Shown here: piece after piece, positions 1 through 64,000 of the stretch
Position numbering within the stretch: the first letter of the stretch is position 1
How the letters are laid out: every line of letters begins with the position of its first letter
DNA from: Bacteroidota bacterium
GTDB taxonomy: Bacteria > Bacteroidota > Ignavibacteria > Kapaibacteriales > UBA2268
Assembly (NCBI GenBank): GCA_024278075.1
Contig: JAJRTW010000155.1
Location: forward strand, 4,191-68,190
Length of the DNA stretch: 64,000 nt
Direction: 5' to 3'
The notes under the pieces: model-generated
Databases searched by the model: none
What the model saw: the letters and a program-made list of their open reading frames with translations, nothing else
What the model was told of the DNA's origin: nothing
Program-made: the position numbers and the translations under genes

Positions 1-150
1 ATCCGGCTTTAGTTCAATTACTTTCAAGACAGCTTCTCTGCCATTCTTTGCGGTGCCAATAACTTGAATTTGATCTGTTGTTATTATTTTGGAAATAGTG
101 CTTCTCATAAAATAAGAATCGTCTACTACCAGGACTCTAATCGGTTTCAT
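1..150 (-). CDS. cheB: CheB-like response-regulator receiver domain, N-terminal 50 codons (partial; gene continues beyond window start)
   Basis: The reverse complement of 1-150 translates without stops to MKPIRVLVVDDSYFMRSTISKIITTDQIQVIGTAKNGREAVLKVIELKPD, a typical CheB/REC N-terminus. It lies downstream of cheA on the same strand. Confidence 0.55.
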   Translation of the reverse strand, partial: MKPIRVLVVDDSYFMRSTISKIITTDQIQVIGTAKNGREAVLKVIELKPD

Positions 151-249
151 ATATTTAATTTAAGGTGAATATTTTGAAAAAAACTCAAACTTTATTTCCA
201 AAGTAAAGGTCTTTTAAATCAACACTTTGGACATTTTTTATAATGACTT

Positions 250-770
250 GAAAAATAAATCGCTTACGAAATGTCATTCTGAGCCCATCGGCAGTCTATC
301 CTGAGCCCTTCGGCCTGGCTCTGGATAAACTATGTCGGAGGACTCTGGATAAACTCCGCGATGAATCTATAACTTTATACATTTTAAGTGTTTATAGATT
401 CTTCACTACGCTCCGACATAAATGTCCGAAGTACTGTTAAATTACAATCGAAATATAAAACGTCCCGTCGGTTGTTACAACTGGCAAAATACAACAGCTT
501 CTAAACACGCCGGTTGTAACATCCGGCTATATGAGAATATAAAAGGCTTTTGAATAAATTGCGAATATTTACCAGTAGTGTCCGGTTAAAAATGAGAACC
601 ACTCATAATATGTACCTGAATATTATGACTTGTCATTGCAGAACTCGTTTCAGAATCCAGTATTCACGGGCTATGTGGTCATATTGAGATGGATACCGGA
701 TTCCCGATAGCGGGATTACTTCCCAATACGGGAATTCGCTGGGCTCAACAAGTCCGGTATAACATGATTT
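250..770. repeat. Composite intergenic repeat element copy E1 (MITE/REP-like) between cheA and cheB
   Basis: It contains a 'gtcggttgttacaactggc' hairpin module (466-485) and a ~185-bp module (574-757). That module recurs inverted at 10611-10822 and its terminus 'agtagtgtccggttaa' recurs at 16227-16244. Internal direct repeats are 'ctctggataaact' x2 and 'ctgagccc[at]tcggc' x2. Confidence 0.6.
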
Positions 771-909
771 AATATTATATTTCACTAATTCAAAAATTGC
801 ATCCATAATGGCACACTATAGGCCAAAATGGAGTTTAATGCTGCAAATATCACAAATTGACTGATTGTTAACCGAACACTTGTAGCTGCAATTATTTACA
901 TAAAATTAT

Positions 910-2880
910 TTACATAAAATTATTATTAAACACTGTCTTTAATAAATCAGCAACGTCAATAATCATAATAACCCTTCCGTCGCCAAGTATGGTCGAGCCG
1001 GCAATTCCGGAAACATTGCCAAGATACTCGCCCAAAGATTTAATAACAATCTCCTGCTGCCCCAATAGTTCATCAACCACAACCCCGACCCTCTGGATTC
1101 CAAGCCCGACAATTACGGCGTTGCGGTCAACCAAATCCTCTTTCACAACCTCAACGCCAACGGCCTTATCGAGCCGGAGCAGGGGGTACACCTCGCTTCG
1201 TATCCTGATTACTTCCTGCTGGTTCACAGTATAAACGCTTTCCGGGTCAATCGAGACCACTTCTTCGACCGAACTCAAAGGTATTGCATAAGATTCGTTG
1301 TGCACCTTTACCAACAGTCCTTGAATAATTGCGAGAGTCAAAGGCAGCTTGATAATAAATGTACTGCCGGCCTGAAGCTCCGATTCAATTTCTATCATAC
1401 CTTTCAGATGCTGAATATTTGTTCTGACCACATCCATACCAACACCTCGGCCGGAGACGTTTGACACAGTCTTAGCGGTGCTGAAACCGGGAGTGAATAT
1501 CAACTGAAAAGCTTCCCGCGAGGTCATCTGTGATGCTTGTTCTTCATTAATCAACCCCTTTTCCAAAGCCTTTGCTTTAAGATTTTCGGGGTCCATTCCG
1601 GCGCCATCGTCGGAAATCCTAAGAACAATATTATTTCCTTCCTGATCGGCATCTAATGTAAGAATTCCCTCTTCCGGCTTGCCAAGTTCTTTTCTTTTTT
1701 CAGGGGATTCGATGCCATGGTCGCAAGAGTTTCTTATCATGTGGACTAACGGATCATTCAGCTCTTCGATAATTCCGCGGTCGATCTCGGTTTCTTCACC
1801 TTTTACAATTAGTTTGATTTTTTTCTTAAATTCCTTCGACAGGTCCCGGACTATTCTTGGAGCCTTTTGATACAGTTTGCCTATCGGCACCATCCTCATT
1901 CTCATAATCGCAGCCTGAATTTCGGATGTAACGAAATCAATCTGTGCGGTATTTTCAATCAGGTCCCGTATTTCATCCTTATGCTCGAATTCATGCTCGA
2001 GGATCTCTGTTATCTGAGCCAGCCTGTTTCTGCCTAGCACTAATTCACCGGATAGGTCCATTAGTGCTTCAACCCTATTGACATCTACCCTTATCGTCTC
2101 TGAAGCCATCTTCATATTGCCGGGCTTAATTATTTTAGCTTTGGGTTTGGTTTTGGTTTTTGGTTCAGCAGCTGGCGGCTCTGATTTATTGGCTTCTGCT
2201 TGCGAAGCCGGTTCTGCGGCGGCCTGTGTTTTGGCGGTGGCTTCCTTTTTTGCTTTCGGTTTCGGCTTGTTCTCTTCAACGAATTTCTGATTCAATTCAT
2301 CGAATGCGGCTTGAATCAAATCCAGTTCATCATTCGAGAAATCATCGGCGCCCTGGACCATTTCGGGATTATCTGTTACAGCTGACAAAGCATCTGTTAA
2401 CGGAGGCGTGTCGTCTTCCGGCCGGATGGCCTGTTCCTCTGGTGCATCGGTGGCTTCCTCATCATCGCCATCTAAGGCTTCGCCTGCATTCAGCTTTTTC
2501 AATTGCTTAATCGTTCCGGCAAAATCAACCGGCTGCTTATCTCCGGATTGTAATTTATCCATTAGTGTAACTATCCAGTCGTGCACTTCAAGCAAGACAT
2601 CAATAATAGGCAATGACACTTTAAGCTCTATACGGCGGAGCTTGTTCAGCAGGTCTTCGGCATGGTGAGTAATAGTAGTAATGGCATCGAACCCCATGAA
2701 TCCGGAAGTACCTTTGATAGTATGGAAGCTTCGAAAAATCCTGTTCAACAGGTCAAGGTCTTCCGGCTGATTTTCAAGGATCATCAAATCCTGCGAAACA
2801 TTATCCAAAAGTTCTTGAGTTTCAACAAGGAATCCCTCAAATATTTCCTGCATCTCCGGGTCGCTAAACTGAGAGTTCAT
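910..2880 (-). CDS. cheA: Chemotaxis histidine kinase CheA
   Basis: 656-aa ORF with an Hpt motif (HTIKGTSGFMGFD), a HATPase_c region (NSCDHGIE...GRGVGMDVV) and a C-terminal CheW-like domain. Confidence 0.9.
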   Translation of the reverse strand: MNSQFSDPEMQEIFEGFLVETQELLDNVSQDLMILENQPEDLDLLNRIFRSFHTIKGTSGFMGFDAITTITHHAEDLLNKLRRIELKVSLPIIDVLLEVHDWIVTLMDKLQSGDKQPVDFAGTIKQLKKLNAGEALDGDDEEATDAPEEQAIRPEDDTPPLTDALSAVTDNPEMVQGADDFSNDELDLIQAAFDELNQKFVEENKPKPKAKKEATAKTQAAAEPASQAEANKSEPPAAEPKTKTKPKAKIIKPGNMKMASETIRVDVNRVEALMDLSGELVLGRNRLAQITEILEHEFEHKDEIRDLIENTAQIDFVTSEIQAAIMRMRMVPIGKLYQKAPRIVRDLSKEFKKKIKLIVKGEETEIDRGIIEELNDPLVHMIRNSCDHGIESPEKRKELGKPEEGILTLDADQEGNNIVLRISDDGAGMDPENLKAKALEKGLINEEQASQMTSREAFQLIFTPGFSTAKTVSNVSGRGVGMDVVRTNIQHLKGMIEIESELQAGSTFIIKLPLTLAIIQGLLVKVHNESYAIPLSSVEEVVSIDPESVYTVNQQEVIRIRSEVYPLLRLDKAVGVEVVKEDLVDRNAVIVGLGIQRVGVVVDELLGQQEIVIKSLGEYLGNVSGIAGSTILGDGRVIMIIDVADLLKTVFNNNFM

Positions 2881-2949
2881 TTATCCGCCTGCAATATATA
2901 TTATGAAATTATTTGGTTGGAATAATAAATTGTGAAAATCATTCAGCCA

Positions 2950-3987
2950 TTATTTTCCGAACATAGCATCTATATCATCCTGAGAAAACGGCTCTGAATG
3001 ATCGTCATCTTCCGATTCTTCAATTTCAATTCTATCAACTTTATTCTCAATATTCGTTGGTTCGGTATCATTATTATTCGTGTCGGCACTGCTGTTAATT
3101 GCCGCCGTTCCCGAATTGGCTTCGGATTCTTCAGTTTCGATATTTCCATTGAACATCGCATCAATATCCTCAGGCGTTACCGGCTCACGGCCGCTATCGG
3201 CATCTGCACGTCCATCAAAAACTTTGTCTACTTCGGCCTGCCTGGATTCTTTGTTGTCATAGGAGTTAACGGCTTCCGGGTCGAAAGCAATGTCTCTGTG
3301 AAGCCTTGACACGTTAATCTTCTCCGTATCATCTTCCTCCGAAACAATATCGCTAATATCGGTTGATTTAAACGTAGTCATTATCTTCGACAATTTATTG
3401 TGAATCGTTTCAAGCAAATGATTCACAGCAGCAATTTGCTGGGAAGAAATATCCTGAACCTGAAGAGACATCATAATCGAATTAGTATCGTTGCGGACAC
3501 TATCCAATATTTCGTTGGTCTCATTTTTCATTTTAATATATTCTTTATTCGGCTGCGATTTCAAGCCTTTGATAGAATTAGACAGTTGCGGCAGGATTTC
3601 CTGCAGATCGCTTTTCTGCTGAATTGCCTTGTGAATAATTTCAAGCAATTTAATCGGATTTTGCTTAGATTGCTCAACGATTTCGTCCATTCTTGCCATA
3701 TTCGTTGAAATAAGGTCTGCCTTGTAGAACAAACCGTCCACTATATCCATTATTTCGGTTGTTGCATGTTCGGTAGCCTCGGTAACTTTCGAAAGCTGTT
3801 CGGAAGCTCCGGGCATTTTCTTCATGTTGTCTTCAATCGATACGTTTATTTCATCAAGAACGGGATGAATCTCTTTTACAAATAAAAATATCTCTTCAAG
3901 AAATGGAATAACCCTTTGGCCAAGAACAAATAATAATCGTAATTCATCGGCTTTTTGCAACAATTCAGTAATATCTTTATCTTTCAT
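2950..3987 (-). CDS. CheZ-like CheY-P phosphatase candidate with two C-terminal FliM-N-like CheY-docking motifs
   Basis: 345 aa and helical. The motif 'LQVQDISSQQIAAV' matches the CheZ active-site pattern QD-x-x-x-Q (E. coli 'AQDFQDLTGQVI'). The acidic disordered tail has 'PEDIDAMFNG' and a terminal 'SQDDIDAMFGK' resembling FliM 'LSQDEIDALL'. Located inside the che operon. Confidence 0.45.
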   Translation of the reverse strand: MKDKDITELLQKADELRLLFVLGQRVIPFLEEIFLFVKEIHPVLDEINVSIEDNMKKMPGASEQLSKVTEATEHATTEIMDIVDGLFYKADLISTNMARMDEIVEQSKQNPIKLLEIIHKAIQQKSDLQEILPQLSNSIKGLKSQPNKEYIKMKNETNEILDSVRNDTNSIMMSLQVQDISSQQIAAVNHLLETIHNKLSKIMTTFKSTDISDIVSEEDDTEKINVSRLHRDIAFDPEAVNSYDNKESRQAEVDKVFDGRADADSGREPVTPEDIDAMFNGNIETEESEANSGTAAINSSADTNNNDTEPTNIENKVDRIEIEESEDDDHSEPFSQDDIDAMFGK

Positions 3988-4011
3988 AATTTATGCTCCG
4001 GTCAAAGGGAT

Positions 4012-4389
4012 TTATCCTAAATTAGTGGCCTTAAGTACAGCATCGAGCTTTTCTTTCAGTACATGTGGTGTAAATGGCTTAACGACATAATTATTAACTC
4101 TGGCCTTTAAAGCATCAACAATATCCTGCTTCAGGCCTCTTGTTGTCACCATCAGAATCGGCAAATGTTTGTATTTGTCATTGGACCTTATTGATTTAGT
4201 CAATTCCAGCCCGCTCATAATTGGCATATTCCAGTCGGTTATAACAAATTCCACCGTCCCCTTTTCCAATTGTTCCATAGCTTCAAATCCATCACCGGCC
4301 TCGAGCGTATCAGTATAGCCAAAAGTTTTTAAGGCGTTGATAACGATTCTTCTCATCGTAGGCGAGTCATCAACAACTAAAAATTGCAT
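4012..4389 (-). CDS. cheY: Chemotaxis response regulator CheY
   Basis: 125-aa single REC domain with DD...D...T...K residues (VVDDSPTMRR, DWNMP, VTT, KPF). Confidence 0.85.
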   Translation of the reverse strand: MQFLVVDDSPTMRRIVINALKTFGYTDTLEAGDGFEAMEQLEKGTVEFVITDWNMPIMSGLELTKSIRSNDKYKHLPILMVTTRGLKQDIVDALKARVNNYVVKPFTPHVLKEKLDAVLKATNLG

Positions 4390-4431
4390 GTCAGACCTTA
4401 TATTTTAGTTAACAATAATTCAAATTTTAAT

Positions 4432-4797
4432 CTACCCGATGTACTTTGCCACCTCATACTGTATTCGCTTTTTGTTAAAAGGCTTAATCAGGTAGGAATC
4501 CGCCCCGGCTTCCATGCCGCTTTCCACATCTTCATCCTTGGATAGCGAAGACAATATAATTACGGGCAAATCAATAAATTTCGGATCTTCCCTAATGGTT
4601 TTAATTAATTTCAGGCCATCAATATTTGGCATGTTCAAATCGGTGATCAACAAATCAATTCCCTCTTCCGGAAGTTTCTCAAGGGCATCCATCCCATCTA
4701 CCGCAGTTATGATTCTATAGCCTTCAATTTTAAGGGCCATGGTAATAAATTTTCGCACTGAAGCAGAATCTTCGGCAATCAAGATTGTTTTTGACAT
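4432..4797 (-). CDS. Single-domain response regulator (CheY-like)
   Basis: 121-aa REC domain (LIAEDSASVRK, DLNMPNIDGL, KPF). Confidence 0.8.
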   Translation of the reverse strand: MSKTILIAEDSASVRKFITMALKIEGYRIITAVDGMDALEKLPEEGIDLLITDLNMPNIDGLKLIKTIREDPKFIDLPVIILSSLSKDEDVESGMEAGADSYLIKPFNKKRIQYEVAKYIG

Positions 4798-4854
4798 ATT
4801 AATTTCTCTATGAATTATATTAATTCTATTATTAAAAAAAGGGAATTCTGATTA

Positions 4855-5772
4855 TTACTCTTTCTTATATGCCATTGCCTTTGGCAAATGTATAAGTTTG
4901 AATGCTTTGGATATGCCATGCAGAGATTCGGAATAACCTATAAAAAGGTAACCGTTCTTTTGCAGGGCATTGTATAGATGCGCCACCACTTGCTGCTTCG
5001 ATGGTATATCGAAATAGATTAATACATTACAGCAAAATATCACATTGCAGTTTGTAAATGCCTTCATCTCGATCGGGTCGTAAAGATTGACCTTCATAAA
5101 TTTCACTAAGCGCTTAACCTCGTTGCTAAGGATATACGTATTGCCCGACTGGGTAAAGTATTTAGCCATATATTCAGGCGGTACGTTGCGCACGGCATAT
5201 TCTTTGTAGACTCCTTTTCGTGCTGTTTCCAATACTGCATTATTAATATCACTTGCCAGTATTTGAAAATTAATATGCGGATATTTCGGCTTTAGCCTTT
5301 GAAGAACAATCATAGCCAGTGTATATGCTTCCTCGCCGGTGGATGAAGCAGCGCTCCATATACGAAAAGTGGTAGGCGCTCGTGTGGGTTTTGATCTTAA
5401 TATCTCGGGCAGCAAAATATTCACAAAAGCTTCAAATTGCTGTTCGGCCCTAAAGAAATATGTTTCATTTATTGTTATTACTTCGAAGAGGCTGTTTATT
5501 TCCTGACGGCTGCCCGGGGATTTAATATAATTCAAATACTCTTCATAAGAATTCATTTTCCGATATGTAATCCGCTTCGAAATTCGACCTTCGAGCAAAT
5601 ATTTCTTGCTTTCGGTATAGTAAATTCCGCAGAGCTTATATATCTCATCACGAAGCTCCCGAAAGACTGAATCACTTAGTATCAATTCCTTATCTTGCGA
5701 TGCCGTTCTGCCGGATACGGCTGCCGTGGGCTTCGTTTTTGCAAATTTAAATTTAAATAATTGTTGTGGCAT
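4855..5772 (-). CDS. cheR: Chemotaxis protein methyltransferase CheR
   Basis: 305 aa with CheR N-terminal and SAM-MTase motifs (FFRAEQQFEAF, FRIWSAASSTGEEAYTLAM). Confidence 0.85.
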   Translation of the reverse strand: MPQQLFKFKFAKTKPTAAVSGRTASQDKELILSDSVFRELRDEIYKLCGIYYTESKKYLLEGRISKRITYRKMNSYEEYLNYIKSPGSRQEINSLFEVITINETYFFRAEQQFEAFVNILLPEILRSKPTRAPTTFRIWSAASSTGEEAYTLAMIVLQRLKPKYPHINFQILASDINNAVLETARKGVYKEYAVRNVPPEYMAKYFTQSGNTYILSNEVKRLVKFMKVNLYDPIEMKAFTNCNVIFCCNVLIYFDIPSKQQVVAHLYNALQKNGYLFIGYSESLHGISKAFKLIHLPKAMAYKKE

Positions 5773-5820
5773 ATAATATTGTCTCGCAAAAAATAATAAT
5801 TAATCAATATAATGAGCAAG

Positions 5821-7182
5821 TTAATCGACAAGTAACTCTTGTGCTTTATCACTGTTTTCGTCGCCGGCAGCACTAATTAGCTCTAATTCTTCCCTGAAAT
5901 TGTCTGCTCCCATCTGCTGTATTAAATCTAAAAGGTTCGCTATTGCCTCTTTATCGCATGAAACAAACAAACCTTTAGATGATAATATTACTTCCTCTGC
6001 ATCTATTTTAATAAGTAATTCTATAAATTCGGTAGAATAGCCTTTTGGGTTTATAACGGCTTCTGTGATGATTGAATTAATTGCCCTTGAAATGTTTTCC
6101 CGCGGCGAATCCTCGTGAAACATTCCTATCAAGCCTATTAAGTCGACAAAAGAAGTATCTATGTCGGCCTTATGATATAATGTATGGAAGAATTTCGAAA
6201 CCGATTCGGGGGCAGAGTTTACAAGCAGATTAAAAATAATGAGTTGCTGGGTTTCCGCATTGTTTGTCATTATCTCATTTATCAGCCCGTCTACATCTTC
6301 CTCAAGGTAATCATCGCCCAATGCTATCAATCCGGCTGCCCTTGTGTCCGGGTCCTCGTCCATCAAAGCATTCTGGGCAACATAGCGAAGCCTATAGGGC
6401 AGCTTTATTTTCATTTCGAGCCTAAAAGCTATTGCAAATATGGCTATCAGTACATACGATTGAATTTCCGCAGGTGCGTTTGGCAATTCTTCCATCAATT
6501 GTTCGCAGATAGAAAAATCAGAGCCTGCGTGGGCCAAAGCGTCAATACATGAAGTTTGCAGGAATATGTCATCTTCGGTTTGCAACTTTGATAAAAGGAA
6601 TTCCTGAGCCTCGGGGCCGCCGATTTTGCCGATGGACTCCACCACGTTGGGCTGAATTGATTCATCGATGTCATATATGCCGAATAAATGCTCAAGCGCC
6701 TTAGTATCGCCAAGATTGCCAAGAGCTTCCACGGCCGACGCCCTTACATTGGCATCATAATTTCTCAGCAACGGATAAATATTTTCAATCACATCGGTAT
6801 CATCGATAATACCAAGAATATCACATGCATATTTAAGGACATCCGGATCGTCGCTTTCGAGAAACGGCACCAGAACTTTAGCCGAATCCCGGCCTAATTT
6901 TATCATCAGGTCGCCGGCTAAATTCCTGACTTCAATATCATCGGAAGATATGAACTCCGATACATGTTTTGCAGAGCTGTGTTTAATCTCATCAGGTACG
7001 TTCAGCAGGCCAAGAAAGCAAACATCACGCACGCCAATGTCCTGGTCCATCAATCCATGGGCCAATGATTTTAACGATTCATCCGAATATGACCCGGCCG
7101 ACACGATTGCCTGCGCCGCATTTCGCCGCTCTTCGGGGTCATCACTTTCACTAAGGGCCGACAGTAACTTTATTTCATCCAT
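5821..7182 (-). CDS. HEAT-repeat (PBS lyase-type) protein
   Basis: 453 aa with repeated 'xVRxxAxxALGxLGD' HEAT motifs (NVRASAVEALGNLGD, DTRAAGLIALGDD). Confidence 0.6.
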   Translation of the reverse strand: MDEIKLLSALSESDDPEERRNAAQAIVSAGSYSDESLKSLAHGLMDQDIGVRDVCFLGLLNVPDEIKHSSAKHVSEFISSDDIEVRNLAGDLMIKLGRDSAKVLVPFLESDDPDVLKYACDILGIIDDTDVIENIYPLLRNYDANVRASAVEALGNLGDTKALEHLFGIYDIDESIQPNVVESIGKIGGPEAQEFLLSKLQTEDDIFLQTSCIDALAHAGSDFSICEQLMEELPNAPAEIQSYVLIAIFAIAFRLEMKIKLPYRLRYVAQNALMDEDPDTRAAGLIALGDDYLEEDVDGLINEIMTNNAETQQLIIFNLLVNSAPESVSKFFHTLYHKADIDTSFVDLIGLIGMFHEDSPRENISRAINSIITEAVINPKGYSTEFIELLIKIDAEEVILSSKGLFVSCDKEAIANLLDLIQQMGADNFREELELISAAGDENSDKAQELLVD

Positions 7183-7435
7183 AATTTATTTCATCCGTAA
7201 TTTATCTCTATTAATTAAAATCCTAATTGTTGCTCAAAGTATTAACAGCAATAATTTTGCCAAAAATTCCGGAAAAAAAATACTCAATCATTATTTGAAT
7301 AATTTCATGTGCGGATTTATTAAGATAACTTATGAATATGTTAAAATCAAGTAGTTTTTAGTCCTTAGCAATATATTTTTTCAGCAATATTAACGATTGT
7401 ATTCATAAAGTGCCGTTATCCTCCCAAATCCCTCA

Positions 7436-8350
7436 TTACGAAGGTGCCGTTAAATCATTTTCCGCATCGGGATTATTGCCGGCCAGCTTCTTCAAGTCAT
7501 ATATGAATTTTGCCACCTCGGCCGAAATTAATATCATCAGCGAGGAATAATAAATCCATAGCGCTATTGAAACTATTACGGCATAAGTTCCGTAGAACCT
7601 GCCATAGTTACTAATGCTGCCTATATACCAGGCGAAAATGTATCGCGACAGTTCAATCATTAGCAGCGAAGAACCTGTTGCTATCAGCCGGATTGTCCGG
7701 GGAAGCTTTTTGTTCGGAACCGACCTGAAAATGAAATAGAATAACCCGAATGAAGTTAGCAGCGATAATACATTGAACGTTACTTCCGAGAGTATCCAGT
7801 TTACTCTTTCGGGGAAATATTCATTAATAAACGACAATGCAACCGTAATTATTGGAACTGCATAAGAATATAACATAACAAGGACTGTCATAACCAAAGT
7901 CAGCAAGATGTCTTTCAACCGGTAGAAAACAAATATATTAGGCGAATGCAGCCTGAATACCGCATTCAGGCCGGTTCGGAGCGAGCTAATCAATGTGGAT
8001 GAAATCCATAGAAGCACGCCCATGCCAATCCAGCCAAAGAAACTGCTGTTCTTGAGTATCAAATTGACTTCGCCAACCAGGTCTTTAAGGAAACCGGCCG
8101 ACCTGCTGTCGGGTGGCAATAGGTCTATGAGTATTTTCTCAAGCGATGCTGATAAATTTTCGGCACCGAAAACAAGGTTCACCACATAGACTGCCACAAG
8201 AAACATGGGAAGAAGGTATAATAATATATTGAATGCAATTCCGGCGGCGAGCATAAAAAGATGGTGCTGCTCTATGCGTTCGACAATTATTGCCACCGAC
8301 CTGTAGATCTTATATGGCTTGCCGTCTTTTACTAAATACTTCCTGAGCAT
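7436..8350 (-). CDS. YihY/BrkB family inner-membrane protein
   Basis: 304 aa, multi-TM. N-terminal 'AAGIAFNILLYLLPMFL' is typical of YihY/virulence factor BrkB. Confidence 0.65.
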   Translation of the reverse strand: MLRKYLVKDGKPYKIYRSVAIIVERIEQHHLFMLAAGIAFNILLYLLPMFLVAVYVVNLVFGAENLSASLEKILIDLLPPDSRSAGFLKDLVGEVNLILKNSSFFGWIGMGVLLWISSTLISSLRTGLNAVFRLHSPNIFVFYRLKDILLTLVMTVLVMLYSYAVPIITVALSFINEYFPERVNWILSEVTFNVLSLLTSFGLFYFIFRSVPNKKLPRTIRLIATGSSLLMIELSRYIFAWYIGSISNYGRFYGTYAVIVSIALWIYYSSLMILISAEVAKFIYDLKKLAGNNPDAENDLTAPS

Positions 8351-8418
8351 ATTATTAATGTCCGGTTATAGATGAGAGACGTTCGTGGTTTATTTCTTGA
8401 TTTCCTTTGCCTGTCATT

Positions 8419-8572
8419 CAGAACTATTCAATAGCCACGTGCTTTAGCTCGTGGAAGCCCAAATCCCCGAATTAAAACTCGGAGCTATATATTCCTTCAT
8501 ACTTCAATAGCCATGTGCTTTAGCTCGTGGAAGCCCAAATCCCCGAATTAAAACTCGGGGCTATAAATCTTT
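8419..8572. repeat. Tandem direct repeat, 2 x ~77 bp
   Basis: Units 'ttcaatagcca[ct]gtgctttagctcgtggaagcccaaatccccgaattaaaactcgg[ag]gctata' at ~8428 and ~8505 are ~97% identical. Each has an inverted repeat ccacg...cgtgg. Confidence 0.8.
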
Positions 8573-8605
8573 GCCGTTTATGAAATTATTTATAACTTTA
8601 AAATT

Positions 8606-10297
8606 ATGAAAAAAATATTAAAATATAAACTAACTCTGCTTATTATAATATGTTCTTGCGCCAATCCGCAGCCACCGTCGGGCGGCCCGGCAGATAAAAC
8701 TCCACCGGAAATAGTGGCGTTCGAACCTGCCAGCGGAGTTCTGAACTTCAAAGGCGGTTCGATCATTATCGAATTTAGTAAATATATGAACAAAAGCAAG
8801 GTAAGGGAAAATATTTTTATCTCGCCGTCGGCCAAACTTGATTTCGATTGGAGTGGCAAAGAGCTTGGAATTGAATTTCTTGAAGAACTCAGCCCGGACA
8901 AGACTTATGCCCTGACGCTGGGCACTGGCTACTCGGATTTGAAAGGCAATAAACCCACCGAAGCCTTCACTTTGATTTTTTCGACCGGAAATGTAATTGA
9001 TTCCGGAACCATTAAAGGAAAATTATTCGACGCCACGCCTTCCGGCATATATATCTATGCCTACAAAATCGACAGCATGAACGTTGATACTTTCGACATC
9101 AGGAACAACAAACCGAATTATTGGACGCAGATTGGCACGAATGGCAATTTCCTGATTATGGCTTTGAAGGATGGCACTTATAGGTTAATAGCTATCCGCG
9201 ACCAGTTCAAGGACGAGATTTACTCCGAGGGGGCTGATGCGTTTGGCGCCCCCGTCCGGGATGTTACAGTAATAAATGGCTCCGCACCGGAAGTTAAATT
9301 AAAAATCGGACCGCCGATAGACATTATTAAGCCTCAGTTATACACTGCATATTCAACATCTGACAGGTCAATAGAAGTTTCCTTCAGCGAAGCAATCGAC
9401 CCTTCGTCATTATCGAAGAACTCATTTGTTATAAGTGATTCAGCCGGAAGCCAACTCCGCGCCATAAATTCCCTGTATCCGGATATTGAGAATAAAAGCA
9501 AAATAATAGTTTTCGCTTCCGGGCCGCTGGATACCGCTGTCAAGTGGAAGTTAACAGCCTTGGCCAATGCGGAGAACTGCCCGCGGGACACTATAGGGTT
9601 CTGCATAGACGACACTGCAAATACGGCTTATTTTTTCAGTGACACGTCTATTGATTCTACTCTTCCCTCTGTCATATCATCGCCTTTCCCGGATAGCACT
9701 TATGATTTGCCGATCAATCAACAATTCGAATTTATTTTTAATATGAGCGTAGCCGAAGAGAATTTTAAGGACAGAATCAAATTAATAAAGTCAGCAGATT
9801 CTTCAACGGCCGGCTTTGACATCAATTTTATCAGTGGCAATGATTTTGAATTAATTCCTTAGGAGTTTCTCGAGCCTGACACCTGGTACCGGGTTGAACT
9901 GCGGCTGGACTCACTTGCGGGCGGCAACGGAATGCTGGCAAAGGATTCGTTAATCAACTTGAACTTCCTGACACAGGATCAAAGAAAGTACAGTCAAATA
10001 GGCGGCACCTTGGCGGACTCATCTCTTTGCGACGGCCCTTATTATGTTATACTTAAGGCAAAAAGCGGAAATAAGGCAATCACCGCAAAAGTAGCCGACG
10101 GTGGCAGCTGGGAATTCAAAGCATTACCGGTCGGGATTTATAGTTTCGAAATATTTTGCGATTCCGATGGCAATGGCATCTATAGCTTTGGCAATGCCAG
10201 CCCTTTTGAATTCGGCGAAAGATTTTCCGCAATCGAGCAGGAAATCGAAGTAAAAGCCAGGTGGGAAGTCGAGAACATCAAATTAATCTTTAAATAA
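8606..10297 (+). pseudogene. Ig-like (SbsA-type) domain lipoprotein, interrupted by an in-frame amber codon at 9860-9862
   Basis: ORFs 8606..9862 and 9932..10297 are in the same frame, separated only by a TAG. Translation reads sensibly through it (..NDFELIP*EFLEPDTWYRVELRLD..). Lipoprotein signal 'LLIIICSCANP' and 'PADKTPPEIV' Ig-like N-domain. Confidence 0.5.
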
Positions 10298-10339
10298 TTC
10301 TAATATGAATACAGTAGTGCATCATCTCATAATAAATTA

Positions 10340-10825
10340 ATATTTAACGTTCCGTCAGTTGTTACAACTGACGAATGACGAGAGTTTCTATATTGCCAGT
10401 TGTAACAACTGGCGAAAGCAAAGGTGTAACAAAGCTGGTGGCTTTGATACAAGGGTTAACATTGCAATTGTTTCTGAGATGCCGTATTAGTGTCCGGTTA
10501 AAATGCAGCCAATTTGTGATAATCGAAGTAATAAGCTCCTTTTTGGCCTATATTGTGCTATAGTGGATACAATTTTGAAATTAGCAAAAATAATATCTAA
10601 ACGTGTCATTCCGGACTTATTGAGCCCAGCGAATTCCCGTATTGGGAAGTAATCCCGCTATCGGGAACCCGGAATCCATCTCAATATGGCCACATAGCCC
10701 GCACATACTGGATTCTTCACTACGCCACAAGTGGCTTGCCATAGATGGCTTTGTTCAGAATGACAAGTCATAATATTCAGGTACATATTCTGAGTGTTTC
10801 TCTTTTTTTACCGGACACTACTAAT
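10340..10825. repeat. Composite intergenic repeat element copy E2 (contains inverted copy of the E1 185-bp module)
   Basis: Hairpins 'cagttgttacaactgacg' (10356) and 'ccagttgtaacaactggcg' (10398). A B-start fragment 'tattagtgtccggttaaaatg' is at 10486. The reverse complement of the E1 module spans 10611-10822. Flanked by the 12-bp direct repeat 'ctaatatgaata' at 10301 and 10821. Confidence 0.65.
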
Positions 10826-11695
10826 ATGAATAATATAAATCCGAATACACCCAAATCGAACAAAGATATTATCCTTGAAATTATTGCAACGGGAATTTCA
10901 AGATACTCGGCCAATCTTGAGCTGTGCAAAAAAGCGTTCTCCGAAGAATCCGTGCATGGCCTAAGGGTATCCATCCGGAGGCTAATAACCATTGTTCGTG
11001 TGATAAATAAAATAATCCCGAATGAAAATGTACCATCATTGCTTTCATCTTTTAAATCGCACCTAAAATTGTTCAATCCCCTGCGCGATACGCAAGTGAT
11101 GATGCTAAAGATAGAGGAAATGGCCCAAAGGCATCCGGCACTTGAAGTTTTCGGCTCCGAACTAAAAGAACGCGAAAAAAATTATATATTAGCTCTGAAA
11201 AAGGGAATTCAGCATTTGTCATTTTCCCGGATTCAGCCTGCTCTCGACGAAATGAATGAATCCTTAGGTGCGTCGGTTGTTTCCGGCAGCATTATTTTCG
11301 CCCATATAATTAATTCAATGAATTCGTCTTTCACAAAAGTTATTGAGCTTAATAATATTGCCACAAGCGATAACATGGAATCTTTGCATAAAGTCAGGCT
11401 TGCGTTCAAGAAGTTCCGCTACCGAGCCGAAGCTTTCACAAATATTATCAACTATCCGGAATGCAGGCGAAAGCAGCTTGGGAAATTCCAGGATACACTC
11501 GGGGCAATTCAGGATAATTCCGTACTGATGAAGAATATCGAAGAATTTTCCATTAACAATAATTTGGAAAAGGACTTCTTGCCGGCAATAATTGAATTAC
11601 GTGAGGAAGGGGTACTTTTGGTTAATAATTATTTCAGTAATTCGGATTTTATATTTAATTTTTGGTCATTGCCGCAACCGCCGGCGCTATCTTGA
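10826..11695 (+). CDS. CHAD domain-containing protein
   Basis: Motif 'VHGLRVSIRRLITIVRV' is typical of CHAD. The start was moved to the internal ATG (MNNINP...) because the longer ORF start lies inside the repeat element. Confidence 0.55.
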   Translation: MNNINPNTPKSNKDIILEIIATGISRYSANLELCKKAFSEESVHGLRVSIRRLITIVRVINKIIPNENVPSLLSSFKSHLKLFNPLRDTQVMMLKIEEMAQRHPALEVFGSELKEREKNYILALKKGIQHLSFSRIQPALDEMNESLGASVVSGSIIFAHIINSMNSSFTKVIELNNIATSDNMESLHKVRLAFKKFRYRAEAFTNIINYPECRRKQLGKFQDTLGAIQDNSVLMKNIEEFSINNNLEKDFLPAIIELREEGVLLVNNYFSNSDFIFNFWSLPQPPALS

Positions 11696-11879
11696 GTAAA
11701 ATGACTCTTCGGGTTGTGCAGTGATTACAGAGAATACCCAAAAATTCCTAAGCATCACCTACAGAGCCTTTTGCACACCATTGCCTGTTATTAAGAAATA
11801 ATTTGGTGTTTGGCGTGGCCATTTTGTAATTTTGGAAGATGCTATATCCGAGGAATTGAAAAGTAACAAATATATTCTA

Positions 11880-13856
11880 ATGCAATTTCATATAAATATA
11901 TTATCACTAATCCTGATTCTGTTTTTGATGCTAATATGTAATTCAGTTTCGAAGCCTATGCCGGGGAAACTAACGGAGCCGCAAAATGCTTCAATGCTGA
12001 ATTCGGAGGAAAATGATTTTGCTCCGTCATGGAATAAGTACCGGGGGGAGTTATTTTTTAGTTCCGGCCGCCGCGGCAAATCACTGATATTCACTTCAAC
12101 TCTCATCGGGGAATCAGGCAATAATGAATCCGGATTCACCCAACCTGCTTTAGTAAAAGGCAGCCTGAATGACCCCAAATCAAACCGGTCATATATCACT
12201 TTTGCAAGCCGCAAACTTGCATATCTAACTTCAATAAGGCAAACATCCGATTACCCGGTAGCAAATATTTACTATTCAATATTCCGCAAACAGGTGTGGA
12301 ATTCACCCCTTGAATTCGAGCCGCTGCTTTCGGATGATTTCTCAGCACAACCGGCAATTTCGCCGGATGGTTTCATAATGATTTTCTCTTCGGACAGGCA
12401 GGCGGAAGAAGGCGATACCGATCTGTGGATGATTGAAAAGCAGGAGGACGGCTCGTGGAACAACCTCCGGGCTTTGGATAATATAAATTCGCCCGGCAAT
12501 GAGATTACTCCGTTCCTTGCCTCGGGCGATACCCTGTATTTTGCTTCCGACGGCCAGGGCGGCCCCGGCGGATTCGACCTGTATATTTCCGTAATGTCGG
12601 ACGGAGAGTGGCAGCGCCCCGAGCCAATGTATCAAATAAACACAGAACACAACGAATCCGATCTCACGGTTTTGCCAGGCGGTTTATTTTTGTTTGCCTC
12701 AGACAGGCCCGGAGGAAAGGGCAAACTGGACTTATACTTTACGGGTTATGATTTGGAAGCAGCCATTGACAAAGTTTTGCCGGAACTCGAAATATCGCTT
12801 AATATGCCTATTAAATCCGTGAAGGCTAAGAATTTATATTCGTACCAATTGCTCCCGGTATCTCCGTATATCTTTTATTCCCAGGGGTTTGCCAGCCCTT
12901 TTGGAATTGACGGATTGTCTTTCGGCCGATTTGTGCCCTCCGAATTGTTTAATATTGACTCCGTATATCAATACTCTCCGGTTATAATATCACAAAGACT
13001 GAAAGAATTCCCCGGCTCTGAGCTTTTAATTTATTCATGGAAAAGCCCCAATACTGAAATAAGCAAAGAACAGAATTCTCATGCCAAAGATGTGTTCGAA
13101 TTCTTTACCGGCTTGCAGGGCATTGATGAAAACCGGATAGCAATCGGCATCCAAGATTATTCCGGCCCATCTGGCAGCCATGAATATTTTGTCCACCTGA
13201 CCTCGTTCAATCCGGAAATATTTGCGCCAATTGAAATCAGGCAGGATTCGATTATCCTCAGCCCCCGCAATGCCGAAATCAATTGCGACATTCGTCCGTC
13301 CGGCATTCTTAAGAGCTGGGAGTTGTTCCTGCAATTTGGCAACGGGGAGAATGTCCTGATTGCCGAAGGCAGGCAAATTCAGAAAAGCATCAATATTGAT
13401 TTAGCGCAATATGCTTCGGAAATAGCTTATTCTGATTCTTTAATTTTTAGTTTTTATTGCAATGACAAATATGGCAGGAGTAAAATCAAAAGAATGATGA
13501 TTCCCGTTACACATTCGGGAATTAAGAGCAAAAGCTCAATTGAAATCAGTGGCAAAAGATATGAGGAGTATTTCGCATTCATCACATCACCTCTGCATAT
13601 CGAAACCGGCAGGCCCTATGATTCGTTTTTTCAATTCCTAAGGTCAGGTATGGCCGCGGGCAATAATATCATCATTCAGTATTTCGATAAATATAGTATA
13701 AATAATGCAGAAGCTTTCGCAGACAAGATTTCCAATGCAATTGATATGAGCAAAGACGATATTAGCATTATCTATCAAAAGTATTCCGCCGGCCTGCCCT
13801 TTAATAAAAAATTCAAATCAATAATACTCAGAATACTAAAAGAGAAGCCGCATTAA
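11880..13856 (+). CDS. PD40 (TolB-like beta-propeller) repeat protein with signal/lipoprotein N-terminus
   Basis: Repeated 'SP/DG..(i)xFxSDR..G..DL(Y/W)' units. The start was set at MQFHINILSLILILFLMLICNS. Confidence 0.6.
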   Translation: MQFHINILSLILILFLMLICNSVSKPMPGKLTEPQNASMLNSEENDFAPSWNKYRGELFFSSGRRGKSLIFTSTLIGESGNNESGFTQPALVKGSLNDPKSNRSYITFASRKLAYLTSIRQTSDYPVANIYYSIFRKQVWNSPLEFEPLLSDDFSAQPAISPDGFIMIFSSDRQAEEGDTDLWMIEKQEDGSWNNLRALDNINSPGNEITPFLASGDTLYFASDGQGGPGGFDLYISVMSDGEWQRPEPMYQINTEHNESDLTVLPGGLFLFASDRPGGKGKLDLYFTGYDLEAAIDKVLPELEISLNMPIKSVKAKNLYSYQLLPVSPYIFYSQGFASPFGIDGLSFGRFVPSELFNIDSVYQYSPVIISQRLKEFPGSELLIYSWKSPNTEISKEQNSHAKDVFEFFTGLQGIDENRIAIGIQDYSGPSGSHEYFVHLTSFNPEIFAPIEIRQDSIILSPRNAEINCDIRPSGILKSWELFLQFGNGENVLIAEGRQIQKSINIDLAQYASEIAYSDSLIFSFYCNDKYGRSKIKRMMIPVTHSGIKSKSSIEISGKRYEEYFAFITSPLHIETGRPYDSFFQFLRSGMAAGNNIIIQYFDKYSINNAEAFADKISNAIDMSKDDISIIYQKYSAGLPFNKKFKSIILRILKEKPH

Positions 13857-13857
13857 C

Positions 13858-13885
13858 CCGCCTATTGCGGGACTTTTACTCTTAT
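13858..13885 (+). terminator. Rho-independent terminator candidate
   Basis: Hairpin cccgc-ctatt-gcggg followed by 'acttttactctt', directly after the stop of the PD40 gene. Confidence 0.45.
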
Positions 13886-14073
13886 GCTTTGTATCTATTT
13901 GGAACCATGAGGCTTAGTCAGATATTGTATGATGATATTGGGCTCAATATTGAGAATAAAATAATATTCGTATCAATTGCTTGACATGCATCTTGGATAT
14001 TTTATGAATAATGCGGGTTAACGACTAACGCCCGGCATTTGCATCCGTCAACCTGCATCAAGCGTCTAAAGCC

Positions 14074-15165
14074 CTATTTCCGATAGTCAAGCAATGGCCA
14101 AATAACATCACCGCCTCTATTGATATAATAAACAACATCGTCCTTCCAAACGGTAGCCAAGCCATTGTCAAACCCCCTGGCAAAATCATATTTTGGCTTG
14201 ATGACTCTGTTTTCTTCTTTATTTATGAAGCCCCATTTCCCTCTGATTTTCACGCATGCAAGGCCTTCGGAAAAATTCTCAGCCGCCAGGTACGTTGGCT
14301 GAATTACCATATTTCCAGTTGTATCAATAAAGCCGTATCTACCGTTGGCCTTAACACTGGCCAAGCCTTCGGAAAATTCACTTCCATAATAATAAGACTG
14401 GATGTTAATGAAATTTCCACTCTTATTAATATATCTTATTTTACTTTTAATTACTACTCTTGCTACTCCGTTATTAAATTCGAAGGCTCTGTCGAATGCC
14501 GGATTGATGATAATTTCTTTAGCCTTATTTATATAACCCCATTTATCTCCAATCTTAACGCTTGCAAGACCTTCGGAGAAATTGGATGCATCTTCGAATT
14601 CCGGCACAATCACAAACCGGTCTGTTTTATCTATATAGCCATAGGTGCCACCCCGAAGCCGCACCAGGGCTAATCCGCCGCTGAAAGGGCCTGCATAAAC
14701 AAACCCCTTGGATATTTGAGTTCCACCATCTTTCCCAACATAATCATATTCGTAATCCCCTGTGGAATCATAGGCCACCCGGATTTTCTTTGTTGCCAGC
14801 CCTTCGTTGAAGTTGGAGATTCCCGATGATTCCGGCTCAGTTATGAAATTGCCTTTGGTGTCTATCAGAGCGAAATCATAACTGATTATGAACCATATCC
14901 AAAACCTATTGGCTATTTTGACGGTGGCGACGCCCTCGGAAAAATACGTGTTCTGTTGAAAAACAACAGCCTTGTATTTTTTCTTGCCGTCAATATAATT
15001 TATATATTTGATTTTAGTATCGAACTGAGGCTCGATTGCAACCCTGCCGTCAATGTCAATATATCCTACTTTCTCTTCTTCGTCAATAACTGGATAGAGT
15101 TGCTGTCCGCTAAGTGATGCGATATTGAAAATAATGATTAATAGAAATAGTATCTTTTTTATCAT
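14074..15165 (-). CDS. WG-repeat (KWG) containing secreted protein
   Basis: Signal peptide plus about 8 repeats of 'FSEGLA.VK..GKWGFI(D/N)'. Confidence 0.7.
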   Translation of the reverse strand: MIKKILFLLIIIFNIASLSGQQLYPVIDEEEKVGYIDIDGRVAIEPQFDTKIKYINYIDGKKKYKAVVFQQNTYFSEGVATVKIANRFWIWFIISYDFALIDTKGNFITEPESSGISNFNEGLATKKIRVAYDSTGDYEYDYVGKDGGTQISKGFVYAGPFSGGLALVRLRGGTYGYIDKTDRFVIVPEFEDASNFSEGLASVKIGDKWGYINKAKEIIINPAFDRAFEFNNGVARVVIKSKIRYINKSGNFINIQSYYYGSEFSEGLASVKANGRYGFIDTTGNMVIQPTYLAAENFSEGLACVKIRGKWGFINKEENRVIKPKYDFARGFDNGLATVWKDDVVYYINRGGDVIWPLLDYRK

Positions 15166-15198
15166 AGTGCCGTTAAGTATGTTTCCAAAATACTCGGG

Positions 15199-15807
15199 TT
15201 AATTGCCTTTGTTCTCAAAATGAACGAAATCAATAAGAAAGACTGCCCCAAGGAGCACAGCTTTAAGATTTGGGCCAACGGCTTCCTTGAATTGAATCCC
15301 AAAACTATCGGCGTCGGTAATTGCTTCTTTAACGAACCCGCCCCATTTTTTCCTCAATGTTCCGATTTCCAAGCCGCCTTTTGCTATGCTGAAAGTCCAG
15401 GGCTTCAGGGCCGGTGCGTCCAGCCGGCACATTTCATAGCCAAAATTATCAATTGCAACGTATTTTTTCCTTATCAATGCAAACTCCCACTTAACGGTTC
15501 CAAGCTTTTTATCATTGCTGTCAAACACGTAACATTCATGGAATAACCACTTGAAAGGCCGTTTGACTTTAAGGAGGATATTGCCGGATGAATCAAGGAT
15601 ATGGATTTCAAAAGAACGCATTGCTTTTAGAAACAACCTGCCCATGGCCGATCCGCCAACCTCGACGGCAAAGAATATCCTATTACCGGATTGATCGAAT
15701 ATTTCATATTTATTTTTCTGTTCGAATCCGGTCAGGATTTCGCCCCATTCCTTCACCTGGGAAATGCCAAATACCGATATACTGTCCAGAAATGTTAAAT
15801 CTGCCAT
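15199..15807 (-). CDS. Scramblase/LURP-one-related (tubby-like) family protein
   Basis: 202 aa. The pattern 'FEIHILDSSGNILLKVKRPFKWLFHECYVFD...LGTVKWEF' resembles the PLSCR/LOR fold. Weak call. Confidence 0.35.
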   Translation of the reverse strand: MADLTFLDSISVFGISQVKEWGEILTGFEQKNKYEIFDQSGNRIFFAVEVGGSAMGRLFLKAMRSFEIHILDSSGNILLKVKRPFKWLFHECYVFDSNDKKLGTVKWEFALIRKKYVAIDNFGYEMCRLDAPALKPWTFSIAKGGLEIGTLRKKWGGFVKEAITDADSFGIQFKEAVGPNLKAVLLGAVFLIDFVHFENKGN

Positions 15808-15984
15808 GTGGATATATTCACAGATTAATAAAAAAAACCTTTTTGATGATTATTCAACAATCAAATTAACAAAAAAGTTACCAAGCCGGAAATAAATCGT
15901 GCGTGCCCGAATGCGGCAGATATATGTTATGGAATAAAATAATTATAGAATAATAATATAGAATAAAATAATGGGATCTTCATT

Positions 15985-16244
15985 GCCAAGTCAGGTGTTA
16001 CACCTGACGTGCTTGAGCTGTCTTGTTTTGTCAGTTGTAACAACTGACGGTACATGGCAGGATGCAAACCTTTCAATCATTTGTAGGGGACGGTTCATAA
16101 CCGTCCCGAAATAATTGTCGTGTTGTTAGGGCAGGTTTGGAACCTGCCCCTACGATTCTTATTCTGTTATTGGCAACTTGCGATAACATAACGTAGTATT
16201 CGAGTATAAATTATGAGCCGCTCTTATTTTAACCGGACACTACT
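15985..16244. repeat. Repeat element copy E3: cluster of four perfect hairpins ending in the shared terminus 'ttttaaccggacactact'
   Basis: Hairpins tcaggtgttacacctga (15991), gtcagttgtaacaactgac (16030), gggacggttcataaccgtccc (16086) and agggcaggtttggaacctgcccct (16128). Flanked by the 18-bp perfect direct repeat 'tgttatggaataaaataa' (15915 and 16245). Confidence 0.65.
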
Positions 16245-16261
16245 GTTATGGAATAAAATAA

Positions 16262-16300
16262 AAATATAAATAAAAAATAAAAAATAAAAAATAAAAAATA
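16262..16300. repeat. Simple sequence repeat (aataaaa)n
   Basis: 'aaataaaaaataaaaaataaaaaataaaaaataaaat'. Confidence 0.8.
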
Positions 16301-16399
16301 AAATAATGGAATATTTTTGAGGAGTGCCGAATTTAACGACGGATGGAGGATGCAATCGTAAAAACAATAGTCATCGAATTATTCAGATGCTTCCTACTG

Positions 16400-17113
16400 T
16401 TAGAAATTCCTGAGCTTCCTGTAAATTTCGCCTTTATTGCTGATTTTCCTTAGGAATATCAAATTCCCAATGCCCCAGTATCTTAGAGGTTTCTTTAATT
16501 CATAATAGATGGTTCTTACAAAATTTCTGGGCGATTCGAATAGCTCGGATGTGAATTTGCTTCGATAAACAGGCCATGAGTCAATTTCATATAAAATTTT
16601 GTAGTCGTGGTTCCTGATAATATATGTAACAAGCTTATGGATTGCTTTTATATCGAGATCGTGGAATCCAATAATTCCATTTGCTTTCAATACCCTGTCT
16701 ATAAAAATAAAATCCAGCATCGACAGGCAAAACAAATGAGATGCATCGATGAATGCAAAATCCACGGGGCCGATATTTGGCAGAACGTTCTCCGGAAAGT
16801 CTTCCGAAAATTTAAACCTTCCGGCAAAACCTGCTTTTTTAACCATAGTCAATCCGCTATAGCCGTATTCTTGTTGATAAGGGTCGATTGCGTGATGGAA
16901 GCCAATTCCGTTGCCATGGATTGCCTGCAATATTGATAAAGTAGAAATTCCCTGCGCAAAACCCAGTTCGGCAGATTTCTCCGGCTTCGATCGCGGGACA
17001 ACTTCATAGAGTAATTCAGCCTCTGATTCCGAAATATTACTATCCAGTGGGAGTTGTTCGTTCTTATCATTCAGAACTTTTCTTGTCCGAAATATTTCAT
17101 CTAATATATTCAT
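16400..17113 (-). CDS. Class I SAM-dependent methyltransferase (TylF/MycF-like O-MTase family)
   Basis: 237 aa with motif 'ELGFAQGISTLSIL' and an Asp-rich region 'FAFIDASH'. Confidence 0.5.
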   Translation of the reverse strand: MNILDEIFRTRKVLNDKNEQLPLDSNISESEAELLYEVVPRSKPEKSAELGFAQGISTLSILQAIHGNGIGFHHAIDPYQQEYGYSGLTMVKKAGFAGRFKFSEDFPENVLPNIGPVDFAFIDASHLFCLSMLDFIFIDRVLKANGIIGFHDLDIKAIHKLVTYIIRNHDYKILYEIDSWPVYRSKFTSELFESPRNFVRTIYYELKKPLRYWGIGNLIFLRKISNKGEIYRKLRNF

Positions 17114-17541
17114 GTTGCGTTGTTGAAATCAGCACAGTGCGGCTACTCATTAAAAAATCTTGTCATTATATTGAACTTATTGTTAGCTCCCCCTGCGTGA
17201 ATTATATTGCTTAATGTTCTTTATGGTCGAGGCCCATTGTTTTATGGAAATCATTGTCCTTAAATGCCAGGGTGGTGAAACGATAAAATGCATAACTTGA
17301 ATTTTTAGTGCAAATATACTAAATGTAAGGCTGATAATTTCATCCCGGCCAACTTTTTGAGTAAACCCTAAATATTCAACTATAATAAAATGCGGCTTTT
17401 ATATTAATGTATTATTTTTCAGAATTCCTTAATTATGCTATATTGCAATATCAGAATAAATAAGTTGCTATAATTTTAACTTGACGTGTGGCGTTATTTT
17501 AGAAATCATTGATTTATTAAGAAACAGAACAGGAAAATATT

Positions 17542-18780
17542 ATGCATGAAAAAGTATTAGACAAATTATTGAGATATGTAAAGATTGATACCCGCTCGGA
17601 AGATGGCACCGGGAAATTCCCAAGCACCGATAAGCAATTCGACCTTGCTAATCTGTTGGTTAAGGAATTAAAGGAGCTTGGCGTAACGGATGTGGAAATC
17701 ACTGATAAATGCTATGTTTATGCCACCATTCCCGGTAATACCAACTATGAAGTCCCGGCCGTTGGCTTTGTTGCGCATGTGGATACCTCGCCGGATGTGA
17801 GCGGCGAGAACGTGAAGCCGCAAATAATCGAGAATTACCAGGGCGGTGACTTGGTGCTGCCCGGCGACGAATCGATTGTTATCACAGTGGGCGAGAATAA
17901 ATCTTTGAACAAGTGCATCGGCCATACTATTGTTACCACCGACGGGACAACTCTGCTCGGCTCGGATGATAAATCAGGCGTGGCGGCAATTATGATGCTG
18001 GTTCAGACGCTAATGAACAGCCCCGGATTTGAGCATGGCCCTATCAAAATCGGATTCACTCCCGACGAGGAGATTGGCCACGGAGCCGACCATTTCGACA
18101 TCGAACGATTTGGTGCAGAATACGCCTATACTATTGATGGCGATATGCCGGGCGAATTGAATAAAGAAACATTCAGTGCAAACAGCGCCATTATCCGCTG
18201 CTTCGGCCGCGACATCCATCCGGGAACCGCAAAGGATATTATGGTGAATTCCATGCGCGCCCTGGCCGATATTGTAACGCGTATGCCAAAGGGCATGGCG
18301 CCGGAAACCACCGATGGCTACGAGCCGTATATCCACCCTTATCAATTCAAGGGGGCAGTGGCCGAATCCGAACTCAAAATACTTCTTCGCGATTTTATGA
18401 CTTCAGGGCTGGATGTTCAAAAGAAGATGCTCGAAGATATAATCGCCGAAGTGCAGCCGGACTATCCCAAAACTAAAATCGAACTTGAAATCATCGAAAT
18501 GTATAGAAATATGCACGACAAATTAGAGGAGCAGCCGCATGGCCTGAATCATCTGTGGGAAGCTGCCGAGCGCAGTGGGGTGCAGCCCTACTGGAATCCT
18601 ATCCGGGGCGGAACCGACGGGTCGAGGCTGACTGAAATGGGACTGCCGACGCCAAATATATATACCGGCGGGCAGAATTTCCACAGCCGCACGGAATGGG
18701 TGTCTATTGATGCCCTCGAGAAAACGGTTGAAACAGTTATTAACCTTGTACGGGTCTGGGCGGAGAAATCAAAGAAGTAG
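17542..18780 (+). CDS. pepT: Peptidase T (tripeptide aminopeptidase, M20B)
   Basis: 412 aa; N-terminal 'MHEKVLDKLLRYVKIDTRSEDG' and 'HVDTSPD' are typical of PepT. Confidence 0.85.
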   Translation: MHEKVLDKLLRYVKIDTRSEDGTGKFPSTDKQFDLANLLVKELKELGVTDVEITDKCYVYATIPGNTNYEVPAVGFVAHVDTSPDVSGENVKPQIIENYQGGDLVLPGDESIVITVGENKSLNKCIGHTIVTTDGTTLLGSDDKSGVAAIMMLVQTLMNSPGFEHGPIKIGFTPDEEIGHGADHFDIERFGAEYAYTIDGDMPGELNKETFSANSAIIRCFGRDIHPGTAKDIMVNSMRALADIVTRMPKGMAPETTDGYEPYIHPYQFKGAVAESELKILLRDFMTSGLDVQKKMLEDIIAEVQPDYPKTKIELEIIEMYRNMHDKLEEQPHGLNHLWEAAERSGVQPYWNPIRGGTDGSRLTEMGLPTPNIYTGGQNFHSRTEWVSIDALEKTVETVINLVRVWAEKSKK

Positions 18781-18895
18781 GCAATTAGGAAGGCTCTTAT
18801 TCATATTGTCCGCAACCTGAAGCAATGTATTGCAAGCACGTGGCGATTGAATAGAATATATTTCTATATAAATTACAAACAAATCGGAGTAGCTA

Positions 18896-20884
18896 ATGGA
18901 TCATCAACCTACCAATAAGACAGGATTGCCGGAGAATGCATATCGCGAGCTAAAACCGGGTGAAGTCTACCGGCCGGTGATGTCGCCGGAATATAAATTC
19001 CCCGAGGTAACCATCTGGTCAGTCGTTTGGGGCCTTGCAATGGCGATTGTTTTTTCGGCTGCGGCGGCTTTTTCGGGCTTGAAAATCGGGCAGGTGTTAG
19101 AGGCGGCAATACCAATATCGATCATCGCCGTGGGGGCTTCCACTTTCTTCAAAAGGAAAAAAGCCCTGGGCCAGAATGTTATCATCCAGTCCATCGGAGC
19201 CAGCAGCGGAGTGGTAGTGGCCGGTGCCATATTCACCATACCCGGGCTGTATATCCTGAATCTTGAAGTAAGTTTTTTCCATATATTTCTTGCGGCGGTT
19301 CTTGGCGGGTTTTTGGGGATTATTTTCCTGATTCCCTTCCGTAAATATTTTGTCCAGGACATGCACGGCAAGTTCCCATTCCCCGAAGCAACGGCTACAA
19401 CCGAGATATTGATAACCGGCGAAAAAGGCGGCAAGCAGGCGGGAATATTAATTATCAGCGGACTTGTCGGCGGCCTCTACGATTTCATGTTCCAAACACT
19501 GAAGTTGTGGGAGGAGGTATTTACCTCGAGAGTGCTGCCCTATGGCGAGGCACTGGCGGATAAGACCAAAATGCTGTTCCAGCTTAACGTAAGCTCGTTG
19601 ATTTTCGGCTTTGGCTATCTCGTCGGGCTAAGGTTTGCCACTATTATTGCGGTCGGTTCACTATTGTCCTGGTTTGTGTTGATTCCGCTGATTAATGAAG
19701 TGGGAATTATTGCCGCCGATGGTGGAGTCGGGTTCTTTTCGGCAATGTCGCCCGAAACCATATTTAGAGAATATGTCCGCCATATCGGTATTGGCGCGAT
19801 TGCCATGGCGGGAATCATAGGCATATTGAAGTCATCCAAAGTAATCGGCAGTGCATTCTCTTTGGCTTTTGCAGGGATATTCGGAGCGAAATCTAAGAAA
19901 AATGAACTGGAGCATCGGACTCAAAAAGACATTCGTATGAATTTCCTGATGTTCCTCGGATTGCTGACTATCATTGGAATATTTATTTTCCTTTTGGCCG
20001 GATTCGACCTTACTTTCGGCCAGGTAATAACGGCTTTGCTAACGGTTGTTATCATATCGTTTCTATTCACAACCGTGGCGGCGAATGCTATTGCAATCGT
20101 AGGCACAAACCCGGTTTCGGGAATGACTTTAATGACATTGATACTGTCTTCGTTTATCCTTGCCCAGGTTGGCCTCTCCGGCGAGCAGGGCATGATCAGC
20201 GCATTGATAATCGGTGCTATCGTATGCACGGCGCTGTCGATGGCCGGAGGCTTTATCACCGACCTGAAGATAGGCTACTGGCTTGGCTCTACTCCAATCA
20301 AACAGCAATCCTGGAAATTCCTCGGCACAATTGTATCGGCAGCGACAGTCGGCGTGGTAATCTTTGTATTGAATGAGGCATATGGATTTGTAGCCAGCCC
20401 CACCCACCCGGACCCAATGCTGGCACCGCAGGCCAACGCCATGGCAGCCGTTATCAAGCCTTTGATGTCGCCGGATGCGCATGTGCATTGGATATTATAT
20501 TTGGCCGGAGCCGTAATTGCAATTCTGCTGAACTGGCTGAAAATATCACCATTGGCATTTGCTCTCGGGATGTATCTGCCTTTGCATTTGAACACTCCGT
20601 TGGTGATTGGCGGCATATTAAATCATTTCGTTAATAAGAGCTCAAAAGACAAAAATCTTGTAAAGGCCCGCCACCAGCAGGGCACATTGATAGCATCGGG
20701 CTTTATTGCGGGTGCTGCTATCTTTGGCATTATCGGGGCGCTGCTTATTTACTGGGGTGCAGACATTAATTTCAACCCATGGGGCGAAGGGTCGCACGGC
20801 GGCGAAATTACTGCAATAATTATGTTTATCGCTCTTGTGGTATATGCAACAATGCATACTTATAGAGCGAAAGTCGATGACTAA
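18896..20884 (+). CDS. OPT family oligopeptide transporter
   Basis: 662 aa with about 16 TM segments and the OPT-family N-terminus 'YRELKPGEVYRPVMSPEYKFPEVTIWSVVWG'. Confidence 0.7.
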   Translation: MDHQPTNKTGLPENAYRELKPGEVYRPVMSPEYKFPEVTIWSVVWGLAMAIVFSAAAAFSGLKIGQVLEAAIPISIIAVGASTFFKRKKALGQNVIIQSIGASSGVVVAGAIFTIPGLYILNLEVSFFHIFLAAVLGGFLGIIFLIPFRKYFVQDMHGKFPFPEATATTEILITGEKGGKQAGILIISGLVGGLYDFMFQTLKLWEEVFTSRVLPYGEALADKTKMLFQLNVSSLIFGFGYLVGLRFATIIAVGSLLSWFVLIPLINEVGIIAADGGVGFFSAMSPETIFREYVRHIGIGAIAMAGIIGILKSSKVIGSAFSLAFAGIFGAKSKKNELEHRTQKDIRMNFLMFLGLLTIIGIFIFLLAGFDLTFGQVITALLTVVIISFLFTTVAANAIAIVGTNPVSGMTLMTLILSSFILAQVGLSGEQGMISALIIGAIVCTALSMAGGFITDLKIGYWLGSTPIKQQSWKFLGTIVSAATVGVVIFVLNEAYGFVASPTHPDPMLAPQANAMAAVIKPLMSPDAHVHWILYLAGAVIAILLNWLKISPLAFALGMYLPLHLNTPLVIGGILNHFVNKSSKDKNLVKARHQQGTLIASGFIAGAAIFGIIGALLIYWGADINFNPWGEGSHGGEITAIIMFIALVVYATMHTYRAKVDD

Positions 20885-20892
20885 GATATCAA

Positions 20893-20922
20893 CCGCCCGG
20901 CCAAACAACCGGGCGGTTATAT
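20893..20922 (+). terminator. Rho-independent terminator
   Basis: ccgcccgg-ccaaacaa-ccgggcgg followed by ttatatt, immediately after the OPT gene stop. Confidence 0.6.
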
Positions 20923-20959
20923 TAAAACTCATATATTTCCCCACAAATATAATTACTAA

Positions 20960-22009
20960 ATGAGTTCTTTATTCAAAAAAGTTTTGAAATACGGCCTGAC
21001 CGCCACTATAGCTTTTGCCTCGATATACTTAGCTTTCATGGATGTTCACATCGAGGACCTTTGGGATGCGCTGGCGGGCGCCGACTATAAATGGGCGTTA
21101 GTGCCAATCCCAATAATGCTGATTTCGCACTGGATAAGGGCATTGCGATGGAAAACCATGCTAAGCCCGATAATGAAGGTTAACTCTGTCTGGAACCTGT
21201 TCTCGGCTGTTATGGTTGGCTATTTATTCAACAATATTTTCCCGCGTGGCGGTGAATTCATAAGGCCTTATGTTTATAGCAAGCGAGAGAAAGTATCATA
21301 TTCCAGCACTTTCGCCACAATAATTGTCGAAAGGGTGATCGATGTAATTTCGCTGGCGTTTCTGTTCGGCCTGGCTTTTATAATACTGCATGATAAAATC
21401 AGCAAAGCCCTTACTATCGACATCAGCCCGACTAATATTGTTATTCTTGTAGCCCTGTTTTTTGTTGTTATTGTCGCCGGTTTCTACCCTCCTGTGATTG
21501 ATTTTTTTATGAGGAAGCTGATTAAGCCTTTTTCGGAAATCACATATTTGAGGTTAAGAGAATTATTCGCTAAGTTCCGCAAGGGTTTTGCAATAATCAA
21601 AAAGCCGTCGCAATATTCCAGGCTGATAATTGAATCTTTACTTATATGGTTTTGCTACGCACTGCCAATGTATTTCATGTTCTTCTGCTTCGGTTTCCAG
21701 GAGAATGCACATCTGGGGCTAATTGATGCGGTGCTGCTTGTAATAGTAGCTGGAATAGCAGCAACGATAGGGCTTACCCCCGGTTCCATAGGCGTCTACC
21801 ATGTTATGATCCGGACATCTATGGTCGACCTCTACGGCATCAGCCCCGAGCATGCCCTGGCCTATGCAACCGTAACCCATGCGATTAATTATTTTGTTCA
21901 GGTTGGATTCGGAGCTTTATTCCTGATGCGCGAGGATATAACGAAAATTCCGTTCAGCGAGAAATTCATGCATATTGACGATGAAGTACAGGCCAATACA
22001 ACTAAATAA
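20960..22009 (+). CDS. UPF0104/flippase-like (LPG-synthase TM-domain) membrane protein
   Basis: 349 aa, multi-TM, with N-terminal 'ATIAFASIYLAF...HWIRALRWKTML'. Confidence 0.5.
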   Translation: MSSLFKKVLKYGLTATIAFASIYLAFMDVHIEDLWDALAGADYKWALVPIPIMLISHWIRALRWKTMLSPIMKVNSVWNLFSAVMVGYLFNNIFPRGGEFIRPYVYSKREKVSYSSTFATIIVERVIDVISLAFLFGLAFIILHDKISKALTIDISPTNIVILVALFFVVIVAGFYPPVIDFFMRKLIKPFSEITYLRLRELFAKFRKGFAIIKKPSQYSRLIIESLLIWFCYALPMYFMFFCFGFQENAHLGLIDAVLLVIVAGIAATIGLTPGSIGVYHVMIRTSMVDLYGISPEHALAYATVTHAINYFVQVGFGALFLMREDITKIPFSEKFMHIDDEVQANTTK

Positions 22010-22022
22010 ATACAGTGAGATA

Positions 22023-23189
22023 ATGAATCAATTAAGATTAAAGAGACACGCAGGCCGCCGCCTCGGCTCGGGGCATCTTTGGGTGTTCAGCAATGAATTG
22101 GACAGTTTGCCGGATTTTCCGCCGGGCAAGCTTGTGGAGGTTATCGACAGCCGCGGCCAAAGCTATGGCACGGGGTTTTATAACCCCAACAGCTTAATTT
22201 CCGTCAGGCTGCTGTTCACCGATGAAAAAATTGATATTGATTTCTTTGCCGGCAGAATAAACAAAGCGAACCTGCACAGAAATGTGTTTTTCCCGGATGA
22301 GCAATGCTATAGAGTCGTTTTCGGTGAATCGGACTTCCTGCCCGGGTTAATAGTAGATAAATATGATGATTATTTGGCAGTACAATATTTATCGGCAGGA
22401 ATTGAAATTAGAAAGGATACGGTTATCGAAGCCCTGCTGAAGGTGTTTCCGAATACCATTGGCATAATTGAAAAAAATCAGTCCCGCCTAAGGGCGATTG
22501 AAGGCCTGGAATCATACGATAATACAGCGTATGGCACAATTCCAGATGAAATTAATATATCGGAATATGATATTAAATTGTCAATATCCCTGCTGGCCGG
22601 CCAGAAGACCGGATACTACCTTGACCAGAAATTGAACAGAAAGTACATTAGAATAATTTCACGTGGAAAAAATGTACTTGACTGCTTTTGCAACCAGGGA
22701 GGCTTTGCCCTTAATGCAGCTAAGGCCGGAGCCGGAAACGTATTAGGCATCGATTCCTCGGAGGAGGTTTTGCATAGGGCAAGAGCAAACGCCGGGCTAA
22801 ACGGGTTTGATGCCATAGATTTTGCTAAGGCCGACGTTTTTGATTTCCTCGAGAAAGAAATATCGAACGGTTCCGAATGGGACGTCGTGGTTCTCGACCC
22901 GCCTGCATTTGCAAAGAATAAGAAGTCCGTACCAACGGCGCTTGCCGGATACCGAAGGCTAAACAAATTGGCATTGCAAATTATACCGACGGGCGGCTAC
23001 CTGGCCACTTCAAGCTGCTCCCAGCATATATTGGAAGATAGGTTTGCGGGCGAGGTTCAGTCCGCTGCCTCAAGAACCGGCCGGCAGCTAAGGCTTATCC
23101 ACCGCGGCACTCAGCCGCCCGACCACCCAATACTATCATCAATGCCCGAAACAGCATATTTGAAATTTTTTGTTTATCAGGTGATTTAG
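22023..23189 (+). CDS. rlmI: 23S rRNA m5C methyltransferase, RlmI-like (PUA + class I MTase)
   Basis: N-terminal 'LKRHAGRRLGSGHLWVFSNEL'; MTase motifs 'DCFCNQGGFALNAA', 'GIDSS' and 'VVLDPPAF'. The start was set at the internal ATG after the upstream stop. Confidence 0.65.
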   Translation: MNQLRLKRHAGRRLGSGHLWVFSNELDSLPDFPPGKLVEVIDSRGQSYGTGFYNPNSLISVRLLFTDEKIDIDFFAGRINKANLHRNVFFPDEQCYRVVFGESDFLPGLIVDKYDDYLAVQYLSAGIEIRKDTVIEALLKVFPNTIGIIEKNQSRLRAIEGLESYDNTAYGTIPDEINISEYDIKLSISLLAGQKTGYYLDQKLNRKYIRIISRGKNVLDCFCNQGGFALNAAKAGAGNVLGIDSSEEVLHRARANAGLNGFDAIDFAKADVFDFLEKEISNGSEWDVVVLDPPAFAKNKKSVPTALAGYRRLNKLALQIIPTGGYLATSSCSQHILEDRFAGEVQSAASRTGRQLRLIHRGTQPPDHPILSSMPETAYLKFFVYQVI

Positions 23190-23334
23190 AGTGGCGGAAT
23201 TATTCTTACAAATAGTCTATAGGTGTTTAGGAAAATGATACACCAGATAGAGACAACCCCTATTTTTCGGGCAAACAATTAATCGATATTCAATTAGTCT
23301 TTACTGATGTTGAGAGTAACATTAGGAATATACT

Positions 23335-23928
23335 ATGAATGACTTCGTTTTTAAAATAAAATCTTCTATCTCGGAGAGCATAACAGTCAAAACCGCTTTG
23401 ATGAATAACTGTATTGCGGAGATTGAGGCCATCGGTAAAAAGCTGGCTGAGATAATTGGCAGCGGCGGCAAGATAATGTTCTGCGGCAATGGCGGCAGTG
23501 CGGCCGACAGCCAGCATCTTGCAGCAGAGCTCGTCGTCAGGCTCCGCAGCAGCATCAACCGCAAAGCCATCCCAGGGCTGGCTTTAACAGTAGATACATC
23601 AATCCTGACCGCCGGCGGCAACGACATAGGTTTTGCCAATGTGTTTGCACGCGCGGTGGAAGCTTATGGCAAAGAGGGCGATGCCTTAGTTGCCATATCA
23701 ACCTCGGGCAATTCGGAAAACGTACTGAATGCCGTTAGCACGGCAAAGCAAAGAGAAATAGTAACTATCGGGCTTCTGGGCGGGTCGGGCGGGACCATTC
23801 TTTCGGAGTGCGACCTGACGGTTGTTGTGCCGAGCAAAGTAACGGCGCGGATACAGGAATCGCATATTTTGATTGGCCATATATGGTGCGAAATGATAGA
23901 GGAAATTAATTTTCCGGATATGTTCTAA
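23335..23928 (+). CDS. gmhA: D-sedoheptulose-7-phosphate isomerase (SIS domain)
   Basis: 197 aa with 'KIMFCGNGGSAADSQHLAAELV' and 'ISTSGNS'. Confidence 0.8.
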   Translation: MNDFVFKIKSSISESITVKTALMNNCIAEIEAIGKKLAEIIGSGGKIMFCGNGGSAADSQHLAAELVVRLRSSINRKAIPGLALTVDTSILTAGGNDIGFANVFARAVEAYGKEGDALVAISTSGNSENVLNAVSTAKQREIVTIGLLGGSGGTILSECDLTVVVPSKVTARIQESHILIGHIWCEMIEEINFPDMF

Positions 23929-23977
23929 AAATTGTTTGGCAGCAATTCAAAAAAAGCCTAATTTTGCACTCGTTCTT

Positions 23978-24019
23978 TTTTGGCCACCTTAGCTCAGTGG
24001 TAGAGCAGCTGATTTGTAA
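23978..24019 (+). tRNA. Truncated tRNA-Thr(TGT): 5' half only (acceptor, D-arm, anticodon stem/loop), then divergence
   Basis: GCCACCT-TA-GCTC-AGTGGTA-GAGC-A-GCTGA-TTTGTAA-tc.. . The expected 3' anticodon-stem strand (TCAGC) and the T-arm are absent. Island junction. Confidence 0.6.
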
Positions 24020-24106
24020 TCTTCTATCTTATGCCGTAATCTGCTAAATAACAGCGTTTATTGATTGATGAGTAACCAGTGAGTAACCAAACAAACAGCT
24101 ACGGGA

Positions 24107-24325
24107 GTGGAAATGAGCGATTGTTATTCAAAACAAGAGAGAAAAGCAATTAACAGGAATTACTACTTACGGAATAGAGATACAATCATTAAGCGTTGCA
24201 TTAGGAACTATCATGCGAATAAAGATATTTACTTAGAAAAGCAACGCAGAAGAAGGGAAATGGACAGGATAAAATTGCACATGGCCGATGCTATGTTAGT
24301 TAATAATGACAGAGTATTGGACTAA
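24107..24325 (+). CDS. Small basic hypothetical protein
   Basis: 72-aa ORF at the island edge. Confidence 0.3.
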   Translation: MEMSDCYSKQERKAINRNYYLRNRDTIIKRCIRNYHANKDIYLEKQRRRREMDRIKLHMADAMLVNNDRVLD

Positions 24326-24477
24326 ATAAACTATGAAAAACGTTTTTCATATATCGCTAATGCCTTACCAACAATACATATAAGCGGCTATGAAAAACGT
24401 TTTTCATACGTCTTTCTTGGATACATACCTATAATACATTATTATTGCAGCAAATGTAAAATATTGCTGTAATACTA

Positions 24478-25191
24478 ATGACCTACATTCAGACACCAGG
24501 GACATATTTATCATCCGACAGTTGTGACTGTTGCGAGGACGAGCAGATCGTTCTGCAGTCGCTTTCTTCATTGTCAGAGAATGATGATAGTACGCCGATT
24601 GATTATCCGTTCAAGGCTTTGGTTTCATGGGTGTTCGGTCAGCTTGGACATAGCTACTACCAAGCGATTGCAGAGATTGCCAGCCGAATTAATTACAACC
24701 GAGGTTTCAAATGCTATCCCTTTCAATGGGATATGCTGACAAAAGCCTGCTTCAGAAACGATGAAATTGAAATCGTAGTTAACACCTACGGGAATCTCGC
24801 CCTCAAAAAAATAATTCAGGAATACAGCGAAAAAAAATTATCAGAAGCCGAATTGAATGTCATTATTCAAACGGTGTCCGAAGTAAGTGGAAAACCGTTA
24901 GCAAGGGTTGAGCTTATTCTTAAAAATTTATTTTGGGCAACAAAGGACGGTTCGGTGAAATGGGATGCACTCTTGCGGCCAAATACTTATCAGTCGTATT
25001 ATGAAATGAGGACAGTCCCTGAAGAATGGGACAAATGCTTCTGGGATTGCAAACTAAAGAACGCTCTGTTTGGTTCGCTCAAATGGATATTTATTGTCGG
25101 CGGTATTGTCGGCGTTGCTTATGTATATCCAAAGCTGCCAAAACACTTGCAGCCTCATAGGAAATTGTTGAAAGGTAAAGGGGATAAATAA
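24478..25191 (+). CDS. Hypothetical C-tail-anchored protein, paralog 1 of pair
   Basis: 237 aa with a C-terminal TM 'WIFIVGGIVGVAYVY'. The central region aligns with the next gene (NYNRGFKCYPFQW..ILKNLFWATKDG vs NHNRGKKCYPIKF..ILKNMFWAIYDG). Confidence 0.5.
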   Translation: MTYIQTPGTYLSSDSCDCCEDEQIVLQSLSSLSENDDSTPIDYPFKALVSWVFGQLGHSYYQAIAEIASRINYNRGFKCYPFQWDMLTKACFRNDEIEIVVNTYGNLALKKIIQEYSEKKLSEAELNVIIQTVSEVSGKPLARVELILKNLFWATKDGSVKWDALLRPNTYQSYYEMRTVPEEWDKCFWDCKLKNALFGSLKWIFIVGGIVGVAYVYPKLPKHLQPHRKLLKGKGDK

Positions 25192-25817
25192 TGAGCTATA
25201 ATTATGACAATACGGTTGTTCAAAGAATGCCTGCCCCGGTACGAGGGATGGACGGATTGAGCGGTGGCCTCAAGAAGTCCGTGCTTCCCTACAGATTAGC
25301 TACGTTTGAACTCCATAATCGAATTAATCATAATCGTGGTAAAAAATGTTATCCAATAAAATTTAGTTGGTTCACAGATGCCTGCTTTGACTATGATGAA
25401 ATAAGGACTGTCATTGATGACTATATTAAATTACTCTCCCAAGACACTATTAAAAAATATAATGAGAAGACATTAAGCCAATCCGAATTAAATAATATAG
25501 TACAGAAGGTAGCACAAGCCTCTGGAATTATTAGGGAGCGGGCAGAGATCATTCTGAAGAATATGTTTTGGGCAATATATGACGGCGATATTAAGCATGA
25601 TGACCTTGTCCGAGATGCAAACAATGGGGGAAACAACAATGGGGGGGCAAATCAGGATGGGGGGATAGATATTTCTGAACTTAAATCAAAAATATTGGTA
25701 GCAAGAGCGAGTAAATATGGTAATTGGATACTCGTTGCCGCTGCCGGTGTTGGCAGTATTGCGGCAGTTCAGTATTTCAGAAAAAAAGGCAAGAAAAAAT
25801 CCCGCAGCAGGAAATAA
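25191..25817 (+). CDS. Hypothetical C-tail-anchored protein, paralog 2; begins MSYN..GLSGG
   Basis: 208 aa with a C-terminal TM plus KKGKKKSRSRK tail. ATGA start/stop overlap with the upstream gene. Confidence 0.5.
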   Translation: MSYNYDNTVVQRMPAPVRGMDGLSGGLKKSVLPYRLATFELHNRINHNRGKKCYPIKFSWFTDACFDYDEIRTVIDDYIKLLSQDTIKKYNEKTLSQSELNNIVQKVAQASGIIRERAEIILKNMFWAIYDGDIKHDDLVRDANNGGNNNGGANQDGGIDISELKSKILVARASKYGNWILVAAAGVGSIAAVQYFRKKGKKKSRSRK

Positions 25818-26372
25818 ATGGAACTAAAGCGAGAGAATATCGGCAGTGGTGATTCTGCTGTGCGGAAAACGGTTAAGGCTCACATGATACGACTGGCTCG
25901 CAGGGATGCCGGCGAGGAAGCTATCATTGAGCTGGCAATTAAATTTCAGAAAAAAGCAGACGACGATCTGCACAAAGCGAAATTAGCTCTTGATTGGGTT
26001 ATTGAAAATATAGAGTACAAATTCGACAAGGAATTAGTCGAAAAATACTTCCCGGACGAAAAGAAACCGGAATCAGTCGAGTTTGTCACAGCCCCGGTTC
26101 ACCTGCTGAAAACCAAAGAGGGTGACTGCGATGATATGTCGGTATTGTTAGCGGCTTTTTATATCGCAATGGATTTGCCGGTGAATTTCAAAACGATTGC
26201 GTGGAAGGAAATTGAACCACGCAAGAAATCGAAAGACGCTTTCAGTCATGTCTATACCGAGGTCGGGCTGTTTATTGATGACGAACCATATTGGATACCG
26301 AGCGATCCGGTGATTAAGGAATTCGGCAAGGAAAAAGCACCCGTGAACAGAGCAGAAATATTTCGAGTATAA
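25818..26372 (+). CDS. Transglutaminase-like / papain-fold Cys-His-Asp domain protein (putative peptidase)
   Basis: 'EGDCDDMSVLLAAFYIAMDLPV' (G-x-C...L..A....G-x-P pattern), then 'SHVYTEVGLFIDDEPYWIPSDP' (His then Asp) matches the transglutaminase-like cysteine-protease core. Confidence 0.45.
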   Translation: MELKRENIGSGDSAVRKTVKAHMIRLARRDAGEEAIIELAIKFQKKADDDLHKAKLALDWVIENIEYKFDKELVEKYFPDEKKPESVEFVTAPVHLLKTKEGDCDDMSVLLAAFYIAMDLPVNFKTIAWKEIEPRKKSKDAFSHVYTEVGLFIDDEPYWIPSDPVIKEFGKEKAPVNRAEIFRV

Positions 26373-26401
26373 ATTATTATCAGCATATAGGGGAAATAAC
26401 G

Positions 26402-26938
26402 ATGGGATACAACTCAGGAACAGCTATTGCGAACCGAAATAGAAGTTTAAACGGGCTGGCCGGTTGCGGATGCGGCGGGGCCCCTGTAATGGGACTTAGA
26501 GGACTTAGTGCATTGACTGACGAAATGACGGCGAAAGTCCTTGCCCATATCAACAATCTTACGACAGCCAATATTGCGAATATCGCAGCCAAATTGGTAG
26601 CCGGCGACACAACACCTTTGGTCAATGAATTATACAATGCGGTCAGGGCTGCATGTAATACGGGAACCGAGGCTGAGGTTAAGAAAAAAATCACAGATTA
26701 CATTGCGACTATGAATCCGGCGGATTATACGGCTATCGGTGCTGGTATTATCACAGGCAACAGGGATGCACTTATCAGCCATGCTAACGCTGTAGCTAAT
26801 AAGGTATGCTCGGAGACTTTCCTTGAAAAAATAATCCCTGATGAATTAGAAGCAGGTTTCAAAAAGCATAAACCGACGTTGATAATTGCCGGTGCTGCAC
26901 TGATCGGTGTTATTATTTTGAAGAAACTAATGATGTAA
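26402..26938 (+). CDS. Small tail-anchored protein, paralog A (MGYN..GLAGCGCGG)
   Basis: 178 aa with a C-terminal TM 'LIIAGAALIGVIIL'. Shares the N-terminus and GCGCGG motif with the next gene. Confidence 0.5.
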   Translation: MGYNSGTAIANRNRSLNGLAGCGCGGAPVMGLRGLSALTDEMTAKVLAHINNLTTANIANIAAKLVAGDTTPLVNELYNAVRAACNTGTEAEVKKKITDYIATMNPADYTAIGAGIITGNRDALISHANAVANKVCSETFLEKIIPDELEAGFKKHKPTLIIAGAALIGVIILKKLMM

Positions 26939-26947
26939 GGTGACGCT

Positions 26948-27433
26948 ATGAGTTACAACACAAGCAATGGAACATTGAGCGGAATATCGGCATTGCCTTA
27001 CGGCGGTGACGGAGCGGCAATGCTGCCTTATAAACCCGTTGGGCAAACGGTTGTGAATGGGAATACGCCGATAGTGCCATATAAGCCTATTGGGCAAACT
27101 GCGGGTTGCGGTTGCGGTGGTAATTGCAATCATAACAACGGCCTGTCAGGGCTTTCGCAGGACGATATGGCGAAGGTGGCACTCGATCATTTCCAGAATC
27201 TCGGATTAGCAAAGCAATTATCCATTGGTGGTGGAATGGTGTCTGGCGATTTGAATCCACTTGCAGAGGAAATCGGCATTGCAGGGGCGAAGATTTGCAA
27301 GAAAGGGACTATTGAGGAATTAAAAGATAGGTGGGTTGCCGGCAAGGATTGGGTTTATATCGGTGGAATAAGTGTATTGAGCATGGTGATATTGAAACTT
27401 GTGTTGAACGCAAAGAATTCGAAGAAAAGGTAA
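26948..27433 (+). CDS. Small tail-anchored protein, paralog B (MSYN..AGCGCGGNC..GLSGLS)
   Basis: 161 aa with a C-terminal TM and an SD 'aaggtga' upstream. Confidence 0.5.
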   Translation: MSYNTSNGTLSGISALPYGGDGAAMLPYKPVGQTVVNGNTPIVPYKPIGQTAGCGCGGNCNHNNGLSGLSQDDMAKVALDHFQNLGLAKQLSIGGGMVSGDLNPLAEEIGIAGAKICKKGTIEELKDRWVAGKDWVYIGGISVLSMVILKLVLNAKNSKKR

Positions 27434-27445
27434 AGTGGAAAGATT

Positions 27446-27835
27446 ATGTCTTATAACGATGAAAATAACAGTGCAGGCTATGATACCGCTATATCTCAAC
27501 CTCCCATACGTTTTGAAACTCCTCTGAGGATCAGGACGGGGCAAGTGTCTGATTGCCTGAATCCTGGCAGCCTATCAGGATTGACGTTGAGGGAAATTAA
27601 AATTGATCTTGCTAAGAAATTAGCAGAGCTGACACCGGAAGAACAAGAGAAAATCAAAAAAGCAATGGCATCACGGGATCAAGATGAATTAGCGAAACAA
27701 GTAAATAATATTTTAGAAGAGACATCTGTCGAGGAAAAGACAGGTTTTGGGAAATTTTGGGCTGAATATAAATCGTATGTGATCGGGGCAGGTGTCAGCC
27801 TTATTGTATTAACAATCGTAAAGAAGTATATCTGA
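27446..27835 (+). CDS. Small tail-anchored protein, paralog C (MSYN..SLSGLT)
   Basis: 129 aa with a C-terminal TM 'VIGAGVSLIVLTIV'. Confidence 0.5.
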   Translation: MSYNDENNSAGYDTAISQPPIRFETPLRIRTGQVSDCLNPGSLSGLTLREIKIDLAKKLAELTPEEQEKIKKAMASRDQDELAKQVNNILEETSVEEKTGFGKFWAEYKSYVIGAGVSLIVLTIVKKYI

Positions 27836-27836
27836 T

Positions 27837-29387
27837 ATGGATATAGCAACATTAGAAGACCGTAATCTTGGTACAGTATCCGGCTTGGGCGGCTGGGGAG
27901 CTGATATGAATAAAAAGTGGGGAGGGACTACAGCATCGCTTCATCTGCAACCTATTCGTGAACGCAAGCTATATCATTATAACGATATTACGAGATGGGA
28001 AGATGCGAACGGCAATTCACCGAAAATCAAAGCAGAAATTGTCCGGCGTGGTGCCGTGCCGCATTATTCCATCCTTGGCCACTTGGGGCTTGCTCAACAG
28101 TTCATCAGAGGCGGAGATGTGCATATCTTCACCGATGATGTTGGGAACTTAATAATATTTGGGCTTTATGAATGCCGGAGTGATGACGTCCGGAAATGCT
28201 CGAAGCCTTCAAGGATGAGGGTGTTATATGATGCTGGAGTGCTGTTCAAAGATATTAGTCCCAGTATTGTTAATAAAACAATGGTCAAAACGGATAGGAA
28301 GACAGGTTCAGGATGGCCCGGCGAGACTACCAAGAATATATTTTGGGATAAAAAATGGATGAACAAAATGATACAGCGGGAAAATGAGGGGTTCTCTCCT
28401 GTGCCGTATCTGTATTTTGTTTATGATGTTAATCCGGTAACATTTAGCAGTGTTGTGATGGACATTGCGAATGTAGTATTGGCTTCTGCCGGCATGATTG
28501 CCAATTTCGTGACGGGCGGGGTTGTTAGCCCAATAGTCAATGCCGGTGTGAGTGTATTTACCAAATTGGTTGCGGGAGTTGCCAAAGACGGGAACATAAC
28601 GATCAATGATTTAACTGATGCCGTCGTTGCTTCAGCCCCGATATTGCTATCCGAAGATGACGTAGCCGCTACCCTGAAGAAAAATGTACCGATTGACATA
28701 AAGCCTCTTCAATCATTAGTCGAAGAAGGTGCTTTGGTATACCAAGCAGCGGCAAATGATGATCACGAATCTGTCTCGAAGTTGCTTGGAATTGATATTC
28801 GTTCGTTGGCCGGCCAGTTCCTCATGGCTGACCTGAAAAGTTATGATACTTATTCAATAACTGGTTCGGCACAGAAAAGATTATCTGATGTCGAAAAAAT
28901 CATGCAGTCGGTGCAAAATGCAGATATGATGTTGAATATGACAACGCAATACGACAGAATGAGCAGGGCGGCTTATGTCGAAAAAAACGCATTAATTCAT
29001 CACCCGATTCAGCAGTTTTTGATTAATGCTCAGGCAAATGTACAGATTAATAGCATGACAGATGAATTGAAGGGATTCATTGCCGGGTTCCCCAATGCTT
29101 TGGGTGCGGTTAAAATGATTGTACAAAACAATGATATGAATGTTCAAGAATTTAACGCTCTTTTGAATATCATTACGAACAGAGATATAGGGAAAAACGA
29201 TTTAGACCGATTAACAACAGACGCTTTAATGGAAAGGGCGAAGCATTATAAAGGCAAAAAATTTGTATTGCCATCGAACCTGCCTAACCATTTGATCGAT
29301 ACTGTTTCAGAAAAAATTAACAGGGAACTGCCTGGCGTAACAGTAATTAATCCAAAGAAACAGAAATATTACAGGGAGTTTGTATAA
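27837..29387 (+). CDS. Hypothetical 516-aa protein (N-terminus ..TVSGLGGWG..)
   Basis: Long ORF in the structural block with no Walker A, so not a terminase. The internal hydrophobic segment 'ANVVLASAGMIANFVTGGVVSPIVNAGVSVFTKLVAGVA' could be a membrane or fusion-like segment. Confidence 0.45.
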   Translation: MDIATLEDRNLGTVSGLGGWGADMNKKWGGTTASLHLQPIRERKLYHYNDITRWEDANGNSPKIKAEIVRRGAVPHYSILGHLGLAQQFIRGGDVHIFTDDVGNLIIFGLYECRSDDVRKCSKPSRMRVLYDAGVLFKDISPSIVNKTMVKTDRKTGSGWPGETTKNIFWDKKWMNKMIQRENEGFSPVPYLYFVYDVNPVTFSSVVMDIANVVLASAGMIANFVTGGVVSPIVNAGVSVFTKLVAGVAKDGNITINDLTDAVVASAPILLSEDDVAATLKKNVPIDIKPLQSLVEEGALVYQAAANDDHESVSKLLGIDIRSLAGQFLMADLKSYDTYSITGSAQKRLSDVEKIMQSVQNADMMLNMTTQYDRMSRAAYVEKNALIHHPIQQFLINAQANVQINSMTDELKGFIAGFPNALGAVKMIVQNNDMNVQEFNALLNIITNRDIGKNDLDRLTTDALMERAKHYKGKKFVLPSNLPNHLIDTVSEKINRELPGVTVINPKKQKYYREFV

Positions 29388-29863
29388 TGTATAACAGAGA
29401 AAATGTAGTTGCTACTATGCGTAAGCCGTGCAGTCAATCCTGTTTGCCAGACGATGCCGACTGTAACCCATGCGATCAGTCTCGTGGCGTTGATGGGACT
29501 GTGAATGTGAATTTAATATTAAACTCCGGCAATGACGCTTCAAGCCGAATGCCAATCGATGCAAGTACGCAGTCTCCGGTATTTCAGCCATACGTTTTAC
29601 AGCCGAATATGGTAACGCCTACGATGGTGCAACCGATGATGATTGAGCCGGGTATTTATGAAAATAAATACAATTCCGATGTCAATATTCAATATCCGGA
29701 CGGGAGTATTGTAGAAAGTGGCGACGGAATTATCTATGAGCCACAACCCGGCAACGGACAGCATATCCCCGAAGGCCATCGCCATAATCAATTCCAATAT
29801 ATCGACAGAGCGAGGGTGACAAAGAAAAGTTGTGTTGAGAAGTTTTACCCAGAGTTTATATAA
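29387..29863 (+). CDS. Cys-rich hypothetical protein (MYNREN.., CSQSC..DCNPCD)
   Basis: 158 aa; ATGT overlap with the upstream gene. Confidence 0.4.
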   Translation: MYNRENVVATMRKPCSQSCLPDDADCNPCDQSRGVDGTVNVNLILNSGNDASSRMPIDASTQSPVFQPYVLQPNMVTPTMVQPMMIEPGIYENKYNSDVNIQYPDGSIVESGDGIIYEPQPGNGQHIPEGHRHNQFQYIDRARVTKKSCVEKFYPEFI

Positions 29864-31278
29864 TGAGTTACAGAACTGCTAATAACACGATCCAGGGATT
29901 GGGGCAGGTTGATTATAACGCTGTCCTCGATCCGCTATGGGCTGATGCCAAGCGTGCTACCGACAGGTGGTCGCAGTCCAGCAACAATCCGGCTGTGCCG
30001 TTTCTCAATAAGATGTGGGAATTGCTTGGGGCTAATAATTGGATATATCGACTGGGCGGGGGGGCCCCCATCAGTGGGACTACATGGGACTTTGGCGACT
30101 ATCATATATCTTATACCGCAACGAACTTTGACGGGGGTAACCATCCGTCCGGCATTCCTGAATGGAATGGACAAAATCAGAGAGACCCGTACGGGCATGG
30201 CTGGCGGTTAAACTTCACGATATGCAAGCGGCCATTTGCGGGTGTGTTGTATGGCGATAGAGAGCAAGCATCGCAGACCACACGTAGGACAGCTTGGACA
30301 CCCGGCCCGCCAAAAATAAATAAATTCCCTCCGATTTACGATCGGGGTCTCCCGCTTTGCGGAAACGAAGTGCCTATTAATATAGGGTGTATCACAGAAT
30401 CAGTATTGAAGGGTGATTACTCGATAGACAAAATGGTTAATATGTATAGTGCGGCGGCTGATCCACCGAAGGTTGGTGATGATGGCAGCCTTTACCACAA
30501 CTATTATATTATGCCTGACGGCAAGATGTGGGGCTATTTCGGCGAGGGCAATGGCGAAACTATATACTGCTACCTCGGCAAATTGGACTGCCTGCCATTT
30601 GCAGCATTTCTTATGTATAATTCGTGGCCATCTGAAACATTCAGACATCCTTCCGGGAAGTTACGACTGGTAATGCCGGATGGCAGGCAATGGCTATATG
30701 ATGATTCAAGCGATGAGCCTAAGGACGATATTCGGGCAGATTGGATTAATAAAACAGGGCGAGTATGCCCTTTGACCGTAGAAAATTGTTATTTAGAAGC
30801 AGATTTTCTTAGAATATATGGCAACCCTGTTAGCACTGGCTACGATACCGGCAGAGGATACCGCTTGTATTATATGCAAGACGGGTCGGTATGGCATATG
30901 GACGAAGACAACGAATACCGGATATGTCCTTATCATTCAGGAAATCCACCCAAAGATAATCCACCAACGGATGGACAATGTAATTGCAATTGTGTTGAAG
31001 AGACAATACAAGAGACATTGTATCTGAATCCAATCAGGCAGAATGCCGATGACGTGCCGATTAATTTAATCAAGACTACGAGAATATGCGATCCTGCTCC
31101 ATATCAGGAAACGGTTAAAACAGATTGTGATGAATTATTGCCTGATATTGCCCGGCAGATGGCATTGATCCGAAGAGGTATTACACCGACGCCACAACAA
31201 TTTGCACCTGGCACTACGCCTGGCACACAACCAGAGGAAATATTTTATTTCCCAAATAATATTGGAAGAATAATTTAA
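29863..31278 (+). CDS. Hypothetical 471-aa protein (MSYR..GLGQ..) with C-terminal 5-Cys domain
   Basis: The C-terminus 'CNCNCVEETIQETLYLNPIRQNADDVPINLIKTTRICDPAPYQETVKTDCDELLP' is paralogous to the next two genes. Confidence 0.5.
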   Translation: MSYRTANNTIQGLGQVDYNAVLDPLWADAKRATDRWSQSSNNPAVPFLNKMWELLGANNWIYRLGGGAPISGTTWDFGDYHISYTATNFDGGNHPSGIPEWNGQNQRDPYGHGWRLNFTICKRPFAGVLYGDREQASQTTRRTAWTPGPPKINKFPPIYDRGLPLCGNEVPINIGCITESVLKGDYSIDKMVNMYSAAADPPKVGDDGSLYHNYYIMPDGKMWGYFGEGNGETIYCYLGKLDCLPFAAFLMYNSWPSETFRHPSGKLRLVMPDGRQWLYDDSSDEPKDDIRADWINKTGRVCPLTVENCYLEADFLRIYGNPVSTGYDTGRGYRLYYMQDGSVWHMDEDNEYRICPYHSGNPPKDNPPTDGQCNCNCVEETIQETLYLNPIRQNADDVPINLIKTTRICDPAPYQETVKTDCDELLPDIARQMALIRRGITPTPQQFAPGTTPGTQPEEIFYFPNNIGRII

Positions 31279-31287
31279 GAATAAATC

Positions 31288-31572
31288 TTGAGGAATATTA
31301 TGTATAGAACAGATAATCCAAACGGACTAAGCGGGTTGGGGCAGACTAACCCTGACTGCCCATGTACCTGTGTTGAAAAAACAGTGAAGGAAACATTGTA
31401 TATAAACCCAATTCGGCTTTCCGGCGATGACGTGCCGGTAACTGTTGCCAAGAGCGGGCGGAGATGCGATCCGATACAACAGACATCTGAATACGCTTGG
31501 GATTGCGAGACACTGTTGCCAAACATCAAGAGGAGCATTGAAAACAATCGTTACCGTGCAAGGGGTGCCTAA
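31288..31572 (+). CDS. Stand-alone copy of the 5-Cys domain (MYR..NGLSGLGQ..CPCTCVEKT..)
   Basis: 94 aa: 'CPCTCVEKTVKETLYINPIRLSGDDVPVTVAKSGRRCDPIQQTSEYAWDCETLLP'. Confidence 0.5.
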   Translation: MRNIMYRTDNPNGLSGLGQTNPDCPCTCVEKTVKETLYINPIRLSGDDVPVTVAKSGRRCDPIQQTSEYAWDCETLLPNIKRSIENNRYRARGA

Positions 31573-31631
31573 AACGGGCAGTAATTATTAAGCAAGCGAA
31601 TTATTAACTAATAAATTAAAAGGGGAATATT

Positions 31632-32123
31632 ATGCCACCGGACTTATGGATACCAGACGGAACAAGAGCATACCAGGGCGGAGAAACAGCAGGAGACTCG
31701 GCAACACGCCCTGGCGGAGGTGGAGTGCCTCCGAATAACACACAGCCTTGCCCGTGCGATTGCCGGGATGTAGTGGAGAACGAAACATGGTATATATCCA
31801 GGTCAGCATCGCAATATGCAATTCCGTTTGACATTACAAAAACGCACATGAATTGCGACCCGTATGAGGGCGAGCAAGTATACGACCCGAAGTGTCCTGA
31901 ATTCACCGCAGCCCTTCAGCAAATGGGATATACGGGGGTCAAGGGCATCAGCGGGTTGAATTGCGGCCACACAATAAGCGGATTAGCAGGCTACAAACCG
32001 GGTGACGGCGAAGCAAAAGCGAAGGCAGAAGAGCAGCCATATTACAAAAAGCCGGTACTGGTTATCGGGGCGGCTGCCGCAGTAGGCGGACTGACATATT
32101 TGTTTCATACAATGAATAAATAA
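31632..32123 (+). CDS. Third 5-Cys-domain protein with C-terminal TM anchor
   Basis: 'CPCDCRDVVENETWYISRS...IPFDITKTHMNCDPYEGEQVYDPKCPEF'; also 'GISGLNCGHTISGLAGY'. C-terminal TM 'VLVIGAAAAVGGLTYLF'. Confidence 0.5.
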   Translation: MPPDLWIPDGTRAYQGGETAGDSATRPGGGGVPPNNTQPCPCDCRDVVENETWYISRSASQYAIPFDITKTHMNCDPYEGEQVYDPKCPEFTAALQQMGYTGVKGISGLNCGHTISGLAGYKPGDGEAKAKAEEQPYYKKPVLVIGAAAAVGGLTYLFHTMNK

Positions 32124-32136
32124 TGAGGGTAGCGAA

Positions 32137-32352
32137 ATGTATCGTGCAAGTATTTTAGAAGGATTGGGTGGGGCCGAATATGACCCTTTAACCAATCCGC
32201 CCGGTGACACCGGACAGCCAACTAAATCCGATGAACAGAAATGCACAGGCGAGGATTGTTTGGACGAATGCAATGTGTATTGGCCTTTGTGGGGAGGGCT
32301 TGTATTTGTGCTATATACATGGTTTTTGCCCAAGCTAAGTACAAAGAGATAA
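32137..32352 (+). CDS. Small protein (MYR..LEGLGG..) with C-terminal TM
   Basis: 71 aa with the C-terminal hydrophobic segment 'LWGGLVFVLYTWFL'. Confidence 0.35.
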   Translation: MYRASILEGLGGAEYDPLTNPPGDTGQPTKSDEQKCTGEDCLDECNVYWPLWGGLVFVLYTWFLPKLSTKR

Positions 32353-32376
32353 TTAACAATTATATAATATATATCT

Positions 32377-33021
32377 ATGGAGGATTTTATGAAACGCAGG
32401 AGGAAAGGTAAGATTAATTTCGGTGCTAATTTCAAAAAAGCCACGGCCCAACCTGCCATTAACGAAAGCCTTTGGGCTTTGCTGGCTCTGCCATTGTGGA
32501 TAGTGCCATCGTCCGTTCTCAAGCTAACCGGCTGGAGTGGCTGGGCGATGAGTTTCGCAACCACATGGCTGGCCGGGGCATTGTTTGACAAGCCGGCAAT
32601 TCGATACGCCGCAGTAGGACTGGGCATTACTCAGATCGGTTATACGAAAATGAGCGGTGCTTTGAATGACATAGGCATACCGCCCTGGCGAATGGGCGGC
32701 GGAGCCGATTACAACGGACAGAAGATAGAAGCGAAAAAGGACGAATCCGGCGGGGCAGCAGGGCTGTTCGGGATGCAGGGCTATCCGAGTCCGATAGCAT
32801 TACCGGTGCAGGAAGGGGCAAGGGTGATTAACACACCACAAGGCCCGATTATGAGCAGACCCGCACCTGAATTGACAACAGCACCAGCACCATCGGATAC
32901 AATGATGGGCATGAGCGGCTATAACGCTGACGACGGCGGCCAGCTTAACGACAATGTAAGTTTAATGCCGGGAAGATTCCAGCGGCCTACATTGCATGAC
33001 GCATATAGCAAAGTGGGTTGA
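32377..33021 (+). CDS. Hypothetical membrane protein
   Basis: 214 aa with two central hydrophobic helices and a Gly-rich C-terminus. Confidence 0.4.
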   Translation: MEDFMKRRRKGKINFGANFKKATAQPAINESLWALLALPLWIVPSSVLKLTGWSGWAMSFATTWLAGALFDKPAIRYAAVGLGITQIGYTKMSGALNDIGIPPWRMGGGADYNGQKIEAKKDESGGAAGLFGMQGYPSPIALPVQEGARVINTPQGPIMSRPAPELTTAPAPSDTMMGMSGYNADDGGQLNDNVSLMPGRFQRPTLHDAYSKVG

Positions 33022-33079
33022 ATAAGACATTATTTTAATTAACAGTTATTAATTCATTTACTAATTAATGGAGTAGATT

Positions 33080-33712
33080 ATGGAACAGAAATTTCTACCG
33101 GGCAATGAAATAGTTGCGAAACCCGGAGCGCCACCACCAGGGACAAGGAGTGAGGACACCGTCTTGTTAGGCTTCGATACAGCTTATTGGGCATCCGGTG
33201 CAGTCACAATCGACGAACAGCAGTTGTTTGCACAGTCATCGGTGACAAAAACACCGAGATACAGGAGCTTCGTTTTTGATACGGAAGCTCAAAAGAAAAA
33301 CATGATAATCACGGGGCTTAGGGCTTCGCATATCATGGAGTTTGCAGCTCTTGGCACAGCACCGTCTGCTGTCAGCCAGATGGTATTTGAGGAATTCTCT
33401 CTTTTGGAGATTACACTTCGTGAGAAGAAATATCCTTCGATACCGCTTGCTGAATTGCTGCCATACAAAGGCTACTGGAACGGATCATCTGTCTCGCATC
33501 AGTTGAACGATTATCCGTATTACACACTGCCGGAGCCGATAATTGTTCCTGAAGCAGGTAACATCGACTTTAACTTCTCACCGCTTTCGGGATACACTAC
33601 CGGTGCGTCGAACAACAGCAACCCGCAGTTGCCAGGACTTGGATTAACAAGCAACTATGGCTTCTTTATCAAGTTTTATATCTATGGTAAACAGCGTAGA
33701 GCTATTGCGTAA
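33080..33712 (+). CDS. Hypothetical (possible virion/baseplate) protein
   Basis: 210-aa ORF with a consistent plus-strand coding run. Confidence 0.4.
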   Translation: MEQKFLPGNEIVAKPGAPPPGTRSEDTVLLGFDTAYWASGAVTIDEQQLFAQSSVTKTPRYRSFVFDTEAQKKNMIITGLRASHIMEFAALGTAPSAVSQMVFEEFSLLEITLREKKYPSIPLAELLPYKGYWNGSSVSHQLNDYPYYTLPEPIIVPEAGNIDFNFSPLSGYTTGASNNSNPQLPGLGLTSNYGFFIKFYIYGKQRRAIA

Positions 33713-33752
33713 CCAAGTGGTTGGTGGATTGATTTTAATAATCTCTGGTTCT

Positions 33753-33772
33753 CCCCCCGGTTGTCCGGGGGG
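33753..33772 (+). other. GC-only stem-loop (ccccccgg-ttgt-ccgggggg) in intergenic space
   Basis: A perfect 8-bp G/C stem within an AT-rich island, with no U-tract. It could be a regulatory or processing hairpin. Confidence 0.4.
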
Positions 33773-33800
33773 CGGATCAGTTTAAACAGAGAGGAAAGCA

Positions 33801-34652
33801 ATGGAAGCAAAAAGTCAATTATTTGGCTCTAAGATATTTAATGTGGTCAAGTCATTGTCGGTTACGGCGACAACTGGTACGGACACCGTAGAGGAGTATT
33901 TGCGTACACCGGATTCGTATATGAAGGTAAATGCAATTCGTGCGGAGGTGTGGCACGGCGGCACTAAAATATTGCCGACTGCTCTAAATTTGGACAATAT
34001 GACGGTGCAGCTTCAGGATGTAGGCGAATCGGATAGTTTGTTTGCCTCGAACCCGATTCATGTGTTCACATTGAATAAGCTCGGCAGCGGCGACAATTTC
34101 AGAGGCTTCGTTTTTGAGCCTGGAAAAAGGCTCAAGATAACATTTGTGCATGATGGTTCGGGTGCAGGGAATATCACTTCAGGCACACTTGAATTGCGTT
34201 TGATTTTCTCAGGCAAGAAAATTGAGAAACCCGAAGGCCGCCTGCTTTCATTAAGCCGGCAGTTCTATAATCATTGCATGAAATTCACTATTCCTGTCGA
34301 TAGTGATGGCGTAACGCTAAATATGCCTGCTCCGGGCTTGGATATGGCTATCGATCAGATGGCAGTCGAAGTAATAAACAACGGCACGATAATTCAGTGG
34401 AACAGTGCCTCGCAGGATAAGTTGAATTTGAAGATGGAGGAACTGCAAGGCGATAATTTGTTCGGAACCGGCAGTATGGATGTCTTCTCAATGGAAGAAG
34501 TGGGAATGAATATTAACTTTGAGGGATTCAACTTCGACGCAGAGACCGATATTGAAGCGACGGTGAGCCATTCATCGGTGAATGAGACTTCAAACGCCTA
34601 TACGGTAAAGCTAATATTTTCCGGCTCGCCCAAAAACGGAATATTATTTTAA
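33801..34652 (+). CDS. Hypothetical structural protein
   Basis: 283-aa ORF. Confidence 0.4.
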   Translation: MEAKSQLFGSKIFNVVKSLSVTATTGTDTVEEYLRTPDSYMKVNAIRAEVWHGGTKILPTALNLDNMTVQLQDVGESDSLFASNPIHVFTLNKLGSGDNFRGFVFEPGKRLKITFVHDGSGAGNITSGTLELRLIFSGKKIEKPEGRLLSLSRQFYNHCMKFTIPVDSDGVTLNMPAPGLDMAIDQMAVEVINNGTIIQWNSASQDKLNLKMEELQGDNLFGTGSMDVFSMEEVGMNINFEGFNFDAETDIEATVSHSSVNETSNAYTVKLIFSGSPKNGILF

Positions 34653-34663
34653 GGGAACAAACG

Positions 34664-35389
34664 ATGCTAAAAGCTCTTGATAGTACGGATTCCACTTACC
34701 TGGCCGGAGTGTATAAAAGCCGGTGGCAATCGGCGATTCTGTCTTGGTTTTCTTCTACTCAATCTACTCAGCCATCGGACTCTCACATGCCAGACCGTTG
34801 GGACGGGCTGATTTATGACAGCGGCGGTGTCGAAATGGAAAAGCTCGGTGCCGATGTTGCTTACACCGGTTCGGAAGATTTGCAGAATAATCCATATTCG
34901 GCACGTTTGAGACCTCTAACGGATTATAGCTTTCTGAAAGCAGCGAAAAATATAATGATAGTCAAATGTGTATTTAGTGCGTTTGATGCTACGAAGGTTG
35001 GCAGTTCTCATCAAACTACTGCCGTCAATACGGCTTTGTCAGATTCCCTGAGCAATGTAAACAACGCATACATACAGTCACGTTTTTTGAATGACATGCC
35101 TGTCACTTGGATGCCAAATTTATTCAGGCCCATAGTTAAAATCGGCGGTACGAATATCTTCAGGGAATTGAAGTTGTCGGCATTCGGCGATAATAATAAC
35201 AATGAAGGTGATTTAGGGATCGGATGGCCACTTCCATTTGAGTTTCACAAATACGAAATGTTCAATGATCCGATTGATACTATTGATGTTGAGGCGGCAG
35301 TCGGGCAATTCATCGACGTTAGCGGTACTTTGTATTGCAAACGGTATCCGGTGAGAATGGACATGGTTGTTACATATCAGAAAAAGTAA
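34664..35389 (+). CDS. Hypothetical structural protein
   Basis: 241-aa ORF. Confidence 0.4.
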   Translation: MLKALDSTDSTYLAGVYKSRWQSAILSWFSSTQSTQPSDSHMPDRWDGLIYDSGGVEMEKLGADVAYTGSEDLQNNPYSARLRPLTDYSFLKAAKNIMIVKCVFSAFDATKVGSSHQTTAVNTALSDSLSNVNNAYIQSRFLNDMPVTWMPNLFRPIVKIGGTNIFRELKLSAFGDNNNNEGDLGIGWPLPFEFHKYEMFNDPIDTIDVEAAVGQFIDVSGTLYCKRYPVRMDMVVTYQKK

Positions 35390-35390
35390 T

Positions 35391-35915
35391 ATGAAAATGA
35401 CATCACAGCAGGTGTACAATTTAATATTAAGCACCTCAATTTACATAACCGGACTGATAGACGATTTTGACGACATCGACCCGAGAGAACTGGCGGAATG
35501 GGGGCATTCGGTCGCCAAATACGAAAGCATGTACGACACGAAGGCCAAAAATCCCGCAAGCTCTGCTAAAGGGCTGATGCAATTAGTGGACAAGACAAAA
35601 GAATGGATGGAAAAGAAATACTATGGCGGCGAAATTGCCGAATCGAACAAAATGTATGACCCGAAATATAATGTTAAAATCGGGCTGGCTTATTTAGCGT
35701 ATCTGTTCAACAGGTACAAACACGAAAGCGACCCCTGGAAACGGGCGGTAATCGCATATTATTATGGGCATTATAAGTCCGAAGACCCTGACGGATATTG
35801 GAAACGTGTATTTGGGTATAATAAAGAATTTGACTACGGAGATTTAGGGAAAGATTACAAGCCCGAATATACTGATTTACCAAAGCAAAAGGGGTTCTAT
35901 TTAGAATTTACATGA
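35391..35915 (+). CDS. Lytic transglycosylase (SLT domain)
   Basis: 'AKYESMYD...SSAKGLMQLVDKT' (ES...GLMQ) and 'AYYYGH' (AYNxG-like) signatures. Confidence 0.65.
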   Translation: MKMTSQQVYNLILSTSIYITGLIDDFDDIDPRELAEWGHSVAKYESMYDTKAKNPASSAKGLMQLVDKTKEWMEKKYYGGEIAESNKMYDPKYNVKIGLAYLAYLFNRYKHESDPWKRAVIAYYYGHYKSEDPDGYWKRVFGYNKEFDYGDLGKDYKPEYTDLPKQKGFYLEFT

Positions 35916-35931
35916 TACATGAGGCAAAAAA

Positions 35932-37095
35932 ATGAAACGTAATATTGAAGCAATGAAGTTGAGCAATTTCGAGCGTGACCTTGTCTATACGATTGGCATT
36001 CCACGGACGAAATCGCCAATGGCAAGGAGAATCGAATTCGTATCGGGCGAAAACCCGATTACTCGTCATGGCAGATGGTTCCATGATAATGGCTATAAGA
36101 ATCCGATGGATTATTTCACAGCTAATCCTGACGGCCTCGACAGGAAGGCGTATAGTGTTTACATCACTAATGGTGACGGCACATATCAGCTATTTTACAT
36201 CGGCACACCTTCACTCGGCAATTCACAAAACACCGCACTGAATGACAATTTAACACACAACAGTTATGACCCGGGCAATTCAAAGGACATAAAAGATATG
36301 TCAGAAAAAATGTTTGAATCGCAAAATGAAAGTACCAAACAGCAGCTTGATACAATTAGGGATAACTTCAAGGAATTGATGGCAGGAAAAGATCAGCAAA
36401 TTGAGATGCTCAGAATGCAGATAGAAAACTTGCAGGTAAATTCCGGAGGGAACGTGAAAGAATGGTCGGAGATGCTCCAGCAGGCACGTGAGGAAATAAA
36501 TAGTTGGGCCGATAAATACGACGAGGTAGTCTCCTCGATGACAACGCAGATTATCGAAGCGGAACGAAGGACTAATGAAGCGGAGAAGAAATTTGAGACG
36601 GCACAGGCTGAATTTAAGGCAATGCAAGAGCAAAAAATATTTGAGAAAACGTTGCATGAAGAATTTGAGCAGGAAGCCGAGGAGACATTGAAGGGGTTAG
36701 AAGAGGCCAATGCAAGCAAGGGCAATCTTATTTCTGCTATTGCAAAACCCTTTCTTGAAAATGAACAGGTGCTGGGTTCTCTTGCGAATGCCGCCGCAAA
36801 ATTGGTTGAGAAACTATCAAACTTAGGGCAGGGGCAGCAGCCCCCGCAACCGATGTATCCGCCTAATATGTCAATGATGAATAATCAAATGCCTGTGCAG
36901 AATCCGATGCCGAATTCAATGATGAACGGCGGTACCCCGGGCGTGGCAATGCCAAATGTTGTAAATCCAAATGTTGCAAATCCGGTTGTTGAAGATATGT
37001 CTGTGCCGGTGTATAATCCGCCCGTTATGCCGGGCGTGGCGACAACAGGCGAAGCACAAGCAGGAACGAATTACAACGGGCAGCCGGAACAATGA
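35932..37095 (+). CDS. Coiled-coil protein with P/M/N-rich low-complexity C-terminus
   Basis: 387 aa. Residues ~120-260 are heptad-rich (EMLRMQIENLQ..). The C-terminus is 'QQPPQPMYPPNMSMMNNQMPVQNPMPNSMMNGGTPGVAMPNVVNPNVANP'. Confidence 0.45.
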   Translation: MKRNIEAMKLSNFERDLVYTIGIPRTKSPMARRIEFVSGENPITRHGRWFHDNGYKNPMDYFTANPDGLDRKAYSVYITNGDGTYQLFYIGTPSLGNSQNTALNDNLTHNSYDPGNSKDIKDMSEKMFESQNESTKQQLDTIRDNFKELMAGKDQQIEMLRMQIENLQVNSGGNVKEWSEMLQQAREEINSWADKYDEVVSSMTTQIIEAERRTNEAEKKFETAQAEFKAMQEQKIFEKTLHEEFEQEAEETLKGLEEANASKGNLISAIAKPFLENEQVLGSLANAAAKLVEKLSNLGQGQQPPQPMYPPNMSMMNNQMPVQNPMPNSMMNGGTPGVAMPNVVNPNVANPVVEDMSVPVYNPPVMPGVATTGEAQAGTNYNGQPEQ

Positions 37096-37400
37096 AAAAA
37101 CTTCAATTAATGTCGGACGTGCCGGATACGATCATAAAGGCTCTTGAGCAGATTAAGTTCGAGAAACTGCACGAAGCACAACGTGCGGGACTTATTTACG
37201 GCATGATAAATTTTATTCAGCAAAGCGGGTATCCGTATAAATCGGCTGACGTTGAATCGGAAACTATAAATACGATTATTCCGGCAGAGATGATCGACAC
37301 GATTAATCACCTGGATTTCAAGAAAATGACATCGGCACAGGTCAGGGTATTAAGGGAAAATATTATTAAGAGAACACCACAAAACTGGATAAGAATATGA
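37092..37400 (+). CDS. Hypothetical protein
   Basis: 102 aa; ATGA overlap with the upstream gene. Confidence 0.35.
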   Translation: MKKLQLMSDVPDTIIKALEQIKFEKLHEAQRAGLIYGMINFIQQSGYPYKSADVESETINTIIPAEMIDTINHLDFKKMTSAQVRVLRENIIKRTPQNWIRI

Positions 37401-37741
37401 ACGAGGAAAACGACGGTAATGGAATGAGCAGGGAAGAACATATGAAGAAGAAGAAAAGGCGTATCGATCATAATAAATTTGCCATTCTGTTTATGGTAAT
37501 CAATACGTTGTTTCTGCTTTATGTGATTGGATATACACATATTTCTTGGGATATGCTGGCATCGAAGATGTTCAACGTTTCGTTATATACGGTAATATTG
37601 TTTCTAATGATGAGATTTTTTAAGTCAAAATATGCAAGTACGACAAATAAGCTATGGGCCAATCCTATTGCTGTTGGTGTTTTCTTTATGGGCTATGCCA
37701 TTGGCCTCGGCCTCATACTCGCTGGCGGATCGAGCGTGTGA
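37397..37741 (+). CDS. Holin-like 3-TM small membrane protein
   Basis: 114 aa with three TM helices, sitting immediately before the CHAP peptidase. Confidence 0.4.
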   Translation: MNEENDGNGMSREEHMKKKKRRIDHNKFAILFMVINTLFLLYVIGYTHISWDMLASKMFNVSLYTVILFLMMRFFKSKYASTTNKLWANPIAVGVFFMGYAIGLGLILAGGSSV

Positions 37742-38327
37742 CAAGGCTCTTGAGTTCGACGGCATTAGAGAAACACCTGGCAAACAGAATACATCCCCTA
37801 TTATTGATAAAATGATTAAGCGGGGCGGCGGCCGGATTGGCTGGCCATGGTGCATGTACTTCGTTTACTATGTAGTAGATGAAGTATGCAGCACGCTCGA
37901 AATCGACAATCCATTGAAAAGAACGGGCAGTGTGGCCGCACAGCTTCATTTTGCCGAGCAGAATTATAGGAAAGGCCTGAAAGTTATCTACCCTTTTGAA
38001 TCGTATGCGAAATTCAAATCAATGAAAGGGGACATTCTGATCTTCAGGAAAGGGGGCAGCCTGAAGAAAAGCAGCCTGAAGGGACGATGGAACGGACATA
38101 CGGCTTTTGTTGTTAGTCAGATTAATGACAATCTGCTTGCTACGATTGAGGGCAACACTAACAAAAGAGGCTCCCGTGAGGGCGACGGAGTATATCGCAA
38201 AACACGTAAGATCAAATCGACAGGCCGGTTGAAATTAGGAGCGATTGTCAGAATGGAAATTACGATAGAAATTACGGTAGATATACCGGATTATGTGAAA
38301 ATACCATGTGATTTAGTGAGGAAATGA
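37632..38327 (+). CDS. Secreted CHAP-domain peptidoglycan hydrolase (endolysin candidate)
   Basis: Signal peptide MQVRQISYGPILLLLVFSLWAMPLASA. CHAP motifs are 'GWPWCMYFVYY' (Cys) and 'NGHTAFVV...IEGN' (His). The annotated start overlaps the holin-like ORF by 110 nt; an alternative start is at 37695. Confidence 0.55.
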   Translation: MQVRQISYGPILLLLVFSLWAMPLASASYSLADRACDKALEFDGIRETPGKQNTSPIIDKMIKRGGGRIGWPWCMYFVYYVVDEVCSTLEIDNPLKRTGSVAAQLHFAEQNYRKGLKVIYPFESYAKFKSMKGDILIFRKGGSLKKSSLKGRWNGHTAFVVSQINDNLLATIEGNTNKRGSREGDGVYRKTRKIKSTGRLKLGAIVRMEITIEITVDIPDYVKIPCDLVRK

Positions 38328-38328
38328 A

Positions 38329-39894
38329 ATGATAACAACACCACAAACACCGAGCTTTAATTTAGTACGCTACGCACCGGACGTGGACGATACCCTCATC
38401 GCCGACGGGTATATATTGAAATGGGACGACGCTAACAGCAAGTTCGTCTTTGGTGCCGAATCTTCGGGACTGCCTGCGGGTAGTTCAGGCGAGACTTTAT
38501 ACCATGATGGTTCTGATTGGGTAGTAAATAGTCTTTTCTTAAATAATGGGAGTCAAATTGGGGTTGGTGTTGCTCCATCATCAATAGGGTTCCAAATAGT
38601 TTATGATAATTCTAACTGGGATGCATTAAAAGCACATAATATTTCTGGTAGAGCAATTCAGGGGGTCACAGAGAATGGTTATGGTCTTGTTGGTTCAATA
38701 GGCAATGCTGGCACTGGTTCAGCAATTCTATCTTATATAAATTCAGTAAATGCAGTTGACTTTCTTGAATGTCGCTATAATCTTGTTCCTGAAATTCGTG
38801 CAAGAATAGCGGCCGATGGATCATTCTATTCTCTCCCCCTCAAAACACAGCCATCCCATCCGGGGGCATACAAATCATTATTCGTGGACACTTCCACCGG
38901 CCAAATCTATTCGCAGGATGTGCCGGTCGGCGGTGGGGGTGATCTGTTAGCTGACGGCACAATCCCGCTAACGGCGAATTGGGACGCAGGCGGATTCAAA
39001 ATCACGGCACAGCAGTTGGAATCTGACATTGTCACAGGCACAGCCCCGTTCGTTGTGGCTTCGACAACGGTAGTAACGAACTTAAATGCAGATACGGTCG
39101 ATGGCGTTGAGGGTGCGGATATAAACGCTAACACAACTCATAGGGGATTAACCAATAACCCTCATTCAGTCACAAAGGCACAAGTTAGTTTAACGAATGT
39201 AACTGATGAAGCACAAATAGCAAAATCTCTCGGCACGACTAAAGGCGATATTATCGTATTTACAGGGTCAGCAATTCCGGCACGTGAGGCTATCGGTGCA
39301 AACGATACGGTTCTAACAGCCGATTCGGCACAGGCAAGCGGAATAAAATGGGCTGCTCCTGCAGGCGGCGGGGCGTTCACAGCTTTAACCACTGTAAATT
39401 CAGATGTTGAAAATACGGCTTCTGCAATAGACGCTGTTAAGATTACGATACCAGCCGATGATTGGGCAGATGGTGAAACGATATTTATGATGTTTAGAAT
39501 AACAACATTGCAAAATTCTGGGGCGTCAATAAGTTTAAGAGAAATATTCAAATATGGTTCACAGGACTTATTCAACGAGGCTGCTAATGTGAGTAGCAGC
39601 ACATTTGAGGGGAGTTCAAGTAGATACTTTATTGCAACCAGAGTTGGAAGTACAATTTGGTATTCAACACAATCATTAACGAGCGAAGCATTTACGGGCT
39701 TTAGGATTCAAGATAAAATTCCTAACGATTATTATTCCCTTGATAATTCAAGTGTGAGGCAAGGCCGCCGCACAGTTCAAGTTTTCAACTCGCAAAAAGA
39801 TTTGGTGCTTAATTTGCAATGGGGTTCGGCAAATGCGAATGCTTATGTAAGAATCGAACAATCTCACGCTTACAAAATCGGAGGCACGGTATAA
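38329..39894 (+). CDS. Tail-fibre / receptor-binding-like protein
   Basis: 521 aa, Gly/Ser/Thr-rich and beta-rich. The N-terminus 'TPSFNLVRYAPDVDDTLIADGYILKWDDANSKFVFG' is reminiscent of phage fibre adaptors. Tentative. Confidence 0.3.
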   Translation: MITTPQTPSFNLVRYAPDVDDTLIADGYILKWDDANSKFVFGAESSGLPAGSSGETLYHDGSDWVVNSLFLNNGSQIGVGVAPSSIGFQIVYDNSNWDALKAHNISGRAIQGVTENGYGLVGSIGNAGTGSAILSYINSVNAVDFLECRYNLVPEIRARIAADGSFYSLPLKTQPSHPGAYKSLFVDTSTGQIYSQDVPVGGGGDLLADGTIPLTANWDAGGFKITAQQLESDIVTGTAPFVVASTTVVTNLNADTVDGVEGADINANTTHRGLTNNPHSVTKAQVSLTNVTDEAQIAKSLGTTKGDIIVFTGSAIPAREAIGANDTVLTADSAQASGIKWAAPAGGGAFTALTTVNSDVENTASAIDAVKITIPADDWADGETIFMMFRITTLQNSGASISLREIFKYGSQDLFNEAANVSSSTFEGSSSRYFIATRVGSTIWYSTQSLTSEAFTGFRIQDKIPNDYYSLDNSSVRQGRRTVQVFNSQKDLVLNLQWGSANANAYVRIEQSHAYKIGGTV

Positions 39895-40274
39895 TGGATA
39901 TTAATACTATAACGAAACATTTGATAGAGCAAGGGCAATTACAACCCATGCCAGAAGGCATTACTCAAAGGACTTATGAAGACTTGGTAAGGACTTCCGA
40001 AGGCAAGAACTGGACGCCGCCGACAAAGAAAAAATTATCAGATACTTGGAAAATCATAGAACCTGATATAAAAGCAGCCGAGCAATTAATTCAGAAAAGA
40101 GAAAAGTTTATATCTGATAGGCAAACTGCTTATGAACAAGTAGGCGTTACACAAGAGACTTTACTTGAAGCCTTAGTGGAAAAAGTAGCAGAAAACAGAC
40201 CGGAGAAATTAAACGCTCTGCAAATTAAACGAAATAAGGTGAAAACTGATATACCGAAACCAACGGGAATTTAA
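39894..40274 (+). CDS. Hypothetical protein
   Basis: The start was moved to ATG 39894 (TAATG overlap with the upstream stop). SD 'ggagg' at -12. Confidence 0.4.
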   Translation: MDINTITKHLIEQGQLQPMPEGITQRTYEDLVRTSEGKNWTPPTKKKLSDTWKIIEPDIKAAEQLIQKREKFISDRQTAYEQVGVTQETLLEALVEKVAENRPEKLNALQIKRNKVKTDIPKPTGI

Positions 40275-40380
40275 TATCAATATTATGAGGTGAAATGATG
40301 TTTTGGCTTGGCATAGGTATCGGAATAGTTATCGGCATAGTAATCACATTAGTGATTAGATTTATGATCTCAACAACCGA

Positions 40381-40689
40381 ATGGCATTAAGCAATTTAAC
40401 AGGAGAAGAAATGCAAAACACAGCAAAAACCAACGGCACGGCATTCACCGAAGAAGAAATCAAAAGAATGCAAGAGCAAATTGAAGATGAAAAGAAAAAA
40501 GAGGAAGAACGGGCAACGGAATGCTGGGATAAAATTCAAGCTATCCTCGAAGAATACGATCTGGAATTAACAACATTCGCCGGGCGGCAGCACATAGCGG
40601 AAATCACTAAGCAAATGATACTCGACCCGACGATACCGGGTGCGATGCTTGACATTAAAATCGGGAAAAAACAGGCGGTCAAAGCATGA
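40381..40689 (+). CDS. Hypothetical acidic protein
   Basis: 102 aa. Confidence 0.35.
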   Translation: MALSNLTGEEMQNTAKTNGTAFTEEEIKRMQEQIEDEKKKEEERATECWDKIQAILEEYDLELTTFAGRQHIAEITKQMILDPTIPGAMLDIKIGKKQAVKA

Positions 40690-40741
40690 GAACGGCTATA
40701 TTATTCAGGACTTATCAGATAAAATTAATAGGAGATTAGAC

Positions 40742-41038
40742 ATGAATATAGTAAATGAATTAAGAGATGAAATTGTAAAAATAGCGAAATCAAAACGATT
40801 AGGCATCCGCTTTACTGAAGCAAGCACGAGCGGTGCCGGCTATGGAAAAACATCTAAGATATTATTGTTCCCAATTAATGATCCACCCTGGGGTGTCCGA
40901 AGCAAAAGTGTTATAAAATACTGGAAATCCAACCAGGGTAAAAATGTAGGTACAACTAAAAATTCTGAACGATACAGAATATATCAAAAAGTAAAAATAT
41001 TCTTAAAAAGATATAAACCATCGAAAAAAACAAAATAG
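40742..41038 (+). CDS. Hypothetical basic protein
   Basis: The start was moved to the ATG preceded by the SD 'taggagatt'. Confidence 0.35.
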   Translation: MNIVNELRDEIVKIAKSKRLGIRFTEASTSGAGYGKTSKILLFPINDPPWGVRSKSVIKYWKSNQGKNVGTTKNSERYRIYQKVKIFLKRYKPSKKTK

Positions 41039-41049
41039 GCAGCAAAAGT

Positions 41050-41808
41050 ATGAGAACGGCTATATTATTCAGGGCTTATGACATGGATCAATCTACGTTG
41101 CTCCATTATTCGCAGTTGCAGAAGCAATGCAAGCACGTCCACATGCTCTACGACGCTACGGACAAACAGCCGGTTCACACAACGCTTGGTATGAATTTCA
41201 CCGAAGACGATTACCGCAAATCGGGTTATCCGTTGGCCACACTAAAGCAGATAGACGAAATGCCATCTGCACCAAAAAGTTCGCAACTGATATATTACAA
41301 CCCTGAAATATCTGTGCTATTGTTTTATAAGCAAAATCCGGGTTATGATTATTATCTGTCGCTCGAAAGTGATGTTATGTTCAATGGCGACTGGAACACG
41401 TTTCTTGATGCCATTGCGAAAGATGACAGCGATTTACTGGGGACATACACTACCCACGGGTGGGAGCGTGATCCCGAAACATTGAATTTCGATGTAGCGA
41501 ACAAACACAAAGAAATTATGTTCGGGCCGGTTCAGAGATATTCAAATAAGATGCTTGAAACTTTACATAAAGAGTATAAATCCGGCAAGCACGGTTTCTA
41601 TGAAGCGGTTGTACCGACAATAGCATTGATAAACGGGCTTTCGGTAAGCAATTTCGGGAAAGCAACTGGCAGGCAGTTCTACCACCCATTTACAATGTGC
41701 GGACATTACGTCCCTGCCTGGCAGGACATGATCGACATGGATAAATGGAAAAATCATCTTTTCCACCCGGTTAAAGACGAATTTTATAAGAATGCGGAGG
41801 CGGCCTAA
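41050..41808 (+). CDS. Hypothetical protein
   Basis: 252 aa. Its first 24 nt 'atgagaacggctatattattcagg' are duplicated at 40686. Confidence 0.4.
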   Translation: MRTAILFRAYDMDQSTLLHYSQLQKQCKHVHMLYDATDKQPVHTTLGMNFTEDDYRKSGYPLATLKQIDEMPSAPKSSQLIYYNPEISVLLFYKQNPGYDYYLSLESDVMFNGDWNTFLDAIAKDDSDLLGTYTTHGWERDPETLNFDVANKHKEIMFGPVQRYSNKMLETLHKEYKSGKHGFYEAVVPTIALINGLSVSNFGKATGRQFYHPFTMCGHYVPAWQDMIDMDKWKNHLFHPVKDEFYKNAEAA

Positions 41809-42254
41809 TGGACACGACAATAATAGCAGCATTAATATCGGGTTTCTTTGCCATTGTTACAATTGCCTGGGCATTGCTCGAAAGGAGCAAAAATAAAACA
41901 TTAACAACACAAATTGAGGACAGCAAATCTACTCAAGGAGAAATATTGGACAAGCTCTCAATGCTCAAAAACGACCTGGCAAAACAGATAAAAGAAATTC
42001 AAACTGAATTCAATAAGGAACTCAAAAGGATTGAAGAAAAAACGGCAACGAACACAGAAAAACTTGTCAAAGAATTGAATAATCATATCAACGAAATATT
42101 AAGTAAGATCAATTTGGTTCATATCAAAACAGTCGAAGATAAGAAAGAACTGGAGGCGATGAAAGAGGATGTAAAACACTTGAAATCACTTTATAAAGAA
42201 GTTGCATCGGTTAAAGTAAGCATTGCTCAATTACGGGAGAAATTGAATAAATGA
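41808..42254 (+). CDS. N-terminal TM plus coiled-coil protein
   Basis: 148 aa; TM 'IIAALISGFFAIVTIAWALL' followed by a heptad-rich region. Confidence 0.4.
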   Translation: MDTTIIAALISGFFAIVTIAWALLERSKNKTLTTQIEDSKSTQGEILDKLSMLKNDLAKQIKEIQTEFNKELKRIEEKTATNTEKLVKELNNHINEILSKINLVHIKTVEDKKELEAMKEDVKHLKSLYKEVASVKVSIAQLREKLNK

Positions 42255-42955
42255 GGATTACCAAGTTCGGATATGAAATGATTAAGCAGGCTTCGGCAGA
42301 CGTAACGCCGGAGAATATATGCTATGAAGTCACATCAAACCGTGGCGGCTGTATTGACCAGTTGAAATGCGAATACCTCGGCAATGTGGATTATTGTTAT
42401 TCGGACAGGGTCAGCAACGAGGCGTATTGTGCTATTGTACTGTGGACATGGGGAATGCGTGCTATTCGTGCATTAGGCTACTCTGACGAATTATGGATGA
42501 AAAATAAAACAATGGGTGCGTTGGATATGCTGAACAGGGCAAGGAAAACTGGTATTGAAATCACAACCGACCCACAGCCAGGCGACGGCTTCTACCGTAA
42601 AAGCGGTGCCGCTGGTTCATCCGGCCACACAGGGCTTGTGGTTGCCGTAGAACCGGAGAAGAAAATATTCCACACCATCGAGGGCAATAACGTATTTTAC
42701 TACCTCGGCAAGCGATACGAGGGAGTATGGGGCTGGAATTATCCATACGGATACATAGCAAAGAAGGGGTTCAAGTTTATGAAATATCAGAATATCTTCG
42801 ATAATAAATTAATCAGTTACAATATGCAAACTAATGAAGCCGGGCTGACGGTTGCAGGCGATTCACACCAGTTCAATATGGCCAGTATGGGAACATACGC
42901 AGGGATCGCATTACTCGCAGGTGCCGGGATAACTAAATATATGGGGAAATGGTAA
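42251..42955 (+). CDS. CHAP/NlpC-P60-like peptidase domain protein (second copy)
   Basis: 'SGHTGLVVAV...FHTIEGNN' parallels 'NGHTAFVVSQ...LATIEGNTN' of the 37632 gene, and 'EAYCAIVLWTW' is the Cys-motif candidate. No signal peptide, so it is possibly virion-associated. Confidence 0.45.
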   Translation: MRITKFGYEMIKQASADVTPENICYEVTSNRGGCIDQLKCEYLGNVDYCYSDRVSNEAYCAIVLWTWGMRAIRALGYSDELWMKNKTMGALDMLNRARKTGIEITTDPQPGDGFYRKSGAAGSSGHTGLVVAVEPEKKIFHTIEGNNVFYYLGKRYEGVWGWNYPYGYIAKKGFKFMKYQNIFDNKLISYNMQTNEAGLTVAGDSHQFNMASMGTYAGIALLAGAGITKYMGKW

Positions 42956-42956
42956 T

Positions 42957-43802
42957 ATGGCAAAGAGGCAAAAGAAGGAAGAGAGGCTGAAGCGGATCAT
43001 TGTGACACCGGCAGGGCGGCGACGCTATCTGAAAATACTAATGAATAATCTCGATAAAGAGATTAAACATTTCGACGAATGGCACTTGTGGATGAACACC
43101 ACAGACAAAGAGGATTTGAAATATATTAGGAAAATAGCGAGGGAAAACGATTGGATCAAGGCGATTAAATGCCCCGTTGATGTTTATAAAACGCTTACGA
43201 TAAGTAAGTTCTTCCCGGTGGACGCTGTTGATCCCGACGCTGTTTATCTGCGGTTGGACGATGACATTTGCTGGATAGCACTTGGGGCTGTGGACAAAAT
43301 GTTCACCTTCCGGATTGACAATCCTGAATATATGCTTGTGTTCGGCAATATTGTGAACAATGCAGTTTGCGGCCATCTTCATCAACGTTTTGGTGTGAAT
43401 GGCTATGAACACGGCAAAAACGGCTATGCCTGCATGGATACTGTCGGTTGGTACAAGCCTGAGTATGCAGAGATGGTGCATAATAATTTTCTGGACAGAA
43501 TGAAAAATCTGGGATTGGGGCAATATATATTCCCACGTTGGGAACTTTGGGACTACGAACGCTTTTCAATTAATGTAATGAGTTGGCTTGGAAAGGATTT
43601 TGCGAAATTCGGCGGCAAGGTAGATCAGGACGAAGAACCCTGGCTGACACATACATTGACTAAGGATAACGAGAGGATTGCCTGTATTAATGGCGAAGCG
43701 TTGTTTGTGCATTTCGCTTTCTATACGCAGCGGGAATTCCTTGAGAAGAATACCGATTTATTAAAGGAATATTATGATGCGAGTTTGTGCCGGTCGATAT
43801 AA
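42957..43802 (+). CDS. Hypothetical protein with DxD-like motif (possible glycosyltransferase)
   Basis: 281 aa with 'RLDDDICW'. Weak call. Confidence 0.3.
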   Translation: MAKRQKKEERLKRIIVTPAGRRRYLKILMNNLDKEIKHFDEWHLWMNTTDKEDLKYIRKIARENDWIKAIKCPVDVYKTLTISKFFPVDAVDPDAVYLRLDDDICWIALGAVDKMFTFRIDNPEYMLVFGNIVNNAVCGHLHQRFGVNGYEHGKNGYACMDTVGWYKPEYAEMVHNNFLDRMKNLGLGQYIFPRWELWDYERFSINVMSWLGKDFAKFGGKVDQDEEPWLTHTLTKDNERIACINGEALFVHFAFYTQREFLEKNTDLLKEYYDASLCRSI

Positions 43803-44320
43803 TGTATAAGTACGCACCGCATATTGTTGTTTTGATAATAGCCATTATTGCAATAGCGGTATTGCCGAAGTCGTGCGGGTCTGAAACGTTTGTGCCGGGC
43901 GAACCTATTGTTGTTTGGGACACGGTATATAAAGAAATCCCGGGCGAAGCGATATTCATTTATGACACAGTTTACAGGGAACGCAAAATCTATATACCGG
44001 CAGAGGCCGATTCGACACAAACTTACGAGTTCCTTAATCTGATTGATTCTTTGCAGGCGAAGCTCAGGGCTATGAATGTGGAACGAATTGCCGAGTTGGA
44101 TACGATTGTTCCGCCGGACACGATTAGCATCAAATATTGGGAATTCAAAAGCCATTGGCTCGTGGACATACGGCGTGGCAGCAGGATTGTAAGGATACCA
44201 AGCAAAACGATATATGTACCATTTGAGAAGCAAATATGGTACAATGAAACATGGTTTAAAGTTTTGTCACATATCGGGGCGGTGTATGTCGGCTATGAAG
44301 CGGGAAAGGGAACGAGATAA
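43787..44320 (+). CDS. Hypothetical N-terminal-TM protein
   Basis: 177 aa with TM 'IVVLIIAIIAIAVL'. Confidence 0.35.
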   Translation: MPVDIMYKYAPHIVVLIIAIIAIAVLPKSCGSETFVPGEPIVVWDTVYKEIPGEAIFIYDTVYRERKIYIPAEADSTQTYEFLNLIDSLQAKLRAMNVERIAELDTIVPPDTISIKYWEFKSHWLVDIRRGSRIVRIPSKTIYVPFEKQIWYNETWFKVLSHIGAVYVGYEAGKGTR

Positions 44321-44366
44321 CTATTTATACTAAGCATTTAATTAATCATTGTCTAAATAAATCAAG

Positions 44367-44552
44367 GTGAACGACATGGCTGCAAGACGCAGAACTAAAA
44401 AGAGCAAACTCTCCAACTTGGAAATATTTGGAGTTGGTGTTGTATTATTCGGATTGACCTACGGAGGCAAGCTGATGTTTGACAAAAATAAGGAGAAGAA
44501 AGCTATCGAATCTCCGGGTGTATCGGGCTATAATTACAGAATGTCCGGATAA
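44367..44552 (+). CDS. Small TM protein
   Basis: 61 aa with the TM 'IFGVGVVLFGLTYGG'. SD 'aaggtga' upstream. Confidence 0.35.
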   Translation: MNDMAARRRTKKSKLSNLEIFGVGVVLFGLTYGGKLMFDKNKEKKAIESPGVSGYNYRMSG

Positions 44553-44583
44553 ACTATAACATTTTACATAAAGGAACACCACT

Positions 44584-45852
44584 ATGGTCGAATCATGCGG
44601 ATTAAGTGATTCCTTCGTTGAGGACAAATCCAAACAGATTAACAGGGCCTTGAAAATGCTCAAGGCCCCGTTCTTCCGGGACTGTTCGAGACTTGGAAAC
44701 ACACGGAATAAAAAGCAATTCAGAATAACCTGGGGACGATTCACCGGTTCTTGTTCATTAGGGCAAAAAACACGGTGGGAATCGGAAAAGAATATCACTA
44801 AATGGCTCAAGAAGAATCTTGGCGTGTCATTGATAAAACTGAAGCGGAACCCAATCGGCTACGCCCAGGAAGTTATCAACAGGCGGAAGAAGAAAACCGC
44901 CGACGAAAAAGCTAAAGTTCTGGCCACCAGACAAGCGGCTAAAGCAAAGGTGTCTAAGCCGTCTAAAAAGAAAATGCCGAGGGTGTATCTGAAGACTACG
45001 GAAATGCGAAGACTAAAACGATTGAAGCCGTATAAATCGCAGGCCAGAAATGATACTCTTGTTGAATATCTGGATAAGAATTTCGGCAAACTGAAGAAGG
45101 CGTTCTACGAATACTACCGTGAAAAACCGAATTCAACGATTGACTTTATGGCTTTTGTTGTGCGTGAATTTGGCAAGAAAGGTTATGTTAAAAGTCCAGA
45201 GAAAATGTCATCAAGAGAAAAAGACCGAATCGCTGAAGAAGATAAATTAATAGCTAAACTGGAAAAGAAGCACAAAAAGGAAGACAAATCACCACCAAAA
45301 AAAGCGAAAGCAAAAACTACTAAGAGAATGCCTATCGCTAACAAGGTAGAGGTTGGGGATTATGTTGATTTTGGTAAAAAAGGGAAATGGTATGTTCCTA
45401 ATCCAGATTTTTCGGCAACGCACATGCAAGGTGTCTCTAATAAGTCCGCAAGATATACAGGTGGGGCGGAATACGAGATATTGCATAGGAAGCATGTCAA
45501 AAGAATAATTGAGAAGGGCGATGAAAATGTTTGGCAAGTACAGATGGCCAAGAAAGAAAAAGCAGCAGATGCCAAAACGAAGCAATCTAAAAAAGGTGGA
45601 ACCACACCAACATCAAAGCCGGCTGCAAAGGATAACTGCCCGAAAAAGGAAATACCGAAAGCGAAAGTGAAAAAAGCTGCACCAAAACCAGAAGCGAAAA
45701 CTACTAAAAAGGCAAAGCCAATGAAAATAGTAACGAAACCGACAGCGATTGCCCCTGTGAAGAAAATATCCGACGAGGATAAAAAGGCACAGCAGGCAAT
45801 AAATCAAATAGCAGAATTACAGAAGATGTTGGAAAAATCACTTGCGAGTTAA
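44584..45852 (+). CDS. Highly basic Lys-rich protein (histone/H1-like DNA-binding candidate)
   Basis: 422 aa with long K/A/P-rich stretches (KKAKAKTTKR.., AKDNCPKKEIPKAKVKKAAPKPEAKTTKKAKP). Confidence 0.45.
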   Translation: MVESCGLSDSFVEDKSKQINRALKMLKAPFFRDCSRLGNTRNKKQFRITWGRFTGSCSLGQKTRWESEKNITKWLKKNLGVSLIKLKRNPIGYAQEVINRRKKKTADEKAKVLATRQAAKAKVSKPSKKKMPRVYLKTTEMRRLKRLKPYKSQARNDTLVEYLDKNFGKLKKAFYEYYREKPNSTIDFMAFVVREFGKKGYVKSPEKMSSREKDRIAEEDKLIAKLEKKHKKEDKSPPKKAKAKTTKRMPIANKVEVGDYVDFGKKGKWYVPNPDFSATHMQGVSNKSARYTGGAEYEILHRKHVKRIIEKGDENVWQVQMAKKEKAADAKTKQSKKGGTTPTSKPAAKDNCPKKEIPKAKVKKAAPKPEAKTTKKAKPMKIVTKPTAIAPVKKISDEDKKAQQAINQIAELQKMLEKSLAS

Positions 45853-45950
45853 ACTAATAAACAGAGATCACCCGGGAGGAACTCATCACTATAATTCAAC
45901 CACATATAGAACTCGCATTTGAAACCACATTCCGTAGTTATTCAAAATTA

Positions 45951-48900
45951 TTGAGCAACTGGAACCGCAAGTGGCCTCGCAAAGCCGATACAAAACCATC
46001 ATTAATGCGTGTCCTGAAAAGAATTCATAAACATTATATAGGATATGGTGCAGAGGCATTCAAATATAGTTTAGACGAATATATTAGGCTCTACTTGGAT
46101 TATAGGTTCCAGGGAAAGGGAATCAATAACTATAAAGGTGATATCGAATCAAGAGAATATATTGTAATGTATTACGGACTTGATACGCTCCCTGAGCCGT
46201 ATGCTTCATTGGTAAACGATTTTATTGGTCAAAGCAAGAATATATCATCTCCAACAATAAATTCAGGCAAGGACATGACATTAATGGAACAAGCACAGCA
46301 CAACTTCGAGAAAATAACGAAGCTGTATTCATTGGCCAAAGAGAAAGGGAAAATCAAACCTGATATGATCTCCGCTCTTGACAATGGATTTGAGTCTATT
46401 GGTGACTTGATTGGTGTGGTATATGAACCGGTAAATATTATAAACCCAGATAAATTAAAGAAAATCAACTATGCACCCGGCAATACGACAACAATTGAAA
46501 CGCCAAACGAATCCATAAAAGCAAAGTATGTGTTAGTGCCACTCATGGACTTAATAGAATCTAATGATCCGTATTCGTTTAAAAGGAACCCGGATTATCC
46601 TGAATTTTGCCAAACCAGGAATTATGCACAGACGAAAGCCGAACAAAATAAGGTAATTAGCTTTTCCAAAGATTTCAAACCGGAACATCTGATTAATAAT
46701 TCGCCGGACGCCACAACAGGCCCACCAATTATCACAAAAGAAGGGATCGTGCTTGGCGGAAATGGACGGGCAATGATTTTAAAGCGAATTCATCATAAAA
46801 AAGGTTTTGATGAGTATTCTCAATTATTAGAACGGAATTTAGAATCATTCGGATTTAGTCCAGGCTGTGCGGCCCACATGATTCTTGCCCGCATGATTGA
46901 TATTGACTATAAAAAATGTGCCGCATATAGTAATAAACTTAATCAATCGACTATGCAGGAACGGGACGCAGTGACACTCGGTATCGGCTATGCGAAGCAA
47001 ATTAGTGAACAGGATTATACAACACTCGCAAAAATATTTGAGAATTCCGAAGAATCAACTTTTTCGGCCACACTGAATAATGCCGTTTCGCAACGACAAA
47101 TCATTTCCGTACTGGAGAAGTCAGGGCTGATTACTCCACAAAACCGTACTCAATGGATTAGCGAAGGCACCGGCGAACTTTCCAAGCAAGGCCGTGCGAT
47201 ATTAGAATCCGTTCTTATCGGCTATATTATGCCGGATAAGGCATTGATGGAAGCGGCACAGAACTATACAAATAAATTAGTCAAGTCACTGCCATTATTG
47301 ATACAAATTCACAATATGTCCGGCACGTGGAATATAGTGCCGGATATAAAAACGGCTATCCGGGAAGAAGTTAAACGACGGCGTGCAGGTGCGACAAAGG
47401 CGGATTATTTACGGCAGGATGATATGTTCGCAAGTGGCAAATCGGATATTGTGCCGGAGAATGTTCAATTAGTTTGGAAAGCCCTGGACGGTGGGGTATT
47501 GCAATTCCGTGATTTCCTCAAGAAATACATTCGCACGGCAAACAATGAAATGTCCGGCGGCTCGATGTTCGGCGAATCCAAAGTAAAATCAATCGACGTT
47601 CTTCGCAAACACATTAGCAATACAGGACTTGGTGATAATATGTCATTAATGCAACAAGCACAGCAGCAGTTCGAGAAAATAACGAAGCTGTATTCATTGG
47701 CCAAAGAGAAGGGGAAAATCAAGTCTGATATGATCTCCGCTCTTGACAATGGATTTAAGTCTATCGGCGAATTGATTGGTGTGGTGTATGAGCCGGTGGT
47801 AAAGACAAGGACACGGGAGTGGGCTTTGATAATGAGTATTCTGGACACACATGAATTTTGCATGCATAAATCAAATTCTTCACAAAGAGAACGTAAAGAA
47901 TGCAGAGAATTAAACGAGTCCCGACAAAAGGAATTGTTAATACTAACATTGACAAAACCAATTAAGCCCATAATGGATATAACAGATTTTAGTAAAATTG
48001 AGGAAACAGTATATAATATATTATATGCCCGCAGACCTAATACTATAATATCACAGTTAAAGAAATATAGGATAAATCAAAAGCTAACTGATGAAATGAT
48101 TCTTGACGTTACGGCTATATATATGTCCGGTGAAACAAGCCGAAATCAGCCGATATTCCATCGCAAAGTAGATGCTTTAATGAAGCAAAAGAAGAAGAAT
48201 ATTAGACTATGGAATAAGATGAGAGCTTATCTCCCTACTCTTGGTACGACCGATAATACATTATGGGACATAGCATTTAAGGAAAAAGGCGATATAGTAT
48301 CGAGACATGGAGAGGAGATAATCTTTTCACCAACTTATGAAGAACTTATTTATTGGATATATGAATATAGTGATATAAAGCCAAAAGCTGAGACAGTTCC
48401 CAAACCACAGGAAAAGAAAACGGAGACTAAAACAAATAACAACAAATTCCCGTTCCCTGGCGATGCAATAAAAAAGACTGAATTTGATAAATGGTTCGAG
48501 ACTGCCGAAAGGAACTACAAAGCTAAAGATTTAAGTTATTCTGCATTCCAGGAATTGGATGAAATGTTCGCTCCCATAGGTGAAGACGACCAGAAGGCCA
48601 TTGTTCAATATCTGTTCGCCAATGCACCGGACAAACTTAAGAAATTAGTAATGTATGGTAAAAAAGCAGCAACCACTGGTTGGTGGGAAGCTGATAATAT
48701 GAGTAAAAATGCACCTCCGACAAGTGATTTCGACGCAGGAAAAGATATTCCTGCTGAATTCCAAAAACATAGACGAATCAAAATTGTTGACTATGAATTG
48801 AAACCGGACAATGAAAATCTTTGGGGAATTATAGGAACAAGCATCAGTACAGATGTTCACCGCCCCCCAATGAATGGGGCTGAGTTTAATGATAAAGGTG

Positions 48901-50381
48901 TCGTAACAACTGACAGCTACCGTATCGCATTCATCCCGGGCAAAGTATCGAAAGTCAAAGAAGCAAAAATATTCAAAGAGACTAATTCTTATGGCCGAGA
49001 AAAGATTCATCCCGTCTATCACCCTGACGGCAGCTTTATTGATGAAACATTTGCACCCTGGGAAAGTGTTATTCCTAATATATCAACTACGATTGCAACG
49101 GCTAATACTCAGGAATTATTAAACCAATTATATACTTATAAATATTGGTTCCGTTGGGTATATCGAATTGGAAATGGCTATACAGCACCTGTGGTTATTA
49201 ATTTTGATGGCAATAAAAGAATGTCATTCAACCCGGATTATATGCTTGATGCTGTTACATTTATGGCAAAGTTAGGAGTTGAAACAATCTATTTCCAGGT
49301 TGACATGAGCAAACCTGAAGATGCACCTACTAAGCCATTAATTCTAATAGGTAATAAGAATGCTACCGCAAGTGATTGCAAAGTCCCGTTCCATTTAATT
49401 ATGCCTATACGATTAGATAATGAAGATTATCCCGATACACTGATTTATACCCGTATAGGTGCTGAACCTGGGAATGTAGGGCTGTCTGATGAACTATCAA
49501 TGAATGCCGATCCTTTGCAAATAGCATTATTCGACGATCAGAGAACGCCCGGCAACATCAGTAGCCTCGGCGACGACATTCAACCAAACGACATTCAGCC
49601 GATTGAAGAATTACAACCATTGCAACCGATTACTCCGATTGCGACTACGGGCGGGGATCAAGCAGCCTCAATAAACAACAGCGAAGTCCCCGACCCGGAT
49701 TATATTCCGTTCGACGATCCGAGGCATAATGTACTGCCTGAATTAGCAACGGCACAGGATATATCCAGTCAGGTATTTAGTAGCAAACCGTTGAAACTTG
49801 GCCGCACCCGAATATTGTTCGACAATATGTTGGATGATGCTAATATGTTAATCTACGGGCCAAGAGGCGAAGGCAAAACTACGTTTGCATTGCAATACAT
49901 AAACGATCTATCGAAAAACGGCGATGTATTATATGTAATGACCGAAGAGGGTATAAGCACACGATTGAAAGAACGGCTCCGGTGGAATAAAATAAATGCA
50001 AAAAATATCAGCTTCCTCGAAACAAGAGACTTCCACATCCTGAGAGAATATCTCGATTCTGGCAATTATAAATTTGTAGTGATTGATTCGCATAACAAAA
50101 TCGAAGGGGCTACTCAAAAACAAATCATCGAATTGCTTGATGAATATTCTAATATATCTTTTGTTATCATTGCACGGATGGACAAAGAAGCAAAAATATA
50201 CAGAGGTGATTCAGATTGGGAATATGACGTTGATACTGTTGTGAAACTCGAAAAAGGGAATGCAACAACTATTAAACACAGAGACGGCCCGTCAGGTAAG
50301 ATAATGCGGGTACTCCCAAGCAAAGCATGGGGACAATTAAATAATTCGCAATTAATAAATTCAAATGTTAAATCAGCATAA
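45951..50381 (+). CDS. Giant 1476-aa multidomain protein: ParB-like N-region (tentative), intragenic duplicated segment, C-terminal RecA/DnaB-like P-loop ATPase
   Basis: Walker A 'LIYGPRGEGKTTFA' and Walker B 'KFVVIDSHNK'. 'ITKEGIVLGGNGRAMILKRI' resembles the ParB GxxRxxA motif. A 155-nt near-identical duplication lies at 46270-46445 and 47634-47810. Confidence 0.55.
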   Translation: MSNWNRKWPRKADTKPSLMRVLKRIHKHYIGYGAEAFKYSLDEYIRLYLDYRFQGKGINNYKGDIESREYIVMYYGLDTLPEPYASLVNDFIGQSKNISSPTINSGKDMTLMEQAQHNFEKITKLYSLAKEKGKIKPDMISALDNGFESIGDLIGVVYEPVNIINPDKLKKINYAPGNTTTIETPNESIKAKYVLVPLMDLIESNDPYSFKRNPDYPEFCQTRNYAQTKAEQNKVISFSKDFKPEHLINNSPDATTGPPIITKEGIVLGGNGRAMILKRIHHKKGFDEYSQLLERNLESFGFSPGCAAHMILARMIDIDYKKCAAYSNKLNQSTMQERDAVTLGIGYAKQISEQDYTTLAKIFENSEESTFSATLNNAVSQRQIISVLEKSGLITPQNRTQWISEGTGELSKQGRAILESVLIGYIMPDKALMEAAQNYTNKLVKSLPLLIQIHNMSGTWNIVPDIKTAIREEVKRRRAGATKADYLRQDDMFASGKSDIVPENVQLVWKALDGGVLQFRDFLKKYIRTANNEMSGGSMFGESKVKSIDVLRKHISNTGLGDNMSLMQQAQQQFEKITKLYSLAKEKGKIKSDMISALDNGFKSIGELIGVVYEPVVKTRTREWALIMSILDTHEFCMHKSNSSQRERKECRELNESRQKELLILTLTKPIKPIMDITDFSKIEETVYNILYARRPNTIISQLKKYRINQKLTDEMILDVTAIYMSGETSRNQPIFHRKVDALMKQKKKNIRLWNKMRAYLPTLGTTDNTLWDIAFKEKGDIVSRHGEEIIFSPTYEELIYWIYEYSDIKPKAETVPKPQEKKTETKTNNNKFPFPGDAIKKTEFDKWFETAERNYKAKDLSYSAFQELDEMFAPIGEDDQKAIVQYLFANAPDKLKKLVMYGKKAATTGWWEADNMSKNAPPTSDFDAGKDIPAEFQKHRRIKIVDYELKPDNENLWGIIGTSISTDVHRPPMNGAEFNDKGVVTTDSYRIAFIPGKVSKVKEAKIFKETNSYGREKIHPVYHPDGSFIDETFAPWESVIPNISTTIATANTQELLNQLYTYKYWFRWVYRIGNGYTAPVVINFDGNKRMSFNPDYMLDAVTFMAKLGVETIYFQVDMSKPEDAPTKPLILIGNKNATASDCKVPFHLIMPIRLDNEDYPDTLIYTRIGAEPGNVGLSDELSMNADPLQIALFDDQRTPGNISSLGDDIQPNDIQPIEELQPLQPITPIATTGGDQAASINNSEVPDPDYIPFDDPRHNVLPELATAQDISSQVFSSKPLKLGRTRILFDNMLDDANMLIYGPRGEGKTTFALQYINDLSKNGDVLYVMTEEGISTRLKERLRWNKINAKNISFLETRDFHILREYLDSGNYKFVVIDSHNKIEGATQKQIIELLDEYSNISFVIIARMDKEAKIYRGDSDWEYDVDTVVKLEKGNATTIKHRDGPSGKIMRVLPSKAWGQLNNSQLINSNVKSA

Positions 50382-50393
50382 GGAGGGCATATC

Positions 50394-50675
50394 ATGCCAG
50401 CAACAGCGAAAGTATCCACAAAGAAAAATGTCCGAATTTCCGGGCTGACAAAAAAGGATAAAGTTCAGGAAATAAGTGTGCCGGGACATGGCTCATTTAA
50501 AAAAGTCAAAGCCCGTAAATCTTCATCGGCTTCCAAACGCAAGGCATCGGCTAAGAAAAGCACTCCCTGGACACCAGCCAAACGCAAGGCCGCAGCCAAA
50601 AAAGCAGCAGCCACCAGGAAGCGTAATGCACGAAAGAATAGGGCATCGAGCCGTAATAAGATGTTATACGGATAA
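50394..50675 (+). CDS. Small histone H1/AlgP-like K/A-rich basic protein
   Basis: 93 aa 'KRKASAKKSTPWTPAKRKAAAKKAAATRKRNARKNRA'. SD 'aaggaggg' upstream. Confidence 0.5.
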   Translation: MPATAKVSTKKNVRISGLTKKDKVQEISVPGHGSFKKVKARKSSSASKRKASAKKSTPWTPAKRKAAAKKAAATRKRNARKNRASSRNKMLYG

Positions 50676-50722
50676 TTCTTTCAATTTCAATCTATGGGGG
50701 GCATAAACGCCCCCACTTTATT

Positions 50723-51160
50723 ATGCAACACTTCCATTTCAATATGACTGAGGAGGAGGCGAAATTTTATTTTCTCAAACTCTCCAAACGATTGCACCCG
50801 GACAAAAATAACGCCCGGGATGCTAATAGCCAGTTCGATGAAATGAAAAAGGAATATGACGACTGGCTCGCCATTAAAAGGCACTGGAAGACATTAAAAA
50901 AACATTTCGGCACACCGCAAGTGATTATTAGAGAAGTAGTAAAGAAAGTGCCTGTTTATTATCCGCAATATATCGAACGGCAACCACAGCCGATTGATCC
51001 ACGCATAATGAATACCATTGAGAAATTGCCGGAAACGCTCGACAAAGGCATTGAAGCGGTCGGTGCCGCTATGAATTTGGTCTCGGGGCTAACCAAAGCA
51101 TTCAAACAAGGCGGGCAATATTACAGGCAGGTGAAAAAGGCAAATAATGGCCGACTATAG
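50723..51160 (+). CDS. J-domain (DnaJ-like) protein
   Basis: 'FYFLKLSKRLHPDKNNARDANSQFDEMKKEYD' carries the HPD motif. Confidence 0.6.
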   Translation: MQHFHFNMTEEEAKFYFLKLSKRLHPDKNNARDANSQFDEMKKEYDDWLAIKRHWKTLKKHFGTPQVIIREVVKKVPVYYPQYIERQPQPIDPRIMNTIEKLPETLDKGIEAVGAAMNLVSGLTKAFKQGGQYYRQVKKANNGRL

Positions 51161-51201
51161 ATGACTATAGCTATAGTTTGCATAATTTAAGGCAGTGTTA
51201 A

Positions 51202-51594
51202 TCAGGTATTCATCGTGTCACGATAAGCCTTTATCGCTTCATGGCCACCGAGTTTATTCAATTCTTGCATCCTTGACATAGGTGATTTGCCTCCATCACA
51301 AGGTTCAAAATTCTCATCTAACAACCCATGCTCTTGGGCAGTAAAGCAAGTGTACAATGCGTTATATCCAAGCCCCTCCGGCCATTTATTGGCTATGTGT
51401 TTGTAAATCCTCTCAGCTAACCCTATGCTGTCCACATGGACTCTAACTGTCTTGCGACCCCATGATATTGTTACCATTGGCCCGAATGCTTTAGCGAAGA
51501 ATCTTTTAAATCTGTTCTCTGGCAGAAGAGCTTCTTTAAATAAATCTTTCCGGTGTGTGCTAAAGAAATCTACAATTATTTCGTTTTTTTTCAT
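51202..51594 (-). CDS. Hypothetical protein
   Basis: The start was set at the internal ATG (MKKNEII..) preceded by the SD AGGAGG. Confidence 0.4.
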   Translation of the reverse strand: MKKNEIIVDFFSTHRKDLFKEALLPENRFKRFFAKAFGPMVTISWGRKTVRVHVDSIGLAERIYKHIANKWPEGLGYNALYTCFTAQEHGLLDENFEPCDGGKSPMSRMQELNKLGGHEAIKAYRDTMNT

Positions 51595-51632
51595 TATTAT
51601 TATTCCTCCTAACTTTATTATTAATAATATTA

Positions 51633-52163
51633 CTAACTCTGTTTCTGGCACTTCTCAATTAATTTATATAGGTCAACTTTGATTTGCAAATAGGTACCTT
51701 TCCATTTCTGGAGATTCGCCGGGTCTTTGGATATTCTAAGCGTCTCAGCGTTTTGCTCATCGAGGATTTCAGGCAGGTAATGTAAGTAGGTCATGCCTCC
51801 GGGTTTTGTCAGTATGCGTGTTGCGTAGTATTCGATCAATGACCACCGCCAGTTGAAATGCGTAACGCCGGGCTTCTTCCAGGCTATATGCGTTGCAATG
51901 GAACGCCACACGCCGAGCCATTCCGTCGTTATTCGCAAGAAGGCGTAGAACGATTCGAGAATATCGTAATGGGCTTTTTCGTCCTGAAGCCGATAAAATG
52001 TTATCACTTCAACAGAGAATTTCATTATTTCCTCATGCGACGCCTGCAATAATTGCTGATCCAGACCTTCGAAGCAATCCGTTTCGGACAATGTGGATGC
52101 TTCGGTGAACACCATGTTGCCGGAAGCCATCCTGTCGAATATTTTTTTGTATCTGTTTATCAT
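51633..52163 (-). CDS. Hypothetical protein
   Basis: 176-aa ORF. Confidence 0.4.
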   Translation of the reverse strand: MINRYKKIFDRMASGNMVFTEASTLSETDCFEGLDQQLLQASHEEIMKFSVEVITFYRLQDEKAHYDILESFYAFLRITTEWLGVWRSIATHIAWKKPGVTHFNWRWSLIEYYATRILTKPGGMTYLHYLPEILDEQNAETLRISKDPANLQKWKGTYLQIKVDLYKLIEKCQKQS

Positions 52164-52190
52164 TGGGAATCCCTAATTTTAGTAATAGTC

Positions 52191-52796
52191 TCAGCCATAA
52201 CAAACTATATGCTTGCCTTCAACAAATTTATCAATAATATTATCTTTGAATCTTTTTTTCATGTCTGGAGAGTATTTCTTGTAATAACTTTGCTCAATTT
52301 CACTCACCGGCTCAGATGGGTAATTACTAAAATATTTTTTCCAATGCTCAAGCAATGTTGCCTTATCAGTTACACAGGGCGAATCCCACATATCGTCTTC
52401 GTAAAATTTATCGTTAGCCCCTCTGCGTTGGTAGCCTACTTTCTTAGTCCTAAGACACTTTACTTTTTTCTTAGATAGAGGAGGGTTTATAAATTCGATT
52501 GATTTGCCATCGCTATCTCGAAAATAATAAGTCGCCTCACCTACTTCTTCACCAAAATCAGTATCGAGCCATTCTAAATCTTCCAATTTATTATATCCTT
52601 TCCCCAATGCCGCCTTATTCAGATCGTATTCTTCTATTTCTTTTAAAAATGACATGTCTGCAAAATTAATTAATCCCGGGTGTTTCTCCATCTCAATATA
52701 TTCCGTCCATTCCAGATTACTTATTTCTGATTCTTTTACCCACACGATCTCATATAATATGATATCTAAGCCCATCATTTCCTCTCCTTTTTCCAC
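52191..52796 (-). CDS. Hypothetical protein
   Basis: 201-aa ORF. Confidence 0.4.
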   Translation of the reverse strand: MEKGEEMMGLDIILYEIVWVKESEISNLEWTEYIEMEKHPGLINFADMSFLKEIEEYDLNKAALGKGYNKLEDLEWLDTDFGEEVGEATYYFRDSDGKSIEFINPPLSKKKVKCLRTKKVGYQRRGANDKFYEDDMWDSPCVTDKATLLEHWKKYFSNYPSEPVSEIEQSYYKKYSPDMKKRFKDNIIDKFVEGKHIVCYG

Positions 52797-53023
52797 TCAA
52801 TTAATTTATCCCGATAAAAAACAGTAATCATGCGGTTGCGTGCGTCCCGGAGGTAATCCCAATGCACACCTTCCAGAAGTTGTGGCCGGATGAAATACAT
52901 CTTCCCGTCCTTCTTCTTCTGATCGAATCCCCTGTAAAGCTGCGACAGAGTAGAAGGGCGGATACCGAGCAATTCAGCAGCCGCCTTCGGGGTTATATTA
53001 TCTAATATTGCTTCAACGTTCAT
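52775..53023 (-). CDS. Small HTH DNA-binding protein (excisionase/MerR-like)
   Basis: 'AAELLGIRPSTLSQLYRG' is a helix-turn-helix motif. Confidence 0.45.
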   Translation of the reverse strand: MNVEAILDNITPKAAAELLGIRPSTLSQLYRGFDQKKKDGKMYFIRPQLLEGVHWDYLRDARNRMITVFYRDKLIEWKKERK

Positions 53024-53083
53024 TTTGCTTCAAGTTCTAAATATGTTTATTAATACAATGGCTCCTCCGTATTCCAGAAACAT

Positions 53084-53389
53084 TTACGCTATTAATTCAA
53101 TTACATTAGGATTAGCAATATCTCCCCGGATATTCCAGTTGAAATATCCGCATCGGGTAATATCCACTTTGTATTTCAAACCAATTCTCTTTATTCCTAA
53201 TTGAACAGTTCCTGCAGGTTCTTTATCTACTGTATGATTTTCATTTATCATGCTATTGCCGTTTTTATCCACGCCCAAAGCCCAAGGAACAGTCCAGAAC
53301 CACTCATTAGCTGGCATATTTTTAATAACTCTCTCCAAACTCTCTTCTATCATTTTTTGCGGGAATTTACTTTTATCTTGTTTCTTCAT
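53084..53389 (-). CDS. Hypothetical protein
   Basis: 101 aa. Confidence 0.35.
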   Translation of the reverse strand: MKKQDKSKFPQKMIEESLERVIKNMPANEWFWTVPWALGVDKNGNSMINENHTVDKEPAGTVQLGIKRIGLKYKVDITRCGYFNWNIRGDIANPNVIELIA

Positions 53390-53434
53390 TTTGATCCGCC
53401 TGTTATATTTTAATTATATTGAATAATTATATTG

Positions 53435-53500
53435 AACTTTTTTTTGGAATGCAGGCAGGATTTGAACCTGCGTAACGCCGCCCGTTCTGCATTCGAGGGG
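53435..53500 (-). repeat. tRNA 3'-end-like element A (T-arm 'gcaggttcaaatcctgc' + acceptor-like inverted repeat gaatgcag/ctgcattc)
   Basis: Minus strand: gaatgcag-aacgggcggcgttac-GCAGG-TTCAAAT-CCTGC-ctgcattcc. It is too short (~48 nt) to be a tRNA. About 90% identical to the element at 54978-55043. Confidence 0.6.
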
Positions 53501-53523
53501 TTATAATATAGAGTCGTAACCTG

Positions 53524-54096
53524 CTAATGTGATGAAACTTTATATTTATTAATTATCTCAATTATTTTATTTTCTTGCCTTGCTTGTTCCTTATATTTAT
53601 CAGCACAATCTGTAGAAAAGTCTACAGCCATACAAGCATAGTTTGCAGCTAAAACTGCGTTGGAATAAGAGTTAGCGTAAGTACCATCATGAATATTCTG
53701 ATTATAATAGTAAGCAGTTTTCGCTGCAAATTCAGCAGCAAAAGCAGCGTGCGCAGGTGCAACATGTGCATCTTCATAATCAAAGTATTCAGCAGAATCT
53801 TTACCTGCTTTGCTTGCATAAGCAGCCGCATGAGCTGCAAATTCTCTGCCATCTTCTGTGTTGTAATTTAATACTGTTTTGGCTGCTTTTATAGCGTGTT
53901 TGGGGCTATCATTGCGAGGATGTTCTTCAATATAATAATGCAGAACATTTTCAGCACAATCGATAGCAAATTCTAATACTATTTTTTGTCTCAGTTCTTC
54001 GCTATCGATTCTGCTAACTGTTAGGTTTTTTATCAACCGTGCTGTGAATTCTTCTGTTAGTAAGTATTTCATTTCGATTTTCCTGTTTATTGTCAA
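53524..54096 (-). CDS. Ala/His-rich helical-repeat protein (immunity-protein-like?)
   Basis: 190 aa with 'AAHAAAYASKA..AHAAFAAEFAAKTAYY..AVLAANYA' repeats. ATGA overlap with the upstream gene. Confidence 0.4.
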   Translation of the reverse strand: MTINRKIEMKYLLTEEFTARLIKNLTVSRIDSEELRQKIVLEFAIDCAENVLHYYIEEHPRNDSPKHAIKAAKTVLNYNTEDGREFAAHAAAYASKAGKDSAEYFDYEDAHVAPAHAAFAAEFAAKTAYYYNQNIHDGTYANSYSNAVLAANYACMAVDFSTDCADKYKEQARQENKIIEIINKYKVSSH

Positions 54097-54707
54097 AACA
54101 TTTTCCCCGGCGAGAACAACACTGTTTCTTTATACCAAAATTCGCTTAACGGGCCTTGCCCCGTGTTGTTGATTGTTATAGTGTACAACTTTTCCGCTGG
54201 ATCCGGCTTATAATTGTAAGCATGTCTTTCATTGCCCAGGCCGGTGGCATGGGCAAGCACGTAACAGCGTGCCGTACCCTTCGACACGTTGTTAAATACC
54301 ACTTCTCCATTGACAAATATTTTTGATATTTGACAATTTCCTTTCATTGCGTCTTCTTTTATTGCCTTGACCACGAGTTCCCAATGTACTCGTGGTACCT
54401 TATATGATGTTATCCGCAGAGTTTCATGCACGGATACATCATTATTGTTGTTGCTTTTAAATCCCATCTGCTTTAATTCTATTGCAACCGGATTGATGTC
54501 CCCCCGACGGTCTTCTATTCCGTCTCTGGTGACGCCCACGACGCCTTCGACTCGAACCGCCGTGGTGTCGTCCCACGGGTCATCGATGTTTGACACTTTT
54601 AAAAGGCCGCTTGGCCAATATGCTTTTACTCTATACTCGCAACCGATGGCTGTGAGTATAACATCTCCAATTTGTAATTCATTTTTCGAAAATAATGCTT
54701 TTTTCAT
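54093..54707 (-). CDS. Hypothetical protein (first gene of repeat-bracketed two-gene cassette)
   Basis: 204 aa. Confidence 0.4.
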   Translation of the reverse strand: MKKALFSKNELQIGDVILTAIGCEYRVKAYWPSGLLKVSNIDDPWDDTTAVRVEGVVGVTRDGIEDRRGDINPVAIELKQMGFKSNNNNDVSVHETLRITSYKVPRVHWELVVKAIKEDAMKGNCQISKIFVNGEVVFNNVSKGTARCYVLAHATGLGNERHAYNYKPDPAEKLYTITINNTGQGPLSEFWYKETVLFSPGKMF

Positions 54708-54714
54708 CTCAATT

Positions 54715-54900
54715 CTCCTGTTTATTGTGTCTTGTTCTCAAAATCCCTTTCTCGTCCCTTTCCCTTATAATAACCCGTTTTGTATCCAAGTGTTCTTCTG
54801 ACAATCCCATCCACATCACTTGATCCCCATTTGCATCATATTCGGCTTGCCGATAAACACCGTTTCTTTCCCAAAACCTTACTTCATTTCAGTCTCCATT
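54715..54900 (-). pseudogene. Frameshifted partial duplicate of the N-terminus of the 55046..55540 gene
   Basis: The 24-nt 'catttcagtctccatttgaattatt' (RBS + METEM start) is duplicated at 54884 and 55524. The downstream +1 frame encodes 'FWERNGVYRQAEYDANGDQVMW..', the same Y-x-D-x-N-G repeat type. Confidence 0.45.
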
Positions 54901-54977
54901 TGAATTATTTATCCCATTCTGGCATATCTTCCCAAGCTGCAATCATATCTTCATTTGATTATTGATAAAAAAATTCT

Positions 54978-55043
54978 TGAACTCGATTTGGGATGCAGCC
55001 AAGATTTGAACCTGCGTAACGCCGACCGCTCTGCATTCTGTAG
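54978..55043 (-). repeat. tRNA 3'-end-like element B (copy of element A)
   Basis: 'gggatgcagccaagatttgaacctgcgtaacgccgaccgctctgcattc' is about 90% identical to element A, with the same 'gaact' leader. Confidence 0.6.
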
Positions 55044-55045
55044 CA

Positions 55046-64000: not shown

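Follow-up and report, generated by a model that had tools for sequence, protein, structure and literature searches.

The Cys4 zinc modules, such as the zinc ribbon and the treble clef, are short, beta-hairpin-based units in which four conserved cysteines are brought together, in the treble clef with one ligand at the N-terminus of a helix. Small cysteine-stapled structural units are also represented by the twin Cx3C and CHCH helical hairpins. Phage receptor-binding proteins and the membrane-linked vertex or spike complexes of PRD1 and PM2 follow an anchor-plus-variable-head design, and maturation by the cutting of leaders is otherwise known from adenoviruses, whose protease consensus is (M/I/L)XGX-G, and from phage T4, whose internal proteins bear cleaved N-terminal capsid-targeting sequences. 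The window (the whole 64-kb stretch of DNA that was analysed) encodes, in three adjacent genes, a cysteine-containing module that, by itself or through its gene context and flanking motif, shares features with these systems and has no match in the sequence and fold libraries searched (Table 1). As judged by sequence comparison, it is a new family, real but rare, and it resides with its gene block in integrative elements of Kapaibacterium-like Bacteroidota.

Table 1. Features of the element described in the text (positions in the window)
Feature	Position	Strand	Description
5' half of tRNA gene	23984..24022	+	Gene broken within the anticodon loop; identified by direct reading of the sequence
Transglutaminase-fold cysteine protease-like protein	25818..26372	+	Pfam Transglut_core, E = 2.4e-8; heads the block
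516-aa core protein	27837..29387	+	N-terminal V-S-G-L-G box; Gly/Ala-rich hydrophobic segment 203-245
158-aa Cys-containing protein	29387..29863	+	Directly upstream of the Cys-domain genes; conserved neighbour of a different family
471-aa protein	29863..31278	+	Unique N-terminal region (1-365), then C-terminal distal-class Cys domain
Cys-domain copy 1	30958..31173	+	Residues 366-437 of the 471-aa protein; distal class
90-aa protein	31300..31572	+	L-S-G-L-G box at the N-terminus, followed directly by a stand-alone distal-class Cys domain
Cys-domain copy 2	31336..31551	+	Residues 17-88 (94-aa numbering); distal class; copy modelled with AlphaFold
163-aa protein	31632..32123	+	Proximal-class Cys domain, two boxes, charged linker, C-terminal TM helix, short tail
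Cys-domain copy 3	31728..31940	+	Residues 33-103 of the 163-aa protein; proximal class
214-aa membrane protein	32377..33021	+	Closes the Cys-domain slot downstream; conserved
Three conserved proteins (210, 283 and 241 aa)	33080..35389	+	Orthologues in other loci
SLT lytic transglycosylase	35367..35915	+	Pfam SLT, E = 1.3e-15; within the block

The three open reading frames given by an earlier sequence-only reading (29863-31278, 31288-31572 and 31632-32123) were all present. The second is 94 aa long when read from the TTG at 31288, and the public product is the 90-aa form starting at the ATG at 31300. In the 471-aa protein, which is without a membrane anchor, an I-Q-G-L-G box occupies residues 10-14 and the cysteines of the module are C373, C375, C377, C409 and C422. 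The corresponding residues are C24, C26, C28, C60 and C73 in the 94-aa frame, and C40, C42, C44, C75 and C88 in the 163-aa protein, whose copy stands out by its ETWYIS motif, by the helix CPEFTAALQQMGY and by having one residue fewer in the hairpin loop. The 163-aa protein also carries V-K-G-I-S-G-L-N and I-S-G-L-A boxes at residues 103-119, and hydropathy places its C-terminal transmembrane (TM) helix at residues ~140-161. Both the occurrence of the domain in three adjacent genes and the membrane anchoring of the third, as proposed earlier, were thus supported. The upstream ORF 29387-29863 had been described as Cys-rich too; it does encode five cysteines, but these are poorly conserved and the protein belongs to a different family.

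Pairwise BLASTP aligned the 94-aa and 471-aa proteins at 48% identity across 65 residues (E = 1e-19), the 94-aa and 163-aa proteins at E = 4e-6 and the 471-aa and 163-aa proteins at E = 2e-5. Smith-Waterman z-scores for the three pairs were 28.6, 9.7 and 8.6, and the observed score was reached in 0 of 2000 shuffles that preserved composition, cysteines included. The sequence-only reading had set E>0.01 with shuffled controls as the level at which its claim would fall; the claim withstands this test, the three segments aligning far above chance. A chance or compositional resemblance among Cys-rich stretches is refuted by these values, as well as by the pattern and synteny common to 30 independent homologues, and its probability is negligible. 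At the sequence level, the three segments are paralogous copies of one module of ~65-70 residues.

The size of the family was established with an exhaustive HMMER profile search of 1.84 billion representative proteins, which returned 34 proteins at E <= 1e-3, namely the three window proteins, 30 homologues (cluster representatives) and one false positive (P0023), a Cys-free repeat protein that was discarded as a family member. The family is visible only by such an exhaustive search: word-indexed homologue searches with the 94-aa and 471-aa proteins returned nothing beyond the queries themselves, and with the profile of 37 domain copies P0032 was the sole match. A degenerate DNA pattern for CPC[DN]C-x6-ET[WYF]Y found one match, a 1.6-kb JGI contig, with 0 matches in IMG/VR and 0 in the GTDB representative genomes, the window's own genome included.

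No Pfam match was obtained for the three window proteins or for ten larger homologues, and when the 37 domain copies were scanned against Pfam at E <= 1, no family was matched by more than one copy. PHROGs and NCBIfam gave no match for the three window proteins, the PDB sequences gave none with the 37-sequence profile even at E <= 10, and the fold libraries held no match to the module, no zinc-finger family or fold being found there. The domain, which had been called undescribed, is accordingly without a counterpart in any of these collections. With ~30 clusters among 1.84 billion representative proteins, it could enter the domain databases.

The cysteine pattern was examined in 53 non-redundant copies, all of which hold at least four cysteines. 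C4 is kept in 53/53 and C5 in 52/53, and C1, C2 and C3 are each singly dispensable, at least two of them being found in every copy. The observed patterns were CCCCC (28 copies), C-CCC (13), -CCCC (7), CC-CC (4) and CC-C- (1), the last of these arising because the fifth cysteine is apparently shifted in the alignment. Four cysteines, two from the CxCxC triad in any combination together with C4 and C5, therefore appear to suffice across the sequences compared. The five-cysteine consensus proposed earlier holds as regards the shared spacing but is slightly too strict, as four suffice and just C4 and C5 are near-fixed. The dominant spacing is C-x-C-x-C ... C-x12-C, CxxC occurs in one subgroup only, through insertion, and extra cysteines at the hairpin tip come in pairs in 5/5 cases.

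Copy 2 was modelled with AlphaFold2 as a monomer. An alignment of just the three copies in the window gave a poor model (pLDDT 52), and with the 37-sequence alignment it reached pLDDT 76 and pTM 0.34, with strands at residues 10-21 and 35-46, a helix at 57-70, and C1-C3, C4 and C5 together at the base of the hairpin. The module is thus predicted, in a model of only moderate confidence, to be a long beta-hairpin followed by an amphipathic helix; the isolated long hairpin may instead be AlphaFold's rendering of an oligomeric or disordered segment. A metal- or disulfide-stabilised module, as suggested earlier, is reasonable given that the cysteines cluster at one point of the predicted model, which does not choose between the two forms of stabilisation. 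No signal peptide and no N-terminal hydrophobic segment was detected in the Cys proteins, so either any disulfides would have to arise once the proteins have been released, or zinc is bound at the site.

The predicted module resembles the Cys4 zinc modules in its shortness, its beta-hairpin base and the bringing together of four conserved cysteines, and the treble clef in having one putative ligand at a helix N-terminus. Unlike them, it has no CxxC knuckles, the spacing being CxCxC or Cx3C with variable inserts, and it combines 12-residue hairpin strands with coupling to a membrane anchor. Neither two CxxC or CPxCG knuckles nor one knuckle and a helix, by which zinc ribbons and treble clefs are recognised, were found. 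From the twin Cx3C and CHCH units, which are likewise small and cysteine-stapled, it differs in being predicted as a beta-hairpin and one helix and not as a helix-helix hairpin; true Cx3C pairs adjoin the domain in Kapaibacterium homologues.

These features bear on a further idea, in which the module has no structural role but acts in the cytoplasm as a Zn(Cys)4 finger, binding either nucleic acid or a protein of the host, with regulation or anti-defence as possible functions. The conserved minimum of four cysteines, the lack of signal peptides and the sufficiency of any two of C1-C3, as expected of interchangeable metal ligands, agree with it. It is nevertheless very unlikely, as the module shows neither the knuckles nor any family or fold match of zinc fingers, gains its hairpin-tip cysteines in pairs, occurs in constant association with a C-terminal membrane anchor and with large hypervariable N-terminal regions, and sits in the middle of a membrane-protein and hydrolase block away from regulatory or replication genes.

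When the copies were compared, they clustered by position into two classes. The proximal class comprises the last copies before the TM anchor, with ETWY[IL]S, a shorter loop and a helix of the form ..AAL+..GY, and the distal class comprises the first copies and the stand-alone copies; the TM-adjacent copies of one Kapaibacterium subgroup cluster apart. Tandem proteins always have the distal copy ahead of the proximal one. The window follows the same arrangement over separate genes, with distal copies in the 471-aa and 94-aa proteins and the proximal copy in the 163-aa protein. In P0018 (826 aa), P0014 (723 aa), P0009, P0010, P0011, P0017, P0020 and P0029, a head, a distal copy, a proximal copy and the TM segment are fused in one chain, and the N-terminal regions ahead of the fused copies are unrelated to each other. 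The parts are split over adjacent genes in the window, in L004 (893 + 85 + 330 aa), in L005 (144 + 182 + 75 + 334 aa) and in L010 (304 + 60 + 417 aa). At least one distal and at least one anchored proximal copy were present in 11 of the 12 domain-carrying elements (the window and the 11 loci retrieved by way of homologues). Elements hold between one and four copies, which argues against one fixed stoichiometry. For residues 1-360 of the 471-aa protein, no homologue was found in the related loci or among the family members.

The explanation we prefer, while putting it at slightly under an even chance, is that a membrane-anchored, host-range-type protein in temperate integrative elements has this module as its conserved stalk or assembly adaptor. 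The cysteine cluster at the base of the hairpin would staple the hairpin to the helix, drawing on C4, which ends strand 2, on C5, which starts the helix, and on two of C1-C3. Distal-class copies would carry hypervariable N-terminal "heads", the proximal-class copy would be wired to the C-terminal TM anchor, and the two classes would bind each other. In the window the unit would be divided among the 471-aa protein, with the head and a distal copy, the 90-aa protein, with nothing but a distal copy, and the 163-aa protein, with the proximal copy and the anchor, its head, distal, proximal and anchor parts being fused in one chain elsewhere. Such an arrangement would be comparable to phage receptor-binding proteins and the PRD1 and PM2 spikes in that a hypervariable distal part is attached through a conserved one, but here it is the C-terminal part that is conserved and the N-terminal part that varies.

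All 11 loci fetched via homologues carry the domain at the same position of one conserved block of ~20 genes, in a single fixed slot. The earlier question of whether the domain is confined to related mobile islands can be answered positively for every homologue locus fetched, and the rigid genomic placement makes the domain a specific marker for the block. The gene order in L004-L012 is a transglutaminase-like protein, a ~500-aa protein, a ~160-aa protein, the Cys proteins, a membrane protein, three conserved proteins, an SLT protein, a coiled-coil protein, a CHAP protein and a fibre-like protein. The 516-aa protein, whose gene is in every case the second one upstream of the Cys-domain genes, has orthologues in 7 loci (jackhmmer E down to 1e-173, 20-31% identity) and no match in any library searched. 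Orthologues of the 214-aa membrane protein were found in 8 loci, the 1.6-kb metagenome contig L001 included. The three conserved proteins that follow it (ORFs 33080, 33801 and 34664), which gave no match among PDB sequences or in other sequence libraries and were not detectably related to one another by hhalign, are possible candidates for shell proteins, conceivably with a jelly-roll capsid fold. The SLT lytic transglycosylase is also present in L005, L006, L008, L009, L011 and L012. As in PRD1 and PM2, the genes lie among many small membrane proteins together with a lytic transglycosylase of virion type. An alignment of the CHAP protein found nothing in genomes or IMG/VR, and a closer 3-sequence alignment of a block protein found one IMG/VR contig (L013), a more distant relative of the block without the Cys domain, which makes the domain an accessory and not a core part of the block.

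The protein heading the block has orthologues in 7 syntenic loci with an invariant GDCD...HV...P-D (Cys-His-Asp) and is a candidate processing enzyme. A short recurrent box would mark its putative cleavage sites. Matches to the strict motif [LIM].G[LIMVC][GS] number 10 in the proteins of 24478-33021 vs 1.4 +/- 1.2 expected (maximum 6 in 500 shuffles), and 3 in the rest of the element vs 2.1 expected. Of the 27 proximal copies, 23 have a box within ~5 residues of their C-terminal end; boxes also separate tandem copies, and one immediately precedes the stand-alone copy of the 90-aa protein. In four other loci, the ~500-aa orthologues likewise keep the N-terminal box. A lipobox, sortase or exosortase reading of the L-x-G-(L/C) boxes was rejected because no signal peptide is present and the motif, instead of abutting the TM helix, precedes it by about 25-35 residues.

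The boxes invite a different reading of the Cys domain, in which the protease-like enzyme cuts at [LIMV]-x-G-[LIM]-[GSAN] to free a Cys-rich peptide of ~70 residues and the domain is not a tethering stalk. Short N-terminal leaders would be removed, tandem Cys domains separated from each other and released from the membrane anchor, and the mature peptide could serve, for example, as a cross-linking "cement" or a membrane-proximal lattice. The enrichment of the strict motif in one part of the element, its placement at the borders of proximal, tandem and stand-alone copies, its conservation in the ~500-aa orthologues and the synteny of the protease-like gene with its invariant catalytic residues all point in this direction, as does the resemblance of the box to the adenovirus protease consensus and to the cleaved T4 leaders. 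The N-terminal enrichment of the loose motif, on the other hand, reached just 7/13 vs 4/20 proteins (Fisher p = 0.065), transglutaminase-fold enzymes can cross-link instead of cut, and the tandem proteins P0008, P0011 and P0017 have no box after the last copy. We regard this reading as unlikely; it is partly compatible with the adaptor explanation. The likeness to adenovirus sites and T4 leaders, which concerns the flanking motif and not the Cys domain, consists in the recurrence of an [LIMV]-x-G-x-[GS] box near N-termini and domain borders and in a morphogenetic block that also encodes a cysteine protease-like enzyme. It is limited by the transglutaminase fold of the enzyme, which is neither adenain (clan CE) nor a prohead serine protease, and, for adenovirus, by a P1' that is not restricted to Gly, the cleavage here being putative.

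That the block is integrated is evident from its surroundings. P0021 sits within a 1.58-Mb Kapaibacterium contig, a tyrosine integrase adjoins L009 and a CI-like repressor L008, and L005, L007 and L010 have genes with T9SS sorting domains in their flanks. In the window, the broken tRNA gene is likely the left attachment junction of the element; ARAGORN reported no complete tRNA there and Rfam had no match at 23984..24022.

No capsid, portal, terminase or FtsK-type ATPase was recognised in the window element. The ORFs scanned between 24478 and 62796 had no Pfam or PHROG match to a terminase large subunit, a portal or an HK97-fold capsid and, unlike PRD1 and PM2, neither a double jelly-roll capsid protein nor an FtsK-type packaging ATPase was detectable here by sequence. 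The only GxxxxGK[ST] in the window lies in a 1476-aa ddrB-ParB protein, and no such Walker A motif was present in the structural blocks of the other loci. GenBank phages showed no sequence similarity, and literature searches found no description of such elements.

We consider it most likely that these elements are uncharacterised temperate viruses with membrane-associated particle proteins, and the Cys-domain proteins would then be located in the virion or a membrane. A more specific and rather improbable proposal is that of a new temperate virus lineage, or virus-like transfer particles, of Bacteroidota without a recognisable capsid, portal, terminase or packaging-ATPase gene, in which the element's own transglutaminase-fold cysteine protease would cut an N-terminal "Y..N..L-x-G-L-G" leader common to ~10 membrane-associated proteins of the particle. 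In such a lineage, exchangeable receptor-binding heads would be fastened to the particle membrane through the Cys-stapled hairpin-helix domain, which would serve as a heteromeric joint. The gene block is largely missed by current virus and plasmid annotation. If it is a virion module, it would denote a Bacteroidota virus group with an unusual protease-linked maturation signal and a capsid architecture yet to be characterised, and the split and fused Cys-domain proteins would be obvious candidate host-range determinants.

The block could also be non-viral, the surface, adhesion or transfer apparatus of a new integrative or conjugative element, with the Cys domain as the extracytoplasmic, disulfide-bonded stalk of an adhesin. 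The lack of any detectable virus hallmark gene would fit, and so would the three peptidoglycan hydrolases (one SLT and two CHAP), the many small membrane proteins and the ddrB-ParB polyvalent protein, which are features common to conjugative elements. The Cys-rich content and the twin Cx3C pairs of the Kapaibacterium homologues are typical of oxidised extracytoplasmic proteins, but the absence of signal peptides from the Cys proteins does not agree with such a location. Pfam gave no match to a VirB4-type ATPase, a coupling protein or a relaxase, the window holds a single P-loop, and the 72,556 plasmids of PLSDB contained no match. We therefore hold a non-viral apparatus to be distinctly unlikely, also in view of the phage-like traits of the elements, which comprise a CI-type repressor, an integrase, phage lysozymes, a DUF4376 domain and fibre-like proteins with weak tail-fibre matches, and of the related contigs, one of which is in IMG/VR and another of which, 75 kb long, came from a 0.1-micrometre groundwater filter fraction.

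The three adjacent window genes that the sequence-only reading had described as sharing one cysteine spacing were all found, and the motif C-x-C-x-C ... C-x12-C was present in each product (471, 94 and 163 aa). Pairwise BLASTP among the copies gave E = 1e-19, 4e-6 and 2e-5, and Smith-Waterman z-scores were 28.6, 9.7 and 8.6 for the three pairs, with the observed score reached by 0/2000 shuffles in which the cysteine-rich composition was kept. Chance similarity, for which that reading had proposed alignment against shuffled controls, was therefore refuted, and judging from these alignments the three-copy repeat is real and no compositional artefact.

When 1.84 billion cluster representatives were searched exhaustively by HMMER, the three-copy profile matched 34 proteins at E <= 1e-3; removal of the three window proteins and one discarded false positive, the Cys-free P0023, left 30 true homologues. 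Word-indexed homologue searches retrieved the query alone. Two homologues, P0014 and P0021, come from Kapaibacteria-group (Bacteroidota) MAGs, where they are annotated as hypothetical proteins and labelled Candidatus Kapabacteria and Candidatus Kapaibacterium respectively, the latter protein being carried on a 1.58-Mb contig. No match was obtained for the three window proteins in Pfam, PHROGs or NCBIfam, for ten larger homologues in Pfam, or for the 3-copy and 37-copy profiles in PDB sequences, and when 37 single domain copies were compared with Pfam at E <= 1, every family was matched by at most one copy. Relatives were not found in GenBank phages or PLSDB plasmids. The domain is almost certainly real and, as had been supposed, undescribed.

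Cysteine statistics were calculated on 53 non-redundant domain copies from the homologue proteins and fetched loci. The fourth cysteine (C4) was present in 53/53 and C5 in 52/53, and the C1-C3 triad was complete in 28; C2 was absent in 13 copies, C1 in seven and C3 in four, and one further copy had C5 shifted in the alignment. The description as a five-cysteine domain is slightly too strict, four being the minimum in any copy. Five copies had an additional Cys pair (Cx2C or Cx4C) at the hairpin tip. AlphaFold2 was uninformative with three sequences (pLDDT 52); with 37 (pLDDT 76) it modelled a long beta-hairpin, with strands at 10-21 and 35-46, and behind it a helix (57-70). Strand 1 is opened by C2 and C3, with C1 just upstream, strand 2 is closed by C4 opposite C3, and the helix is capped by C5, so that all cysteines meet at the hairpin base, where a pair of disulfides or a Zn(Cys)4 site would form the predicted staple. 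The paired gain of extra cysteines, the high overall Cys content of the proteins and twin Cx3C pairs in some homologues were counted for disulfides; the absence of a signal peptide from the Cys-domain proteins was counted for zinc, or for oxidation that takes place only once the proteins are released. That the module is a zinc finger of the cytoplasm whose role is not structural is very improbable. The Kapaibacterium-type homologues P0021, P0028, P0031 and P0034 (locus L005, 10001-11005) carry four C-x3-C pairs (CIDGC, CMDGC, CTAGC, CYAAC) between Cys domain and anchor, resembling twin-Cx3C disulfide hairpins.

Clustering separated the copies into two classes. Proximal copies, marked by ETWY[IL]S, a loop shorter by one residue and a C..[LIV].AAL+..GY helix, are almost always the last ahead of a C-terminal hydrophobic anchor; one Kapaibacterium subgroup of such anchor-adjacent copies clusters separately. 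The 163-aa copy, previously read as membrane-anchored at its C-terminus, belongs to the proximal class. The distal class takes in first copies, those that make up small stand-alone proteins and those at the C-terminal ends of large proteins lacking an anchor, and the order in tandem proteins is invariably distal then proximal. Head, distal copy, proximal copy and anchor form a single chain in, for example, P0018 (826 aa), P0014 (723 aa), P0009, P0010, P0011, P0017, P0020 and P0029, and are split over adjacent genes in the window (471 + 90 + 163 aa) and in loci L004 (893 + 85 + 330 aa), L010 (304 + 60 + 417 aa) and L005 (144 + 182 + 75 + 334 aa). Mainly because of this fused-or-split pattern, distal and proximal copies are suggested to cooperate physically. 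The length ahead of the domain ranges from 0 to about 790 residues, and this region of the 471-aa protein had no homologue in the related loci. We tentatively favour, at somewhat less than even confidence, a new Cys-stapled hairpin-helix module that would provide a conserved stalk, or a joint for assembly, in a membrane-anchored protein whose N-terminal heads are exchangeable, encoded by a temperate, probably viral Bacteroidota element; in the window the unit would be divided among three polypeptides associating through their Cys domains. In locus L011 (10001-12980) two successive two-domain Cys proteins of 482 and 509 aa were seen.

Contigs of 11 loci fetched via domain homologues were read within 10-kb flanks. 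It had been asked whether the domain is confined to related mobile islands: in 11/11 loci the Cys-domain genes occupy one slot of a conserved co-oriented block. The block opens with a tail-anchored protein of ~200 aa, followed by one with a transglutaminase fold, small proteins that are likewise tail-anchored, proteins of ~500 and then ~160 aa, and the Cys-domain protein(s). Next come one small protein, a membrane protein of ~200 aa and three conserved, putative shell proteins with no assigned fold (~210, ~140 and ~240 aa). Behind these lie the SLT transglycosylase, a protein with a coiled coil, a pair of small proteins, the CHAP hydrolase and, last, a fibre-like protein of 500-870 aa. GC content varies among the loci between 29 and 45%, suggesting varied hosts. 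A more distant block relative in IMG/VR, L013 (IMGVR_UViG_3300033075_001822), has no Cys domain, and the domain is therefore taken as a lineage-specific accessory of the block. The L013 block (663-16043) encodes a TGase-like protein, members of the ~140-aa and ~240-aa families and a pair of phage lysozymes; the ~500-aa family is represented there by part of a fused 1336-aa protein that contains CHAP.

Features of the window element and its left edge
Feature	Position	Description
SIS-domain gene	23335-23928	last host gene in window
tRNA gene 5' half	23984-24022	GGCCACCTTAGCTCAGTGGTAGAGCAGCTGATTTGTAAT; left element edge, break in anticodon loop
Element	24030-64000	at least 40 kb, reaching at least window end
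21-nt palindrome, perfect, two copies	24331-24351, 24388-24408	CTATGAAAAACGTTTTTCATA; 57 nt apart, just upstream of first block gene
Transglutaminase-fold protein	25818-26372	always block head; single Cys
G-C-G-C-G-G runs	26456-26482, 27104-27160	also in P0013, P0022, P0027, P0029
471-aa protein ORF	29863-31278	Cys-domain carrier, distal class
94-aa ORF	31288-31572	public product 90 aa, from ATG at 31300; distal class
163-aa protein ORF	31632-32123	proximal class
283-aa ORF	33801-34652	internal tandem duplication of ~140-aa unit; single 128-166-aa gene at same position in L005, L007-L010, L013
Polyvalent protein, 1476 aa	45951-50381	ddrB-ParB domain, C-terminal RecA/KaiC-like ATPase
158-nt repeat in polyvalent protein gene	46275-46432, 47640-47797	91% identical
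52-nt repeat	53443-53494, 54987-55038	90% identical

The elements are integrated and look temperate: L009 has a tyrosine integrase at its edge, L008 a CI-type repressor upstream, and L004, L005, L007 and L010 are bordered by host genes, of which several carry T9SS sorting domains. In the window the broken tRNA gene, likely attL, sits between the SIS-domain host gene and the first block gene; no second copy of this half was found in the 64 kb, so attR is placed beyond them. The polyvalent protein holds the sole P-loop of the window and is followed by minus-strand DNA methylases and phage-type small genes. The window element also encodes an SLT, two CHAP hydrolases, two glycosyltransferase-like proteins and phrog_2045; genes for capsid, portal, terminase, tail tube/sheath, packaging ATPase, VirB4 or relaxase were not recognisable in it. 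A block forming a non-viral surface or transfer apparatus, the alternative to the favoured viral element, is considered rather improbable. In L011, a 75-kb contig from the Hainich groundwater 0.1 µm fraction, the 10 kb upstream of the Cys genes are packed with co-oriented small ORFs without assigned function, so that the contig resembles a free viral genome. An 886-aa relative of the polyvalent protein occurs in L002 beside a 2173-aa helicase/zeta-toxin protein. The paired palindrome looks like an operator. The 52-nt repeat, on the minus strand, is like a tRNA acceptor-stem and T-arm minihelix (GCAGGTTCAAATCCTGC flanked by GAATGCAG/CTGCATTC) and was not called by ARAGORN or Rfam.

The Cys domain is accompanied by a box, [LIMV]-x-G-[LIM]-[GSAN], no more than about five residues from the C-terminal end in 23/27 proximal copies, between tandem copies, immediately ahead of the stand-alone 90-aa copy (PNGLSGLGQTNPDCPC) and in the first 25 residues of many upstream-half block proteins, often behind an M-[STG]-Y-[NR] start. 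Proteins of 24478-33021 contained 10 strict boxes against 1.4 +/- 1.2 expected (maximum 6 in 500 shuffles), those in the rest of the element 3 against 2.1; N-terminal enrichment of the loose box was weaker (7/13 vs 4/20 proteins, p = 0.065). The transglutaminase-fold protein has Cys-His-Asp invariant in 7/7 orthologues (GDCD, HV and P-D across 7 loci) and may serve as a maturation protease or cross-linker; purely as a hypothesis, the boxes may be its processing/targeting sites. Proteolysis freeing the Cys domains as separate Cys-rich units, which such sites would serve and which is partly compatible with the stalk or joint, is unlikely. The adenovirus protease consensus is (M/I/L)XGX-G and phage T4 has cleaved capsid-targeting leaders; the box pattern recalls both. 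Nine consecutive genes (24478-32352) have a common N-terminal leader with the M-[STG]-Y-[NR] start (MSYNYDN, MGYNSGT, MSYNTSN, MSYNDEN, MSYRTAN, MYRTDN, MYNREN, MYRASI) and a [LIMV]-x-G-[LI]-[GS] box at residues 7-25 that is kept in orthologues of other loci; most have a C-terminal TM helix and basic tail. The G-C-G-C-G-G runs stand right behind the L-x-G-L box (LNGLAGCGCGG; AGCGCGGNCNHNNGLSGL) and, without any signal peptide, yield lipobox-like L-A-G-C strings.

Follow-up and report, generated by a model that had tools for sequence, protein, structure and literature searches.

In-frame direct repeats bracket a DdrB-like ParB module in a candidate phage polyvalent protein

In the prophage-like part of the 64,000-nucleotide stretch of DNA analysed here (the window), one ORF encodes a protein that combines a DdrB-like ParB module, a beta-clamp-like module and a RadA/Sms-like ATPase, and two copies of an in-frame direct repeat bracket the first of these modules. 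We consider it reasonably probable that the gene encodes a phage polyvalent protein that is made late and carried in the virion, with the repeats as a scar of domain shuffling.

Results

Geometry and age of the direct repeat

The original prediction described an intragenic, in-frame duplication, which proved to be real. The two copies (Table 1) are each 158 nt long and differ at 14 positions without gaps (91.1% identity; BLASTN E = 3e-58 within the window). Both lie within the same ORF in a shared reading frame, and their starts are separated by 1365 nt, or 455 codons. The edges are sharp, and the limits proposed earlier (46270-46445 and 47634-47810) are ~13 nt too long at the 3' end; weak similarity at the protein level extends ~3 codons past the 5' edge. 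No third copy was found at either the DNA or the protein level, and local alignment against shuffled sequences gave no similarity between the halves outside the repeat (z = 0.5 downstream, 0.03 upstream). The encoded segment of 53 aa is probably helical. Two antisense ORFs, previously taken as mirror images of the duplication, do exist, and the mirrored repeat translation is common to both.

Table 1. Positions of features in the window
Feature	Position	Strand	Remarks
Whole ORF	45951..50381	+	1476 aa from TTG; candidate polyvalent-type multidomain protein
N-terminal orphan region, aa 1-106	45951..46268	+	No detectable relatives
Antisense ORF over copy A, 79 aa	46229..46468	-	Mirrors repeat; no independent support
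Repeat copy A	46275..46432	+	aa 109-161, MTLMEQAQHNFEKITKLYSLAKEKGKIKPDMISALDNGFESIGDLIGVVYEPV; ends 7 aa upstream of ParB module
DdrB-like ParB module, aa 168-565	46452..47645	+	Conserved in homologues P0002-P0009
Antisense ORF over copy B, 168 aa	47465..47971	-	Shares mirrored repeat translation; no independent support
Repeat copy B	47640..47797	+	aa 564-616; begins directly after conserved G-L-G-D end of ParB module
Orphan region, aa 617-929	47799..48737	+	Predicted helical
Reduced beta-sliding-clamp (DnaN domains II-III)-like module, aa 930-1166	48738..49448	+
Linker, aa 1171-1265	49461..49745	+	Acidic, Pro/Gln-rich, low-complexity
RecA-superfamily (RadA/Sms-like) ATPase core	49752..50297	+
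Walker A, GPRGEGKTT	49857-49883	+
Conserved Glu pair, MTEEG	49938-49952	+
Walker B, KFVVIDS	50070-50090	+
Conserved KHRDG	50274-50288	+
Very basic 93-aa ORF (32% K+R)	50394..50714	+	Then GC-rich terminator-like hairpin, 50697-50714

The duplication had also been called recent. This is overstated, since dS between the copies is 0.26 and dN/dS is 0.26 (Fisher p = 0.014); half of the 14 differing sites are synonymous. The dN/dS value argues that both copies are under purifying selection. The original prediction had not remarked on the bracketing of the ParB module; homology to P0002-P0009 begins and ends at the repeat edges (46452-47669 by tblastn). Because it is absent from the three closest homologues (P0002-P0004, 36-48% identity), the repeat is, on sequence grounds, lineage-specific; the reading of an ancient repeat common to the family, which had been raised earlier, fails against the same proteins. 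GC3 is 0.43 across the repeat-ParB-repeat segment versus 0.33 for the rest (p = 4e-4) and drops sharply right after copy B. Copy A shows no comparably clear step, so that compositional support for an insertion is one-sided.

Domain architecture of the ORF

The public gene call (database protein P0001) is 1458 aa long and starts at an ATG at 46005. Neither the TTG at 45951 nor this ATG is preceded by an obvious Shine-Dalgarno sequence, which leaves 18 aa of uncertainty at the N-terminus. Residues 1-106 gave no match in Pfam or PHROGs and no relatives in metagenome or viral contigs. In the second orphan region, the final ~115 aa are common only to P0011; a WD40-like stretch of 38 aa (aa 748-785) was judged a chance match. 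The linker opens with a second boundary motif, G-L-S-D (aa 1177-1180). The motifs quoted in the original prediction were found in the translation: GGNGRAMIL at aa 269-277 (46755-46781), GPRGEGKTT at aa 1303-1311, and the hhhhDS Walker B as KFVVIDS at aa 1374-1380.

The suggestion of a ParB-nuclease-like N-terminal region was borne out as a ParB/Srx-superfamily domain, with the Pfam core PF18763 (ddrB-ParB) matching aa 186-314 (46506-46892) at E 1e-16 and 61.6 bits against a cutoff of 27.6. The module contains the motifs CQTRNY, SPDATTG and an active-site-type GGNGR (46755-46769), and invariant columns run across it in an alignment of homologues (A2). In tblastn searches it matched P1 DdrB/P7 Prt, of the Dar anti-restriction system, as well as phage 'DarB-like' proteins; the ParB-like module and its helical extension align over aa 181-560 (24% identity, E 5e-6). 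We assign the module, by these matches, to the DdrB-like ParB/Srx domains with the conserved GGNGR arginine. Similarity between P1 DdrB and this protein is low, and DdrB has a C-terminal metallopeptidase and lacks clamp-like and ATPase modules.

The clamp-like module had gone unnoticed in the original prediction. Its own sequence matched no Pfam DNA_pol3_beta model at E <= 1. It has 40 relatives, 13 of which carry Pfam DNA_pol3_beta_2, and its motifs TTDSYRIAF, FAPWESVIP, MSFNPDYML and HLIMPIRL correspond to motifs that the relatives conserve (alignment A4). At the profile level it resembles domains II-III of bacterial DnaN (PDB 8dt6, E 1.7e-22). An AlphaFold (AF2) model (pLDDT 78.6, pTM 0.80) has a predicted beta-clamp fold: the top Foldseek matches were all beta clamps (probability 1.00, TM about 0.5 for the PDB), a 217-aa Bacillus phage PolIII-beta-like factor matched with TM 0.65 on the target, and the best match in BFVD, a protein of an uncultured tailed phage, carries the annotation 'Large polyvalent protein-associated domain-containing protein'. 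Both profile and model identify aa 930-1166 as a reduced, two-domain beta-clamp-like module; unlike DnaN, it would be limited to about two shortened clamp domains that form part of a 1476-aa protein.

Of the C-terminal RecA/DnaB-like ATPase proposed originally, the RecA-superfamily P-loop part stands, because Pfam AAA_24 scores above cutoff and a three-sequence profile matches the RadA structures 5lkm and 8rxc (E 6e-9), whereas the DnaB-like part does not (AAA_25 below cutoff, no DnaB match). The best NCBIfam match is TIGR00416 sms (E 1e-7); its score of 30.6 bits, far short of the equivalog cutoff (403), makes the ATPase a domain relative of RadA/Sms and not an orthologue. RadA/Sms is the best relative among both solved structures and NCBIfam models, and by this comparison the core is closest to RadA/Sms, with Walker A and Walker B, which occur in both, and the catalytic-type Glu intact. 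The KHRDG motif presumably recalls KNRFG of RadA. In contrast to RadA/Sms, the protein has neither a zinc finger nor a Lon-like C-terminal domain.

Genomic context

The first 22 kb of the window are chromosomal (che genes); the prophage-like block, in which lysin-like genes and DNA methyltransferases occur, spans 23-64 kb. Here the gene is the last large one in a run of rightward genes that includes lysin-like and tail-fibre-like ones. The locus of P0002 (L001) is syntenic, with SLT, CHAP and a tail-fibre-like protein of 448 aa, and P0003 and P0004 occupy the same kind of position, each being the last big gene ahead of a strand switch. The small basic ORF and hairpin that follow are likely to be the end of the rightward late transcription unit containing the gene. 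Terminase, portal and capsid genes could not be recognised in the window, and the tailed-prophage label thus rests on the lysins, the tail-fibre-like protein, the methyltransferases and synteny. Position at the end of a late/lysis/tail-fibre block, in a poorly characterised prophage, is consistent with a virion-delivered effector for DNA handling or anti-restriction. DarA/Hdf-type partners were not recognised in the window, and the metallopeptidase domain carried by P1 DdrB and P0002-P0004 is absent from the protein and from the rest of the window. In phage Piluca, the ParB module is part of a protein resembling epsilon15 gp16, flanked by 'pilot' proteins that resemble gp15 and gp17.

Relation to polyvalent proteins

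Judged from domain content, module shuffling is directly visible within the family, with ParB plus ATPase (P0003, P0004), clamp plus ATPase (P0041) and ParB alone (P0002). P0003 (1201 aa) and P0004 (1236 aa) resemble our protein in the ParB module (36-39% identity) and the C-terminal ATPase (29-33% identity), but they carry an N-terminal HExxH zincin (LPD1-like) where it has aa 1-160, lack the clamp-like module and the 53-aa repeat, and have only short, low-complexity linkers. Relatives of the clamp-like module are proteins of 300-2495 aa with ART-PolyVal, LPD1, DarA_C, PBECR5, SNF2 and GNAT domains, the first four of which are polyvalent hallmarks.

The original prediction did not mention the described class of polyvalent proteins of phages and conjugative elements (Iyer, Burroughs, Anand, de Souza & Aravind 2017, PMC5512222). 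Our protein resembles this class in its very large, multidomain make-up, its place in a prophage late region, the DdrB-like ParB domain defined there and the SMS/RadA-type ATPase. According to that work, DdrB-like ParB domains occur in late-gene phage polyvalent proteins, SMS/RadA domains are found in Bacteroidetes polyvalent proteins, processed P1 DdrB is packaged, and the metallopeptidase of DdrB-type proteins was proposed to serve self-processing. P1 DdrB is a head-internal protein that is ejected together with DNA (PMC5512222, PMC12810830). The same work (PMC5512222) assigns SMS/RadA chiefly to proteins of conjugative elements and DdrB-ParB to those of phages, whereas one protein has both here; a beta-clamp-like module, present here, is mentioned nowhere in that paper. 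Our protein also differs in having no metallopeptidase domain and in the duplicated 53-aa segment around its ParB module.

Discussion

From gene position and by analogy, we infer that the protein is packaged in the virion and enters the host along with the phage DNA. Among the roles originally listed, a packaged or ejection protein is the one favoured by the polyvalent-type domains and the late-block context. A non-packaged protein, whose ParB-, clamp- and RadA-like modules serve the phage's own replication, partition or recombination-dependent replication, seems unlikely to us. All three recognisable modules do come from families with roles in DNA metabolism, short two-domain PolIII-beta-like processivity factors exist in phages, and there are weak PHROG matches to clamp loader and processivity factor. 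However, context disfavours the replication initiator or helicase first suggested, as the gene lies in the rightward lysin/tail-fibre block and not among the leftward small early-type genes; relatives of the ParB and clamp-like modules occur in polyvalent or ejection-type proteins, and no DnaB, primase or polymerase signature is present. An anti-phage defence NTPase, also suggested, would agree with a large P-loop protein within a prophage and with a weak PADLOC match to mad8 (70 P-loop residues, E 5e-5), but that match covers the generic P-loop only, partner genes of a known system are missing, and the hallmark domains point to an offensive, injected type of protein, making a defence role very improbable.

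The repeat itself could have arisen by gene fusion, as a shared N-terminal domain (e.g., for virion targeting or docking) of two paralogues, R-ParB and R-clamp-ATPase, that were later joined. Both copies start at Met codons (DMTLMEQ and NMSLMQQ), about where nucleotide similarity begins, both appear to be under purifying selection, and both give weak matches to N-terminal portions of PHROG families (62-81 aa) that have no assigned function (E 0.02-0.2). Nevertheless, we regard a fusion as improbable: the PHROG matches are not significant, no free-standing protein with the 53-aa segment was found in the collections searched, and the ParB module is internal, not N-terminal, in homologues. Programmed or contingency size variation, in which the repeats are recombination handles and 1476-aa and 1021-aa ParB-less (or expanded) forms switch effector content, is quite unlikely, as is, in our view, the phase-like size variation proposed originally. 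The repeats are direct, in frame and around exactly one functional module, they share a perfectly identical core of 41 nt, a ParB-less clamp-plus-ATPase architecture exists naturally (P0041), and Helicobacter prophages have extensive duplications and rearrangements of DdrB-ParB-containing polyvalent proteins (Iyer et al., PMC5512222). Yet the genome, viral and metagenome collections searched held no length variant or close relative of the gene, deletion between direct repeats is irreversible, and 9% divergence with a dS of 0.26 argues for a stable, long-standing arrangement. Homologous recombination drops steeply with mismatches and under ~50 nt of perfect identity; the longest identical runs between the copies are 41, 32 and 14 nt. 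A mis-join or collapsed paralogues during assembly can hardly be credited. Nothing specific points to such an error in what is apparently a single 68.9-kb contig with one database member, and the reading frame stays open over all 1476 codons, both copies included. The 14 mismatches between the copies, half of which are synonymous, also argue against it, as does the flanking ParB homology, which is collinear with homologues.

Under the polyvalent reading that we favour, and judging from a single genome, the repeats would be what remains of a recombination event in which the ParB module became linked to a backbone of N-terminus, clamp and ATPase, by domain shuffling at a shared segment, with both copies maintained under purifying selection since then. 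The repeats could still permit the ParB module, and exactly this module, to be lost in frame as a rare and irreversible event, leaving a 1021-aa protein. As a single long chain of several DNA-directed modules, the protein would be synthesised late, be carried in the virion, enter the host with phage DNA and, after ejection, act on the incoming DNA. The ParB domain may bind or nick DNA in an NTP-dependent manner, the clamp-like module may hold DNA or engage host clamp partners, and the RadA-like ATPase may form a ring that translocates or branch-migrates DNA. Jointly, the modules may promote recombination or circularisation, or they may protect the DNA against restriction in the manner of the P1 Dar system, which includes DdrB.

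A diverged repeat pair inside one gene

The large open reading frame, which opens at a TTG, contains two direct repeats of 158 nt (see table) that differ by 14 mismatches (91% identity), align with zero gaps and start 1365 nt, or 455 codons, apart. The repeat search, MAFFT and BLASTN were concordant, and BLASTN within the window gave E = 3e-58 for the pair and no third copy. The intragenic duplication proposed in the original prediction was thus borne out. Its coordinates placed the copies correctly and overshot slightly on the 3' side, and the antisense ORFs are, as it had suggested, the mirrored repeat and nothing more. The sole database copy of the protein (P0001, one member, from a 68.9-kb NCBI contig) starts at an ATG 18 codons downstream of the TTG, giving 1458 aa; no obvious ribosome-binding site was seen at either start.

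The edges of the repeat are sharp, and the runs of perfect identity reach at most 41, 32 and 14 nt. Beyond the 53 shared codons, neither half of the protein resembles the other (z = 0.5 and 0.03 relative to shuffled sequences), which rules out the repeat as the remnant of an older, larger tandem duplication. Across these 53 core codons we counted 7 synonymous and 8 non-synonymous differences, corresponding by the Nei-Gojobori method to dS = 0.255, dN = 0.066 and dN/dS = 0.26 (Fisher p = 0.014). Given this dS, the copies are not fresh, and the description of the duplication as recent was overstated. Either the copies have coexisted for a long time or they had already diverged when they were brought together; under both scenarios the 53-aa peptide is constrained at both sites. 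An RNA element or a promoter inside the repeat was unsupported, since Rfam returned zero matches and promoter-like and terminator-like sites occurred at chance level only. Searched alone against PHROGs, the repeat peptides gave non-significant matches only.

Features of the large gene and of the surrounding DNA
Feature	Window positions	Strand	Residues	Remark
Large ORF	45951-50381	+		1476 codons, open from TTG
Repeat copy A	46275-46432
Repeat copy B	47640-47797
Block alignable to P0002-P0009	46452-47669
DdrB-like ParB domain (PF18763)			186-314
GGNGR			269-273
G-[LM]-[SG]-D	47625-47636		559-562	end of ParB module
WD40-blade-like stretch	48192-48305		748-785	38 aa
Clamp-like module			930-1166
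G-[LM]-[SG]-D	49479-49490		1177-1180	just past clamp-like module
P-loop ATPase			1297-1434
Lysin-like proteins	37632-38327, 42251-42955			prophage-like block
Methyltransferase genes	21975-23189, 56041-56781, 59722-60342			in or at edge of element
Basic protein, 422 aa	44584-45852			26% K+R
Basic protein, 93 aa	50394-50675			32% K+R, 2% acidic
J-domain protein, 145 aa	50723-51160			directly past late block
Direct repeat, 52 nt	53443-53494, 54987-55038			90% identical
Direct repeat, 48 nt	40668-40715, 41032-41079			87.5% identical
Inverted repeat, about 335 nt	574-880 / 10489-10822, plus 452-527 / 10339-10413			78.5% identical
Near-tandem direct repeat, 66 nt	8427-8492, 8503-8568			95% identical

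A ParB-like module and a RadA-like ATPase

The DdrB-like ParB domain was recognised by Pfam at E 1e-16, with 61.6 bits against a gathering cutoff of 27.6, over profile positions 3-118 of 121. GGNGR, the active-site arginine motif of the ParB/Srx superfamily, is invariant in an alignment of four sequences. The region also matched a large uncharacterised PHROGs family, and tblastn of aa 181-560 against phage genomes retrieved P1 DdrB, P7 Prt and several proteins labelled 'DarB-like', 'tail' or hypothetical.

At the C-terminus, the AAA_24 model was just over its cutoff, with KaiC, AAA_25 and RecA under theirs, and a PHROGs 'ATPase' family matched aa 1268-1434 at E 9e-22. A profile of three C-terminal sequences aligned with the RadA/Sms structures 5lkm and 8rxc (E 6e-9 over 139 positions); its top matches, to RecA fusion proteins, were set aside because their scores were inflated by repetition, the single-stretch RadA matches being the meaningful ones. 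The Walker A (GPRGEGKT) and Walker B (VVIDS) motifs are intact, as is a TEE glutamate that aligns with the catalytic Glu of RecA, so that Walker A, Walker B, catalytic Glu and a RecA-type core are all present. The best NCBIfam model, TIGR00416 (sms), covered model positions 86-182 only and scored 30.6 bits against a cutoff of 403.05; the full-length RadA/Sms architecture (zinc finger, ATPase with KNRFG, Lon-like domain, score over the curated cutoff) is absent. Neither is this a DnaB-like helicase, with AAA_25 at 21.6 bits against a 27-bit cutoff and no DnaB family match at E <= 1. From the family and structure-profile matches, together with the intact motifs, we assign the ATPase to the RecA superfamily as RadA-like, not DnaB-like. 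Viral contigs yielded nothing to the ATPase profile.

The ParB-like N-terminal region of the original prediction was therefore upheld, as was a RecA-like fold at the C-terminus by the domain searches it had proposed as a check; the DnaB-like part of the ATPase assignment gave way to RadA as the closest relative. Its underlying observation was sound and its interpretation partly so, and it missed the module at aa 930-1166.

A clamp-like module between them

A word-indexed homologue search with aa 615-1260 found zero relatives. Exhaustive phmmer against 1.84 billion representatives recovered 40 proteins of 300-2495 aa, all aligned to aa 930-1166; at 50% identity they make up at least 40 clusters. 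When these 40 relatives were scanned with Pfam, DNA_pol3_beta_2 was present in 13 (best E 2e-14), the N-terminal clamp domain in five and the C-terminal one in three; the same set also bears ART-PolyVal, LPD1, DarA_C, PBECR5, SNF2, GNAT and topoisomerase domains. The profile of the module matched residues 150-374 of the Elizabethkingia beta clamp 8dt6 in the PDB at E 1.7e-22, followed by dozens more DnaN structures, and in a word-indexed search it retrieved one true DnaN only.

AlphaFold2 on this alignment gave a model with pLDDT 78.6 and pTM 0.80. All of the best 50 Foldseek matches listed from the PDB were beta clamps (probability 1.00, TM about 0.5). In BFVD, a 'Large polyvalent protein-associated domain-containing protein' from an uncultured tailed phage ranked first (E 2.6e-12), ahead of a PolIII-beta-like processivity factor from a Bacillus phage (217 aa). 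The large protein alone had zero match at E <= 1 to the N, central and C models of Pfam DNA_pol3_beta. The three clamp domains of DnaN (about 366 aa) are not all there: the profile aligns to domains II-III only, with deletions, and TM is about 0.5. The module is thus predicted to adopt a clamp fold cut down to roughly two domains, and not to be a DnaN orthologue.

Single-sequence AlphaFold of aa 615-1476 was unusable (pLDDT 34). A WD40 identity, suggested by PDB matches and by the relative P0010, was rejected because one 38-aa stretch had been aligned repeatedly to tandem blades, inflating the score; that stretch resembles a single blade and was judged a chance match.

The founding paper on polyvalent proteins (Iyer et al. 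2017, PMC5512222) mentions neither clamp, DnaN nor processivity, and a literature text search linking polyvalent proteins with a clamp found none. The clamp-like family thus appears to be newly noticed, widespread in large phage proteins and missing from the founding survey.

The repeats bracket the ParB module

The homologues P0002-P0009 could be aligned to one block of the gene only. Copy A ends 7 codons ahead of this block and copy B starts at the last conserved motif of the ParB block, G-L-G-D. Because the copy edges coincide with the block limits, the repeats bracket the ParB module exactly. The closest homologues, P0002 (48% identity), P0003 (39%) and P0004 (36%), are without the 53-aa segment and carry low-complexity charged linkers in its place, so that comparison with homologues, also proposed as a check, spoke against an ancient repeat shared by the whole family. 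The duplicated segment around ParB is lineage-specific. P0003 and P0004 have the C-terminal ATPase in common with the large protein; they carry a HExxH zincin at the N-terminus and lack the clamp-like module. P0041 combines the clamp-like module with the same ATPase and no ParB; module shuffling is thus directly visible in the family.

Base composition varies along the gene. GC3 is 0.47 +/- 0.05 in the late genes of the element, 0.43 in repeat-ParB-repeat and 0.33 in the remaining ORF (p = 4e-4), with the steepest change directly after copy B and no clear step at copy A. This pattern is consistent with a chimeric gene joined at copy B and compatible with more than one mechanism. Two instances of the motif G-[LM]-[SG]-D are present in the large protein against 0.07 expected and two in P0002 (aa 826 and 942, against 0.04 expected), with another at aa 855 of P0004; it may mark module boundaries or be a processing site. 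A module boundary that still carries its duplicated segment would be a rare snapshot of mosaic assembly.

The gene lies in a poorly sampled prophage-like element

The first 22 kb of the window are ordinary chromosome, with CheA, CheZ, CheR, an OPT transporter and LPG synthase. Around the che cluster region lies an inverted repeat, possibly of the repetitive extragenic or MITE-like kind, whose arms, about 9.6 kb apart, are apparently non-coding (ORFs under 65 aa only). A near-tandem repeat was also seen just upstream of a Big_5-domain gene (8606-9862).

From about 23 kb, adjoining the che genes, a prophage-like block begins: mostly unannotatable genes run rightward to ~51 kb, followed by small leftward genes up to the window end. 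Lysin-like proteins and a glycosyltransferase are recognisable in it. Two of the three methyltransferases match PHROG DNA methyltransferase families and the one at 56041-56781 only the generic Pfam Methyltransf_24; three such genes are consistent with heavy investment in restriction evasion. Two pairs of short direct repeats in the block may be repeated regulatory sites.

Several genes of the window run collinear with those of the P0002 locus, which has SLT and CHAP and whose 448-aa protein of tail-fibre character matches window 38329-39894. Synteny was also seen with the loci of P0003 and P0004, where the homologue is likewise the last large gene ahead of a strand switch. No terminase, portal or capsid was recognised among the neighbours of 516, 471, 387 and 521 aa (PHROGs, Pfam, NCBIfam, PDB sequences, phage tblastn), and about 25 rightward genes at 23335-44320, including these four, had no match in the same four databases or across 50,697 phage genomes. 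We conclude from these unmatched genes and unrecognised proteins that this type of prophage has been sampled very poorly. A tailed prophage is likely and no more, because no sequence method recognised terminase, portal or capsid.

The strongly basic proteins of 422 and 93 aa that flank the large gene have no family match; both could bind DNA or be internal to the virion. The 145-aa protein has a match to the DnaJ J-domain, HPD motif included (Pfam DnaJ E 6e-6, slightly under cutoff), and is possibly a phage co-chaperone recruiting host DnaK.

Discussion

With ParB-like, clamp-like and RecA-fold ATPase modules in 1476 aa, the protein carries at least two distinct effector or DNA-processing domains, and its gene lies in the late block, with lysin-like and tail-fibre-like genes nearby, of a prophage-like element in which no terminase, portal or capsid was recognised, as polyvalent-protein genes lie in phages, prophages or conjugative elements, typically among late or structural phage genes. 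By these features it appears to be a new architecture within a known class, the phage polyvalent proteins (Iyer et al. 2017). Published work describes P1 DdrB as a component of the Dar anti-restriction system that undergoes processing, enters the phage head and is ejected along with the DNA (PMC5512222, PMC12810830). The ParB module is found within an epsilon15 gp16-like protein in phage Piluca, between gp15-like and gp17-like 'pilot' proteins, and within a 4675-aa DarB-like protein in a Pseudoalteromonas phage. By likeness to DdrB and to epsilon15-like ejection proteins, we infer that the large protein would travel in the virion with the DNA. Upon entry, the ParB-like module would bind or nick the phage DNA in an NTP-dependent manner, the clamp-like module would engage DNA or partners and a RadA-like ATPase ring would translocate, thereby aiding circularisation or recombination, or shielding from restriction. 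For the repeats, the best reading is that they are traces of the recombination event by which the ParB module became linked to the remaining protein, both copies being kept because the peptide is important at each site.

Other origins of the repeats were considered. Phase variation by recombination between them, the phase-like size variation of the original prediction, seems improbable: the copies have diverged by 9%, share identity runs of 41 nt at most and have a dS that implies long coexistence. In-frame loss of exactly the ParB module via RecA or a phage recombinase would be a rare event. No repeat-length variants were found in genome, viral and metagenome collections, and no close relative either: neither the whole protein nor its N-terminal 165 aa brought one up in genome, viral or metagenome contigs, a degenerate DNA pattern covering 13 aa of the repeat found none in these collections, and the gene had no megablast match among phage genomes. 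Fusion of two genes with a common N-terminal segment could account for the Met codon that opens each copy, but its PHROG support is non-significant, and we hold it unlikely. That the repeats are an assembly artefact is barely credible.

As for function, we also doubt that this is a non-packaged replication or recombination protein of the phage. A prophage-encoded defence NTPase is very improbable, because the PADLOC match is to a generic P-loop only (mad8, 21 bits, aa 1289-1361), with no significant full-length match to any defence-system component. For an injected polyvalent protein built by recombination, we tentatively suggest, as a pair of readings of low likelihood, that the clamp-like module is an undiscussed recurrent building block of such proteins and that the 158-nt repeats make ParB a cassette that can be removed or inserted.

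Of all phage proteins, the polyvalent ones are believed to encounter host defences first, and to our knowledge almost none have been studied beyond phage P1. The results presented here do not overturn current ideas; they offer testable leads. In the at least 40 clusters that carry it, the clamp-like module often occurs with ART, DarA_C or SNF2 modules, and here it is joined to a motor resembling RadA and an enzyme resembling ParB. If the first of the two readings is true, a clamp mimic would capture host clamp-binding proteins or poison the host clamp at DNA entry; if the second is true, recombination would reshuffle anti-defence modules within a single gene. ParB-like, clamp-like and RadA-like modules in one chain point to active handling of the entering DNA rather than plain inhibition of restriction enzymes.

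Follow-up and report, generated by a model that had tools for sequence, protein, structure and literature searches.

A phage-like element that has integrated into a bacterial chromosome carries small accessory genes in a long array, all in one orientation, and this array contains two copies of a tRNA-derived minihelix, elements A and B (Table 1). As indicated by sequence identity, both are derived from a tyrosine-type tRNA with a long variable arm that was reduced to its acceptor stem, variable arm and T arm. Among the explanations weighed here, we tentatively prefer the one in which this minihelix is the 3' module of the cassettes, spread by duplication or recombination and possibly serving as an mRNA processing or stability signal. 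The anatomy of A and B is unusual. Whether they are working signals or relics, the evidence base is thin: there are just two copies, of which one is decayed, and relatives were not found.

Table 1. Elements, genes and gene remnants in the repeat-bearing part of the array
Feature	Positions	Strand	Description
Element A	53443..53494	-	Intact tRNA-derived minihelix; structured core 53447-53494; 29 nt past the 182-aa gene's stop codon, 53 nt ahead of the start of a 101-aa gene
182-aa gene	53524..54072	-	All-helical, Ala/His repeats; GC3 0.21; recorded as P0004
204-aa gene	54093..54707	-	ORFan, beta-rich; GC3 0.45; stop codon TGA
27-nt direct repeat of start modules	54702-54728, 54067-54093		Flanks the 204-aa gene; 24/27 identical
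X' remnant	54709..54882	-	What is left of a diverged paralogue of X, not in the reading frame of the start module
Second copy of the X start module	54885..54912	-	27/28 identical; heads a 2-codon ORF only (ATG AAG TAA)
Third copy of the X start module	54948..54969	-	Decayed (21/23 plus one gap); just downstream of B
Element B	54987..55038	-	Weakened copy, 5 substitutions relative to A; begins 7 nt past the TAA of gene X
Gene X	55046..55540	-	ORFan, 164 aa from the first ATG; repeated D-G / YDxxG-type motifs
Gene X, recorded form (P0003)	start ATG 55528	-	160 aa
Start module of X	55526..55553	-	RBS GGAG and start codons, AT(C)AATAATTCAAATGGAGACTGAAATG

Identity and folding of the two copies

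The repeat pair consists of an ungapped 52-nt core in direct orientation, in which 47 of the 52 positions are identical (90%). The initial annotation had described 66-nt elements of about 90% identity; this value holds for the core, whereas over the full intervals originally assigned just 53 of 68 positions match. Repeats of 20 nt with at most two mismatches occur on average 0.3 times per dinucleotide shuffle of the 13.7-kb region, which places the A/B pair far beyond chance. Both copies are sense to the operon, the minus strand being the gene strand, and are located in short non-coding spacers. A search with a covariance model made from A and B revealed no third copy in the window, i.e. the whole 64-kb stretch of DNA that was analysed; a candidate at position 16131 was rejected as a plain hairpin. 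CRISPR-like or DGR repeats were likewise rejected, as there are two copies only and the differences between them are not adenine-specific, and so was a coding sequence, the sole ORF across B being spurious and on the plus strand.

On the minus strand, copy A forms an 8-bp acceptor stem (GAATGCAG/CTGCATTC), a 4-bp variable-arm hairpin and a T arm (GCAGG-TTCAAAT-CCTGC), and CAAAAAAAA comes after the structured core. With its 5-bp stem, its loop of the type TTCRANN and the loop-closing pair G53:C61 (tRNA numbering), this arm has everything expected of a T arm. The Y-shaped fold of A was obtained both for the element alone and in its full intergenic context, has a folding energy of -19.2 to -20.3 kcal/mol (z = -2.4) and dominates the ensemble with a fraction of 0.79. 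Only 15 nt separate the 5' strand of the acceptor stem from the T arm, which bears out the earlier statement that D and anticodon arms are lacking. An encoded CCA is absent, since A and B both read C-CAA after the seventh acceptor pair.

Copy B differs from A by five substitutions, of which two break pairs (an A.C in the acceptor stem and a G.G in the T stem), two create G.U wobbles (one of them in the T stem) and one falls into a loop; none is compensatory. Both copies retain the T loop TTCAAAT together with its closing G-C pair. The Y fold of B has lost about half of the folding energy of A (-10.1 kcal/mol) and makes up 0.07 of the ensemble. On the bare 48-nt core it ties with a different minimum free energy (MFE) fold, with flanks added it is not the MFE structure, and the 73-nt fold of B has a z of +1.3. 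The description of an acceptor-like 8-bp stem, a hairpin and a perfect T arm in each element therefore fits A exactly, but B is mismatched in both stems.

Derivation from a type II tRNA

A stretch of 25 nt covering the hairpin and T arm recurs without a mismatch in the variable arm and T arm of genuine type II (long-arm) tRNAs. When viral and genome collections were scanned with the exact 20-mer core, only real tRNAs were matched, each at the variable arm/T arm and in the same register; they were a 91-nt long-arm tRNA (L001) and a tRNA-Tyr with the anticodon GTA (L002). Likewise, blastn against phages matched only the T arms of real phage tRNAs. At a given position, a fully complementary 8-mer has a probability of about 1.5e-5, and the 8-nt 5' strand that closes the stem is therefore not there by chance.

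ARAGORN reported no tRNA in the window or in the region, whether in standard, mitochondrial, low-threshold (-ps) or tmRNA mode. No Rfam family matched at its gathering score; the tRNA models gave one weak match, tRNA-Sec with 18 bits against a gathering score of 47, and this to A only. A tRNA-like domain of a tmRNA or of a Y RNA was rejected, given that neither Rfam nor ARAGORN produced a match. The alternative that had been offered initially, a tRNA-like structured RNA, agrees in ancestry and shape with the 25-nt identity, the fold and the sense orientation, but copy B is structurally degraded.

No related locus was found by blastn of the region against phages, nor in viral contigs searched with five neighbouring proteins. 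Exact-protein look-ups gave no match, homologue searches with the proteins of X, the 204-aa gene and the 182-aa gene returned the queries only, and tblastn of these three against phages gave none. A pattern of acceptor strand, 12-18 nt, T arm and acceptor strand had no match in viral contigs. In metagenomes the T-arm-plus-acceptor pattern was matched once, by an unrelated tRNA-like 3' fragment (L003), and a homologous element was not found in the viral, genome and metagenome collections. Since the copies number only two and relatives were found nowhere, we can only infer a function for the elements.

Genes and gene debris around the repeats

The second copy of the X start module runs into a stop codon and is followed by an out-of-frame match to the C-terminal half of X (residues 84-139; 32% identity, E = 6e-8). 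What had been taken for a frameshifted duplicate of the N-terminus of X, including its RBS, thus repeats only 28 nt, from the RBS and first codons, and the remainder corresponds to the C-terminal half. The decayed third copy, whose score was reached by 0 of 500 shuffles, leads into a 13-codon ORF remnant.

Between them, the two elements had been thought to flank exactly two genes coupled through ATGA. They enclose both genes together with about 330 nt of pseudogene debris, and the genes are not coupled: the 204-aa gene ends with its stop codon at 54093-54095, while the 182-aa gene has an RBS of its own, behind which ATG 54072 is its most likely start.

The 182-aa protein matched Imm5_like (PF21805) over residues 33-105 of its 190-aa reading (25.7 bits, E = 1.1e-5), narrowly passing the gathering cutoff of 25, and the same family is precomputed for P0004. 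A partner toxin domain was not found, and the 204-aa protein has no credible family in Pfam, NCBIfam, PADLOC and PDB sequence searches, the last three of which gave nothing usable. In a full HMMER search against 1.84 billion representatives, the 204-aa protein matched only heterogeneous repeat proteins (DUF11, MBG, YadA), which we regard as compositional matches and not as relatives. With a pLDDT of 39 for the 204-aa protein and of 53 for the 182-aa protein, the predicted structures gave no basis for a fold search. Of the suggested toxin/immunity pair, one borderline Pfam match stands, whereas the partner is an ORFan that lacks a toxin domain. Judged by their GC3 (0.45 versus 0.21) and by the flanking repeat of the 204-aa gene, the two genes look separately acquired.

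Boundary repeats and mosaic composition of the array

Six boundary repeats, A/B and five other short ones, are present in the 13.7 kb, against 0.3 expected. The genes flanked by them differ from their neighbours in GC3, so that the array is a gene-by-gene mosaic. Boundary repeats and GC3 mosaicism together point to short-homology shuffling. The other boundary repeats of the array are ribosome-binding/start modules. The array also carries a Tad2-like anti-defence gene and a DNA methylase.

The island junction holds the 5' half of a tRNA-Thr(TGT), which is unrelated to A and B. Neither an integrase nor a recombinase was found among the window proteins scanned, the window covering all but about 5 kb of the contig. 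Five more genes lie downstream of A in this orientation, and no promoter between them is convincing.

Possible roles of the minihelix

The A/B pair interleaves with the start-module repeat, as in two tandem units and not in one bracketed insert, and A and B each close one of these units. The first unit comprises the start module, X and B; the second comprises the start module, the X' remnant, the 204-aa gene, the 182-aa gene and A. The 28-nt start module (27/28) is shared by both units, as is the element (47/52), and the coding parts in between are 32% identical or unrelated. The 3' end module would have been copied through duplication and short-homology recombination, the same process that may have given rise to the five other boundary repeats.

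RNase P, RNase Z and 3' exonucleases are the enzymes that handle tRNA ends. A transcript of A would fold as the "top half" of a tRNA and could meet these enzymes, and A would then punctuate or stabilise the polycistronic mRNA, B being a weakened version. What is shown are the sequences and their positions, the tRNA ancestry, the fold of A, the boundary repeats and the mosaic composition; the recombination mechanism is inferred, and any RNA processing at A or B is a prediction. Several observations speak against a functional 3' module: there are two copies, with two pair-breaking changes and zero compensatory ones, no CCA is encoded and no homologues were found. Moreover, the conservation of such short modules could reflect recent copying and not selection.

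The main rival reading, only a little less likely, is that both copies are inert. In that case an element-borne tRNA gene would have lost its middle by deletion, and the remaining stump would have been copied passively while an array of paralogues was duplicated and reshuffled. The state of B, which has half of the stability of A and two uncompensated pair-breaking substitutions, is consistent with such a history, as are the copy number (two in the window, none in the collections searched) and the debris that fills the region (the X' remnant, three start-module copies and the 13-codon remnant). In addition, mobile elements commonly leave fragments of tRNA genes behind (PMC9897764). However, a random deletion is unlikely to remove the D and anticodon arms exactly and to leave a perfect 8-bp acceptor stem stacked on the T arm, as seen in A. 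The 90% conservation of the element next to coding sequences that are 32% identical or unrelated, and the sense orientation of both copies directly after stop codons, also argue for the 3' module and against passive copying.

The main reading of the initial annotation, in which a site-specific recombinase inserts and excises the 1.5-kb segment as a nested mobile cassette at att-like sites, appears improbable. Loosely in its favour, direct repeats stand at both ends of a 1,544-bp segment, at cassette boundaries amid other boundary repeats; att sites are typically tRNA-derived, and the segment holds accessory ORFans, one with a borderline immunity-protein match. The lack of an integrase or recombinase among the window proteins scanned, the absence of integron attC core motifs and the unrelated tRNA-Thr 5' half at the island's own junction stand against it. 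Furthermore, att sites of the tRNA type are 3' fragments, whereas A and B hold both acceptor strands; the A/B repeat interleaves with the start-module repeat in the fashion of tandem units, and the 204-aa gene is flanked by a repeat of its own and differs from its partner in GC3.

The minihelix might also act in trans. Cut from the mRNA and matured, it would engage a tRNA-targeting host defence as a decoy or sponge, or else be the substrate of an enzyme that binds tRNAs, which we consider a long shot. Enzymes that are indifferent to the anticodon read the parts retained here (acceptor stem, variable arm and T arm), but most known tRNA-targeting nucleases cut the anticodon loop, which is missing from A and B. 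The variable arm and T arm are tyrosine-tRNA-like, the array includes the Tad2-like anti-defence gene and the DNA methylase, and as a precedent, a phage tRNA-Tyr counters a retron effector that depletes tRNA-Tyr (PMC11555353). Against a role in trans, no promoter was detected for the candidate RNA, a CCA is not encoded, copy B is decayed and homologues were not found. A combined version, to which we give equally little weight, would have a mobile element cut down a type II tRNA such that RNase P and RNase Z release a trans-acting small RNA and at the same time define a portable cassette 3' end; the released RNA could be a decoy for a defence nuclease that attacks tRNAs, e.g. one aimed at tRNA-Tyr, or a chargeable or CCA-tagged mimic.

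Very improbable is a terminator or attenuator, i.e. a stable Y structure that stops or pauses RNA polymerase between cassettes: A is indeed stable and GC-rich (54% in a region of 39% GC) and lies between genes, and the T4 cassette repeats join a stem-loop terminator to a promoter (PMC2839356), but no U tract follows A or B on the gene strand (A8 comes directly after A), the terminator scan called none at A, and the five same-direction genes beyond A have no convincing promoter between them. An intrinsic terminator was rejected because the U tract is missing.

Returning to the minihelix as the 3' module of cassettes, its consequence, if tRNA-end enzymes truly handle A, would be a tRNA-style punctuation of polycistronic mRNA in a bacterial mobile element. 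To our knowledge, no earlier case of this has been described. A tRNA stump would have been recruited as a portable cassette end, and RNA processing would be tied to the shuffling of accessory and anti-defence genes. If A and B are relics only, they would still show, together with the five other boundary repeats and the GC3 mosaic, that the array was assembled gene by gene via homologies of 20-50 nt.

Comparison with known systems

A canonical tRNA gene would show a cloverleaf with D and anticodon arms and score above the Rfam gathering threshold, and neither is the case for A and B. Integron attC sites resemble them as structured repeats at the 3' end of promoterless cassettes in a one-directional array of small ORFans. 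They differ in being imperfect long hairpins that work with an integrase, whereas A and B have the Y-shaped fold of a tRNA. By reading of the sequence, the attC cores R''/R' (RYYYAAC / GTTRRRY) are absent; the closest strings, GCGTAAC and GTTCTGC, deviate from the consensus and do not form paired arms. Like A and B, tRNA fragments of the att type are tRNA-derived, lie in or at the edge of a mobile element and are missed as tRNA genes, but they comprise one side only, as a rule the 3' part, and correspond to the target tRNA gene (PMC9897764). In contrast, A and B have both acceptor strands joined over an internal deletion, are internal to the element and show no match to the tRNA-Thr half at the junction. 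A prophage att site of this type would be identical to the target tRNA gene at the junction and come with a cognate integrase, and no integrase was found among the window proteins scanned.

The tRNA punctuation of transcripts in animal mitochondria is a broader parallel to the t-elements of plant mitochondria. T-elements form mRNA ends (PMC1920247). Like A and B, they have an incomplete tRNA shape with an acceptor stem on a T arm and lie in sense orientation beside protein genes, at a place where cleavage by tRNA-end enzymes would define the ends of mRNAs. The combination of acceptor stem and T arm is present in A (8 + 5 bp) and weakly in B. T-elements are organellar, whereas A and B belong to a bacterial integrated element, keep the variable-arm hairpin and occur in two copies, one of them degraded; membership in this group cannot be claimed for them.

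The PeSLs of T4-type phages differ in consisting of a sigma-70 early promoter and a terminator stem-loop and in being present in dozens of copies, whereas A and B are tRNA-derived and two in number. A promoter/terminator scan revealed no such promoter and terminator, and no U tract, at A or B. Nonetheless, PeSLs are, like A and B, short stem-loop modules in the same orientation between small non-essential ORFans, and they supply homology for the insertion, deletion and replacement of the intervening genes (PMC2839356, PMC4122927). By recombining with one another, these repeated short regulatory cassettes shuffle ORFans and give rise to mini-circles (PMC2839356). A flanking position of same-orientation repeats around ORFan genes is seen for A and B as well.

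Sequence and fold of the two elements

The two copies of the tRNA-like repeat, element A and element B, align over an ungapped core of 52 nt with 47 matches. The identity of ~90% given in the initial annotation thus holds for this core, but not for the 66-nt intervals to which it was assigned (53/68). When a covariance model built from both copies was run unfiltered against both strands of the window, only A and B were recovered and a third copy was not found; a 17-mer look-alike at 16131 was rejected as an ordinary hairpin. Read along the minus strand, the sequence of copy A is GAATGCAG-AACG-GGCGG-CGTT-AC-GCAGG-TTCAAAT-CCTGC-CTGCATTC, and it folds in just this way both by itself and in the context of its complete 134-nt spacer, with energies of -19.2 to -20.3 kcal/mol, a z-score of -2.4 and an ensemble fraction of 0.79. 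Copy B differs by five substitutions: two keep the pairing as wobbles, one lies in a loop and two break pairs, giving A.C in the acceptor stem and G.G in the T stem. The Y fold of B reaches only -10.1 kcal/mol and 0.07 of the ensemble, ties with a different MFE fold in the bare 48-nt core, and is not the MFE fold when flanks are included (z = +1.3 for the 73-nt fold). The perfect T arm ascribed to both copies is therefore present in A but not in B.

Relationship to long-variable-arm tRNAs

The exact 20-mer GCGTTACGCAGGTTCAAATC, which spans the hairpin/T-arm junction, was scanned in 2.9 million viral contigs and in one genome per species. One locus matched in each collection, and both matches lie in the register of the element inside genuine long-variable-arm tRNAs, a 91-nt tRNA in a viral contig (IMGVR_UViG_3300002307_000573) and a tRNA-Tyr(GTA) in the genome collection. 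Both tRNAs read ACGC-loop-GCGT-TAC-GCAGGTTCAAATCCTGC, a variable arm followed by a T arm; because the register is shared, the short hairpin of the element corresponds to a variable arm. The viral tRNA (3684-3774, plus strand) is called Met (CAT) by ARAGORN, an unusual combination with a long variable arm, and its contig carries seven tRNA genes. In blastn searches against 50,697 phage records the element matched only T arms of real tRNAs. Its best Rfam match, far below threshold, was tRNA-Sec, whose members combine a long variable arm with 8 bp in the acceptor stem.

Judged by its sequence, the element is a type II tRNA that lacks D arm and anticodon arm but retains an 8-bp stem closed by its 5' acceptor strand. 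At a fixed position, a perfect complement of 8 nt would arise with a probability of ~1.5e-5, and this closure is therefore not attributed to chance. The closed stem also distinguishes A and B from att-type tRNA fragments, which are one-sided (PMC9897764). An encoded CCA is absent from both copies, where C-CAA follows the seventh acceptor pair. The proposed tRNA-like structure is thus borne out by the match to variable and T arms of real tRNAs, but not by gene callers, as neither ARAGORN in any mode nor Rfam at gathering score reported the elements. A tRNA ancestry is considered almost certain. The main rival to the cassette-module reading preferred in the Discussion would be a functionless remnant of a lost tRNA gene that was passively copied. 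The decay of B and the lack of compensatory changes between the copies speak for it. Against it stand the precise loss of two arms, which leaves the stem of A perfectly closed, and the fact that the element is better conserved than the coding DNA at its flanks; we regard it as somewhat less likely than the preferred reading.

Genomic setting

Positions 1 to ~23,930 represent ordinary bacterial chromosome (CheA, CheZ, HEAT-repeat protein, M20 peptidase, OPT transporter, LPG synthase, PUA-methyltransferase, SIS protein). On a contig of a close relative, an OPT protein of the same 90%-identity cluster is encoded alongside Por_Secre_tail and TonB/CarboxypepD_reg genes; the host may accordingly belong to the Fibrobacterota-Chlorobiota-Bacteroidota (FCB) group. 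Exactly at the junction of the chromosome with a tightly packed foreign block lies the 5' half of a tRNA-Thr(TGT), which aligns with real tRNA-Thr as far as the anticodon loop, beyond which all similarity is gone. As a 3' half was found nowhere in the window, the integrated element appears to split the tRNA gene instead of restoring it on this side.

The foreign block extends to the window end and is provisionally called a phage-like integrated element here; relatives were not found in any collection searched. Its plus-strand part (24-50 kb) is almost devoid of Pfam or PHROG matches, the only ones being a glycosyltransferase-like PHROG and a 1,476-aa protein. From 51.2 to 64 kb follows a one-directional minus-strand array of small genes, encoding among others a Tad2-like anti-Thoeris protein, a DNA methylase, DUF5131 and DUF488 proteins and a deoxyribosyltransferase-like protein. 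Elements A and B sit in this accessory array, surrounded by minus-strand genes only, with their tRNA-like sense equal to the mRNA sense.

Features of the window discussed in the text
Feature	Position	Strand	Remarks
Tandem 66-nt repeats	8427-8492 / 8503-8568	+	host chromosome; 95% identical, hairpin-forming sequence; directly upstream of Big_5 / Ig-like domain protein gene
tRNA-Thr(TGT) 5' half	23,983-24,024	+	acceptor 5' strand, D arm, anticodon stem and loop
Packed co-directional genes	24500-50400	+	~26 kb
53-nt repeat	40668-40720 / 41032-41084	+	85% identical; RBS and first codons of two adjacent genes
1,476-aa protein		+	ends the 24-50 kb part; ddrB-type ParB and P-loop ATPase domains
158-nt repeat	46275-46432 / 47640-47797		within the 1,476-aa protein gene; 91% identical
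Element A	53443-53494	-	29 nt after 182-aa gene; 53 nt before 101-aa gene
182-aa gene	54072-53524	-	20 nt with RBS between 204-aa gene and start
204-aa gene	54707-54093	-	
X' (remnant of X paralogue)	54709-54882	-	after second start module; out of frame; 32% identity to X residues 84-139, E = 6e-8
Second start module	54912-54885	-	27/28; heads only ATG-AAG-TAA
13-codon remnant		-	follows third start module
Third start module, decayed	54969-54948	-	21/23 matches; score reached by 0/500 shuffles
Element B	54987-55038	-	7 nt after X stop codon
Gene X	55046-55540	-	stop codon at 55046; 164 aa from first ATG, 160 aa as recorded
Start module of X	55553-55526	-	28 nt; RBS GGAG and start codons
Repeat at 81-aa gene start	57611-57632 / 57771-57792	-	22 nt
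Repeat round Tad2-like gene	58512-58532 / 58825-58845	-	21 nt
Tad2-like gene	58537-58830	-	Thoeris anti-defence 2; Pfam E = 2e-7
Repeat round DNA methylase gene	59720-59747 / 60340-60367	-	22-nt perfect; 28 nt with at most two mismatches; flanks gene exactly

Probable tandem units and proposed assembly of the array

The sequence beside element B had been described as a frameshifted duplicate of the N-terminus of gene X. While the start sequence is indeed duplicated, the remainder matches the C-terminal half of X out of frame. With the corrected layout, this stretch can be described as two pieces joined together, a start module that was copied recently and an old paralogue of X carrying an internal deletion. 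The suggested ATGA coupling of the 204-aa and 182-aa genes between A and B did not hold up either: an ATG behind its own RBS, which gives the recorded product, is favoured for the 182-aa gene, and a TTG start overlapping the 204-aa stop is less likely.

For the 204-aa protein and X no credible match was obtained in Pfam, PHROGs, NCBIfam, PADLOC, 5.8 billion clustered proteins or translated phage genomes, nor, for the 204-aa protein, in the sequences of the PDB or when 1.84 billion representatives were searched in full with HMMER; by these searches both are ORFans. Single-sequence structure prediction of the 204-aa protein was unusable (pLDDT 39). The 182-aa protein is predicted to be all-helical in a poor model (pLDDT 53) and scores 0.7 bits over the Pfam Imm5_like cutoff. 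X and X' contain repeated D-G / YDxxG-type beta-hairpin-like motifs (e.g. KYDEKGREI, EYDENGKM), which we take to resemble YwqK/MORN-like antitoxin or immunity repeats; a supporting profile match was not obtained.

The start-module repeat (641 nt apart) interleaves with the element repeat (1,544 nt apart), and the layout probably represents two tandem units, each consisting of start module, gene(s) and tRNA-like element. The units are conserved at their ends; what lies between is either 32% identical or unrelated. In the 13.7-kb array, six pairs of repeats were counted (length 20 nt or more, two mismatches or fewer, spacing up to 3 kb), where dinucleotide shuffles gave 0.3. Each of the six pairs is located at gene boundaries: A/B, the start modules of X, a 27-nt start-module repeat flanking the 204-aa gene (24/27), and those at the 81-aa, Tad2-like and methylase genes. 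GC3 jumps from gene to gene (204-aa gene 0.45 vs 182-aa gene 0.21; Tad2-like gene 0.30 vs adjacent gene 0.58; methylase 0.32 vs DUF5131 0.56). Together, boundary repeats and GC3 jumps form a signature of one-gene-at-a-time assembly, by which the array would have been built through short homologies; this disfavours a single co-evolved toxin/immunity pair.

The Tad2-flanking repeat is an RBS-plus-start sequence common to this and the next gene. A second copy of the sequence that starts the 81-aa gene (GAATGATGGAAAAGT...) lies 160 nt further upstream, where it overlaps the stop codon of a 102-aa gene; like the one before X', it is an orphan start module. The methylase and the upstream DUF5131 protein, which is short (120 aa vs a 243-position profile), share the C-terminal KQLEMVG, and the methylase looks like a single-gene insertion into the DUF5131 end. 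The 53-nt repeat on the plus strand indicates that start-region duplication also occurs outside the accessory array.

Discussion

Elements A and B are a real and anatomically unusual feature of uncertain role, the known kinds involved being tRNA-like mRNA elements and repeated cassette-boundary modules. A tRNA-derived minihelix in sense orientation closes each of two tandem units in a shuffled array, standing just after a stop codon at the unit's 3' end. The units may owe both their origin and their exchange to duplication or to recombination through short homologies at the conserved ends, and the high identity of the modules relative to the coding sequence between them would reflect either recent copying or selection. 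Site-specific att sites, as initially proposed, are very improbable, since no recombinase was detected among the window proteins scanned, and the elements neither have the right anatomy nor are related to the junction tRNA. A transcription terminator is equally improbable, there being no U tract, and little probability is given to a tRNA mimic that acts in trans amid anti-defence genes, for which phage tRNA-Tyr against a retron effector (PMC11555353) offers a comparison.

We tentatively prefer, at somewhat less than even confidence, a tRNA-derived 3' module of cassettes that is shuffled and acts at the RNA level. Minihelices made of acceptor stem and T arm can serve as substrates for RNase P, RNase Z, the CCA-adding enzyme and enzymes that modify the T loop, and copy A in a polycistronic transcript could therefore be an enzyme substrate or block 3'-exonucleases. 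Taken by itself, such an RNA-level function is possible but doubtful. The action proposed for copy A is likened to that of t-elements in plant mitochondria (PMC1920247). The shuffling is comparable to the exchange of PeSL cassettes with mini-circles in T4-type phages, demonstrated there by experiment (PMC2839356) and read here from sequence.
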